NCBI GenBank assembly: GCA_001179505.1
Contig: CDMY01000226.1
Location: forward strand, 96,211-160,210
Length of the DNA stretch: 64,000 nucleotides
Direction of reading: 5' to 3'
Source of the DNA: Vitrella brassicaformis CCMP3155
Lineage: Eukaryota; Protista; Chromerida
Below are positions 1-64,000 of the stretch, piece after piece (position 1 is the stretch's first letter; every line of letters starts with the position of its first letter). The translations under genes were made by a program, and so were the position numbers. The notes under the pieces were generated by a model. That model saw nothing but the letters and a program-made list of their open reading frames with translations. It did no database searches and was not told the origin of the DNA.

Positions 1-2922
1 TTCTCGAGGGCGGGCACGGGATCAGGCTCAGCAGGGCAGACACCGGCAGCAGCAGCTGCGCTGGGAGGATGGACGGCGACAAGGGTTGATTTTGGAGGTG
101 ACATTGGCACCACACCCTTTGCAGACAAGGCTCCGGACGGCGGAGTTGAGGGCGTAAGGCTGATGTTGTCGTCTCTTAGCGGGGAGACGGCCAGCGCCTG
201 CTCTCTTCCTCTTGCAGAAGCCGGCTGCCTATCTTTGTCTGGTTCAGTCCATAGCTCCTCCTTCTGTTGTCGTGCTGTGAGGGCAAGCTGCTGCTCGAGG
301 GCTCGTACACGGCCTGAGAGCTCCTCTCGCTCTTTGGTTAAGCTCTCGAGCTGCCGCGTCAGGTCCTGGTTTTCCCGCCTCAAGTAGTCTGCCCTCGCAT
401 CAGCCGGTTCCTCACCCATCGACAGCTCTACTAAGCGTTTTTGTTGCAGCCACTCTGTCCCCTCTTTGGCCGGTTGGCGGGGGCGCTGGGTGAGTGTCAC
501 GGATGTCGAGTGCGTTGTCACCGGTGTGGCCTTGATCTGCTCTTTCAGCTGGCGCTTCTCCATGTGTGCCTGCTCGAGCTCTGCTTGCAGCCTTCGCACG
601 TGTGCTGTGGCATCGTTGAGCTCGCGGGCGGCTCTCTCTGCGGACGAGTCGTGCATGGTCGCCTCATTATTGAGTCTCCGCACTTGGTCTTCAAGGGCTT
701 CATTCTCGCGTTGCTGTTCCTTAGCCTCCTGCTCCAGCGCTTCATTCTTCCTCTCTAGCATCTCGGCGTCTTTTCGCAGCAGATCAAGTTTGCGGACGGC
801 GTCATACAACGTCTCCAAGTCTTCTGGGTCCACACGCTCGTCCTGAACACAGAGGGTCTGCACATGAAGTGGGTGCGTCCGTGCAGCGTCTGCCCACCTT
901 CTTCTCAGGGGCGGTGATCTCGGAAGACAGGCGTCGGATCTCGTCGTCCTTTTGCTGGGTCTCTGCCGTGAGCCTCGCATTGAGAGTCTCAAGCTGAGCC
1001 ACCCTTTTGAGCATTTCAGCATGGGCCTCCTGCTGAGACCGCGATAACGCAGACAGGGCGGTGTCGGCCACCAGCCTTTTGGCCTCCAGCTGCGCCGTCA
1101 GTCTCTTTTCTTCCTCCCTGGCCGTGAAAAAGCCTTGATTGTCATCCGAAACGACACTTGCACGCTTAAGCTCTGTCCTAAGTCGTTCACATTCTTCGTA
1201 TGTTTTTTGTTGCTCCATGCTCAGCCGCCTGTTTTCTGTCTTGAGTGAATCCATACCCTCGTCAAGACTGTCCACTGTCCTCTTCAGCTCTTCTGCGTTT
1301 GATACTCGTGATTTGATGAGCCGAATGAGGTCGTTCTTGAGAGTCAGCTCCCGGCGTAGATCCTCAATCTCTCGTCGCTCGAGATTGAGGTCCTCATTTT
1401 CTCGCGCTATCTGGCGCACAGTCGTGAAGAAGGATTGCAGCGACCGCTGAGACACCAGTTTGCCGCTGCCACGCCTTTCTGCCAGGTCCAGGTCTGATGT
1501 CAGCTGCCGTTCGAATTGCCGCACTGTCTCCCCAAAAGCGCCTGCCGCCTCTCCGCTTCGTACTCCATGCCCTTTCGTCAACCAGGCAATCTCCCGCTCC
1601 TTCGCGTCCTTCTCGTGTCTCAGCGTCTGCACCTCAGCGCGGAGTGAATCCACCATGTTCCTTATCTCATTCTCGCCGTCGTCCCTCTGCTGCACGGTGG
1701 ATGTGCCGTCTTCAGCAGCCGACTCACATGACTCGAAGGACGGCGCACGGGGGAGAGGGGCTGGCTGCGATGCTGCCGCCAGCCGCTTCTCCAGTGCCTC
1801 AACCTTTTCCTTGAGTCTTCGAGCCTCGTCGTGCCGAGTCACGCTCTCTTCCCAAAGCTTGGCGTTTGCTGCCTGCAGCTCTTTTTTGGTCTCGAGCAGT
1901 CCTTCGTTTTGCTTGACAAGCTGCTCCAATTCGTTTCTCAGCGCTTGGATCGGCTCACCGACGGGCTCGTGGTTGGTACTCACCGTTTGGGAAAGAGGCG
2001 TGTCCCTTCGGGGGACACTTGCTCGAGTGGGTGGCGGGCTGAAGCTGCTGGGAGATGGCGATCCCATGCCCTCCAGCAGCTGATTCTTCTCATCAAGCTC
2101 TGACCGCAGCTGGTGAATCTCGCGCTTCAGAGCAATCCGCTCTTTCTCTCCCTGCCGAAGCTCATGATTCTCGGCAACCAACCGTTCTACGGTGTGGTTA
2201 AGAGCCGACAGAGTCTGCTCTCCGCCAACCGGACTCGCACCGCTTGTCCTGGCTGTGTCGTGCAGAGCCAATTCCAGCTGACGAAATCGGTGAGAAAGGT
2301 TGTCATAATCCTGCTTGAGCTCAGTATTGACCTCGACCCTGGTTTTCTGCGTCTCCAGCTCTTTCCTGAGCTGCTCGATGAGTCTGTCGCGGTCGGCGAG
2401 GGCGGCTGAGGCCTTTGAGTCATCTGCCATCCTTGGGTGTCGTGCAGCAGAGGATGGCGACTCCAGTACCGACTGGGCAGGCGACTCCAGCTGGCTTCTG
2501 CCTTCATCCTTGACCCTCAGAGTCTGCGCAAGAAGATGAGCTTCTCTTGTGTCTGCTTGCGGGGTGAGGCTTGGGGGAAGAGACGCCGGTTGTTGAGGAC
2601 CGTCCAGGTGAAAGAGAGTCCCCAAGATGTATAGGCGGCAATCGGCCAGAACCGACACGACCTCGTTGAGAGCATCTCGAGTCCGCACATCGGCATGGCC
2701 GATGGCAGACACGACTCTCCCAAGCGCGTCAACCGACCGATTGACAGCTTGTGAGATGCGCTGCGGGTCATCTGCGCAACAAACAATGGCAGAAAGCCGT
2801 GCAAAGGGAGCTCTTTTTGTGGCTTGGCTGACCGAGAGGGGAAGTAGAAGCAACCACAATGTCATGCTGCGAACACGGGAAACAGTTGGGCGGCCCTTTG
2901 CATGATGTGTGCCCTTTTCCAT
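1..2922 (-). CDS. Long coiled-coil protein of unknown function, running off the left edge of the window
   Basis: The 706-aa ORF 802..2922 is rich in E/K/R/L heptads. A 55-nt GT-AG intron (843-897) after ...APEKK rejoins an open frame DERVDPEDLETLYDAVRKL... that stays open to position 1. The start is uncertain (ATG 2922, or ATG 2865 giving MTLWLLLLPLSVSQA). Confidence 0.75.
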
Positions 2923-3117
2923 ACCGGTTGCCCCTGTGGGCGGGAGGGGCTCCCGAAATGGCCCTCATGCTCAGCTCGTGGGGCAGCTGCAGCTGGAGCT
3001 CCCTTCTGCAATGCACCGATACAAACTGGCATGATGGCTGGAAACCATTCTTACCTACCGATGGTGATTTTGGATGTTTCATCTGCTTGCGCTTTGAGAG
3101 TGAGCTTGCTCAGCTTC

Positions 3118-3127
3118 AAGCTCGCAA
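3118..3127. promoter_or_regulatory. Shared bidirectional-promoter motif (AAGCTCGCAA)
   Basis: Lies between the divergent coiled-coil and PFK genes. The same octamer occurs in the four other divergent gaps. Confidence 0.6.
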
Positions 3128-3278
3128 GTGTTGCCTCTCTGGCAAGAGGGGGAGGAAGCACAAGTACCTCACCGCTGACTCGGCTGGCGCAGATCCACGC
3201 TTGTCTGAGGCAGCGCCGCGGAGATCCCTTTGATTGATTCATCCTGTGCAGGGACTTCGTTGGGTTGGTCTCACCAAG

Positions 3279-6200
3279 ATGCACGAAGAGTTCGAGGTGG
3301 GTAGCAGGTTCACAGCACAGAGAGGTCAGATCATTCAGATCAGTGCAGCAGTGACTCATCACTTGCCTCCTTCCTGCGTGTGTGCCTGTGGGTGTCCTGT
3401 TCGCTGCAGAAGCTGAAGCCGGTGCGGGCCGGCACGATGAACATGAATCTATCGGACGACAAGGCGTTCGGCATGTTCGGGCCGCCCAAGCGGATGTCAT
3501 CCCTGTCGGTGCTGCTGCAGGACAACAGAGAGCTGCTGGCCGTAGGCGAGGAGGAAGGGTCGCCGCAAGCGGCACACGACCGCCGCAGGGCTGTTCGGGA
3601 GGAGTCGCCAGGGACGCCTCAGTACGACTCCGGGCGGGAGAGCCCTCAGCAGCGGTTGACGGGCCACCCGTCGCTGGTGGACCCATTCATGATGCGGAAC
3701 CAAAAGAGGATCCACATGCACTCGGCCGACCTGCAGGACACCTTCTCTCCCGTCCAGAAAGAGCGCCAGCGGTGGAAGCCCTCCCTTCCCACCGCACTCA
3801 AGTCACTCCACGATGTGTCATTCACCGAGGAGGAGCTCACCGAACTGCCGCAGCAGGACACCGAGGCCCTCAAGGCGGACTTCCCAGTCACCTTCGGCCA
3901 GCCATACGTGGAACTCACACACGGCCATGCAGGAGGTGGGTGAGCGAGTCAAGCGACACACACACCAGATTTTAATGGCATCGAACTAGCTACTTACTGT
4001 GTTGGTGTGCTGCGCCCGTGTGCCCGTTCGTCAGGTCACAAGGATCGTCGTCCGTTGCGTGTAGGCCTCGTGCTTTCCGGCGGCCCCGCCCCCGGCGGCC
4101 ACAACGTCATCGCGGGTGTGTATGATTTCATCCACAAGTGGCACCCTGACTCACAGTTCTTCGGCTTCATGGGAGGCGTTGACGGCATCTTCGCCTCAAA
4201 GTACAAGGTAGGTCGGTCAGAGGCACACTTGTGCCGAGTACGCAAGTGTATGCATTCATTCATTCTGCGATGGTTCCTCTGTGTCGATTGGCAGCACGTG
4301 ATGGCCGGTGAGATGGACCGCTTTCGCAACCAGGGAGGCTTTGACATGCTGTGGTCGGGGAGAGGGAAAGTGAGAAACGATGAGGACAAAGCCAGAGCCG
4401 TGGAGGTATACATAGGCACACAGCACCTGAGGACAGCATAGCATGTCCGATTCATATTGATCACTTTGGCTGGCTTTGTGTGAGTAGGTGTGCCGTCGGC
4501 TGGATCTGCACGGGCTGATCGTTGTGGGCGGCGACGGTTCCAACAGCAACGCGGCCCTCCTGGCTGAGCACTTTGGTTCGGCGCTGCCCCAGTGCGCCGT
4601 CATTGGTGTGCCAAAGACAATCGACGGTGACCTCAAGAATGCGGTATGTGCACATGGAGCTTACAGCGACCTGCAGTGACGGCTGGATGTGTGGTGTGGC
4701 TGCAGGTGGTTGAGACGTCATTCGGCTTCGATACGGCGGCAAAGGTCTACTCGGAGCTGATCGGCAACCTCTGCACCGACCTCAGCACAGCGCAGCACTA
4801 TTACCATTTCGTCCGTGTGATGGGCCGTTCTGCGAGTCATTTGGTGCTCGAGTGCGCCATGCAGACGCGGCCGAACATGGTCTTCATCGGAGAGGAAGTC
4901 GAGGCCAAAAACATCGGCCTGTCGGTGAGCAGGTGCACGAAGATCGGCGGACACGTGTGCAGCTGACCGTTATGCGTTGTCATCTGTGTGTGCGTCTGCA
5001 CTGCAGGAGATCGTCGACAGTGTGATCGATTTGATCGTCAGGAGGGCTGCCATGGTGAGCAAAGCGAAGGCCTGCCTCCATAGCTGGCTGCATCCATCCA
5101 CTCGTACCTACCTGGTACGTGTCCATCCTCCTTTTGCTTGTCTGTCTTGTCTTCAGGGGAAGCACTACGGCATCGTGCTTGTGCCTGAGGGTCAGTCAGT
5201 CCAGTCTGGCAGGGCAGCACAGACAGCCATTCTCGCCTCCAACACAACACACACATGTACTGTACGCAACGCATGCTATGCTTCCTGCATGCGTGTATGC
5301 AGGGTTGATCGAGTTCATTCCCGAGATGAAAGTGCTCATTGGTGACCTCAATCGAGTCCTCAAGGAGGGGGTACACACACACACCAACACACCAACACAC
5401 ACGATCACGATGATAAGCAGGTCATGTTCTGATGCTGTCTGCCTGTCGGTCCGTCCCCATTTCTGTTTGGGTGGCCACTCAGGATTTCGACAGGAAGCGT
5501 CTATCTCCGCAGGCGGCCAAGGTGTGGGACTTCCTGCCTGAGAGCATCCAGGAGCAGCTCCTCCTGGACAGAGAGGCCTCTGGCTACATACAAGTAAGGA
5601 AGGTCACACACGCGCACAGACAGACAGACAGACAGACAGCAAATGAGCCAGCCGACAGACATGACCTCTCACTGATTGTGTCTGTCTGTCTGTCTTGTGC
5701 CTTCCTTTTGTCGCATTGCATGGCAGGTTGCCAAGATCGCCACTGAGCGCCTGCTGATTCTGCTCGTCCAGCAGGAGCTGGAGCGCCGCAACATCATGCC
5801 AGACTTCACTGTGATGCCCCACTACTTTGGCTACGAGGGCCGCTGTGCCATGCCGTCAAACTTCGATGCCAACTACTGCTACGCACTGGGACAGACAGCA
5901 GGTGAGAAAACGCATTATGTGTAATGACACGATGAGCTCTATACGATGTGCCTCTCCTTCAGGCGCGCTGATCATGAACAACAAGAACGGCTATATGTCC
6001 GTGGTCCGGTACGCCGACCATCCCACACACACACACACACTCCCTCTGTGTGTGATGTGTGAGTGTAAGCGTGTGTCTTGACTCCCAGTGATTTGTACAA
6101 GCATCCGCGGGAGTGGCGTCCGGCGGGCTGCCCGCTGACTCGAATGATGAAGGTCATCAGCGACGGCAAGAGCACTTTCCCGGGCGTCGAGCGGCGGCTG

Positions 6201-9200
6201 GTCGAGCTCGACAGCCCGCTCTTCAAAGTCCTCGACCAAGTCCGCGATGTCTGGGCCACTGAGGACGTCTACAGATCCCCGGGGCCCATCCAATTCGAGG
6301 GCCCTGTCGCCGACCTGGCCAACTACGCCGTAGCTGTGCCAACGAAGGTGCGACAGATAGACAGAAACAAAACACACGTACCCTTTAAGAAAGCATGCCA
6401 CCTGTTGTCCATGTGACTGGCCGACCTACACTGCAGGAGGAGCTGACATACCCGTCGTGCGACAACCGTGCCTGCAAGAAGGCGGCCTTCCACAAGTCGC
6501 TGGATTGGCTGTCGTCGCTGCAGCGATGGCGGGTGACGATAAGGCCGACCATCCCCGCACTCTGCTCGGACATGAAGGCGCGTGCGCGGCAGACCGACCA
6601 GTACATCCCCAAGGACCCATACACACTCAAGCAGACACTCGTGCACTACCCACACCTCTCAAACAGGTCAATCAATGATACTGCCTGCAGCAGTGAACTC
6701 GCAGACAGCTAGCGCCATCAAGATTGTTTGTGTGCGCTCCCCTCCCTCTCGTCCCTTTCTTTGTTTCTCCCTTCAGGCATCAGTTTTACATTCAGGAGAT
6801 GCAGCACGACAAGTACACTCCCCCCATCTCCCCCGGTCTGCGGATCGGCGTGGTCTTCATGTCGAGACAGGCGCCGGGCGTCATGAACATCCTCTGGGGT
6901 ATCCACGAGCGCCTCAGGCTCGTGCAGGGCACATGCATCGGCTTCTACGGGCTCAACGGGCTGCTCGACTGCAAGTTCTGCGAACTGGAAGAGGACGATC
7001 TCGCCCCATACGTCAACATGGGAGGCATGGAGATCCTCGGCAGGTAGGTGAGATACACTGATTGATGCCTGGATACTCCCGTAGGCTCCGTGCGGCCCGG
7101 CCCGCTGATTATTGATTTCCCTCTGTGCGTCCGGCAGGTCGCTGAGTCACTCGTTGATGCACACAGAGTGCCAGGAGAAGGCGCGCAAGACGTGCGCGGT
7201 AAGCGAGCAGGGTAGAGAGCGTGCGACATGCTGAGGGTCCGGGTATGCTTTGTCGTTGTGTTGGCTGCACTGCAGACCCTCTATCTTGACGGCCTGGTGC
7301 TGGTGGGTTCAGCCTTTGCCATATCTGAGGCGGCCATGCTCACCGAGTACTTTTTGCTGAAGGGCTGCGGGACGTCTGTGATCGGCATCCCCGCCACTGG
7401 CTCCAACAATGTGAAGCACGAGCTGATCGAATGCTGCATCGGCTTCGACTCCACCAGCAAAGTGTATGCGTCTCTGGTGGGCAACATCCTCACCGACGCT
7501 GCGTCGATGCCCAAGTACTGGCACTTCGTCCGCATCATGGGCAGAGACCCCTCGACGGAGGTCAGGCATCACAGCTTTATGTCCATCCATCCATCCATGT
7601 GCTTCTGTCTGTCTGCCTTTTCGTCAGGTGTTGGAGTGCGCCCTCCAGACTCATCCCAACGTGGTGATCATCGGAGAAGAGTATGGCGCAGCAGACAAGA
7701 CACTCGTCCACATCGTCCAGGTACCTACCTGCCCCCCTCCCCCCCCACCCCCNNNNNNNNNNNNNNNNNNNNNNNNNNNNNNNNNNNNNNNNNNNNNNNN
7801 NNNNNNNNNNNNNNNNNNNNNNNNNNNNNNNNNNNNNNNNNNNNNNNNNNNNNNNNNNNNNNNNNNNNNNNNNNNNNNNNNNNNNNNNNNNNNNNNNNNN
7901 NNNNNNNNNNNNNNNNNNNNNNNNNNNNNNNNNNNNNNNNNNNNNNNNNNNNNNNNNNNNNNNNNNNNNNNNNNNNNNNNNNNNNNNNNNNNNNNNNNNN
8001 NNNNNNNNNNNNNNNNNNNNNNNNNNNNNNNNNNNNNNNNNNNNNNNNNNNNCCCCTCCCTCCCCCACCAAACTCACACATCACCTGCGCATGACACATT
8101 TGCTTAGTGGCTGACAATGGCAACCCTTGTTTGTGTGTCAAACAGGACATAGCTGATGTGGTGGTGAAGCGTGCAGAGATGGGCAAAAACTTCGGCACGG
8201 TGTTGATCCCCGAGGGTCTGCTGTCGCACCTGCCCAACATGCGCAACCTGGTGGCCGAGCTCAACCTGGTGCTCAAGGACATGTCGGACAGCGGCCAGCT
8301 GCGCCAGTTCCAGACCAAGATGGTCCACCTGGAGGAGCTCGACGCATCGGAGCTCAGCACCATCACCGACAAGATAGCCCCCTGGAGCCTCGCACTCTTC
8401 AAGTCCTTCCCCAAATTCATCCGACGCGAGTTCCTGCAGCTCGACATGGGCGAGGTCACAGACACAGAGGGAGGGAACGGCAGCCAGACATGCACACAAC
8501 ACGGGCGCCATGTGAGTGTCTTTCTTGGCCAATCTGTGTCATCAGATGCGGTTCACCCACATCGAGACGGAGCAGTTGCTGCGGCAGATGGTGCAGCAGG
8601 AACTGGAGAAGAGACGGTCATACGGCAGGTCAGTCAGTGGCTGAACCTCAGCTTCCTCGCGGACACCAATGGATGGATGATGCCTGAGACCGACATAGAC
8701 CTGAGAGCTTCTCTGGTCGTGTGTGTCAGGTATAGTGGCAAGTTCCAGGCCGTGACTCACTTCTTTGGCTACCAGGGCCGCTCGTCGATGCCCTCAGAGT
8801 TCGACGCACAGCTCGGCTTCACACATGGGTGAGTGAGTCAGTGAGCGAGTGGGTGGCCCACCCAGATGAGGATCTTAGTGTCTGTGTCATCTCATCTATC
8901 AGCCACCTGGCGGCCATGTGTGTTGAGAGCGGTCTGACGGGCTACCTGACGACTGTGAGAGGACTCTGCGGACCCGCGTCTACATGGAAGATGGGAGCCG
9001 TACCCTTTCCGTGCCTCCTCAAGGTGAGCTAAGCTAGCGACATGAATGACACCACACAGACAGAGCACAGAGACAAGAGGACGGACGATATCTATCGGAG
9101 ATGGATTGTGGTGTGTGTCGTGTGCAGGTTCTGCCCCGGTCAGGCGATGAAGTGAATGTCGTCCTGGAGAATGTGCCCCTCGTCCCCTCAGCTGAGGTCG

Positions 9201-9951
9201 ATCTTGAGGGCAAGGCATTCAGGTCAGTCAGTGTCACACACCATTTGGTTGGCGCAAAACCATGACAGCCTGCCTGCACTCGTGTGGCTCCCTCCCCTGT
9301 CTAACCAGATGGATGAAGAACAGCATCTCCGGGTGGGAGATGGAGGATCGGTTCTGCAACCCGGGGCCCATTCAGTTTAGCGGCAGAGCGGCCTCCTTCT
9401 ACAACCGCATACTGCACGAAGAGCAGGCTGAGTACCTCGAGATGCTCAGACACGTAGAGGCTTACACACAAGTCCTACATGACACATGCCGGTAGGTACA
9501 CAACACAACACACACACCCGCACACAGACAGACAGACAAGGGAGAGGGCCAAACAAATCATCATCATCATCTCGCCCTGCCTCCCTCTCTCCCTGCCTGC
9601 GTGTGTGTCAGCTTTGGTGTGGACGAGAATTTCCTCAAGACGGCGTACGTGACGCTCAACTCCCTGCTGACTCTGCGGTTCCATCCCGACGACGTGCTGT
9701 CTTACGGCATCCCGGTCTCGCAGCACCTGTCGGACCACCACCGCCACGAGGCTCTGAGCAACCAACAGGTGCTCATGGGGGCCCTCCGGGCGGCCAAGTC
9801 AGACCGAGCTCACCTGGTGGGCGACAATGACCGAGAGGAGAGCCGCGAACTCTACGACGAGCGCAAGTTCCTCCCGGCCAACGGCAAGCGGCCGCACGGG
9901 GGACAGACAGCCATCGGGCTGTCGCCGGCAAACACTCGGGGCATTCGCTAG
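3279..9951 (+). CDS. PFK: Phosphofructokinase of the PPi-PFK (long) family, with catalytic beta half fused to a degenerate alpha half as in apicomplexans; roughly 20 introns
   Basis: Spliced motifs include [66 protein letters not shown] and HYFGYEGRC. The second half has degenerate equivalents ([34 protein letters not shown]). A short first exon MHEEFE starts at ATG 3279 and the stop is TAG 9949-9951. One intron contains an N gap. Confidence 0.95.
7753..8052. other. Assembly gap (300 N); similar gaps at 14365-14664, 23428-23727 and 60175-60474
   Basis: Runs of N, each abutting a poly-C or poly-G tract. Confidence 0.99.
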
Positions 9952-11374
9952 ACAGACAGACACACAGACAAAACAATGTCAGTCGCCGGCTTTTGTAGTT
10001 GGTAGGCACTTCCCAGAGCAGGGGGACCGGGAGACGGGCAGGGGGCCGCTCTGGCTGGGCGTGTGTGTGTGTGTGTGTTGTGTGGATGTGTTGTGGCAGC
10101 TTTATGACAGCCCGACCGTCCTTCGTGTGTACGTGTGCGTGTGCGTCAGGCCAGGCCTTTTTCATCTGGCAACTACTAACACACTTTGTATGGCCTGCCT
10201 GCCTGTCTGCCTGTCTGCGCGCATCCCATCATGCGGGCGGGAATGCTCCCCTTTTTGCAGCCAGCCGCCGACACAATTAGTGCTGGGAGGAAGCATGGCC
10301 GGAAGGTCTTTCTGCAGTTTTGGGAACGTAGCTATCGATGAGTGTGTGATTGACTGAGAGGGCTATGAGAGACGTGTGGTGAAGTGTACTCTACCTGCTA
10401 CCTGGATGGCGACGTCTGCTTGCCCGTGGGGAGCAGCCATCGATCGCCTTTTATCATATATGCTGGCTGCTCGTCACATCACGTGCTGTGTGCGCACGGG
10501 AGGGACCTTTCTTGTCGCATAGCGCGGTTTCAACCATGACAGACAGCACATACATCGTTCTCTCAGCCTTTAGATAGCGAGTCCATCCCTTCATCCATCC
10601 CATTTCTTATCGAACAAAGTCCAGTCAGTCCCAAGGGGTAATATCCAGCAGCAACATGCAGCCAGCTGTACACTCACCCACCACACACGGACATGCACAC
10701 CCAAGCAGGTAGGGTAGGCGGAGGCAGTGAGGCCGCTCCACGCAGCCATCGACTGCCTGGACGAGCCATGCCTATGAATTGTGTCGTGTCGTGTCGTGTC
10801 GTGCCGCGTCGTGTTGTTTGTCCGAACGAACAGCAAACCAAAAAGGGATTCCGGTGCGTCGACGCTGCCCCCCATCCCTCCCCTCCTGCCGCTGTGCTGT
10901 CCGCATCGATGGACAGACAGTACAACGGGGGGAAACAAGACAGACAGACAGACAGCAAAGCAGTGGAGAAGACCCAAGCAAAGACATACACATTCAGATA
11001 CATCGACTGCCGAGTCCGTGTACACCATCAACTCATCCCTCCCGCCCGGCCACATCCTCCCATCCCCAGCAGTCCATCCACCCACCCGTGTGTCAATCGG
11101 CCCTTACACAGACAGACATGTATGGCCCGGCCCCCTCTATAAACAAGTACACACAACAGACGGACGGACGGACGGACGGACAGACCGACCGGCCGACCGA
11201 CCGACCGACCGACCGACCGATGTGTGACTCACGGTGGGCACCTCCCTCACCTGTACACCACTGAAAAAAGTTGCACGCACACACGACACGCACCTGTGTG
11301 TGTGATGGGGTGCGGCCTGTGTGCGTGCGTTGCGACAGCCCCCCCACCCCCCCTGCTGTGTGGTGTTGGTCTGT

Positions 11375-12310
11375 CTAGCCAGTCAGAACGACGGTCTTGC
11401 TGGGGTCCTTGGTGCGGTGGGCCTTCAGACCAGCGGTGCTCGGCAGGCGTGTCTTCTCGAGCTGCTCCTCGGCCACAGCAGCCTCAGTGTTGTCTATCTG
11501 CTGCACAACAGGCTGTGGGGCAGCAGGCGCCTCCTCGATGGTGGGATCACGGTCCTCTTGCTCGCGAGGCTGCTGCTCCTGCTGTGGTTGCTGCTGGTGC
11601 AGGCGGGGGACTGTGATGGTGAGCAACCCGTTGGCGTCAGCCGATGCAAGCACGCCCTGACCTCCCGTGCAGCCGCAGTCTGCGTCACGAGGCAGCTGAA
11701 CACACACACACACACTCTCCTCACCGTTTTATCAGCGCCCCTCTCTGCCTCCCTGCTAACCTGCTCGACGATCTCGAGGATGGAGAGGGAGCCGCCCATG
11801 GCGTCACCGTCGTTGCTGGCGTAGCGGATCCGCAGCATCTTGTCGTGCGACACGGCCACATCCACGTCCTTGTCGTCCACCACACCCGAGCTGCCCACAG
11901 GCAGCTGAATCTGGTATGTGTAGGCCTGGGGGGTCTCGTCGATCAGAGAGAGAGAAGGCACGGAGCCGCGGAAGGCGAAGGGCGAGTGACGGAGGCCGAT
12001 GTTCATGTCCAGGAGGGGTGTGATGGACAGCCGGGGCATCCGGAGGCGGTCCAGGCTGAGCAGAGAAGGCAGCTGCACCGTCAGCTCATCCACGTCGCTG
12101 AATATCGACCTGACGCACAACAGAACACAGCGAACAGGCAGTTCGGGTGTGTACGGTAGGTACGTGAGAACAAGTCCACTCTGTGTGTGGCCAGCACCTG
12201 AAGCTGTCCATGGGGGAGGAGAAGACTGACTTGAGCTGCGCGCTCCGGGCGGCATCGCGCGAGGCGAAGCACGCACCAGCGAGGGACAGCAGAACAAACG
12301 CACGCATCAT
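11375..12310 (-). CDS. Small heat-shock protein (HSP20/alpha-crystallin domain) with N-terminal signal peptide; 3 exons
   Basis: Starts MMRAFVLLSLAGACFA. Core is ...YTYQIQLPVG...DVDVAVSHDKMLRIR...LEIVEQ|LPRDAD...ASADANGLLTITVPR, matching the HSP20 LPxxxD and NGxLxIxVP signatures. The intron 11696-11760 restores the frame. Confidence 0.8.
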
Positions 12311-12374
12311 CTTCACTTTTGTGTGTCCGAGAATCGTGTCTTGCCTGTTGAGATTCGTGAAACGCACTTTTTCC

Positions 12375-12382
12375 AGCTCGCA
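12375..12382. promoter_or_regulatory. Shared bidirectional-promoter motif (AGCTCGCA)
   Basis: In the 123-bp gap between the HSP20 and Tra2-like start codons. Confidence 0.6.
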
Positions 12383-12433
12383 TCGGGAGCTCGAGCTGGA
12401 GGCGAAGAGGGTAGGTGTAGAGCTGTGTGTGTA

Positions 12434-14201
12434 ATGAACGGTGAGTTGAAGGAGGGACTACCCGGCCCCGGTGAGTCGTCAGCCAACCTGAAGGAGGAGA
12501 TGGACACGGCTCAGCAGGACAACAGGGACGAGCAGGACGGCCACCACCCCAACGAGTACGGCGACAGGTACGACGAGAAGGAGCGGGGCGGCGCTGACCG
12601 ATACGACGAGCAGGAGAGGCGCGATGACGACCGAGACCACGACACAGACAGGGGCACTGCGCGACGCAGGGAGGAAGAGGACAACCAAGACGGTTCGTTG
12701 GGAGGAACACACTGGGAGGAGAGGGAGGGAGAGGCCCGACGCACACGGATGGATGTCGTGCATTCTTGTCGTGTCTCTGTGTGCTGTCGTTCTGTTGGGT
12801 CGGTGCGGTACGGTGCAGGGAACGTGTTGTATGTGACGAACCTGCACACCCGTTGTGACCAGAGCCAGCTGATCAAGGAGTTCGACCGTGACTTCAAGGA
12901 CTCCATCACCGACACGAGGGTCGTCCTCAACCCCGTCACCAGGTAAGTCACCCCACGAGACGACAGACAGCCACGGACATGTATGTTCGTGTGCATGCCC
13001 TTGTTGTTGTGTGTTGTGTGTGTTGTGTTGTGTCAGGGAGTCTCGCGGTTTTGCGTTCATATCGTTCACGTCTCCCGCTGAGGCTGACCGAGCCATGCGC
13101 CACATGAACGGCGTCAAGATCATGGGTGCGTACGTACGGCAGACAGCCAGACAGACACGCGACTGACTGACTGACTGACGGGCCTCTGGGCGTGGCGTGT
13201 GAGTGGTGCACTCACTCACTGCGGTGTGTGTGTTCTCGTGTCTTGTGTTGTGGCCTGGCTGTGCTGTCTGTGTGCAGGCAAGGAGATCAAGGTTGAGATA
13301 GCCCGTCGTTCCCGCCCCTACGAGCGCACCCCAGGCACCTACAAGGGCCCTGCATGTAACTAACTGACCAACACCAGCACCCACCACCCAACACCAGCAA
13401 TCAATCACCCACAAGCCAGCATCGATCCATGGAAAGGAGCTGACCCATCTTGGCCCGCCGTGCCCTGTTGTCTGGCTGTGCAGCGGCGAGCATCAAGTAC
13501 GACCGTTACGGACGGATCAAGCCCGAGTTCGCTGACTATGAGGCGCGCATCTCTGGCGGCGGGGGTGCCAGCGTGTTCCCCGCTCCACGGATCATCCAGC
13601 CGCCCCTCGAGGCATACAGCTACAGCAGGGACAGGGGGTCAGCCACCCGCACGGACAGACAGACAGACAGAGGAGAGGCAGGGATACTTCGGGTGGCTGG
13701 GTGTTGGTGGTGTGTGCTGCAGGTACGACCGCGGCTATGACCGCGGCGGGCGGTACGACACCCGCCGCGACGACTACTGGGAGAGTGCACGATACAGGGA
13801 GTACGACGACCGAGACAGAGAGTGAGCCACGTCACACCCGACACAGCACAACAACACAACACCACACATCCCGACGCACATGTGTCTGAGTTGTGTGCCT
13901 CCCTGGTTTGATCCATCTGTTAGTCGTGGTCGTTATCGCGAGGAGGATTACTATCGTGGGGGCTACGACCGGGACCGCGTGAGCTCTCGCTACTACGAGT
14001 ACGACGACCGCAGATACTCAGGCGGAGCCGCCAGATACGATGAACGGTGCGCTTAACAAAGAAGGATGCCAGAGACGGGCTGTTCATGCTTCACCATGTG
14101 TGTGTGTGTGTGAATGTATGTGTGTGTGCAGTGACTATCGTCGTTATGACGACCGAATGATGCGGGGCCGCGAGCGGTCCCGCTCACCCAGACGCTACTA
14201 A
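12434..14201 (+). CDS. Tra2/SR45a-like RRM splicing regulator with RD/RY-rich tail; multi-exon
   Basis: Spliced RRM: NVLYVTNL...RVVLNPVTRESRGFAFISF...MNGVKIMGKEIKVEIARRSRPYERTPGTYKG. The post-RRM RPxxxTPGxYxG linker is typical of Tra2/SR45a. Ends RERSRSPRRY* at TAA 14199-14201. Confidence 0.85.
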
Positions 14202-15315
14202 GCGCGGCCCAGCCCAGCCCCCGCGGCAGCTCGGCTTGCGGCCGAGCAGTGCAGCCATGAATCGAGTGAAGCCCCAGCTGCTTCCTCGTCCGTGTAGTGC
14301 GTGGTCTGTCTGCCTGCCTGCCTGCCACTTGCTGCGATCCATCCATCCATCCACCCCCACCCCCNNNNNNNNNNNNNNNNNNNNNNNNNNNNNNNNNNNN
14401 NNNNNNNNNNNNNNNNNNNNNNNNNNNNNNNNNNNNNNNNNNNNNNNNNNNNNNNNNNNNNNNNNNNNNNNNNNNNNNNNNNNNNNNNNNNNNNNNNNNN
14501 NNNNNNNNNNNNNNNNNNNNNNNNNNNNNNNNNNNNNNNNNNNNNNNNNNNNNNNNNNNNNNNNNNNNNNNNNNNNNNNNNNNNNNNNNNNNNNNNNNNN
14601 NNNNNNNNNNNNNNNNNNNNNNNNNNNNNNNNNNNNNNNNNNNNNNNNNNNNNNNNNNNNNNNNCTGCCTGCCTGCCTGCTTGATGACTGCTGCCTGCCT
14701 GATTCGTGCGTTGCGCTGTGGCTGGCTGCGGGGCGGCCTGGGCCGGCGGGACTCGACTAGACAGACCCACCAGACCCAGCGATTTTGCTGCCTCGTCCGA
14801 CCGGCTCTATTTTTTCGTCCTCCTCCCCCGAGCCTGCGACCCGCCGCTCTCTCTCGACAGCCAACGAACCGCCCAACTAGTCAGACAAGGGAGCGGCTCG
14901 ACGGAGGGAGGTTCAGCCAGACAGCCGCCCGTGCACGAGGACTGGCTGCTGCGTACAGTGTGGGGTGGCTGCTGTGAGTGTGCGTGACGTAGTTTGGCTG
15001 CCTGCCGTGCGGTGCGTGCGTTTGAAGGATTAAGACATCTCTCTCGGCTGGACCGCCATTCATCCATCCATCCATCGGCTCCTGCTGCAGTGAACGGCCA
15101 TCGCCGCATAGCCGCATCAGCAACAGCTCAGCTGCATCCATCCCAGCACAGCACAGCACGGCAGTCATCAGCCGCCATTCAACCAGCCAGCCTCACTTTG
15201 GTCGTTCAGCATTCATCCATCCATTCATTTATCGCTGCAGCTTCCCTTCCGTGGATGCCTCTCTCTGTCTGTCTCTGTCTCTGTCTCTGTCTGTCGTTCC
15301 TGCCCTGCCTTCCCG

Positions 15316-16374
15316 TCAGGGCATGGCGTGTACGAAGCCTGCTGTGTCCCGCGCGACCGCAGTCGAGTACAGGCTCGCAGTGCTGAGAACGGCGCCCTGA
15401 CCGACGGACACACAGCACAACACGTCACGGCACGAGACACATTCATGATGGATGGTGTCTTATATGTGTGTTATGCAGGTGTGTTGGTTCGTTGTGAGTG
15501 GGTGGATGATGAGTCGAGTCACCTCTTTGCCCAGACTGACGAGATAGTTGTGAAGCGTTAAGTAGTCTGTGTGCTCGGCCGGCAAGTTGATGTGGTCGGT
15601 CGACAAGGCATAGACTCTTATTACGATGCTGTCGAGAGAACAGACAGAAAGGGGAGACAGACAGACAGACAGAGCAGAGAGTGTTCATTGTGTGTGTTAG
15701 ACAGAGTGTGGTTCCTCTCGTCCACCAGTGAAAGGGTCGCGTAGATGAAGATGAGACGTGTGGACAGGGGCCTGTGTACGGTAGAGCCACCTTCGCCCCT
15801 GTGTACGGTGTGCCACAATCAATCAAGATGCATTGTGTGGCACATTTATTTCATTCATGTGGACTGACTGCGATTGACTGACTGATTGATCGTACCAATT
15901 GCATTGAGGTCTGTCGAGTCTGATATTGCTGTGACGGTCTTGGGGAGGTCGTAGACAAGCATCAGGGGCTCCTGCGCGTCTTGGTCATACTGTGCCTCAC
16001 ACACAACACATACGTACATATCACACACGCATCATCATGTCTCTCTCTTTTTTTCTGCTCTTACGGCGATGAGAACGGACGACTTGGTGCCGCTCGGTGC
16101 ATCCTCCCAATACAACTGCGGCATCTCGTTCTTGTCTCCACACTCCAAGCCGTAATGAGCACCAGGCAGTGCCAGAGACTTGTCGTCCGGCAGGACACAG
16201 GAGCTGCTGCCAAAGTCCCGGCGAGTCGAGTACACGGAGAAGGCCTGCACAGTCGACTGCGACAATGAGAGTGACAGTTCTGTTTGTTGTTTGGCCGACC
16301 GTGGCATGGTGGTGGTGCGAGACAGGGCAACAGACGAGCAACACGACGAGGCACTGCCAGCGAAGCAGCATCAT
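15316..16374 (-). CDS. Secreted YbhB/YbcL-type PEBP (Raf-kinase-inhibitor-like) family protein; about 6 exons
   Basis: Signal peptide MMLLRWQCLVVLLVCCP. Spliced in frame: PQLYWEDAPSGTKSSVLI / YDQDAQEPLMLVYDLP / PYTGPCP...FHCIVIRVYALSTDHINLP / GAVLSTASLY...HAMP*. This matches the YbhB pattern P.L.W...P.GTKS, YxGPCP and YAL. Confidence 0.75.
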
Positions 16375-16663
16375 GGTGCTCGATGATTGATTGATTGATT
16401 GATCGATCGATTGTATGCGATTGATTCAGCAAATTGCCTTGGCGCGACAGTCAGAATATATAATCAATCACGTCTAGACAGACAGACAGACTGACAGACT
16501 GACTAGCCTACAAGGCGACCGGACCGATCGACCCACCAACAGACAGACCTACAATGAATGTCCCACGACTCGACGGCATACACACGTACCTACATTCAGT
16601 CATCAGTGCACTGACTGACTGACTGACTGACTACGGCAGAGCCATCGATCATTGATTGATTCC

Positions 16664-18236
16664 TCAGTCTATGGAATGCATCCATCCCATCCATACCATC
16701 ACTCCTCCCCCACACGGGACTTGTGCACCACCTCCGCACGTCCGCCGCCAGCGCGGAAGGCCCGGCCCAAAAGGCTGCCGCCACAGCCAAATGGCATCCC
16801 ACGCATTCAGCACATCCTTGACCACACCACAGACGAGTGCCACTGTGCGCGGGTAAAGCGCCGCGCCCATCATGCCGCGGACTGGGGGCTCCGTTGTGAA
16901 GACAAAGAAGCAGATGCTGCCGAATACCGTCAAGTAGACTGCAAAGTCGTCGATGGACTTGTCCCCAGACAGAATCACAATCGTATCCTTTAATTGAGCA
17001 GGCTTCTCTTCACCGATGTCAGCCGCCTTGCGATAGCCCCGCCAGGTGGGCCTGGCTGGGCGGCCACCTGAGCCGCCAGCTGCTGCCCGGCATCTATTGT
17101 TGTGAAGACTCTCTCATCCAGATGTCGAGCGATGACGCGTCCGTCGTACCGGTCATGGTAAGCTGAGTGGACTATAAGGTCGGTGAACGATGAGAGGGCT
17201 CTGTTTCCACCTGCAGGCAGACAGGCAGGCAGGCAGACAGGCAGGCAGGACACAGACCAACACGTTGAAGACCAGGAAGACAACATCGCCTTCATGTGCT
17301 GACTCGCTTCTTACATGTGGTGGGCGGGTCGAATGCGGCAGAAGGCAACACACCGGGCGTCTGGTATGTCATAGGCTGTGAGCTCGACCCCAGGCAGTCT
17401 TGATTGTCAACACGGCCCACTCGGAGGGTGTAGACCAATCGACGGCTGAAGAGTGAGTACTGCCGCACCGCTCCCGGCCGCGCGTCAAAGACGGCCCTGC
17501 TGCCCACCGCCTTCAAGTCGTCCGCTGTGACGACAATGGGCAGTGAGGGCATCATGCCGCAGTTCCTCACGAAGTGGATGAGCGGCACGATGGGCTCCCA
17601 GCAGCCTCCCTCCTCGATGACGTACAGCAGCCGCATAAGGTACTCGATTTGGCTCATCCGCTTGTCGATCCCGATTGCCAGCCGCAGGCCACCCCACACG
17701 AGGCGAGCAACCCACACGAAGACGTCCCCAAAGCACATCATCATCTCCCTCATCTTGACTACATCTCGCCGTGCCCACTCCGCCTTGAACGCATTAAGAT
17801 ACGCCCCGATTAAGAACAGAGGAAACCACTCGGAGAATGTGGCTGATCCGCTGATACGAACGGCAAGAATCTTTTGTATCAGCCACTGCAGCGGGAACAG
17901 GAGAACAGCAAACAGGATGGCGGATGCGGTGGAGAAGCCAATAATCATCGCAGCGAGGCTGCCGAGATGGCCGATGGCGGTTGAAAGGCCTCTGCAGGCG
18001 GCCTTGAGAGAGGCCTGGGCCGTCTTGTGTCGCTTGCGATAAGACAGCACGGAGTTCAGGCCGTTTGTGCGGATGGCGGCGTCGAGGCGGCCCGTGAAGA
18101 AGTCCTCATTGACTAGATGACAGCCGACGCTCATGGACGTGGCGCGGAGGGCGCCGCAGCTGTCGGCTTTGAGACACCTCAGCAGGTGGAGGGAAACATC
18201 GTCAGGAAGGCCAAGCAGATAGCTCCGGTCGCCCAT
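16664..18236 (-). pseudogene. Member of a large lineage-specific (Vitrella-type) family with F-box-like N-terminus; apparent 1-nt frameshift near 17048-17050
   Basis: Starts MGDRSYLLGLPDDVSLHLLRCL...LRATS; one intron at about 17.21-17.31 kb. The exon-2 frame ends at TAA 16990, while a family-like C-terminus (PTWRGYRKAAD...ILSGDK..DDFAVYL...FTTEPPV...YPRTV) continues in another frame. Family assignment is from memory. Confidence 0.6.
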
Positions 18237-19185
18237 TGCTCAACAGGAAATACCGAATGGGCCCTTTACTCAGTGATTCGTCCGCGGTGTCGAATTCATC
18301 CGAAATTCATCCGGTTTCTCCTCACCGAAGAGGACGAAGAGTGGCCTGACTTTCCGGCTGTGTGTGAGCCTTCCTGCTCGCTAATCGATAAGCGAGATCT
18401 CCAAGTCTGTCAGTCGGTCGGTTCCCGCAGCCCCAGCTGCGAGCTCAGCCGAAAAGCTGGCGATCCACTTGCGAGTCTGGAAAACGTCCACGAAGCTGTA
18501 TGCATGAGTACAGAAGCCAGCTTCCTGCCCAGACTCATCAGCTCCTGAGCCAAAACCCGCAGCTTTTCCATTGCAAATGACTGAAGGGTGGCATGCCAAG
18601 AAGCTGGCTCCTTTGACCAGGCTGCCAGCCTCTTGGCTAAGTTGGCTTGAATCACAGCCTTCTCATTGCAAGACACACACAACTTTCAATCTGCCGATGA
18701 ATGGGCCGGGCCGATGGATCGGTGGATACACAGGTGTCCATCCATCCATCCATCCATCATGCCCAGGCAAGGCACCCGCTCCCTCACTCAAGCAAAACCA
18801 ACGGGCCATCCAACCTCACTCACTGCACACTTGGGGCAACAACACAAAAAGTGCTGCGCTGCCCTGCCGGGGAGTCCACTCATCACATCCACGTGCAGCA
18901 CAGACTGGTGCAACGCTGAGCCACAACCATCTCGCTGCGATACATCTAACCCGCCGACATGTTGTTTGCGGGCCTCATCGGGTTGCTTGTTCGATCCGGT
19001 CACTGGTGAAGAGGTCGGTGACGTGCTGCAAGCACCTCACGCAATTGCTGACTGCTTCTCTGTCTTTGAGACATATTTCTATGCATCTGTTGATTGACCG
19101 GTGTGTAGATGAATCTGTGCAGTGCAGTGCAGTGCAGTGCGGCGTGCGCGAGTGTGGTGCGGGCTGCCCCATAGGCTGTGGATGC

Positions 19186-21913
19186 TTATACATCTGTCTG
19201 TTCCCTGATATGAATCAATCGTTTGTCACGTGCGGTGGTCGGCAGCCACCAAGACAGCCCGCCCCTCTTCTTGAGCTCTATCTTCACACCCATCCCGCCG
19301 CACACACCACCAGCACGCCCACCCTCTCTCCCCGGCACTGCGCCCCTGTCATCGCCATCGTCATCGCCAGTCTGTGTCCCGTCATGTCTCGTCGGCTCTC
19401 TCCTGGCCTTCATGTACGCGTCCGCCTCAGCCTCAAATCTCGCCATGGATGTGTTGATGTCTCTGAGTTCCTTCCAGAGGGCCGCGTGGAGCCCGGGGGT
19501 CATCTGCTGCGGTGCCTGTGGATGTGGGTGCGGCTGTGTCTGGACGGCAGAGTCGGCCTGTGGTGGTGGCGGGGCTGGGCCTGTGTCTCTTCTGTAGACA
19601 TGGACAGGCTGATGTGTTTGTGGAGGTATGTCGCTGGGGTGGGGGTTTGTGTCGCGGAGGATGGCCTGGGGGGACTGTTGCTGCTCGTACCACACGCTGA
19701 CAAATCAGCATATGGATGGACAGATTATAAGGAGCACCAGCTGGAGGTTTCTGTCTTTTTCCATGTGTCTCTCACCTTTGCGGCACCTCAGCAGCAGCAG
19801 CGGCTTGGTCAATGGTCTCGGTCTCTGCCGTGGACTGCTCCCGCCCATCCAGCAGCTGCACCCTTGTTCCGCCACGTCTCACTATCTCGCCAACCTGCAC
19901 AAGTAACCAACCATACATCCCGGAGATAGCAATCAAGGATGAGGTTTGGTTTCTCACCTTCTGCGCCCTTGCCCGGCCCCTCCCTCCCTGCACGTTCTTG
20001 ATGCTGGGTGCGGGGCTCCTGGTGCGGACCGATCCAGAGACAGAAGTGACGGGGGACGTGGGGCGACTGCGATTCATGTACAGCTGCTGCTGCCGCTCCC
20101 TCCTCGCCGCCTCACACGCATCCTTATGAACCTGACACACACGTCAACACAGACACACACAGACACACACACACACGGGCAGGCAGCAGGTAAGCACACA
20201 CACATCCAGGCATGTCGAGACCCTTAGTCATCCCCGGACGGACCGACCTGCATACGGTAGAAGTTATCGATGTCCCGCTCGATGGATGCCCGTGAGACAG
20301 GCCGATATGCGACAGAGGGCGAGATAGAGACAGACCGGCAGGAAGGGGTGGAAGGGCGGCTGTTGCTGCTGGTGTGGGGAGGAGTGGGATTCCGTTTGGT
20401 GTCCAGCCGAGTGTACACAAAGGGAGGCCGGGGGGGTGCCGGCTCCCCGACCTGCTGGTGCTTGACACGAGCCTTACGAGCTGGCACACTCCCCTGCTGC
20501 CTCTGGTCCGCGCCTTTCTCCCTCCTCGGGGGCGGCCTGATATCCCGCATAGACGAGAATGGCGTCAGGTTGTATCTTGGAGGCGGGAGAGGGGAACCAG
20601 CACCAAGACTTGAGTCCCTCTCCCCCTCCCGCTCCCTCTGGTGTGTCCATGAGTCGCAGGACCAGTCGGCTTCCCAGGGCGAGAGAGGCTCATCGGCAGC
20701 TGACTCATGACGAGACGCATCCCTGCACCAGTCTCGCAGGCGGCTCTCCGGCGGGGCGAACACACGTGGCTTGGACTCTGCTATCTGCTCCATGTGGCTG
20801 ATGTTGTCAGCCCGTGGGAAGGCCACTTGAGGAGCCGATGCAGCGATAGGGTAGAACAGACGCCGGCCTTGCGCCGCTGAGGAGACACCGAACCATACTT
20901 GCCAGTCACTGTTGCTTCCCATGCCTTTCTTTCTAGTACCTGGCTCAACGGGGGCTTGTGAGGCCGCCGGGCCCTCTCTATTCCCTCCATACCACAGATG
21001 CCGTCTCCAGGGCACCCGAACCTCCATCTCGTCATCTCCCGTCTCCTCTGCCTCGATGCTCTCACTGACACTGCGCCTCTCTCCCTTGCACCCAATCGGA
21101 GACCCACGGACGAGCACGCCCCCGTCAAAGAAGCGAGTCGGTGTGCTGCTGCGGGAGGGTCGCGGCGGCAGGCTGGTGGGCACCGGGACACAATTGTCCG
21201 TGTCCTCTTCATCAGCCTCGATGGAGTGCACCCGAACCAGCCTTCCTCCTCTGCCTTTGTGGGTGGCCTTGACGGTGCGATTATTATCATATGGGGCGTG
21301 GGGCAGGGGAGGCGTGCGGCTGTGCACACGATAGAGGCGGTTCTCCACCTTCTGAATGTACGGCTGCCTCACTCTCCGCCCAACCGGCCCCACTTCAACC
21401 GCAGCTCGGCGGCCATTGCTGCCTTGCGGACCGGGTGCCGGCGGATGGTGCTGTCTGGCAATGGGGGGCCTGACAAAAACACCCTGAGGTGCCGCTGAGC
21501 CCTGCAGAGTAATTGTTCCACAGGGGAGCGGGTGGCGGGACAGCACCGGCGGCGGCGTGAGGCATCTCAGTGAAGCCGACGCGTTGAGAGAAGAAGGAGG
21601 CTGATGATGGGGATCCCATTTCCACAGCACTGTTGAAGTGGCAGGCGGACCAGCCACAGTGACAGTGCACCGCTCTCTGGGACAAGCCGCCTGCTGATTC
21701 TGAGTTCCGCTCATGTCACTGACGGAGCTGACACCGATTGTGTGCAGAGGTGGAGGGGGCCCACGCCATTGTGTGAGTGCTGGGTGATGAGGTGGAGGCG
21801 TAACCGCCCGAGGAGCTCCGTGGGGCAACATTGTCCAAGACGGAGACTGAGACTGGGGGCCTCCATGCAGGGATCCCATGGGGGTCGGTCGCCTTTAAGT
21901 TGGGTTTGGACAT
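19186..21913 (-). CDS. Pro/Ser/Arg-rich low-complexity protein of unknown function; about 5 exons
   Basis: ATG 21913 (MSKPNLK...HNR) splices into the 551-aa ORF. Then in-frame GT-AG joins give RMQ|VHKDACE...AQK|VGEIV...PQS|VWYEQQQ...LWKELRDINTSMARFEAEA. Confidence 0.6.
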
Positions 21914-24900
21914 GATATATCGTGTGTGTAGTGCATGATTGGTATCAACACCCCCTTGTGTCCCCTTTCACGCGTCTTCCTTGACGCCATCCATCCTAAT
22001 CCATCCAGACCACATGCGTGAGCAGTCGAAGTGTGTGCTTGAGTGTGTGTTGCCCCCCGCCAAGGCGGGGGTGAGCAAGAGGCGAGTGGTCCACGTGTTG
22101 TCATCACGTAGACCGCTTCTTGCACCACGACCGACATGGCAAGGCGCACACACCTTCTCGATGGCCATGATCTCTCTTCTCGATGTCCGTGTCCCCTCCC
22201 TCTATCTTCGAATCCTCTCTTTCAGTGGGCCCAGCTGCAAAACCCAACTTGAACGCAGACACCCAGCCAATGAACCAAACCGAACAATGCGCACCCACCA
22301 GACCACACCACACCACACCACACCGCAACCCTTCGATGGCTGGCTCACTTTGGGCTCTGTGACCCGTCCGTCCCTCCCTCCGTCCCCCTGTGCGTGTCCC
22401 CTCTCCGTTTGTCTCCCTATCTCGCGCAAATGATTTTCCGTGACTCCCTCCCTCTCTTCGCGCCTCTCTCGTCGGTGACAGCCATGGATGGATCGATCTT
22501 GCGGATGAATGCGCTCTCTGTGTCTCGCTCTCTCCCTCCCTCCCTCCCTCTGCTCACACGGACACGCACACGTACACACACACGTGAATCGCTGCAGCCA
22601 GCATGCAATGCACCAGGGAGTGTGCAAGCATGTACCAACCTACATGGACCTGCATGACATGGATGACATTGCACCTACATCCACACATGGCATGCAGCAC
22701 GCATCGGTCGGCAGCCGGACTTCGGTCCCTTGGCTCGCGCCCTTGGCCCGCGGCGGCCGGCCGCTTTCTTGCTCATTCATCCATCCATCCATCCATTCAT
22801 CGGTCAGTCAGGCATACAAGAACAGAGAGAGAGACAGAGAGAGAGAGAGAGATGAGGGGGAGGAAAGATTCCACCTGAGTCAAAGAACCAACACACTAGC
22901 GGGCAGGCGCGCACACACAACCAACCAACCACTCACTCACTCACAAACGAATCGACCTGGTTTACATAGACATGTACCACATGTACCACGGCATGCAGAC
23001 ACACACATGGACGGCATGGCACACCTGCGGGGACAGGGCACGCATGCACGAAAAAAGCACGAAGAGACAGAGACAGGCTGGAAGGGAGGGAGGGAAGGGT
23101 GGGAGGGAGGGAGGGATTCAGGGGGGCATGGGGGCTAGGCACACCTGGTGTGTGCGCTCGCCATGTGTGTGTGAAGGTCGGGAGGGGAGAGGAGAGGGGT
23201 GTTCGATAAGCGATACCTGACAAATCCTGCCTGTCCGTGTCGGCCTTTCTGCTTGCGGGGATCAATCAATCGAGAGAGAATGATGCCAAAAGGGGCACCG
23301 CAGGAATGACACGAAAGGACACAGACAGACAGACAGACAGACAGGTGGAACAAAGAGGCGATCACTTACACACACGTACAGAGAGGCAGGAGGGCGGGCA
23401 GGTAGGTAAAGAGTGGGCAAAGGGGGGNNNNNNNNNNNNNNNNNNNNNNNNNNNNNNNNNNNNNNNNNNNNNNNNNNNNNNNNNNNNNNNNNNNNNNNNN
23501 NNNNNNNNNNNNNNNNNNNNNNNNNNNNNNNNNNNNNNNNNNNNNNNNNNNNNNNNNNNNNNNNNNNNNNNNNNNNNNNNNNNNNNNNNNNNNNNNNNNN
23601 NNNNNNNNNNNNNNNNNNNNNNNNNNNNNNNNNNNNNNNNNNNNNNNNNNNNNNNNNNNNNNNNNNNNNNNNNNNNNNNNNNNNNNNNNNNNNNNNNNNN
23701 NNNNNNNNNNNNNNNNNNNNNNNNNNNGGGGGGTGGACACATACTTATATAGGTATGTATGTTGATCCTTCCAGCCTTTCTTTATTCATTCAACGCATCG
23801 GCAGGCAGGCAGGGAGGCTGCTTATCCACACCACACGTACACATACACGAAGACATTATATATATAGAGAACCTGACGAACGGCCTGCCTGTCTGTCTGT
23901 CTCGTGAAGGGCATTGAATACACTTTTACACTTTCTTGTCTCCTGCCTGCCTTTCCTTTGTCGGTTGCCCAGTCAGCTGAGCAGCTGTGTGGGGGGATGG
24001 GGCACGCACACGCACACCAACATGCAGCACACGAACCCGTTTGTACGCATCGCATCTCTCATGGGCCATCCTCTCCACGCCTCCGTGTGTATGTATGTAT
24101 GTGTGTGCACAAATAGGTAATTAACCAGCCGTGGATGGGATGGGATGGATGATAGCTCCCCTCCCGGGAGGGCAGCGCAGCATGCCATGCAGTCAGTATA
24201 CAATCTCGTCCCGCAATCAATCATCGGCCGGCCGGAGAGGGAGAGGGAGAGGGGAAGTCAGTCAGAGGGCCGGCCACGAGTGAATCATCCAGCGATCAAT
24301 CAATCAAATGGGCAGGCAGGCACAAGAAGGCACACACACGGACGGACGGACGAGTGGAGACGCAAGATGCCAGGTAGCGTAGCCCGTCCAGCCCAACCCC
24401 GCCCAGCCCCTCCCCCCAGCACTCATGCGACTGACTAATTGGCGGGCTCTCTCCTCCGCCTGAGCACCGGAGAGGCACCGCGGACAGGCAGGCAGGCAGG
24501 CAGGCAGACAGGTGGGAAGGAAAAGATGGACGACAGACGAGTAGACTAGACAAGAGCACAGACAAGACCATAGCCACAGAGGGGGTACGTGTGCAGACAG
24601 CCGCCGCCCTCGGTCCCCTCCCCTAATTGAGCTCCCCCCGCCCCCACAAGCGCCCACTTCGCCGGCAACTAAGCAAGCAAGCAACGAGATGATGATTAGA
24701 GTCGGCCACAGTCAGTCAGTCCATCCATCCATCCGGGTATATAGTTGAATGGGCTGTGTTGGTTGGCGGGCCCTTGCCTCTATGTCGCGTCGTTCGTCAG
24801 TATGCCGATCGCCCGATCGCCTCTCTCACTGACTCACTCAGGCAATGCAATGACATGGTATGTACGTACGAAGGAAAGCATCCATGCATCCATCCATCCA

Positions 24901-27148
24901 TCCATCGTGCCGCCGACTACTAGTGGGGCGGGCCATGGTCGGTCGATCGACTGGCGGATGCTAGCCTAGCTACAGTACGCTTGTTTACTTACTTAGTCAG
25001 TTACACAAACCTTCCTTGGTCAGTACCTACGCCAAGACGCCAAAACGAGACGAGACGAGACAAGAGAGAAGACACACACGCAATACACCAGCCATCCCTG
25101 CAACCATCCATCCACGTAGCAAGGAACAACATCACGTCACATATCACCTCTCCCTCACTCACTCACTCCCGACCAGACAGACAGACAGACAGACAGGCAG
25201 ACACGCTGCTGCTCTCACCGATTCCCCTCACCACCACCACCCCCACACACACACACACCCCAGCAGCAGCAGGAGCAGGAGCAGGAGCAGCAGCAAGACC
25301 GGCATAAGCAGGCAGCGAAGGGACAGAGGCAGTATAGTAGGCGCGCGTGTGAGGCGACAGACAGACAAACAGACGGAAAGATGACAGCACACCTTCACTA
25401 GCGGGCAAGGCTGTGGCAGGAACGACACTCAGACAGACAGACAGACAGACGGCCACTAGGTAGTGAGTGAGATGATCAGTCGGACCAACCAACCAGGTGG
25501 ACAGACAGACAAACAGACAGACAGGCGACAAAGAGACTGACAAGTGGCGTGATCGCTAAAAATGTTCCATGTGTTGTTCTTTCCAGTGTGGGACCCCTCA
25601 GCCACCAAGTACGTCCTAGAAAGAGGTAGGCCGACCCACCAACCATCCATCCAACGAGTGAATTCCCCCAAGGCACCCCACTCAGACAGACCCTCAAACC
25701 TCCAGGCAGCACACAGGCAGACAAGACATACACACACACAGACGGGACAGACAAGGGTAGGGAGATAGCGAAATGGGAGGGTAGAGTCGGTGTAATCACT
25801 CCCTCATCCATCCATCCATCCATGAATCCGTTGGTAAGGTTTATAAAAGGAGGAGAAGTCCGGCCGCGCAGCGAGCTGCCTGCAAACAATCGAGCAATCC
25901 ATCACATCACATCACATCACATCACACACACACGCCCACGCCCACGCACATGCGGCCAACTTACATTACAAATGGGTAGCAAGAAATGAAATGGTGGATG
26001 AGGAAGGCAAGGCAGACATGAGCGATATTAAAAGCCCGAGAACCCGCCCACACACCCCACCCATCAGCAGCATACGGCAGCCTCACGGACAGACACACAC
26101 AGAGACAGACAGACAGACAGACAGAGGGAGGGAGGGAGGGAGGGGTGTGGCTGAGTGTGGGATGTGTTGATGGATGGACAGTAAATGGCGGCAGCTGAGC
26201 AAGCTGGCGGGCCTTGCTGCATGGAAAAAGGGAGGGGCGGGGTTGGGACGTATGTGTGTGTGTGAGCGGAGGGGTGTGCAAAGCACTTAGTCAGTCAATC
26301 AGTTAGTCAGGTAGTCAGTCAGTGAGTGACCTAACACCAGTAGGACGGTTTGGAAGAAACCTTAGCTGAGAGCTGAAAAACATCACTGGAACCAACCCAA
26401 CCCAGACAGAGGCACACAACATGACTGACACGGAGGAGCGTACGTGACATCCGCTTACTTACTCAGGAGGGTATCTGTGTGCGTGTAGGTGGGGTTATCC
26501 AGCTGTCTGTCAGTAGGTAGTGTGTAGGGTAGTACGCAAATCGCTAGCTAGTGTATGGGATGGGATGCATGGCATGGATCTCTCTCACCTCACCTCACCC
26601 CACCCTCAGCCAGCCATCTCTACTCTACCTCTCTGTCTCTTCCTTCCCCTTTCTCTGCCTGCTACGTCTCGCGGGGATCTCTCTGATCTTTCCATCTACC
26701 TACCTCATGGATCGATCGGTCCTTACGCATCGGTCGGTCGGTCAGCTAGCTACTGCCTACCTGTGCAGACAGACAGACCACTGAAGTCAGCAGCATGGGA
26801 GCCTTTAGCTGCACCTACTTCCATCCATCGCATCCATCCATCCATCCATCGCATTCATCACATGCAGGCACTTGTACGCTATTCACATGACATGGCATCA
26901 CGCACACACGGCCACGGCCACGGTCACAACACACACGCACACAAGCTATACGAACCAATCAATCATCCTTCCTTCAGTCAGTCAGTCAGCCACCTTGACC
27001 GATCGATCTGCCTACACGTCACACGCACACACATCACTCACGAGATGAGACACGCATCGCATCCTCACACCAAAACGGACCCAACCAACCCCCGCCCCGC
27101 CCTCCCATCCGACGCACCCCCATCCATCCATCATATCCATTTATTCCT
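21914..27148. repeat. ORF-poor tract dense in simple repeats ((CAGA)n, (CATC)n, (CAGT)n, (CA)n, (GA)n)
   Basis: Seen directly. The listed ORFs here translate to repeat-derived peptides. Confidence 0.85.
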
Positions 27149-29583
27149 TCAAGCATTCCTCCCGCCCTCCCTCTCCCTCTCCCTGTCGTCCTCCTTGACG
27201 GGCGGCGGGGGGATGACGCCCGCAGACGAGGAGCGTCCGAGCGTGGCGGCCATCCCTCCGACAGGCGTGTCCCTGCCGCCTCCTGCCGACGACCAGGTGG
27301 ACCCCAGCTGTGTGGAGGTAAGGGTGGAGGAGAGTGAGGGCCGCAGCGGCAGGAGGGGGCCGTGGCCGTGGCCGCCCGTTGAGTGTGCGGGGGTGCTGGT
27401 GTTGTTGGTGTGTGAGGAGGGGGGCGGGCCGCGCTCCTTGATGATCTTGAAGTACACGTGCAGGGCGTACTCGCGCACTATCATGTCGCCCTCCTCGCTG
27501 CGCACCTCGTTGCTGACACACACCACACCAACGACCACATAGACAGTGGATGGGGTGTGGTGCGTTGTGTTGTTTGTCTGGTGAAGGTCGCTCCCTGCCT
27601 CGCTCGCTCACTCACTCACCACTTGTTGCATTTGAATCGTCTGGGGTAGTTGATGTTGGCGCACTTGCCGCACTCCCAGTTGCCGTTCTCGCGCTTGACC
27701 AACACGGGACGCTCGCGACCCCTCGACGGCAGGGCCTGGGCAGCCAAAGGGTCGCCGTAGATCTTGAGGAACGAACTGTCCGTCGACACACACACACACA
27801 CACACACACAGGCATACATCCAGACAGACACCTGTGGCCGGTGGGTGGGTGGGATGGACAGCGAATGGTGGTGTGTGTCGCAAAGACCCACCTGGCGTTT
27901 TTAAACTCGTCTGGGTGTGCGATGATGTATGGGTGAGGCATCACGGGCGGAATCGTGCCGTCACCCACACGTGGAACTGACACAACACAACACAACACAA
28001 CACAACACCCTGCAGAGTGCCAATCTCTGTTGTCTCTTCGTTCCTCCCTTACGGCCAAATAAGTCGCAGCACAGCGCCCGGATCTCCCCGACGAGCGGGT
28101 CGTCCACACTCCCCTGGATGCTGCTGCCCATGTGGTCCCGCAGCCACTCCAACACATCAAACACCTGACGCCGGCCGCCCTCCTCCTCACGCACCACAGA
28201 CACTCCCGCACCAGCCATACCAGCCGACATGCTGGCGGCAGTCGCCAGCGCCGCAGCAGTGGCGGCAGCCACGTGCTGATGGGCGAGGGGGTGTGCGTAG
28301 GGCATCGTGTGCGTGTGTGGGTGGCTGTGGGTGTGGGTGTGGCTGTGGGCGTGTGCGTGTCCGGGGTGGGTGTAGAAGGGCATGTTGTAGGGGCTGATGG
28401 GGAATGGTGGCGGTGTGATGCTGGTGCTGGCGTGGACCGATGGGGACGGCGCTGGGGGCGGGGGCGGCGACGTGCGGCAGGGGGGAGGCAGTGGGGGGTA
28501 GGGCGGCGGCGAATAGATCGCAGCTGAAGCCAACCACACCACACCAGACCAGACCAGACAGAAGGAAGGACAGATGCAGATTAGATTGCATGTCGGGTCG
28601 GTGGATGGGATGGATGGATGGATGGATGGAGGGTACGGTACCTACCACTGTTCATGTGTGGGGTGGGTGCCGGTCCAGCGGTTGAGGGCGACAGCCTCGG
28701 CAAATCTCCATCACCTAATTCGATTCGCATCACACAACACATGGACAGACAGACAGACAGACAGACATGCTACCAAGGTCAGTCAAGAGCATTCTGCACG
28801 TCTCGTGTTGTGTTGTGTGGACGGACCTTTTCGCGTCGGGCTGAGCTCCTGTGGCGACGAGTATGGGCCCGTGGGTCCGGCGCTGAGGGCCCCCATCGCT
28901 ATCGTCGAGGGGTAGTGGTGCGCAGCATAATACTGCGACAGACGCCTACAGACACAGACAGACACCCGAGCCCACCCACCCATGCCACAGATGGGATGGA
29001 TGTGCGGACGGGAGGTCCGTGTGTGCGTGTGCGTACGTCGAGAACTCCTGTAGGTACTGCGGGTGGAAGTATCCGTAAGTCTGGGGCGAGGTGAAGGGGT
29101 TGTGGCTGTCCTGACCACCTGCCGCTGTTGCTGGGGCCTCGGACGTCGCGCCAACCTGGTAGCCTGGCAAGGGGAGCGACGAACCTACCAGACCATGACC
29201 AGGATACGTGGAATGCCCTGACACACACACACACACAGAGGGAATCAGCCACACACGATCTATCGTCCTCCTGCCACCGCACAGTGCCACGCACCGCAAG
29301 CGACCTGTAGCGTAAGTGGGGTAGTAGCCGACGGTGGGATGGCCACCCGAGCGGCCAGCAGTCACAGTCAGAGGCAGTGGGGTGGCCGAGGGCGGCGGTG
29401 GTGGCGGAGGCGACCGACACAGAGGAACAGCTGACACACACAAGCAACACACACAAGCAGACAGAGAGACGGGAGACAGACAACGCGACAGTCACACACA
29501 AACAAGGTGGTGTACAATGCAAGGTGGCCCGTGTGTGTGATCTTTTGCCTACACGGCGCACTCTTGCTCGACGAAGGGTCCAT
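27149..29583 (-). CDS. RanBP2-type zinc-finger protein with Pro/His-rich N-terminal region; about 9 exons
   Basis: All exon phases are consistent from ATG 29583 (MDPSSSKSAP). The spliced finger is NWECGKCANINYPRRFKCNK|C (W-x-C-x2-C-x3-N-x6-C-x2-C). Confidence 0.85.
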
Positions 29584-30245
29584 CGCTGCAAGGCAGCTGG
29601 CGAAGCAGCGGGAACACGCGGTCTTGTCTCGCCCAGTAGAAGCAAGCAGCGCCAGTCAGGGAAAGCGCTCAAAGAGCTCGGCGCGCTGCCGTTGATGCCT
29701 TTCAAAGGGGTTTCTTGGCCGTCAGTCACGTCAGAAGCCAGGCAAGTGAAGTGAAGCAGACAGGAAGATCAGTCAAGCAAAGCGACGCAAGTAAAGGGAG
29801 GGAGGGCGGCAAGCTGCAGGTCTGTCTGTAGGTCACCTGGAAGTACGCAAGACCTGGAGGCCAGACCTTCGCACCTCTGTTGCCTTTTGCAAACAAACCC
29901 AAACCCTGGTCAGTTTCGGCTGGGCCTTCTGTTTGTGCAACCGATTTGGCGTTTGTGACTTCTCACTATATATGCCGATTGATTGATATCACGTACGTAC
30001 GTATATGCAGAGGGCGTCACTCTACACGACACACATGGGGGAGGGTCTGCTGCCCCCGCTTCATTGCACAAACAAACGTGGTCACGCAAACCAACCAACC
30101 ACCAACCGCATGGGAAGAGTCAACAAGGAGAGCGAACAAACGCAAAGCAAAGCCGGCCACAACACAACACAATACAACAAATGGCACAGCATGAAACGGC
30201 ACAGCATGGCCATCCGTCGCCTCCCTCCCTCCCTCTCCCCACCAC

Positions 30246-33184
30246 CTATCGCCTTGCAGGCGACCTGTTTGTCCGGTAGAAGAGTGGGCTGCGTTGGCCG
30301 CCCAGGTACGGCAGCCCCACCTCTCCCGGACCCGGGAATGGCCGCGGACCCGGCGATCTGTCGCGGATGACGGGCCGTCTGTAGTAGGGGTACCCCCGCG
30401 CAGCGCTCCGGATCCGCTCGGCTTGCGACGCCGGTGAAACGGTCACCGTCGGCGAGGAGGCTGTGGCTGCCGGCAACGGCAAGGAGGCGGCGAGAGCCGT
30501 GACCGACGGAGGGGACCCCGAGCTGGGCGAACTGCACAAAAGACACATGGAGCAGGGAGGGATGGCGGCCGTGTACGTGTCAGGTGTTGTGGGTGCGGTG
30601 CCCCAGCCAGCGCACCTGAAAGTTTGTGATGGCGGCTCGTATATGGTGGGGCACTCTGTGGCCTTGGGCGTGTTCTTCTTGGAGGGCGGGGAGCGGCCGC
30701 CAGCCTTGCGGGGCGACTTGCCATCCTCGCCCCGGATCTGGTGAATGAATGAATGAGTGAATGACACAAGCGCATATGCGTGGGGTGTGCGTGTGTGTAC
30801 CTGGTGCTCGAGCTCCTGCAGTGACTCTTGCCGCAGGTTGTGGGGCCAGTGGATCGGGTGAGAACGAGATTGCCTGACAAGCGCACAGACAGACAGACAG
30901 ACCGACAGACAGACACGTTGATTTCTCAAATGTGCGACCCCTGGCTGCCTTCCTCACGAGCACCTCTTGACGAGCTCGGGTTTCTCGGGCAGGTTGCAGT
31001 GCTGGTAGAAGAGAACATACGCCTTGGGCGTCACCACCTGACTCTCAGACACCTCACGGACGTCCTCGTCGTCATATCGGTACCACCTGCACACAAAACA
31101 GGGAGGGTGTGCATGCGTCTCTCTGTGTGCCCTCGCCGCGCCTCACTCACTTGTCCCGGAACTGGTGCTTGCAGACGGAAGTGTAGTGGCCGAAATTCAG
31201 TGTCGCACCTGCGATGCGATGCCACAAACAACGAGCAGCCAGACAGACAGACAGACATGCATGCCATCTGGGTGCGCCTGACCTCTCTCTCTCTCTCTCT
31301 CTCTCTCTCCCCCTTACCGCTGTGATTGACAACGCCGTAGAGCTGGTAGAGGGGCTGGCCCTTCTGCTCCGACTTGACGAACTTGGCGAAGTTGACCGTT
31401 GTGGGGAAGTCGACTAGCTGCTGCAGCTTGGACGACCGGCGGCCTGCGAAGCGGAAACGTTTGAGGTGGAGGATCAGGATGAGCGGCAGCTTCCAGATGT
31501 CGATCTTCTTGGTCGCCTCCCGGAACGCCTTGCAGTGGGGGCAGTACCAGCACTCATCGCCCGTCAACGACTCCTCCGCACGAAACGCTGATCGATCGAC
31601 GATAGATAAATCAGTGAGGAAAGAAACAGAGAACGGGGCAGATGCAGAAAGGTGTGCGCGTGTGTGGATGGATGGATGGATTGATGGACGTACCTTCGAT
31701 AGCCTCGTCGATGGAGTGGACGGCGTTGCCGTCGCCGTCCTCGAGCGGGAGGCTCAAAAACATGAAGGGGTCGTACCGGATGTTGAAGTCGTGACACGTG
31801 TTGCACTGCACCACCGAACGCAGCTGGCCCTGCAAGATGTCCACCAAATACGACTTGTTCCTGCACACAAACAAACCACCAATCGATCAGACAGACGGCA
31901 ATGTCGCCAGCAGATTCTGTCCAGACTCCCCCCTCGTCCACCCACCCACCCACCCACCTAGGTACCTACCTGCGCAGGTGTCTGGACCACGCCTCAGCCG
32001 CCAGTTTCTCCTCTCGCTTCCCTTCAGAGAGGGTCTTGCGAGTGACGTCGGGCTCCTCCACGTATGGCTTCTTGATCACGCGGTTCAAGTCCTCGTGGAG
32101 GCCATCCAACATCGTCACTAACAACTCCTGCGCCAGAATAGCCACACACAGAGGAAAGAGAGGGAGAGGGAGAGAGAGAGGGACAGAGGTAGGGAGAGAG
32201 GTGGGCCAGGGCAGCTGGTGCGTCAGGCCAGTGTGCGGTGCGTGCAGATGAGATGGCCCCCCTCACCCCACCTGTGCATCTTGCTGCTCATATCCGCGGA
32301 AGAGGTCGTTGACGCCGCCCAGCACCTTCTTGATATTCTTGGGCGGCACCTCACGCACCCCGGACGTCAGCCACAGCTGACGCATCAAGCTCGAGTACTC
32401 GTGCGTCAGCTTCCCACCCGTCCCCATCACATTCACTGACACACACCAGACACGCAACAGACAAAGAAAAGACAAAATGCTTGCATTGGCTCACTTGCTG
32501 CACTGCATCACATCATCGATCGCATCATCTCATCTCGCGTGTACGTACGTACGTACGTACGTACGTACCTGTGTTGATTTCCTTCTCGTATGCAAATTTG
32601 TCGGCATCTGGTTCCAGAGCCAGGAAGTAGTCGGTGAGGATGGCCGTGTTGGACATGCACTGCAGCGCCGAGTTCATGTAGCACGTGTTGCCCAGGTTTG
32701 TCAAGCCCACCAAACCCGCATTTGCTGGCCTATTGGACCAATCCAACCAACGATACAAAACAAACAATGTTGCAATGCAGTGCAGGCCAGGCCAGGCACT
32801 CACACACAGAGTGAATGCTGTTCGGCCTCCCTCCCTGCCTCTTTCATCCATGTGTATGGCGTCCGCCCACCTCGTCACTTGGCGATACACCTTCACCGGC
32901 GAGTCTGCGCCGTCGTAGTGTCTGCCGATGATGCGACGCTGTCGATCGGGCGATGGCGACTGACTCGACGGCAGGCGGTGGGAGGACGTGTGACCCACGC
33001 GAGCCGGGGGGTCGACCACAGGCGTGGCTCTGAACGACACAACAGACGAAGGGGCGCAATCCGATGCTTTGGGTGCATGGCTCCTGCGTGGCCCTCACCG
33101 TGTGTCCAGCTCCATCTCGTCATCCACGTTGTCCATCGACCCATTCTCATCGCTATTGATTCTCCGGTGCAGCGTGGGCAGCAT
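30246..33184 (-). CDS. Ubiquitin carboxyl-terminal hydrolase (USP, peptidase C19, USP2/8-like); multi-exon
   Basis: Cys box [43 protein letters not shown], His box [16 protein letters not shown] and WYRYDD..V are all present. A spliced low-complexity tail ends RSPARR* at 30246. Confidence 0.95.
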
Positions 33185-33341
33185 CGGCAGGCCCTGAAAC
33201 AGAGATGAGAGGACGTCAGGGCATGTTCAATGGAGCCTCTCTTTTTCTTGCTACCGTCAACACAGGACAACAGGAGCCCTCAACTCAATGATTTGCCTTG
33301 CGGAGAGAGGGGAACAGCTCTGCAAGCTCAAATTCGAAGGT

Positions 33342-33351
33342 TTGCGAGCTT
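33342..33351. promoter_or_regulatory. Shared bidirectional-promoter motif (TTGCGAGCTT)
   Basis: Near the centre of the USP / wall-protein divergent gap. Confidence 0.6.
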
Positions 33352-33529
33352 AGCGTACACTGTTGTTGCAAAAAGTAAACGGTCAAGTTGACGACTCGCG
33401 GGAAAGAAGGAAACCGAAGCGCGCTGAGGCGCTGGACGTGAGAGACTGAGCCTGTCGAGGGCGTTCCACTGTGAGAGAGGTCCGAGAAGGCTCGGACGGG
33501 GTGAGGTGCGCACCGCCTATTCTTTCCGG

Positions 33530-35952
33530 ATGATGGTAAGCAAGCAGTCAAACGGTGCAGCGAGACTCAGACAGCACTTCGCCGAATCAACACTCAATCA
33601 CTCACAATCACAATCACGATGATGGAGTGCCTGCTGATTTGGTGTGCCGTCTGTTTGGCTTGCGTGTGTGTGTGTGTGCAGGCCAGGTGGGGTGTGGTCC
33701 TCCTGGTCGCGTTCGGCACCACATGCATAGGCGCCGAGCCAAAGGCGTACGACCCCTATAACCCCCATCACGACCCCCTCCATGACGTTCCCATCGGTCG
33801 GTGGGTGGGCAAACACAATCAATCGTTCGTTCGTCTTCATTCATTTCCCTTTATTCCTCAATGCTGTGTCTGTCTGTCTGTGTGCGTGTCTGTCAGAGTA
33901 TCCGAGTGAGAACCATCCGTGGTGGCCGCACCACGGCCCCAGTGACAACAAGGGGAAGGGCAATGCCTGCCCCAAGGACTGGGACGTCGTCGGCCCCAAC
34001 TGCCAGAAGACCATCGAGTTCCCACCCATACCCTCTTGCCCCGTCGGCGAGTTCGACGAGGGATCAGGCTTCTGCATCACGCAAGACGTCGTGGGCGCCC
34101 CCCTCATTTGCCCAGAGAACTGCCGCCTGGTCAAACACAGCCCCACCGACCTCAAACCTACGTGCATCTGCGTCGTTGGCCTGGGCGGCGGCAACGGGAC
34201 GGACAACGGCCCGCCCAGGGGCGTGCCGATGGAGTGCCCCTACAGCTACATCATGACCAGCAAGGGCGACTGCAAACCCGAGCACAAGGATTATGCTTAC
34301 TCGGGGCATGGCGACGGCCACGGTGACGGCCACGGTGGCGGGCATGGCGACACTTCGGACGTGAGCAAGACAGCGAGACAGACAGACAGACAGACAGACA
34401 GGAGGCGGGATGGCATTTACTCACTCACTCACTCATGGCTTCGTCCATGTGTGTCACTCTTCTCTTCTGTGTGTGTCTGCTCGTGTGTGTATTTGTCCAA
34501 CAGCACGTGGATGCGCAGTGTCCCACCGGCACGATCTTCCTGCAGGGCCTGTGTCTGCCGATCGAGGAAGTGCGGCCCAAGTCGGTCTGCCCCCCGGAAT
34601 ACAACTTCCAAACGGCCCTCACCAACGACTTCGCATTCCATGGGCGGTCGTACCTTTTCTGTCTCGGCATTCAGGAGTTCATCCCCCTAATCGAGTGCCC
34701 CAAGCCCTTCATAGAGGTCAACTTCCCGGACCTCGGCGACCTTAAGCCCGGTGACCCCGTGCCCAGGGCGCCGGCGGGAGCAGGCGGCGGCCTCACCGAG
34801 GAGCTCTTGGAGGCCCTGCCACCAGAAATCAGAGAGCAGATCCCCCCAGAACTCATCGCGAACCCCACACCCGAGGGCTTCGCTGCCCTCCCGCCAGAGG
34901 TGCAGCAGGCGCTGCAAGAGGCGCTTGCCCAAGTACAAGGTGAGGGGACTACCCCACCACCTGAGGCCGGCGAGGGCCTGCTCGGCCCTCCTGCTGATGG
35001 GGAGCCCATTCAGATCCCCCCTGAGGTGCTCGCGCAGATCCCCGCCTCCGTCATCCAGCAGGTGCCGCCAGAGGTCCTGGCCGACCCCACCCCCGAGAAC
35101 CTCGCCACCCTTGACCCCGAGCTCATCGCTCAGCTGCCAGAAGACCTACAGACCCTCCTGGCCCAGGTCACCAGCAACCAGAACGCCACCGAAGCAGGCG
35201 GCGCCGAGGGGGCATCTGGTGGCGCAGACGCCACACCCGGCGGCGTCCTTCCCTCCCTCTTTATGCGACAAGTGGGCGGTGGTGGTGGTGGCGGTGGTGG
35301 TGATGGTGACGGCGGATCTGAATTTTTGACCCCCGCCCCCGGCCTGGACCCTCTGTTGGCTGGTGAGATCAACTCAGACGACTACGACGGCCGATTCGGC
35401 TATCCAGAGGGGAGGAGGCTGCCAAAGCCACAGCAGGACTTCATGGCGCTTCAGGGAGGCCACGGGCAGCTGTCAGGGCGGTTCCAGGGCGTCCAGCAAC
35501 GGATGCCCTACTCAGGCCCCCGACGACTGCAGGAGGAGGAGGCTGTGGCCGGCAGCCCACCGGGCGTCGCCAACCCGATTCCACCAGAGGGACAGATTCC
35601 CGCTGCAGGGGGGGAGGAAGAGGTGACGCCTGAGGGCACTGCCGAGGGCGGCCCCGCTGAAGCTGCTGAAGGCATTGATGAGGCAGCAGGGGAGGCGGAA
35701 GAAGGGGCCGACGCGGCTGCTGAGGGGGGCGGCGGTGGCGCGGAGCCGGCCCAGGATGGAGGAGAGGATGGTGAGGATGGTGAAGAGGCGGCCGGTCCCT
35801 CTTGTCAGCTGACGATCTCGGTGCCGGCGACCTACTGCAGCCCACATGGTCACTGCAAGGGCAAGTACATCAGCAAGCTCAAGAAACAGTTCAGAATCAT
35901 TGGCGAGGAGATCGGCATCGGGGAAGAGTTCGCCAGGATCCTTCAAGTATAA
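33530..35952 (+). CDS. Secreted Cys-repeat protein resembling apicomplexan oocyst/cyst wall proteins (COWP/OWP-like), His-rich, with a large acidic Pro/Glu/Gly insert
   Basis: A 6-nt first exon (MM) plus ARWGVVLLVAFGTTCIGA forms a signal peptide. Repeats of CP-x(7-9)-C-x(7-10)-P-x(3)-CP type occur (CPKDWDVVGPNC, CPVGEFDEGSGFC, CPTGTIFLQGLC, CPPEY...FC). His/Gly tract GHGDGHGDGHGGGHG. The OWP assignment rests on pattern resemblance only. Confidence 0.65.
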
Positions 35953-37554
35953 GACATGCATGACCATGACATGGATTGCTGTGTATGGGTGAGGCTGGGT
36001 ATGGTAGATAGTCTTAAGGAGGTACATAGCTAGCTAGGTGGCGTGCATACGTCGACTGACTGACTGACTGACTCGCTTATTGCTCTCTTGTTTTGCCTGC
36101 TCCTCCCTCCCTCCCTCCCTCCCTCCCTCGTGTGTTTCGATCAAGTCTCTCTGCTGTCTGGCCTCGTCTGTCTCCCTCGTGTCTGTCGTCTGCCTTGATT
36201 GATTGCTATGACACCTCGGTTGCTGGCGTCATTGGTGGATAGCTACGCTGTGAGTGCTGCACACGTACTTGGGTCTCGAAAGTGGGACCGGCCATTGACG
36301 CTTCGCAAGCCGGGGCGGGACGGAGGGAGGGAAGGAAGCAAGAAGGAGACAGGCAGATGGGATGAATGACAGCGAGGGAGGGAGGGCCTGCTGCTATCGA
36401 ACGCAACGCAACGCAACTACGCGCGCACTGCATGGATGCTCCATACCATCTCACTCACTTACTCACCGGGTGGCGGCTTTGTGCCGATCGGTAGTCTCTC
36501 TCTCTCTGTGTGCGCGTGTCTCTGTGTCTCTTTCTGTCATCGTGTCATGCACTGCACATGGCGCATGAAGGACTGAATGAATGAATGTGCGTATGGATGG
36601 ATGGGTTTGAGCGGGGTTTAGCTAGCTAGTGAAGGGGGTCTGTATGCCGAGCGACCGCACGTGGGATGCGAGTCGACTGGTCACCCCCTCCCGCCATCTA
36701 TGCGTGTGCGTGTGCGTGTCCATGTGAGTGGGACTGAGTGGATGAGGACTGACTGACTGACTTGCTGGACGTCCATCAATCGTTTTTGCCGTCCGTCAGC
36801 CATATATTTGAATGAATCGTTAGTGCATAGAGAGAGCATGGCATGGCATGAATGGAATGACGCAAGTCAGTCACTCACGATGCCCTCGCCCCCGAGCTCA
36901 GACGACCCAACGACACCGTACCGTGCACTCACTACTCACTCTCCTCTGGGTGCTGTGCCTGTCTGAGGCACACCAGCTCTAGACAGAATCAATCGATCAC
37001 CTCGACTAACAACCACACCATCCATCCACCCACACCAACAAGAAAATGCGCGTCTTCTGCTCTGCCCGTCCCCCACAGCCCAGCCCCCCACCGGCCACGC
37101 ATGCCGTCCTTTCGCAGGGCGCCCACACCACAAGAAACAAGACGGTCGATCGGTCATGGTCTCTCTCGTACGCGTGGATGGATGGATGACACACTCACAC
37201 CCGTGGCACAGACAGACAGCTAGTAAATCACTTGGGAACGAACGGAGCACTCTATGCGGCATAGACTGAGTGGCTGGCCTGCCTGCCTGCCTAGTTGGAT
37301 GGATGGATGGATGGAGGAGGTGGACCACTCCATCCACTGCTCTAGATGAATTGGTTGGTGCTCGGATGACAGACAGACGTCCATGCAGCCTAGCCTGGCG
37401 AAGTGGCTCTAATTACATATGTATGTATACCTCGCGACGGATTTGGTCGCACAGACAAACAAACGCCATACGCGCAGTCACACACACACTGCATGCCCCT
37501 CCCCCTCCCCCTCCCGAGCCCATATCTTCCTCCGCCCCCACGTCATGTGTGTCT

Positions 37555-38428
37555 TCACTCTGTCTTGTAGATGTGGGCGCCGTCGGAGGGCTGCAAGGCA
37601 AACACGGAACAGACAGACAGACAGACAGGCCATCCATCCATCCATCCATGTGTGTGGGTGTGGGTGTGTGTGGGTGCGTCTGTATGTCGTCATCTCACCT
37701 CAGCGAGGAATGCCCGCGGCTCGTCGACCTTCAGACCTGCCTCAGCAGACGCTGCAGCCACAACATTGCCACCAATCCAATCAAAGATGGTTTTTGGTGC
37801 CGCAAACAAACAGGAATGCAATGCATTTAGTTGTTCGTTCGTACCTTTGACAGTCTCGAGGAATTTCGAGTACTCAGCCAGCTGAACCGACGACAGACAC
37901 AGCAGAGAGAGGCACATAGATCGATTAGATAATTGTATTCCGTGACATGGCCATGCATGGCTCCCCCTCCCCCCCTCTGGCTGACTGACCACAGTGTCTT
38001 TGACGGCATCGCTCTTGGTCTTGTCCACCAGGCACACCACACACCCGCCGAAGCCGCCCCCAGTGATTCGCGCGCCATACGCCCCAGGCTGCTCGCGAGC
38101 CAGTTCCACTATGCGGTCTGAAGGATCCAATCCGTGCAGACAGACACATATGAGAGTTGAGGAGCCAAGGCGAGCCGCCAACAGTGACTGACCGATTTCG
38201 GGCGTCGAGACCTCGAAGTTGTCCCGGAGCGACGCGTGGCTCTCATACCTTAACATAACAGAGAGAGGGAACCAGCAGTGAAGAATCGGTCAGTGTGGGC
38301 TGGCTGCTGTGCTGTGTGTTGTGGGTCCCCTCATACATGAGAGTGCCGGCGGCCTTCCAGTCCTTGGCCTTGAGCTTGTCCGCAAACTGCAGGCACCTGA
38401 TATATGTGATGTGGACGGACGACAGGAC

Positions 38429-38459
<31 letters not shown>

Positions 38460-40435
38460 GTCGTGCCGTGCCTCCCCCACAAACACGACAGTTCTTGCTT
38501 GCTCTGTTAAAATTACCTGTCGTTCTCAGCAACCACATGGCTGGCCCGGCGGAACGTCTGCAGCACAGCACAGCACCCCCACACACACTTTGGCTTTCAT
38601 GAGCAAGCGGCGTCGCAGATATCGCCTGTTTGCCTGCGCGTTGACATGACCTCATCATCGATCTCGCCGGCCGCCTTGGCGTCCTCGAGCATCGCCAGGG
38701 TCACATCACGCAACATACTGAGCAACACATACACACACATCACACGTGTGGCGGATGACTGACGGATGGCTTTCGCCAGACCAATCCTCACGTGACTTTG
38801 GGGTGTTTCTTTTGCACGATTTCCACGGCCTTCTGGCACTGGTTCTTGCGCGTGGAGTAGGCTCCGTCCACCAACGCGTGACGCACAGCAGAGTCTGCAA
38901 GCCACGATGGATGGGATGGCAGCCCAGCCACACATGTATATCATCCCGTCCATCATTGATTGATTGCAGGGTGATGCGATGCGATGCGTGTCGTCAGTCA
39001 GGGTGACTGCTGGTGAGTGCTGTGGTGGTGGTACCTACCGATGATGAGAACGTCGATGTCGTCTGCCTCCATTGGCACCAGACTGGGCTGTTTCGACCGA
39101 CAGTCCAGCAGCATGGCGTGCTTGGCTGGAGGAACCGACGGATGGATGGAGGGACAGATCAGATGGATGGATGGATGCCACACAGAACAGAGGCAGATGG
39201 GGAAAGACAGACAGACAGAGGTGAGTGGGTGTCGAATTGGATCGGCGTCTGGTGAGTGTCTGTCTCACCCCGTCCGCAGCATGAGATGGCCTGGTCCATG
39301 AGTCCACAGGGCATCTTGGCCCACTCGTGCTCGGCCTTCTGGCAGCTGACCGATCAATTCACCGATCCGATCAACACCAGACATCCACACAGGCCACACA
39401 GAAGTGGAAAACGCCTCATCGCATCGCTGCCTGCCCCCTTTGTCCCTTTCTTTCTCACCCACTTACCATACGGCTTTCTCCATGGGAGCCATGCTCACAC
39501 CCACGGCCACCTCCATCGCCGTCGCACTCGCCACCTCCTGACGCCAACCAACCAACCAACCCAGGTGACGTGACACCTGTGTTGTGTATGATCTGACTGA
39601 GTGACCGACTGACTGACCACAGCTGCTGAGCTGCTGAGTCCGCCCCCCAGTGGGACGGTGGTCAGGACCACCGCATCAAAGCCCTCAGGCAGCGGCTTCT
39701 TGACCGCATCGCAGTAGATACGCATCGCGCCAACGACGTAGCTCCACCTGCAATGAATGCACCACACACAACACAAGCGACACACGCACGTGTCCGTCGA
39801 TTAATCGAGAAGGGCTCGCTGACTGACCAGGGGACGTCTCCGTCCTGCGGCTGTTCTGGCAGTGTGTCGACTTGGAGGGTGTCCTTGACCTCGCGGCTGT
39901 AGATGCGGTAGCCCTTGGATGTGGGCGCCAGTGCTATCACACACTTCCTGACGCCCCACAAACACACACACGCGCACACACGCCAGACGAAGGAAAACAA
40001 GTGCACTGAATGCAGTGCAGTCCAGCACTTTTGTGCGCAGCACCACCTATCGCACCTGTCGAGTGCGATAGGGAAGACGAAGCCCTCCTGGTAGTCGGTG
40101 TGCTCGCCTATCATGTTGACACGGCCTGCACGACACACACACAAAGCGGCAATATGTAAGCTGTCTCCCGGGCGTACCAGGTGCGGCGACGACAATTGTG
40201 GGTGCAGACTTGAACTTGTCCTTGAAGACGGCAATGGCCTCCTCACACGCACCGTCAGGCGCAACCACCTTGGTCGACTCGGGCTTGTCGCCAGTGCTGC
40301 CGCCTGCAGACAGATCACACACAAGAAGCAAGACACACACAAGCACAAAGTGGGCGATTCGGCTGGTGTGCCAGTCTGTCGGCTGCCGTGTGCTGCCGCG
40401 GCGCTGGACGCTCACTCACCCATCAAGTTGCCCAT
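37555..40435 (-). CDS. GALK: Galactokinase (GHMP kinase); about 15 exons
   Basis: Motifs APG|[53 protein letters not shown] and [12 protein letters not shown]. Ends [11 protein letters not shown] at TGA 37555-37557. Confidence 0.95.
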
Positions 40436-40600
40436 GGCTGCTATGAGGACAGATGCCGCGAAGAGTCTCTTTTGAGAGAGAAAAGTTGACAGATCTTGCA
40501 GTCGCGGTGGAGGAGCAGTAGGCAGAGAAGCACAACGGCCTCCACAACCACAATGGCGTCTGACTCACTCGGGGCGCTTAGGGCACTGTACCAAACCCAA

Positions 40601-40610
40601 TTGCGAGCTT
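40601..40610. promoter_or_regulatory. Shared bidirectional-promoter motif (TTGCGAGCTT)
   Basis: In the 208-bp GALK / VTE4 divergent gap. Confidence 0.6.
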
Positions 40611-40643
40611 TGACGAAGGGGAGGAAGCGGTGTTGTGACTGCC

Positions 40644-42542
40644 ATGGTATCGCAACAGATTCATCTCCGAGCCCGGCAACCGGGCTGCGTGTGGCCTGCA
40701 GTGCCGATCCTGCTCGCGGCCGTCCTCATCCACACTCCGTGCTCTGCAAATGAAGCAGCATCTCCCAAGCGGACGAGCGGACTGCTGTCTGACAGATTCG
40801 CCCGTCCCATGACTGTGGGGAGGAGCCGAGTGGCTGCCTTTGAGAACAAGCTGAGGGGCAAGATTGCCAACTTCTACGACAAGTGAGTGAGCGGGAAGGG
40901 AAAGGAGGACTGACCAGGAACGCTTGGCTTGCTGTACATCACACGTGTCCATGTTGCTTGCCTTGCCTTGCTGTGCATTGCATTGCATTCATTCATGTTG
41001 TTTTTGTCCCGTGTCGGTGTGTTGAACATTACTTACATTCAGGTCGTCGACGGTGTGGGAAGAGATCTGGGGAGGTGAGTGAGTCAGTGGAGTGCTTCCC
41101 ATCCCACCCACAGATCTGATCTGCATTGACTGACTGACATTGACGCCAGGGATGACATGCGGATGTGCTCCCTCCCGCTGTCTGTGTTATGCTATGCAGA
41201 GCACATGCACCATGGCTACTACCCAGGCGGCAAGTGGCGCAAGGACCACAAACAAGCACAGGTCGGTGCACGCGGTGACCACACACACACACACACACGG
41301 CCGAAGGCTGTTATCCACCCCATCAGCGCCCTCCCTGTTGCCTCTCTGCCTCAGATTGACATGATAGACGAGGTGCTCAAGTGGGCCGGCGTCAAGGCAC
41401 CCCACACCGTCATCGATGTGGGCTGCGGCGTGGGCGGGAGCCTCCGCCACATTGCCCGCAAGTACAGGTCCGTCAGCACCGGCAAGGGCATCACACTCAG
41501 CCCATTCCAGCGGGACCGGGCCGAGGCGCTCACCAAGGAGGCCGACAAGAGCGACAAGGCAAAGGGCCGCAAGAGGCTGGGCAGGAAGCTGGGGTTCGAG
41601 GTGGCTGATGCGATGGACATGCCCTACCGCGCCAATGCCTTTGACCTTGCCTGGTCGATGGAGTCGGGCGAGCACATCCCTGACCGGCCGCGCTTCATCA
41701 AGGAGATCAAACGGTACGTACGGCGGCGGAGGGAGGCAACGAGGGAGGGAGGCACAGAGGGAGGGAGGAACTGGAAGATCGCTTGCCACGGCTGACTGTG
41801 TGTGCTCCATTCCATTCCATGCAGAGTGGTTCGTCCCGGCGGCCGCGTCATAGTGGTCACCTGGTGCCAGCGCAACCTCGAGCCAGACGAGACCGAACTC
41901 AAACCAAGGTAAGTAAGGTGTCTTAGAGCACCGAAATATGTATGTATGTATGGTTTCGCATATCTGTCAGAGAGAAGCGGTTGTTGAATTGGGTGAGCCG
42001 TCTGTACCACTTACCTGAGTGGTGGTCCATCGACGACTACACCAAATGCGCCAAGGACCTCGGCCTTCGAGACATCAGGTGGGTGAGACGAACCATCCAT
42101 TGATCAACCAGGACAGGCGGCAAAGTGAAATCAGGTCCGTATGTCCGTATGTGTGTTTTCTGTGTGCCATCCGCCCGCTGCGTCGCCTGCAGGACAGCGG
42201 ATTGGTCCAAGGAGATCAGCCCCTTCTGGCCAGCCGTTGTCCAATCCGCTCTCACACCCAAAGGCCTCATCGGTCAGTGAGTGAGATGAGACCCCCCTCG
42301 GGCCCCAAGCAACACGCACCACCCTCACACGCATCGCGTCAGTGAATGGATGCAAGGCAATGTTGCAATGCACTGCAGGTCTATTCCGCGCCGGTCCCGA
42401 GACAATGGCGGGTGCTTTGACGATGGGTCTGATGATCACTGGGTATCGGCAGAAGGTCATCCGCTTCAACCTCATGACGGCCAGGAAAGCCACACGCACT
42501 GAGAGACTGCTCAGCTCACTGGGGCTCGGGGGAAAGGCATAG
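40644..42542 (+). CDS. VTE4: Gamma-tocopherol methyltransferase with bipartite (signal + transit-like) leader; about 8 exons
   Basis: Motifs IANFYDKSSTVWEEIWGEHMHHGYY, DVGCGVGGS, WSMESGEH, RPGGRVIVVTWCQR, YHLPEW and ADWSKEISPFWPAVVQSAL match plant/cyanobacterial VTE4. The leader has hydrophobic PILLAAVLIHTPCSA followed by an S/R-rich stretch. Confidence 0.9.
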
Positions 42543-43064
42543 CTACCTAGGCATGCAGGGTGACTGACGGGAGGGAGGGAGAGGAGAGGGTGGGAGAAAG
42601 AGATGCTCATAGTGAGCGATTGTTCGAGTAGGGTTCAGAGGTGCCGTGTATGGTGTAGATTGGCTCTGCCTGGAGGGGCGGCTGGTATGATGGATGAATG
42701 GACGGGATGGATGAATCCATGTAGATAGATCTCATACACAACATACACACAGTGTAGGTAGGTAGAAGTACAGCTGGATGGATGGATAGATGGACAGAGG
42801 GAGGAAGGGAACTAACTGCATTAATGTGCAATGCAATTAGCAGAGCGAGCGACCCGTAACTGTGACTGTGATATGTACTCCGACCGAGATCCATATGTAT
42901 GGATTGGGTTACAATAAGAAATGCAGCCAGAGTCAGTCAGCTGGCAACGCTCACACGTATGCAGGCATTGATGGTATCAACGGACAAACGTCAGTCAGCA
43001 GTCGACTTAGCTTAAGCAAGCGTCCGTCCGTCTTGTCGGTGTGGATGTCCTGTCTCCCACTCAG

Positions 43065-44113
43065 TCACTGATACTTGACGCCTCCCATAAAGGTCCGTGC
43101 GTCGGGGGCCATCCCTGCACACCACACGAATGTAAGTAATGTAAGACACACAAGTACTTGATGTTCGCAAACAAAGGCAGGCCCTCTTTGCATATAGATG
43201 CTGAGTGTGAGTGTGTGTATGTCATGTCGTCTGGTCCGTCGTTCCGTGTGTGTGTACCAGAGAATGATGCCTGTGAGAAGTCGAATCCCGGGTGTTCTTC
43301 CTGGAACCTCTCCAGCATGAGCTTCTTCTGCAGCTCCTGCTGCGTGAACGGGTCAACCTCACCCTGACCCTTGAACGCCGACACCCACGTCTCCCCTGCA
43401 GCACAACACAACACACACAAGGACTGTCTGCATGGCAGCTTGCCTTGCGTGTCTGTCTGGCTGACTGACCTTTCTTGACTTTTGACATGTGTATGTGCAG
43501 CTCGCCGTCCTCTGTGACAGAGGGGAGCGAGTGAAGGGGTAGGCAGGCAAGCAACACACGGGCGCCCCTCTTTCTTTGACTGACTGACCTATCATCCAGA
43601 AGGAGCTGTCGGTCTCTATTACACCACCCAAATCAGCCTGTGTCAACCAACAGACAGACACACAAACCACAAACAGACAGACCACAAACAGACAGACAGA
43701 CAGACAAGATGAACGTCTTGTATGTATGAGCAGAGATTTGGTTGGTATCCATCTGTCTGTCTGGGCATACGGACATCAAGGTAGGGCGGGTTGTCCCTGA
43801 CGCCGACGGTGAGGTGGTGTGGCTGAATCTTGATGTCGAAGTGGTGCTTGGTGACGCCAGGAGGCGGCTGGATGTACACCGACACCTCATCCAGACCCTG
43901 CTCCCACTCATACACCGTACGACCTGCAGTCAGTACAGCAGACACAAACATAGAAGACAGAGAACAGACAGACAGACAGCAGGACATTCATCATGGACGG
44001 CGTGCTGCTTGTTGCGTGTGTGAGGCTGTGCTGTGCTGGCCTTGGTGTTGGAAAGGCAGCCTTCCCCTGGCCTTCTCCCTCAGCCTCTTCAGCTCCTGGG
44101 GCTCCTCCTCCAT
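43065..44113 (-). CDS. NUDCD2: NudC-family CS-domain co-chaperone (NudCD2-like); 6 exons
   Basis: Spliced sequence: RLPFQHQG|RTVYEWEQGLDEVSVYI...SSFWMIEDGELHIHMSK...[37 protein letters not shown]. Confidence 0.85.
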
Positions 44114-44256
44114 TTCTTATCATGCGATGCACATGTATAACTATCAACTAACTGATTCAGGACGTCATTCCCCTTTCAGCCTCTTCCTTGCCTGTACTCT
44201 CGCTGTTCGGACAGTAGGTTTCGGAGTTCGGAACAGCCGTGAATCCGATACAATAT

Positions 44257-44264
44257 AGCTCGCA
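44257..44264. promoter_or_regulatory. Shared bidirectional-promoter motif (AGCTCGCA)
   Basis: Near the centre of the NudC / importin-alpha divergent gap. Confidence 0.6.
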
Positions 44265-44441
44265 GTTGCTTGGAGACTTGTTGTTTCGTTGCTCGTGCGC
44301 AGGCAGGGAGCCTAGCCTGCTTGTTCGTATCTGGCTGGCATCTCTGCCTCTTTCCGCGACATCACTCGAGCCTGTTTGTTGCGACATCGTATCTGTCGAC
44401 AGACATCGTATTATCTGGCGATAGATAAGACCACTGTAGCG

Positions 44442-46769
44442 ATGGACCGGCGTTTGGAGGAGCGGCGCAAGAACTTCAAGAAGGCCGTGGACTCTGCCGA
44501 GACCCGGCGCAAGCGCGAGGACCTCAATGTGCAGCTGCGCAAGCAGAAGCGCGAGGAGAACCTGATGAAGAAGCGCCAGCAGGCGGCCGACACGGGTCAG
44601 TTGGCCGTGGCGGCGGCCAAGCCGACCTTCCGGACCGAGACGATCCCCGAGTTGGTGCAGGGCGTCATGAGCGGCGACCGCAATGTGCAGTACAACGCGA
44701 CGCAGCAGTTCCGGAAGCTGCTGTCGATAGAGCAGAGCCCGCCGATCCAGGAGGTCATCGAGGCCAATGTGGTGCCGATGTTTGTCGAGTTCCTCAAGGA
44801 CTTCCACCGCCCCAACCTGCAGTTCGAGGCCGCATGGGCCCTCACCAACATCGCATCCGGCACACCCGACCAGACCAAAGTCGTCATCGAGGCCAACGCC
44901 ATACCCATCTTCGTCCAGCTCCTCTCCTCACCCAACGACGACGTCCGCGAACAGGCCGTGTGGGCGCTGGGCAACATCGCCGGCGACTCGCCCAAGTGCC
45001 GTGACCTGGTGCTGCAGGCGGGCGGCCTGGCCCCGCTGCTCAACCAGCTGCGCGAGAGCGAAAAGTTCTCGATGCTGCGCAACGCCACATGGACCCTGAG
45101 CAACCTGTGCCGCGGCAAGCCCCAGCCGCCGTTCGAGTGGGTGTCGCCCTCACTGTCGACGCTGGCCAACCTCATCTACAGCAGCGACGTGGAGGTGCTC
45201 ACCGACGCCTGCTGGGCGCTGTCGTACCTGAGCGACGGGCCCAACGAGCGCATCGAGGCGGTCATCCAGAGCGGCGTGTGCCGCAGGCTCGTCGACATGC
45301 TCCTCCACAGCAGCCCACTCGTCCAGACACCCGCACTCAGGACTGTCGGCAACATCGTCACAGGTGAGTGAGCCAGGGAGGGAGGCAGGGAGCGGGTGGA
45401 TGAATGAATGGGATGGGTGTACCACACCACACCACACATGGATGTGATGCGATGTGATGTGATGTGATGTGTGCTGTGTGTATGGATGGTATGGTGTTGT
45501 ACGGTGTTGTGTGCAGGTGACGATCGGCAGACTCAGGTGATTCTGCAGTGTGGTGCGATCCCCAACCTGTTGGCGTTGTTGTCGTCGCCCAAGAAGGGCA
45601 TCCGCAAGGAGGCCTGCTGGACCATCTCAAACATCACTGCTGGTACACTACACTACACTACACTCCACACACCTCCACACAGAGGCGAGTGAATGGTCAT
45701 TTGTCCTGCCCCACACGGATGCATCCCATCCAATCCATGTGTTGTGTTGTGTTGTGTGTGTCAGGCAACCGTGACCAGATTCAGGAGGTGGTCAACGTGG
45801 GTTTGATCCCTCCCCTGGTGCAGATCCTCGCTACCGCTGAGTTCGACATCAAGAAGGAGGCCGCCTGGGCCATCTCAAACGCCACATCGGGCGGATCGCC
45901 GCAGCAGGTCAGTCAGTCAGTCAGTCAGTGACCACTCATGCATGCCACGCACACTCGTCGACTCATGTAATGTCCTGCGTTGTTGTTGTGTTGCGGTTGT
46001 GTGCTGCAGGTGGAGTATTTGGTTCAGTGTGGTTGCATCAAGCCGCTGTGCGATCTGCTGGAGGTCAACGACACCAAGATCGTATCCGTGGCGCTCGAGG
46101 CACTCGAAAACATACTACGGTGAGCTAGACAGACAGACAGGCAGACACACGAACGACACACAGAGAGAGGTGGAAGGCAACCAGCTCAGCTCACGTCCGT
46201 GTGTAGCGGGGTGTGCGTTGTGTTGTGTTGTGTTGTGTTGTGCTGTGTTGCGCGTCCCTCATTCCATTCAGCGTTGGGAAGCAAAAGCAGCGTGACCAGA
46301 ACATTGAGAACAACCCCTTCTGCAACCTCATCGAACAGGTCCGTTACACCGCAATTACACAGCACACTCCAACTATGGGACGGGTGTGGTGTGTGGATCT
46401 GATCTGATGTGTGTGTGTCTCTATCTATGGTCAGGCTGACGGCATCACCAAGATCGAGCAGCTGCAGGAGGACCCCAACGAAGACGTATACCAAAAGGTG
46501 CGCTGACAGGCCACACACACACACACACACACTCACACACGCGTGTGCGGTGCGCATACACTCATTTGTGTCTGTGTCTGTCTGACATCATTCTTTCCTG
46601 GCTCCCTCCTCTGTCCTGTGTGTGTGTGTGTCAGTCTGTCAAGATATTGGAGAACTACTTCCCGTTGGAGGACGAGGACATCGGTGAGGGCGGCGAGGAC
46701 GACATGGGACAGGCCAACTTCCAGTTCGGCGCCAACGCACCTCAGGGCGGTTTCAACTTCGGACAATAA
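44442..46769 (+). CDS. IMPA: Importin subunit alpha (IBB domain + ARM repeats); about 7 exons
   Basis: [27 protein letters not shown]; ARM motifs [41 protein letters not shown] and [15 protein letters not shown]; C-terminal GGFNFGQ*. Confidence 0.97.
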
Positions 46770-49700
46770 ACATACATATATAGCATGCAGACAAACACAC
46801 CAGCTGATAGAGACAGAGATAGATGGTACATACAGCCCACAGACACACAGACGCACCACATCCATCATGCCATGCACACGGGCGCACACAGGGAGGGGGG
46901 CCCTTCTGCCTGCATGTCGTAGTGGGTTTTTGTTTTCGGGCTGTGTTGAGTGGCTGTGTGGCTGTGTGGCTGCGTGCATGTTTGGTTTTCACGCAGTCGT
47001 GTTGGGGGCGGGCTGGCTGACGGATGGAGTTTCGTAGCTAGCGGCGGACGGATTGGTCTCATCAAACAGACAGACAGACGGACAGACAGACAGAGCGGTG
47101 TCGCTGTTCCTTCTGGAGTGAGGTTGGTTGGATGGCCATGCGTGGCGTGCACGTGTTGAGCGATGCATGTGTGGTGTGGTGTGGTGACATATTTATCCTA
47201 GTTTCGTCCATTCGATCCATAGTCTCGCCTCTGTCTTGCTCGGCGTCCATCTCGTCTCGTTTGGCAGTGTGAGAGGAGCCATGCCATGCAGCCCCCATAC
47301 ATGCGTGGCTCATCTCATCTCCAGTGCAAGGTCGTCACGCGCAGAGTGTAGCGCAGGGCAGAGGAAGGGATAGCTGGCTTGATGGGCCGGTTGGCTGGTT
47401 GGTGTGTTGCTTGATGTGATGGTCTATTCTATCTATCTCTGTATGCCATGCCATGCGTCACTCGCTGCCGTACACCGACCGCCCATGCCTTTCCCGCGGC
47501 TGCTGGACCGTGAGAGCTGTAGAGTGAGTGAGTCACCAACTGATGAACTGGTCGAGCACCCGGACTAAAGGCATGGACGGTTGGCCGGTTGTGTGATGCA
47601 GGTGCAGCACCGAGCAGAGAGACAAACAGACAGACAGACAGGCAGACAGACAGACAGATGAGTGGGTATGTGTTCCTTCCTTCGAGACAGGAGTTAGACA
47701 GAGCAAGGAAAGCCGTTTCTCGACTGACTTGACTGACTGACTGACACCCCTCCGTGGATGGGATGCATGCTTGACTGCCCCCGCCTCGACCCTTCCCTAC
47801 CCCTCAACCCTTGTCTAGCCTCCCTACCTACCTACCTCCCTCCCTGGCGGCCTCTGACTGACGATATCTCACTCCTCCCTCCCTCTCTAACCCCCTCCCT
47901 CCCTCCTGACCCAGCCACTCCCCCAACCCACTACTGTGTCTGTCTATCGCACAGAGCGACACCACACACAGCGGAGCGAGCTGCTCCCTTCCTCCTTTCT
48001 CACGTCACGTCTCACAGGCAGACGTCAGGTCTCTGGTAGCCCACTCAAAGCCAGCCAGGCAGGCGGGCACCAATCAGATCAGCCAACACATACGCATGCC
48101 TCGCCGGTGACCGCTTTTTTGCATCCCGGTGAGTGAGCGTGTAGGTAGGTAAGTACATGGATGCGATGCATGTGTGTATGGGTGTATGGATGCATTCATT
48201 GCATTCGGTCATTCATTGAGTTTTGAAACACGACTAGCGGCCTTGCCTTGAATGCGCCTGGCCTCCCTGCCCACACCCACCCCTGCCGTTTTCTATTTCC
48301 TATCCACCCATATATGTGGCTGCGGTGGCTGTCTGTCGTGAGGGCGCGGCGAGCAGTCTTTCTCGTAGCTGGCAGGTCGTCGGTTCCCTCTGGTGCCGGC
48401 CGACCTCCCTGCCACACACAGCATTCATTGCTTTGATTGACTGAGTGACGTCCAGTGCATGGACGGACGGACGTGTAGATGTACAGCTAGAGGACACATG
48501 CATCCCCATCCCACCTCCCTGCCTGCCTGCCTTTCTGACGAAGGACGCCGTACCGGATGCCTGTTCTTGTAGATACTAAGTGGATGGATGGATGGATGGT
48601 TGGCCGTGCGGCGTGGTGGTTGGTTGGTTGGTGGATAAAGTGGCGCCTATCTAATGATGTTCGTGAGGTGCCCGACTGCCTGCCTGCCTGCCACTGCCTG
48701 CCTGGCTAGATGATGGACGATGCGGCCCCGTGTGTGCATGTATGTCATGGATGGTGCTGGTGCATGTACGTATTTGTGTAGTCTGTCTGGAAGACCCAGC
48801 TGCAAATTTCGTGAGTGCATCAATGTCTCGTTTTAACCCACGCCCTCACATCGAAATGCGTAGTCTGCGGATACAAGAGTCCCCCCTCTCTCTGCCCCAT
48901 CCTACAAGCCAACTAATGGGAAGAGACGCACACAACCAGAACTCAATTAACCCCCAGATTCGCTCTCTATTTAATTATAGTGTGTCTCGGCAAGTTCTGT
49001 CTCCGCGTGTGCGATTGCCTGCTGCTGGGGTTTCTTCTGTTTCCGTGCGACAGTGTCTGTGTATGTGTTTCTTTACAGTAGCAAGTCTGTCTGTCCAGTC
49101 AGTCGGAACCACACAACATGCACAGCACGAAGATGAGATGCGATGGATGGATGGATAGATGGACAGAGGATCGAGACAGAGGAGTGAGTCCACACATGCA
49201 GATCCGCGCAAAGCCAGCATCCACGCGGCAGCCCCCTGTGTGCAGCTGCCGGGGCGCTTGCTGCCGCGAAAAAAACGTGTGCGCTTGTATGGTGTGTGGA
49301 AGGCAATGAATGGCATGAGAGAGAGGAGAGAAGAAGACAGTCGGACGTACGAACAGCTGGACAAACGAACGTAAAGAGTGGCAAAGCTAATGAGGCAGTG
49401 AGTGAGTCAGTCGATCAGTCAGTCAGTCAGTCAGTACATCGGGTGGTCTATCTGCCCTCATCCATGCCAGGCAGCTATATATTGAAGTGCCTGCCCTCCA
49501 CCTCGATCATCTCACGACCTCATCTCATCTCATCTCATCTATCTCACCGATCGCATCGCTCCTCCACGCATGTATGTATGACCATGGATGGCATGGAGGT
49601 ATGTGTCTATACGTATGGAGGTCTGTACGTGCAAACGTGTGAATGTGTACCAATTGATTCCACGCATCCCATGCACTCTGGATCGGAGCCAGCAACCCTC

Positions 49701-51570
49701 TCCACAGCTAGCTAATGCCTGTTTCCCTCTCTCCCATCTTATCTATCTGCCAAACCAAAGAACGGCAATTAAGACAGACCCCGCCCGCATGAAGGAAGGC
49801 ATGCATCAAAACAACCATAAACAAAAACCGGCCGAATTACACACAACAGAAACAAAACAATCAGCAGCAGCAGGTGAGAGAGAGAGTGAGTCTGACAGAG
49901 AGAACGATTCCGCAGTGTGTGTCATCGCGAGAGAGAGAGAAGGACCGACAGAGACAACGTAAAGCTAGAGAGGAAGTGTGTGTCTTCGGCTCGCGTGTGC
50001 GTCATCAATCAGGCAATCAGGCCGACAGAGCGAATTCTCGTTGTGTGTGCTACTTGTATAGAATCACCATTCAAGCAACGAGCAAGAAGCCGACACGGCC
50101 ATTCATTCAGCAGGCAGGCAGGCACGCAGGCAGGCAGAGAGAAGGATGAACCTTCTATGTGTTGACAAAGAGCAACCGACCACAACACGAACAGCCAGCC
50201 ACGCAACGTGACACCATACAGAAAATCGAACCAGACTCGCCTCGCCACGTCCAGTCCATCCAGGCAGATAACCACCACCGTCACAGACACAACACTCACT
50301 GGCTGACAGACATGTTCGTTTTTCAGGTCGGATTGGTTACTTGCACGTACGAGCCACGTTGTCATTCATCAGACCACATGTATCAATCAGATCACACAGG
50401 CAGGTTAGTGAACTGCTACTCGGGCCAAAAATAGCGACGACCGCTGGCAGGCTGTCGTCGGTCCGGTGCGTTCCGCCACCCACTCGTTCATCCATCCATC
50501 CATCGCCCGGCGCACGTCTCCCTCCCTCCCTTGTGTCATACATGTGCGATGTCACTCTTCGCTTCTGCATTCCGGGCGACGGAAACGAGCGGGGCGGGCA
50601 AACCAACAAGTCATCCGCCGCTGTCTGTCTGTCTGTCTGTCTGTCTGTCGTCCGCCGACAGTGGCCGGCCGTCAAGCGACAGGTGCAAAAAACGAAAAGC
50701 AGACAAGAAGAGAGAGACTTAATTGTGCATGCATGGCATCCATCGCCCGACGCACACACAACACAGACGAAAGCATGGATGGTAGTGGTCATTCATCAGC
50801 ACGGCAAGACACGACACGACACGAGAGAGCGATGGACGACGGACGGACGGATGGATGGACGGGTGGGTGGGTGACGGCACCACCAAAAAAAAAGACGAAA
50901 CGACAGTCTGAGGCATCCCACCGCTCCACGGAAGAAAATATGTGTTCATTCCTTCCACCCGCCACCCACCCGCAGCCATCCGTAAGCCCCGTCGCTCACC
51001 CATCCATCCACATACACGCATTTGCACACCCATAGGTGCAGCCCACAAGGAGCTCCCACTGCGAATCAGCATCGAAGCTAGCTGCCGCTCGATCGGCAAA
51101 CCGGCACGGGCAACCCACCCAATCATTCACCGCCCTTGTCCCGTGCAGCAAGCCAAGCCAGCGGGGCCACCCGTCCAATGGCACCCGGTGCTGGCGCTGG
51201 CTCGGCCAGTCAGTCGGTCAGTCAGTCAGTCGGTCGGTCGGTCGTTGGAAAATCAAACTCACCACGCATCTGCGTGCTGACACCTCAGACAGACAGGTAG
51301 AGGCACTCACAACAAATGAGGGATGCGATGCACTCCTGCGGCAGGCACACAGGCAGGTCGGTAGGTAGGCAGGCAGGCAGGGGGCAGCAAGCAGAGCAGT
51401 GGTGAGGCAGTCAGTCAGTCTGGTCGGTTGCTCACTCGATCATGTCACATGCGGCAGGGCGTATGGCCGACGTCACACCGCGTCACATCACATCACATCA
51501 CGACATGTGCACAAATGCATATGCAGCAGATCGCAAGCAGGGCAAACAGGGGGGGAGCGGAGTAAGTATG

Positions 51571-51602
<32 letters not shown>

Positions 51603-54600
51603 TAGCCAGACAGGCTGACAGACAGACAGCAATGTACGGGCAAACAGCCGATAAAGTCTTCTATTTATCGGTTTGTGGCCGGTATGAAAGACGGGCAGAG
51701 TGCGAAGGGGGGAGAGTAGGAGGGGGGAGGCGTCCAGAGCCCACCACGGCCTCCGGATGGTGGGCATCTGTCCGCCTGTCGTGCATATGATATATAAAAA
51801 TGCCACCGGTCGGTCGCTGTGGCCCTCGCCACGCACATCACATGTATGGTATAGGTGGATGGAAAGTGACTGTATAAAACACCAATGAGCGGCCCGCCTC
51901 CCTCCTGCAGGTCATGTCATGTCAGGGGTGCGTGTATGTGGGTGCACGTCCGTAGGGCCTACCATCCCACAGCAGTCGGCACTCAGAGAAATAGGCCACT
52001 CACTCACTCATCTCGCGGATGGAAAGGGAAGCAAGAGCAATGTGTGTGTACGTGTATGTGTATGTGTATGTGTGTATGGCACGTGTTTGAAGGTTAAAGA
52101 GCAAAAGATGTGGTGTGATTGATGCACGGACACTACATTTATGTATGGGTGGACCCTTGATATATGGCAAAGTACGACAGGGAGGGAGAGAGGCAGGGGA
52201 GCCTCACAGACAAGGCAAAGCAAGGCAAGACACCTAATACCCAGCTCACTCACGGCATTGCAATGGCGTGAAAGATACGCGCTTGGGCGGATGGTGGGTG
52301 GGGTGGATGGATGGATGTGCGTGTGTTGAGTATGTGCACCCACGTCTGTCTGGTGCAAGCAGGAACTCACTTAACAAATCCAGAAACCAAGCCAGAGAGC
52401 AAGCAGGTACGACGGCATCATCAAACCGCAGGGAGACAGACAGACAGACAGGCATCGCATCACATCACATTTCATCGCATCAGATGACAGACACCATAAC
52501 ACACACGACATCACATAGCATAGCATGACACACACAGGGGGACGGACAGCGGCGAGGGAGTGGGCACGGCACGACACACACAGACACACAGACATGCACA
52601 CACACATATACGTACGTCACAGGGGTTGGTTGGTGGGGTCAGCACGTAGGAAGGTAGGAAGGTAGCAAGGAAGGTACACGTACAGCGCGCGAGTGGCGAC
52701 ACGAAGCAAGCAGCAAGCGGCAAGTCCAAGTCCAAGTCAGTCGAGGTCGAAAAAGACGGAAGGCCAAGGCTGGTAAGGTTGTACGTACGCATCTACGTTA
52801 CGTATGCAGGCAAATCACTCACTGCTCGCTGGCTCCATGCCGTGCCGTGCCATGCCACCTCACTCACCTCATGCCACCTCAGTGTTCTCAACGGCTTTCC
52901 CGCGAAAAAGGAAGGAAGGGAGAGGGAAACACAGAGCCATATCCAGTGGACTGAGTGAACCAATGAGAGAGCGGCTGGGCTGGTCGCACACGCAGCGAGC
53001 GACCTGAACCGAGCGCCCGTATGAGCGAGTAAGGCTGTAAGTACGTACGATGAGACCGGCTGCGCTTGGTCTTTCCTGATTGAGTCAGGCCCATGATGTG
53101 ATGTGCGCCACAAACCATCCGTCCTTCCGTCCGTCCGCTGTGTATCTATATACCTCCCCTCCCTCCCTGCCTCCGTCCCTTGTCCCTTCCTCCTTCCTGT
53201 AGGTGACCACACCGCACTCACTCACATCCTTTCAAGAAAGGGTTTGTCAGTCTCCATGAAGCAGGCTGTCGACAAAATCGCACTCTCAAAGGAAGGTAAG
53301 AAGATAGCCACACAGGCAGGCAGGCAGGCAGCCACACACACACACACACACACACACACGGACGAGCAAGTAAGAAGTGGGAGACATTCATTGTGATATG
53401 AAGGGGTTCATCCATCCATCCATCTATTGCTTGCTCTCTCTCTCTCTCTCTCTCAGGCACATCGACATGGACAGGCAGGCGAGCACACATGGACATAGTG
53501 CATCCATGGCCGCATAGCGTAGGAGTGACTGAACCACACGACACACACAGACAGACACGGCACGCACCACATCACACCACATCACATCACTGCAGGAGGC
53601 AGGCACTTGATTGAAGGGACGGACGGAGAGCACAAGGAATATGACATTGGACACTATTGCTGGCACGCACACATGTCATTGATCATATCACATATCCCCC
53701 CCCTCCCTCCCTCCCGGCCAGCAGAGAGGGAGGGGAGGGGAGGACTGATGCACTCACTCACTCACGGCAAGCAAGGAAGGGCGGACGGACGGATGGAAAA
53801 AGGGAGGGAGGAGAGCACGAGAAAGACGAAAGCGCATAGATAGCACATACATACATATGCACACATCCCATCCCATCCACACAAGAGGGAGCACGAGAAA
53901 GCCACAGTCAAACCATCAGCTGTTTCGCTTCAATAAACACCAATCCGATCAGCCGGCCAGCCAGCCAGCCAGCCAGCAGTCTCGGCAGCCAGCCAGAGAG
54001 GTAGATAGATTGCCAGCCGGGGAGGGAGGGAGGACACACCACACCACACCACGCCACAAGACAAGACAAGACAACACGACACAGCACTTACGACATGCGA
54101 TCGACACACGCAGGGGGGGAAGAAGCCAGGAGGAGGTCACTCACGACAGACACACGGCACCACCGATCATATCATGCATGCCACGCGGCAAGGCAAGGCA
54201 AGGAGGCAAGCAAGCACCGACGTACTCGCCTATTGCACGAAAAAAGAAAAAGAAAGGCCCCACCAATCCATACACACTGACTGACTCACAGTGGGCGGGG
54301 CAGTGAGCGAGCAGGCGAGTGAGTGAGTTGCCAGACAGACAGACAGACAGACAGGCAGACAGACAGACCAGACGGGCAGGAAAGAATGCAGGCAGGCAGA
54401 GCCGCCCCGCCATGCACCCCACCCCCAGTATCTATCTATCTGTGGACAGACATCATTCAACCAACCAACCAACCAGCTACTGCGTCCATGCGTATGGTGC
54501 GATACGGTGCGATGCGGTGCGATGTGTGTGCGATTCGATTACAGGGAGGGTACATGTGACCAAGTGTCGCTCTCTTTCGTAGGTCGATGCACCCGCCCCG

Positions 54601-55785
54601 ACCCCACAATTCATTCCCCCCTTGATGCACACTTTCATGCCATGCACGTGGCGGGTGAGCGAGCCGGCAAGCGAGCGCTACGCGGCCTATCTACGACAAA
54701 AGGGCCGGGAAAACTAATGTAGCAACCCCACCGCGGACTCGCCCACCCACACACACAGACAGAGAGACACTCACTTAGACACACAGACGGGGAGTGGGGA
54801 CGGGCGGTGCTGCGTTCGCTGCCACGCTCAGACAAGGGGATAGCACACAGGCAGACAGGCAAGGCAGGCAGGCAGGCACAGGCAGATAGAGAGAAGGGCT
54901 CACTACGGTGGTGTCGTGCTCATGGGATATGATGGATGTGTGGTAACCAAAAGCCGGACGGACAGACAGGGAGACAGGCGGGTAGGTAGGTAGGGGTACT
55001 TACTTGCTTACTTACTTGCCGGCTGGCTGGCTGGCTGGCGTGTGTGCGTCGCCCTGACCAACGAGTGACGCTGACGCACTGCATGGGGGAGATAGATGTG
55101 TAGGCAGGCAGTGGGGAGTAAGTGAAGTGTCGGCAGGTGGGTGGGTGGGCGGGTGGGGATCAGTACTTACTGTCTGTCTTAGGAAGCGCTCATATGCTAT
55201 GGACTCACGAGCTCACGCATCGAATCGCATCTACTGACTGACTGACTGACTGCTGAGAGCGATATCCAATCCAGATAGAGAGATGGAGAGATACAGCTAG
55301 CTAGGCAACCACCACCTACTTGACCGTTCCACTCGTCCTTGTTTGTTCTTGTCTTCTCGCCTCGGCTCTCTATCCCCCCCTCCACCACACAGACATGCAG
55401 CCCTTCTCGCTTATCTATCGACACTCAGCCAGGTAGGCAGGTAGGCAGGCCATTCACCGTTCGTCCACTCAGTGGGTACACACAGACAGACTGTTCGTGT
55501 GGCTGGGCTGTGGGCGCTTAGAAAAAGGCGGGCGGAGGATGTGTGTGTGTGTGGATGGCTGGAAGGGACTGGTGAAAGCAAAACATGTGTGTGTGTGTGT
55601 GTGTGTCTGTGTGGCAGGTGGGTGAAAAAAGTGATTGCCTCATCTTATATATACAGACATCAGACGAGCACACGTGGATGGGATGCACACACACAGACAC
55701 ATCACAGACAGCTTTAACGTCACCGATCCACCCAACAAAAACAAAGGCGTTGCCCGTCTGTCTGTCACTCGGTCAGTCAGTCAAT
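46770..55785. repeat. 9-kb ORF-poor tract dense in simple repeats
   Basis: Seen directly. No credible long coding frame on either strand. Confidence 0.8.
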
Positions 55786-58001
55786 CTACCCATCCTCTCC
55801 CTCATTCCACCCACCTTGGTATCTACTTCTACTCCCCATAACTCTTCGGGGCAGCAGACAACAACTCTGCAAGAACCACACCCAAAACACACACATTTTT
55901 TGTGAGCGAATCCGCCCGCCTCTTTCTCTCTTGCTTTCCCTCCCTCCCTGACCGCTCTCGGTGGCTCTGTAGGGGCTCAGTTGTGGCATGGAACTTGCTA
56001 CCGCACTGACCCCCAGGGGGAACTGCCTGGTGAGAGCAGCTGGTGGTGTGGATGGGTACGGGACGGCCACTGCCACCGGCATGGGCACCCATGCAGTCCC
56101 GCAGTACCATCCAGTGTCGCCCCCGTCGGTCGCCGGCACCAGCATCGCCGGGTCCAGCGACGCTGCAGCCCGCAGCGACAGCCGCGGGGAGGGCGACGTG
56201 GGCAGCGAGTGTGAGTATGCTGGCGGTGGCGCTGGCGGGGGCAGCAGGGGGGGCTGTGGTCCCTGCAGTGGGTGGGGGAGTGGGTCGCTGGGTGTGGATG
56301 GGGGGTAAGGGTACGGCTGCATGGCGCAGGGCGACCCGTCGCTGGGGAAGTCGCGCCCATCGCTGCTCGTGGACGGGTACATCTCCGACGAGCTCGACAT
56401 TTGGATGGTCGACGGCTCCGACGGCAGCAGGCGGTGCCGCCCGGCCGGCCTCACCGGTCCCCCATTTCCGTGCATGCTCCACCGCCTCCCCTTGCCGCGG
56501 GGGAGCGGGGGCAGCAGCAGGTCGCGGGGCGACGAGTTGCCCGATCCTAAGGACGACAGCGGCTGCTTGGTCAGCACCAGGTTGGGCACCGACGACGCGG
56601 GCGAGGCTGTGCCAAACATGGTGGCCGGCGTGCTGGCGCTGTGCCCGAACGGCGATTTGTGGGGGCTGAGGTACTTGACGTCCTCTGTGGATGGCGGCTG
56701 CTTCGGCTTGGCGGGCTGCATCGGGGGACTCGGGGGCGGCGTGCAGATGCGCAGCTGCAGCTGCACAGGTGGCTTGTTGCGGGGTGCCGGTGGGAGAGGG
56801 GGCGCGTGCTTGGGCTGGGGCGTGTGTCTGCAGGTGACCTTGGCGCTGGCCGTGACTGGGGGTGGTGGTGTGGTTGCGCCGTCGCATGAGGATGAGCTGC
56901 TGCTGCACAGGGTGGACGTCGATGTGCTTTGGTCGCTGTTGACTTTGATGATGCGGCCGGAGAACGGAAAACCGGTCGGTAAAGCGTCATTCAACTCGGC
57001 CTCACCGTGGGCCCTGAACACAGACAGGACAGCCAGGCAGGCAGGCAGACACAAAAGATCGATCGATACAGCAAGCCAAATCAGTCCTGAGGGCGTGTGT
57101 CCAGCATACATACCATCTGCAGTCTCTGTTGATGCACTCTCCCTCCAGCCAGTCCTTGCAGACCGCCTTCTTCCGAAACACCCTGCACGACCCACAGTCA
57201 CACACGCAACACAGGAGGATGCATGCGCACATCCCTGCCCTTCGAAAAGGTATCGTCTGTCTGGCTGGTGTCTCTCACGATGTCGCTCGCAGCTCTTCCT
57301 TCGAGTGGGCGTACGTGCACTTGGGATTAGTGCACTTGCCCTCCTGTCACCATGCGGACAGACAGACAGACAGACAGACAGACAGAGAGGAAGCCGTAGT
57401 CATCAGGACAGACAGTCTCATCAATCAATTGTCAGACGGCCATCTGGGTGTTGCGGTGCAGTGTGCTCACCTTGAGTAGCACTGGGCAGAGTGACGTGGC
57501 GCTCAGGTCAGGAGGGCCCCTGCGATCCTCTGGCCCATGAGCAAACCTGATAGCACAGTGACAAAGGGGAAGAGAGAGAGAGAGAGAGGCATATCCACCA
57601 CGGTGCCGATCTCCCTCTCTTTCCCTGCCCATCTGCCTTTCTCCTCCCTCCCTCCCTCCCTCCCTCCCTCGAGAACCCCGGGTGGCTCACTGTGCCGATC
57701 TACTCTGATCTGTCCCCCCTCCCTGTCCTATTGACCACCCCGCCCCTCCACCCCTCACCCACCGGCAATTGGGCCCGAGCGTGCACTTGCCCAGTTTGTA
57801 CCAGCGACACAAGCTGCGCACAACCACAACCACAACCACACCCACGCGCACATCCATCCCGTCCCATCCCCACCATCATAGATCTGCCAGACAGACAAGG
57901 GAGCCAGAGCTGTCCGCCCACCTGGTCTTGTAGAACTGCATGTGGTACAGATTCCGAAAGCCTCCGCCTCCGCCACCCGCGTGCTGTACGTGTTGCGCCA
58001 T
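55786..58001 (-). CDS. Triple CCCH (C3H1) zinc-finger RNA-binding protein with long Pro/Ser-rich tail
   Basis: Spliced fingers: FYKTSLCRWYKLGKCTLGPNCRFAHG, SATSLCPVLLKEGKCTNPKCTYAHS and RKKAVCKDWLEGECINRDCRWAHG. This is the layout of the expanded alveolate C3H1 family. The exact 3' end is uncertain. Confidence 0.85.
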
Positions 58002-58559
58002 GTGTTTGCTCTTCGCTTCCGGCAGCAGTTGTTTGCTCTTCGCTTCCCATCCGCGAGCTTAAGAATACCGTGAAACCCTCAGAACCGTCTGTGTGAATCG
58101 GCGTTCTTTCTTCCATCGAAGATCGACTCGAGGGATCCATGTCTGCAAAAGGCGATGAACGACGGGTGCATTTCGACCCCATTTGCTCTTCACTTTGGCA
58201 TGCAGGACCCACTGCCGCAGAATTAGAGCGTCCTATGCCGCGACTGGCTGCCCCCGTATCGGTGGTTAGGGGGTAGCTCAGATCATTTCCGACAAAAGTA
58301 AAAAATAACCGCGCAGATGGTGTGATTCAATCGGGTGTAGTAACCGGGGGTCCACTCGCAAACGTCGAGAATCTCGACATGCAGGCCCCATTTCGCATGT
58401 GACCCCCACATAATGAAATTGCAGAGAAGCAGCCCACCCAGATTATGTGACACCAATGTGAACCGGCCTGGTGAGAGCCTCTCACACACCAAGCAGCAGC
58501 TCCCCGCTCGGTCACGTTCTTTCACAATTGGCACCCTTCCGACCGCACTCCGTTCTCAG

Positions 58560-58845
58560 CAACCAAAGCACCGCGCCGAACCGCACTAGGCGCATCCGAA
58601 CCGTCACTCAAAGGGCAGTCAATCCAGTCCAACATCATCAACTCACTCACTCTGGGTGGCGAGATATCCTTCACTCAATTCTGTATCACCAATACCAATC
58701 TGACCCACTGCTTTCTCTGCAGTGACTTGACCGACACAAAGCGCACCCGGTGCATCCGAACCGTCTCTCGAAGGGCTATCAATCCACTGGCATCATCATC
58801 ACCTCACTCACTCTGGGTGGCGAGATATCCTTCACTCAATTCGCG
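58560..58845. repeat. Diverged tandem duplication, unit about 160 bp
   Basis: GCATCCGAACCGTC...CTCACTCACTCTGGGTGGCGAGATATCCTTCACTCAATT occurs at about 58592-58680 and again at about 58752-58840. Confidence 0.8.
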
Positions 58846-58876
58846 TGAAACGCGGTTTGTAAACGATTGGTGTTGT

Positions 58877-60174
58877 TTCATTAGATCTGCGGCATGAATG
58901 GCGTTATCAAGGGCCGCACGCGCAATGAGGAGAGAGCCAACAACCATCAAGCTCCTCTCCCCTCTCACCTGCATGGCCGCGCTGTGGTCCGCCAGTGGGA
59001 CGGGCCGGAAGCCGCCGCTGTTGGAGCTGTTGCCGCAGAGCACCATCCTGCCAAGTTAGCCCGCATCCCTCTTGCCGTCGTGTTTGGGGGTGCTCGCTGC
59101 TTCCAGCTTCCGAGTGTCTATTCAGCGAGCGGGTCTTAGTGGAGAATGGAGATGTGAAGTGACGAGGTGGATTGGCTTGGTGGCGATGATCTTCGCTGTG
59201 GTTGAGTGAGAGTGACCGATGATAAAGATGTCAGTCGCTGTGAGCGTCCGTACACACACACTGATAATGGAAAGGACTGTCCGATGCTCAAACAAGCACG
59301 AAAGGGGGAAACGAAGCAACACACAGAGGTCAACCAGTCGGAATAAGGAAGGCGCAAGCGCAAGAAAAAGACAGAGAGACCGTTGCCGGTGGGCTGTCTT
59401 CAACGGTCTCTCCTCCCCTGTCTACTCCCGTCCTGTCTCCCCAACTTTACAAGACGCGACTAAGCTCGCAGGAGGGGCCTCGCAGCGTCTCATTCATATG
59501 CATCAGCACATACACATACACGAATCATACAGACCCAGAGGAGTGAAGGCAGACAGTGCACCCCCAGACAGTACCCAAAGTGCTCGTGCGCTGATGGAGT
59601 GACGAATCACCGGCGATGAGGGATCTTCCCTCCCTTCATCAGCGCAGCGATATACACCACAACATGCACGCAAGGCACCACCTTCCTCATGACAGACTCA
59701 TGATTGATGTGTCATTCCTTGCACCCTGCAACAGTCGGCAGCGTCGGCAAAGGATGGGACGAGATCTTGACCAACGCCGACCGAGCTGAGCAGGACACCT
59801 TTGCTGTCCTCAACGACTGCAGCAGCAGGATGCACTCCTTCCTCACCAAGAAGCGTCTTCCCGCCAACAACTACGTTTCTATTCTGCCCAAGACCACCAA
59901 GAGTGGCGGCATCCAGGAGCATGGGATGGTGCGGCGTGAGTCCATCTCCTGTTCACGTCGGATAGCCATCCAGACCATCGGCTGGATGGATGAGAAGATG
60001 CGCCCCAGCACCAGACACGGGCCGGTGGGTGGGGAGGGCGGTCTCCGAATCGAGCGGCGGGAGAGCAAATACCATCCGACTCCGCCCATGAGTGAGGATC
60101 GTTTCCGGGCGGTGTTCGGCCAGCAGGCCCAGGCTGGCGAGATCCCTGGGTGGGTGCTGTACAGCATCAGGGGG
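58877..60174 (+). pseudogene. Disrupted copy 1 of the lineage-specific gene at 60492-61271 (653-bp insertion plus 27-bp deletion)
   Basis: 58877-59080 matches 60475-60678, and 59734-60174 matches about 60675-61144 with a few substitutions. This copy lacks ACTTTCTGATAGACAAGAAGCGCCTCG and ends at an N gap. Confidence 0.75.
59081..59733. mobile_element. Solo-LTR-like insertion (TG...CA ends, 4-bp target-site duplication GTCG)
   Basis: Flanked by GTCG at 59077-59080 and 59734-59737. Ends are TGTTTGGGGGTGC...GCACCCTGCAACA (10/13 inverted match). The empty site with a single GTCG is at 60675-60678. No ORF of note. Confidence 0.8.
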
Positions 60175-60491
60175 NNNNNNNNNNNNNNNNNNNNNNNNNN
60201 NNNNNNNNNNNNNNNNNNNNNNNNNNNNNNNNNNNNNNNNNNNNNNNNNNNNNNNNNNNNNNNNNNNNNNNNNNNNNNNNNNNNNNNNNNNNNNNNNNNN
60301 NNNNNNNNNNNNNNNNNNNNNNNNNNNNNNNNNNNNNNNNNNNNNNNNNNNNNNNNNNNNNNNNNNNNNNNNNNNNNNNNNNNNNNNNNNNNNNNNNNNN
60401 NNNNNNNNNNNNNNNNNNNNNNNNNNNNNNNNNNNNNNNNNNNNNNNNNNNNNNNNNNNNNNNNNNNNNNNNNNTTCATTAGATCTGCGGC

Positions 60492-61271
60492 ATGAATGGC
60501 GTTATCAAGGGCCGCACGCGCAATGAGGAGAGAGCCAACAACCATCAAGCTCCTTTCCCCTCTCACCTGCATGGCCGCGCTGTGGTCCGCCAGTGGGACG
60601 GCCCGGAAGCCGCCGCTGTTGGAGCTGTTGCCGCAGAGCACCATCCTGCCAAGTTAGCCCGCATCCCTCTTGCCGTCGGCAGCGTCGACTTTCTGATAGA
60701 CAAGAAGCGCCTCGGCAAAGGATGGGACGAGATCTTGACCAATGCCGACCGAGCTGAGCAGGACACCTTTGCTGTCCTCAACGACTGCAGCAGCAGGATG
60801 CACTCCTTCCTCATCAAGAAGCGTCTTCCCGCCAACAACTACGTTTCTATTCTGCCTAAGACCACCAGGAGTGACGGCATCCAGGAGCATGGGATGGTGC
60901 GGCGTGAGTCCATCTCCTGTTCACGTCGGATAGCCATCCAGACCATCGGCTGGATGGATGAGAAGATGCGCCCCAGCACCAGACACGGGCCGGTGGGTGG
61001 GGAGGGCGGTCTCCGCATCGAGCGGCGGGAGAGCAAATACCATCCGACTCCGCCCATGAGTGAGGATCGTTTCCGGGCGGTGTTCGGCCAGCAGGCCCAG
61101 GCTGGCGAGATCCCTGGGTGGGTGCTGTACAGCATCAGGGGGGGGGGGATGGAGGGGGAGGACGCGTTGGCGGTGGTCGGCAGGCTGTTCGGCGCGGCGT
61201 GGATGGCGGATGGACGGGTGCGCAAAGTCCAAGGCGGGAGCTATTGCAAGGTGCATTCTCCGATGGAATAG
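60492..61271 (+). CDS. Lineage-specific hypothetical protein (copy 2, open frame; true 5' end may lie in the gap)
   Basis: 259-aa ORF containing HGMVRRES..SRRIAIQTIG...MSEDRF..VFG...GEIPG. No domain recognised. Confidence 0.5.
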   Translation: MNGVIKGRTRNEERANNHQAPFPSHLHGRAVVRQWDGPEAAAVGAVAAEHHPAKLARIPLAVGSVDFLIDKKRLGKGWDEILTNADRAEQDTFAVLNDCSSRMHSFLIKKRLPANNYVSILPKTTRSDGIQEHGMVRRESISCSRRIAIQTIGWMDEKMRPSTRHGPVGGEGGLRIERRESKYHPTPPMSEDRFRAVFGQQAQAGEIPGWVLYSIRGGGMEGEDALAVVGRLFGAAWMADGRVRKVQGGSYCKVHSPME

Positions 61272-61326
61272 AAGCACGGCATTCATGTGCGTGTTCAAAT
61301 GCATCTCTATCACATTTGCAACGTAC

Positions 61327-63897
61327 CTCCTTCAGTGCGACCAGCGAGGACCGGCATGAGGTTGACAGGCAGTTTGAGTCTGTCACACAGCGCTGCAAAA
61401 CAGCAAACATATGATATTGTACCAGCATCTGGCGGGACTCACTTTGAAGTCTTCGGATAACACGAAGTGCATCTGACCGCTTCCCAGGATTGGCCTTGAT
61501 TCACGCGCGCACCATCTTGTAGGATGTGGTGCGGAGACATATGAGCGCCCAAGTGCCGGACCTCAGGATGATATGCAAGATGTTTGGAGGGTAGTTCGAA
61601 AGCGGGACGCTCGTGAGCAATGGTTGCGAATCTGCCCACGACGCTTAAGATTGCATTTCGTCCTGTGCTTGTGGCGGTCTGCGTGTGGGCAATTACACGC
61701 CAGGACCTCAGAGGCCCTCTGAGTCATCATCACCACATTCCGTGTTGGCCCTCTCAGCTCCTCCACATTGCGGCGCTCGATTAGAGACCCCAACCAGTAT
61801 GTAGTCATGAAGCCGCTGTTGAAGTGCTTCACATTTGCATAGCACCGCTGGCAAGGATTGGCGGCCGCAGACCCGGCGAGACCAAGAATCAGTCCGATCC
61901 ATTTCTGAGACGACACAATAAGACCAGAGACATATCAACTATGTCCGTGTCTCCCGCACCTGGTCACCCAAGATAAAGACATTGAATTTGACCGTCCACA
62001 GTTTCCCTTGAATGTAAGCCTGAAATCCGCGCTGTAGGAGCATGATGTCTTTGTCCAGCCGCTTCATCCATGGCTTGAGTCTGTCATAGTTTTCCGTCCC
62101 GTTCAGCAAAGCAAAGACAAACAGTGAGTGGGAAGAATGGGATGAAAATAAGGGCCCGGTGTCGCTGATGTGTTCAGTGACGACGCGTGCGGCAAGAGTG
62201 ACTGCTTGCTTGTTCTGTCGCATCCTCATTAGTTGGCTGCCGTCACCAGATATGCAAAGTGAGAGAGTGATCTCTCCTTGACCCGTGGTACATTTCTTCT
62301 CTCTCCTCAAATTCACCCGCCACACATCTAACATAACAGCTGGGTGCGTCTTCACAAGCCATTTGAAGAGGTAATATGGACTCGCATACGTGGAAGAGAA
62401 GTGCTCATTGGGGCTGCGGTCCACACGGGCATAGGGAAGGTCAGCCCTCACGTCATCCAAATTCGGGAGATACTCCTCTTCCATCCTCGGCAGGTAGCGT
62501 GCCCTCTCCTCTTGGACGCTCGTCTTCGACGGGACGATTTGTGGTTTGTTAGAATCCTTCACCCACCGAGACATCCCAACCCGTCTCTTGTTGGTGATCA
62601 GATTCTTCATCACTTGTAGTCGGGGCCACCCGATGTGCAGCTTCATTTGCAGGGCGCGCCACAATGACTCGTCGATCTTCCAGTAGGTCTCAGCGAACTT
62701 CTTGCTTAGCCATAAGAGGGCTTTGTGGATGGTCACGGTATGACGTGAATCCTCTCCCAAGCGACCCACTCTCTGAAGAAATCGAATCCACAGACCTCTC
62801 AACACAGCCGCGATAATAGGGGTGGGCCAGATGAATAGAAAAAGGACTATCAAATGCACTACGACAGCTTGGACTGCACTTAGTGTCATGTCAGTACCGC
62901 CATACTCCCATCCTTGTGGACGCTGCGACCCCTTTGGATCAGCCATCCATAGAAGCGCGTCGACCGCCACCTGAGCCCATTTCCGTCGGCGACGATTTCC
63001 AGGGTCGTCTGGATGATCAGGATAAGAGTCGAGAGTCTTGGCAGTTTCCACAAGGGGAACCTCGGCGCTGGTGGTCACTCGAAGCTGCCTCCACTTCTTC
63101 CCCCCACCCTGCCTCCCACCTCCACCCATCTGCTTCTCCCAAATGTCAACTTGGTGGAATCCACCAGCTTTGGAGTCGAGTGCGTAGTTGGTCCGCCGCT
63201 TCAGCTCCCATCCTTCCTCTTCATTTGCGTCTTGGTATGGATTATCGAGTTGCTTCTTTTTCTCTCGTGCGTCTTCATCTCGTGACTCATCGGGGTCCCG
63301 TCCCAGATGGCCTGCGTCCTCCTCAGGCTCCTCGACTAACTCTGAATTATCACCTGCCCCGACGTCCTCCTCAGCATCAAGAAATGAATCGAGTTCATCG
63401 TCCACTTCGACGCCTCTAACATTTCGCAGAGGCAAAGGGTGTCTGGGAAGGGGGGCACCTTTGGATGATGGTGGGGTGGGAAAGGGGCTGTCCACCTCTT
63501 CGTCAGAAGAGAAACGGTCAAACGGGGGAATTCCACCAGAGGCCATCTCTTCCTCATGATCCAGCGATCGGCCAGCAAAGGATTGTGCAGGAGCGGCGGC
63601 GGCGGCGGCGGCTGCTGCGGCGGCTGGTGGGACTACGGCTCTCTGCTTTTCTTCCTCCTCAATCCCGTCTTCCTCCTCCCATTGCAGGCCCCGTCCTGCT
63701 TGAGGCGGAGTTGGTGATAGCTGCATTGGGACGGGGGCCAGTGGAGATATGTGGCGCCGTCGGCGACCTCGAGACCTTTCTCCAAACCCAGCAAGGGGGA
63801 ATTTGTCATCTGGAATGCCGCGGATGTAGGAGGAGAAGCGAGCCCGCCTCTCTAATATATATCCAGCCAGGCCCAGCTGATCAAGGTCTTCATACAC
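61327..63897 (-). mobile_element. Degenerate RAG1/Transib-like DDE transposase gene with spliceosomal introns; C-terminus missing, 5' end probably outside the window
   Basis: In order: LQMKLHIGWPRLQVMK...QIVPSKTSVQEERARYLP; LSLCISGDG (first Asp, 62242-62244); S-x(6)-FALLNGTENYDRL..WMKRL..DI..L..G; VKFNVFILGDQ|KW (second Asp, 61963-61965, then a 55-nt intron); GL.GS....PCQRC; G...QPLL.SVPL....PNILHIILR. There is a frameshift at about 61627 and an in-frame TGA at 61501-61503. Confidence 0.75.
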
Positions 63898-64000
63898 GTG
63901 ATGGCCACACCCCCATGATTGAGTTGGTGATTTCTCGGCTGTTTCTCCTCCTTTTCGGATGAGCGAGCGTGTATCGGACTACACCCAACCCCCTCCACCT

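What the first reader, a model, noticed from the sequence alone, without database searches (positions are those of the whole stretch)
61327..63897. Intron-containing RAG1/Transib-like transposase relic in a unicellular alveolate
Seen in sequence: the 652-aa ORF appears to stop, but a 55-nt GT-AG intron (61905-61959) joins FILGDQ to KWIGLILGLAGSAAANPCQRC. One missing base near 61627 then gives RGQIR-QPLLTSVPLSNYPPNILHIILR, followed by an in-frame TGA (61501), a 50-nt intron (61393-61442) and LCDRLKLPVNL, ending at another donor (61326). Established knowledge: the RAG1 core has this order of motifs: dimerisation helix and QIFQP, KESCDG (D600), NS...PL...DE..E.L, GYDEK (D708), GL..SGS..CTLC (C727/C730), and KG...P......LH (H795). 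The spacing here matches throughout. Inference: this is a decayed member of the RAG1/Transib superfamily. From memory, such elements are mostly known from animals with few non-animal cases, and I know of none described in alveolates. The ZnH2 pair and catalytic Glu are not in this copy, and no TIR is visible in the window.
Basis: partly seen in the sequence, partly recalled or inferred. Interest (0 to 1): 0.88.

Follow-up and report, generated by a model that had tools for sequence, protein, structure and literature searches.

The report
Decayed RAG1-like transposon copy in Vitrella
This is a broken, truncated copy of a jumping gene in the alga Vitrella brassicaformis whose cutting enzyme is a very distant relative of the immune recombinase RAG1; it extends the known host range of this enzyme group to alveolates but is not functional.

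Summary
A 97%-identical second copy in the same genome (L002) independently confirms the 55-nt and 50-nt introns, the 1-base deletion near 61625 and the TGA at 61503-61501. That copy also shows the window copy lost about 1.55 kb after 61310. The lost piece includes the exons with a candidate HxxxxH pair and a candidate catalytic Glu.

The RAG1/Transib reading is supported. Family profiles hit only RAG1 and amphioxus RAG1L in the PDB (E 7.8e-5). D2, CxxC, HxxxxH and E align with RAG1 D708, C727/C730, H937/H942 and E962. A confident model of the nearest intact relative (L006) matches RAG1 at Z 23 and HzTransib at Z 20.6; Hermes scores 9.

Three cautions apply. The same motifs and fold are shared by the whole CACTA-Mirage-Chapaev-Transib (CMCT) clade, so "Transib proper" is likely but not proven. 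No CAC-type ends or 5-bp duplication were found; a third, internally deleted copy carries ~270-bp inverted repeats instead. The region upstream of D1 matches nothing.

All three copies are broken, so this is transposon debris, not a host gene. The scan has already noted other RAG1-like elements elsewhere in this genome. This is a new member of a known kind, of moderate interest.

The parts
63895..64000 (.). High-copy repeat at the contig end. It cuts off the 5' part of the element, or the assembly broke here.
   Evidence: Contig depth jumps from about 40-185 to about 2,600-9,300 at 63868-63950. Paralogue contigs continue differently beyond 63894. The contig ends about 274 bp upstream of the annotated start codon.
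61960..63897 (-). Exon 1 (the 652-aa ORF). It holds a low-complexity N-terminus, a lineage-specific conserved region, and the start of the RNase H-like core. D1 is at 62244-62242 (CISGDGS), the ENYDRL motif follows, and D2 is at 61965-61963 (ILGDQ).
   Evidence: It is 37-47% identical to paralogue P0003 over the whole N-terminal part. hhalign to relatives covers D1-D2-CxxC.
61905..61959 (-). Intron 1, 55 nt, GT..AG, splitting the D2 motif.
   Evidence: The NCBI model P0001 uses it. It is also present in L002. Its removal restores GD-x-K-W-I, which is continuous in relatives.
61443..61904 (-). Exon 2. ZnC2 cysteines are at 61853-61851 and 61844-61842, followed by a Vitrella-specific insert. A 1-nt deletion sits in the A-run at 61625-61624. 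The KPLL..VP..LH motif has its His codon at 61575-61573. A premature TGA lies at 61503-61501.
   Evidence: DNA alignment with L002, tblastn with P0002, and RAG1 alignment of CxxC.
61393..61442 (-). Intron 2, 50 nt, GT..AG.
   Evidence: The P0002 model of the paralogue uses the same splice.
61327..61392 (-). Exon 3 (..LCDRLKLPVNLMPVLAGRTEG).
   Evidence: It is 100% identical to P0002 residues 177-198. The homologous exon is in L003 at 11724-11759.
61309..61326 (-). Start of intron 3 and the deletion junction. About 1,555 bp (L002 1348-2902) are missing, with a 2-nt filler. The exons with candidate HxxxxH and Glu are lost.
   Evidence: Loose ends at 61305 and 61310 in DNA-run contigs continue with L002-type sequence.
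58738..61308 (.). Block unrelated to the transposase. It holds a CA-repeat, a tandemly duplicated segment with an assembly gap of N, and a 259-aa plus-strand ORF with no family hit. It is probably nested or inserted sequence shared with L002.
   Evidence: L002 2903-2983 matches 61308-61228. Direct repeats D1 and D2. No Pfam hit. No counterpart in L003.
58416..58737 (-). Copy of the ~270-bp inverted-repeat arm (plus 56 bp of subterminal sequence) that flanks paralogue L003. It has the orientation expected for the 3' end of this element.
   Evidence: 79-81% identity to L003 13340-13659 and 8831-9098. The L003 arms are 92-97% complementary.

Best explanation
The window holds one dead copy of a multi-copy cut-and-paste DNA transposon family of Vitrella brassicaformis.

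The intact ancestor encoded an intron-containing transposase of about 1,100 aa (length inferred). Its catalytic core has the RAG1/Transib architecture in this order: an RNase H-fold domain with two Asp, a CxxC zinc site 19 residues after the second Asp, a KPLL..VP..LH motif, a helical insertion, an HxxxxH pair, and the third acidic residue.

By analogy with HzTransib and RAG, such an enzyme would bind the element's inverted-repeat ends, nick them, form hairpins on the flanking DNA and reinsert the excised element. This step is inferred, not shown.

The window copy cannot do this. It is cut off at its 5' end and carries a frameshift and a stop codon. It has lost 1.55 kb, including the candidate ZnH2/Glu exons, and contains about 2.5 kb of foreign sequence before its 3' repeat.

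Phylogenetically the family is a very divergent lineage of the CMCT clade. Its detectable affinities are to RAG1/Transib rather than to CACTA-type transposases.
For: Multi-copy and decaying:
- There are three loci in GCA_001179505.1: the window, L002 and L003.
- Each is broken differently. The window has a 1-nt deletion, a TGA and a 1.55-kb deletion. L002 has 9+2-bp and 10-bp deletions. L003 has lost the whole D1-to-LH core.
- DNA runs contain both variant sets.
- L003 is flanked by ~270-bp inverted repeats, and the same repeat lies downstream of the window gene in the matching orientation.

Homology of the window protein:
- An exhaustive HMMER search of 1.8 billion proteins finds only Vitrella paralogues plus P0004 and P0005 (E 7e-4 and 9e-4 library-wide).
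- hhalign of the Vitrella profile against the P0004/L006 clade gives probability 97.6%, E 3e-12 over 146 columns. D1, ENY..L, D2 and CxxC are in register.

Link to RAG1:
- Profiles containing the window protein hit only RAG1 chains at the top of the PDB: E 0.04 with 3 sequences, 0.004 with 18, and 7.8e-5 with the full-length 16-row profile.
- RAG1L 6b40 scores E 0.007.
- The alignments put D2 on the GYDEK Asp and CxxC on C727/C730. They put HxxxxH and E on the YLHKTLAHVP...GNES segment, which holds H937, H942 and E962.
- Pfam RAG1 (PF12940) gives three collinear sub-threshold hits in relatives. Transposase_21 gives none.

Fold:
- The AF2 model of L006 (pLDDT 75, pTM 0.75) gives Foldseek E 5e-10, with ranks 1-49 all RAG1, RAG1L or HzTransib.
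- VIA Z is 23.0 to RAG1 557-979, 20.6 to HzTransib and 20.3 to RAG1L. Hermes scores 9.2.

Language-model features of the window protein itself put a RAG1 cluster first (0.96, 193 shared features).
Against: - No piece of the Vitrella protein reaches any Pfam model, even at E 10.
- The single-sequence model of the window protein failed (pLDDT 37), so the fold evidence comes from a 28%-identical relative.
- The Vitrella C-terminal HLLECH...AHES motif matches relatives only as a 12-residue motif (hhalign probability 0.3%). The exact Glu shifts by 3 columns between alignments.
- Nothing upstream of D1 resembles relatives or RAG1.
- The repeat ends start AAAATTGCAG, not CAC, and no target-site duplication is visible in L003. 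The flanks themselves are repeated elsewhere, so the true termini are uncertain.
- The fold match to CACTA-type clusters is nearly as good as to RAG1 clusters (TM 0.67 against 0.71).
- Transcription and splicing are not shown by reads.
Confidence: 0.8

Rival explanations
1. The family belongs to another branch of the CMCT clade rather than to Transib/RAG1. Candidates are CACTA/EnSpm, Mirage, Chapaev, Plavaka, ESTA, Lanisha, or a separate unnamed lineage. The RAG1 hits then arise only because RAG1, RAG1L and HzTransib are the only solved structures of that clade.
For: - All CMCT lineages share C(2)C and H(3-4)H between D2 and E. ESTA transposases also hit RAG1 in HHpred (PMC12730594).
- Atlas fold search gives Transposase_21 clusters TM 0.67 against 0.71 for RAG1 clusters. 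Feature searches list Transposase_21 clusters at 0.84-0.92.
- Repeat ends are not CACNNTG and no 5-bp TSD is seen.
- The closest clusters carry DUF1280 or no name, not a Transib label.
Against: - No member hits Pfam Transposase_21, even at E 10, while three relatives give collinear weak hits to Pfam RAG1.
- RAG1 clusters outrank Transposase_21 clusters in both feature searches.
- The D2-to-CxxC spacing (19) and the H-x4-H then +20 to E spacing in relatives are identical to RAG1.
- The KPLL..VP..LH motif aligns with the RAG1 and RAG1L segment after ZnC2.
Confidence: 0.3
2. The locus is a domesticated, transposase-derived host gene, or a small host gene family, rather than transposon debris. The apparent defects would be assembly errors or recent pseudogenisation.
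For: - The gene has spliceosomal introns and an annotated model.
- The long N-terminal region is conserved between paralogues at 37-47% protein identity.
- A 161-nt contig identical to the ORF occurs in a run labelled as possibly RNA.
- At 61501 the laid contigs of two DNA runs show C (TGG) rather than the window's T.
Against: - Three loci carry three different sets of frame-breaking lesions, including loss of the entire catalytic core in L003 and of the C-terminal exons in the window.
- The lesions of both near-identical copies are seen in independent DNA-run contigs.
- L003 is bounded by long inverted repeats.
- The surroundings are repeat-rich, with a gypsy-type pol gene on L003.
- The contigs showing TGG carry other L002-type variants, so they come from the paralogue.
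Confidence: 0.07
3. The resemblance to RAG1 is a chance collection of short motifs in an unrelated protein.
For: Direct single-sequence searches of the window protein against Pfam and the PDB are blank.
Against: - The profile-profile link to relatives has E 3e-12.
- The profile-to-RAG1 search has E 7.8e-5, with two collinear segments holding all catalytic and zinc residues.
- Z 23 over 342 residues for the relative's model.
- Every top PDB hit in three profile searches is RAG1.
Confidence: 0.02

Closest known systems
Transib transposases (e.g. HzTransib, PDB 6PQN/6PQX) and the RAG1 core
   Same: - The motif order is the same: D1 (SGDG), acidic E-x-Y/H-x-x-L helix, D2, CxxC 19 residues later, K-P-L/F..VP..LH, helical insertion, HxxxxH, and catalytic Glu 20 residues later in relatives.
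- A relative's model superposes on RAG1 557-979 (Z 23) and HzTransib 88-452 (Z 20.6).
- It is a single-ORF element without a RAG2-like gene, as in Transib.
   Different: - Sequence identity is about 13-16%.
- There is no Pfam-level match.
- The gene is interrupted by short spliceosomal introns.
- A lineage-specific N-terminal region of about 440 aa has no detectable NBD or dimerisation-domain similarity.
- There is an extra insert of about 25-30 aa between CxxC and LH.
- The candidate ends are ~270-bp inverted repeats that do not start with CAC, and no 5-bp TSD is seen.
Unnamed/DUF1280-type RAG1-fold transposase clade (P0004 family; L006; AFDB A7SJ52, A0A8B6G6L9, D2W5M3, A0A1X6P905 and others)
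   Same: These are the nearest detectable sequence relatives of the Vitrella core (hhalign E 3e-12). They share the same D1/ENY/D2/CxxC/LH motifs. They are also found mostly as stop- and frameshift-bearing copies in large eukaryotic contigs.
   Different: - They are intron-less in the loci examined.
- Their N-terminal region is different.
- They lack the Vitrella insert.
- Identity to Vitrella is only 22-33%.
RAG-like (ProtoRAG/RAGL) transposons, including AanRAGL of the pelagophyte Aureococcus (PMC9435367)
   Same: They are RAG1-fold transposases in invertebrates and in a unicellular alga of the SAR supergroup. RAG1L 6b40 is hit by the family profile (E 0.007) and by the model (Z 20.3).
   Different: - No RAG2-like (kelch) partner is present. 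Neighbouring called genes have no family hits.
- No asymmetric heptamer-type TIRs were found.
- No 5-bp TSD was found.
CMC superfamily (CACTA/EnSpm, Mirage, Chapaev; Pfam Transposase_21)
   Same: It has the same overall DDE plus C(2)C plus H(3-4)H architecture and a similar predicted fold (TM 0.67).
   Different: - No Transposase_21 hit in any member.
- It ranks lower than RAG1 families in feature searches.
- No CACTA-type termini were found.

Membership tests
RAG1/Transib superfamily | Two catalytic Asp on an RNase H-like fold (RAG1 D600, D708) | tested here: met
   D1 lies at 62244-62242 in CISGDGS and D2 at 61965-61963 in ILGDQ. D2 aligns with the RAG1 GYDEK Asp in HMMER alignments. D1 aligns with the SGDG Asp of relatives, and the relative's model covers RAG1 557-979. 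D1-to-D600 equivalence is by range, not residue-level.
RAG1/Transib superfamily | CxxC zinc ligands directly after D2 (RAG1 C727/C730) | tested here: met
   NPCQRC lies 19 residues after D2, the same spacing as RAG1. It aligns with YICTLC.
RAG1/Transib superfamily | HxxxxH zinc ligands and third catalytic acidic residue about 20 residues later (RAG1 H937/H942/E962) | tested here: inconclusive
   These are absent from the window, because they lie in the deleted 1.55 kb. Paralogues L002 and L003 have PSMHLLECHV...MQAHES-x-N. This aligns with the HxxxxH/E of relatives in MAFFT, but hhalign is not significant. In relatives L006, L008 and L012 the motif is clear and aligns with RAG1 H/H/E.
RAG1/Transib superfamily | Statistically supported sequence similarity to the RAG1/Transib core | tested here: met
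   The similarity is seen only at profile level. The family profile with Vitrella rows scores E 7.8e-5 against zebrafish RAG1 and 0.007 against RAG1L. Single sequences and Pfam curated cut-offs are not reached.
RAG1/Transib superfamily | RAG1/Transib three-dimensional fold including the helical insertion domain | tested here: met
   This is shown for the relative L006 (28% identical to the window core). Foldseek gives E 5e-10 with the top 49 hits all RAG1, RAG1L or HzTransib, and VIA gives Z 23. The window protein's own model was unusable.
RAG1/Transib superfamily | Terminal inverted repeats beginning 5'-CACNNTG | tested here: not met
   The only inverted repeats found (L003 8831-9098 / 13396-13660; window 58416-58681) begin AAAATTGCAG. 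The true termini are uncertain because the flanks are themselves repeated.
RAG1/Transib superfamily | 5-bp target-site duplication | tested here: inconclusive
   There is no matching 5-mer directly outside the L003 repeat arms (..ACATACAT / CACGACCC..). A GACCC on both sides is offset unequally and may be chance. The window lacks its 5' end.
RAG-like (RAG1L+RAG2L) transposons | Adjacent RAG2-like kelch gene | tested here: not met
   Neighbouring called genes in the window, L002 and L003 have no Pfam family. The small convergent ORF shared by L002 and L003 is about 90-126 aa and no better conserved than the DNA.
CMC (CACTA/EnSpm-Mirage-Chapaev) | Sequence match to the CACTA-type transposase domain (Pfam Transposase_21) | tested here: not met
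   No hit at E up to 10 in any Vitrella piece or relative. Feature and fold searches rank such clusters below RAG1 clusters.
hAT superfamily | hAT fold (Hermes-like insertion domain) | tested here: not met
   Hermes scores Z 9.2 and Foldseek E 0.05, against Z 23 and E 5e-10 for RAG1.

The most novel reading that the evidence does not exclude
The Vitrella family represents a deep, previously undescribed lineage of the CMCT clade that sits outside both classical Transib and CMC. Its proposed distinguishing features are spliceosomal introns, a unique N-terminal module of about 440 aa, ~270-bp inverted-repeat ends, and a preference for inserting at one position of another repeat. The same flank sequence abuts the repeat arm in the window and in L003, in opposite orientations. 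If true, it would bear on how early the RAG1-type core diversified in eukaryotes.
Probability: 0.25. Interest if true: 0.6.

Novelty: new member of a known kind. Interest (0 to 1): 0.42.

Why it matters
RAG1, the enzyme that assembles antibody and T-cell receptor genes, descends from Transib-type transposases. How old and how widespread that enzyme type is remains an active question.

Published surveys report RAG-like or Transib elements in animals, fungi, plants, a pelagophyte alga and bacteria (PMC9435367). I found no paper that holds both "Transib" and "Vitrella". That survey's text and supplements do not contain Vitrella, Chromera, Symbiodinium or Alveolata.

A chromerid family therefore adds an alveolate data point. 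It is a very divergent sequence that could help root trees of the CMCT clade.

The value is limited. This copy is dead. The family's ends are unresolved. The placement on the Transib side rather than elsewhere in CMCT is not proven. The scan has already recorded other RAG1-like elements elsewhere in this genome.

Tried and rejected
- Single-sequence Pfam and PDB searches of every piece were blank.
- Word-indexed homologue searches with the window protein or a 3-row alignment found only Vitrella proteins and P0005.
- AF2 of the window protein alone gave pLDDT 37 and was unusable.
- The profile of the Vitrella C-terminal ORFs did not find RAG1 against the PDB. hhalign of the C-terminal and N-terminal Vitrella profiles against relatives was not significant.
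- The metagenome scan gave a single relative, L006. The first attempt failed for lack of a conserved block.
- MAFFT repeatedly misplaced C-terminal fragments on the D1 motif (SGQGVEK against SGDGAK). The row set had to be tuned before folding.
- RNA evidence was sought, but only DNA-like contigs and one 161-nt contig in a possible RNA run were found. No splice joints were seen.
- TSD and CAC termini were sought at the L003 repeat ends and at the window's 3' repeat and not found.
- Rfam found nothing in 57000-64000.
- The 259-aa plus-strand ORF and the small convergent ORF were considered as a RAG2-like partner and rejected.
- One literature search was badly framed and uninformative. Yuan & Wessler 2011 is not held.
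Full report
**Source.** The window is the end of contig CDMY01000226.1 of Vitrella brassicaformis CCMP3155 (GCA_001179505.1). The only database protein matching the ORF is the NCBI model P0001 (702 aa). Its locus starts 274 bp from the contig end. Nothing therefore exists beyond about 64000 in which to look for a 5' end.

**Observation.**
- The 652-aa minus-strand ORF (61939..63897) is there.
- Reading the minus strand..FILGDQ ends at 61960. A GT..AG interval occupies 61959-61905 (55 nt), and KWIGLILGLAGSAAANPCQRC starts at 61904.
- P0001 uses exactly this splice.
- An exhaustive HMMER search of 1.84 billion representative proteins returned two more Vitrella proteins, P0002 and P0003. Their contigs were fetched as L002 and L003.
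- L002 (2,983 bp) is 96.9% identical to window 62676-61310. It reads through the places where the window is broken.
- The window lacks one A at 61625-61624. It has TGA at 61503-61501 where L002 has TGG.
- The window shares the 50-nt intron 61442-61393 and the exon ending at 61327 before a GT donor.

- Relative to L002, the window lost about 1,555 bp (L002 1348-2902) right after 61310, with a 2-nt filler.
- L002 is itself broken by 9+2-bp and 10-bp deletions.
- The divergent paralogue L003 (P0003, 37-47% protein identity in the N-terminal half) keeps D1 (CISGDGSELMRMRHNK). About 40 bp after that homology ends, it resumes at the LKLP-type exon, so the whole core is gone.
- Contigs of public DNA runs carry the lesions of both near-identical copies. 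They also show loose ends at the deletion junction.
- Three loci with three different sets of disabling lesions indicate neutral decay of a repeated element.

**Candidate zinc and catalytic motifs in the paralogues.**
- The part deleted from the window contains an open frame in L002 (1836-2336) and in L003 (12294-12779).
- This frame carries PSMHLLECHV, then about 25 residues, then MQAHES-x-N.
- It is a candidate HxxxxH plus catalytic Glu.

**Relatives.**
- Besides the paralogues, one search gave two weak but library-wide significant hits, P0004 and P0005 (E 7e-4 and 9e-4).
- P0004 belongs to a family of decayed copies in large eukaryotic contigs.
- A metagenome scan gave L006, a 548-aa uninterrupted ORF.
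- All of these share the following motifs:
  - SGDG (D1)
  - E-N-Y-x-x-L
  - GGDMKF (D2)
  - CPxC
  - G-x-K-x-PLL..VPD-x-LH
  - Y-x-H-x-L-V-Y-H-V-P, with Glu exactly 20 residues after the second His (GQGVEK-x-ND)
- hhalign of a Vitrella-only profile against this clade gives probability 97.6%, E 3e-12 over 146 columns. D1, ENY..L, D2 and CxxC are in register.
- The Vitrella C-terminal motif aligns with the HxxxxH/E block in MAFFT. hhalign supports only the 12-residue His motif.
- The Vitrella region upstream of D1 matches nothing.

**Link to RAG1 by sequence.**
- Profiles that include the window protein were searched against all PDB sequences.
- With 3 rows, the top 12 hits are all RAG1 (best E 0.04). 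With 18 rows, the top 13 are RAG1 (E 0.004). With the 16-row full-length profile, the top 12 are RAG1 or RAG1L. Zebrafish RAG1 scores E 7.8e-5 and amphioxus RAG1L E 0.007.
- The printed alignments put the family's acidic E-N-Y..L on DESDHETL. They put D2 on the Asp of GYDEK and CxxC on YICTLC.
- A second collinear segment puts HxxxxH on YLHKTLAHVP. It puts the family's Glu on the Glu 20 residues after the second His, which is E962 in mouse numbering.
- Pfam gives nothing above threshold. Three relatives give collinear weak hits to PF12940 RAG1: E 0.0035 and 0.016 on the H/H/E block, and 0.021 on the D2 block. None hits Transposase_21.

**Link to RAG1 by fold.**
- The window protein folded alone was unusable (pLDDT 37).
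- L006 residues 1-412 were folded with alignment A10, which contains the Vitrella pieces. This gave pLDDT 75 and pTM 0.75.
- Foldseek against the PDB puts RAG1, BbRAG1L and HzTransib at ranks 1-49 (E 5e-10 to 5e-3). Hermes follows at E 0.05.
- VIA-align gives Z 23.0 to mouse RAG1 557-979 (342 residues, 3.4 Å), Z 20.6 to HzTransib, Z 20.3 to RAG1L and Z 9.2 to Hermes.
- The language-model feature search of the window protein itself also ranks a RAG1 cluster first (0.96, 193 shared features).

**Limit of that conclusion.**
- In that paper, ESTA transposases also hit RAG1 in HHpred. The author groups these lineages as the CMCT clade, mostly with 5'-CA..TG-3' termini and 2-5-bp TSDs.
- In my searches RAG1, RAG1L and HzTransib were the only transposases scoring above Hermes in the PDB. 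PDB hits therefore cannot separate Transib from the rest of the clade.
- The Atlas fold search gives RAG1 clusters TM 0.71 and a Transposase_21 cluster TM 0.67.
- The evidence that tips towards Transib/RAG1 is modest:
  - Pfam RAG1 hits but no Transposase_21 hits
  - the higher rank of RAG1 families in feature searches
  - spacings identical to RAG1 (D2 +19 to Cys; His +20 to Glu)
- I put the family on the Transib/RAG1 side with roughly 0.55-0.6 probability. I put it in the CMCT clade with about 0.95.

**Element structure.**
- L003 carries inverted repeats 8831-9098 and 13396-13660 (about 270 bp, 92-97% complementary) around the deleted gene.
- The window has the same repeat at 58416-58681 (81%), plus 56 bp of subterminal homology. 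Its orientation matches the 3' arm relative to the gene.
- Between it and the gene lie about 2.5 kb that L003 lacks. This block holds a CA-repeat, a tandem duplication with an N gap, and a 259-aa ORF with no family. Its first 81 bp are shared with L002.
- The arms start AAAATTGCAG, not CAC, and I see no TSD.
- The sequence just outside the arm is itself repeated. Window 58329-58413 matches L003 15008-15095, and part of it matches the L003 left flank.
- The true termini may therefore lie elsewhere, or the element may prefer one target repeat. This remains open.

**Expression.** Only a 161-nt contig (62590-62750) in a run flagged as possibly RNA matches. There are no splice joints. The introns rest on the annotators' models, on GT-AG boundaries and on restoration of conserved motifs.

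**Literature and novelty.**
- No paper in the library holds both "Transib" and "Vitrella".
- Tao et al. 2022 (PMC9435367) report RAG-like transposons in the pelagophyte Aureococcus and Transib in fungi, plants and bacteria. Its text and supplements do not mention Vitrella, Chromera, Symbiodinium or Alveolata.
- The AFDB search shows unnamed proteins of the same fold under many accessions.
- Earlier notes of this scan (s1-248662, s1-199300) describe other RAG1-like elements elsewhere in this genome. The scan has thus found this kind of thing before, on other DNA.

**Verdict.** This is a real, correctly read, dead copy of a very divergent RAG1-fold transposon family. It is a new member of a known kind.

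Noticed in passing
window 63895-64000: The last ~100 bp of the window (and contig) are a high-copy repeat. Contig depth in three DNA runs rises about 50-100-fold. Paralogue contigs continue with different sequence beyond 63894. No Rfam family matches and there is no second copy in the window.
   Followed up: partly
window 58877-61271: A tandemly duplicated block (59741-60040 = 60709-61008 at 98%; 58877-59080 = 60475-60678 at 99%) is interrupted by a run of N. It carries a 259-aa plus-strand ORF that NCBI calls a gene. The ORF has no Pfam family.
   Followed up: partly
window 58546-58842: The inner part of the inverted-repeat arm is itself duplicated at about 160-bp spacing (81-nt and 52-nt units, 73-96% identical).
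   Followed up: no
window 58329-58413; L003 15008-15095 and 8790-8830: The sequence immediately outside the repeat arm is itself a repeat. In L003 it also occurs 1.3 kb away, followed by a ~35-bp stretch faintly like the arm's first bases and then the right-flank sequence (CACGACCCCCC). This could be a preferred target, a footprint, or an extremely deleted copy.
   Followed up: partly
L002 2480-2860 (-) and L003 12993-13265 (-): A small ORF convergent with the transposase is called in both paralogues. It is 74% identical over 53 aa, which is no more than the DNA identity (78%). This region is deleted from the window.
   Followed up: partly
window ~62900-62790 (P0001 residues ~280-318): A strongly hydrophobic stretch of about 35 residues (..AVVVHLIVLFLFIWPTPIIAAVL..) is conserved in paralogue P0003. 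This is odd for a transposase and its role is unknown.
   Followed up: no
L003 1-732: A gypsy-type pol gene (RT_RNaseH, integrase, chromodomain) lies about 8 kb upstream of the L003 copy, so that contig is also repeat-rich.
   Followed up: no
L008, L009, L012 (ENA eukaryotic contigs): The nearest non-Vitrella relatives are themselves decayed copies, each with one stop or one frameshift. They end in a basic tail followed by an L-x-V-x-E-L-K..L motif resembling a SAP DNA-binding domain. One AFDB hit is named "SAP domain-containing protein".
   Followed up: no
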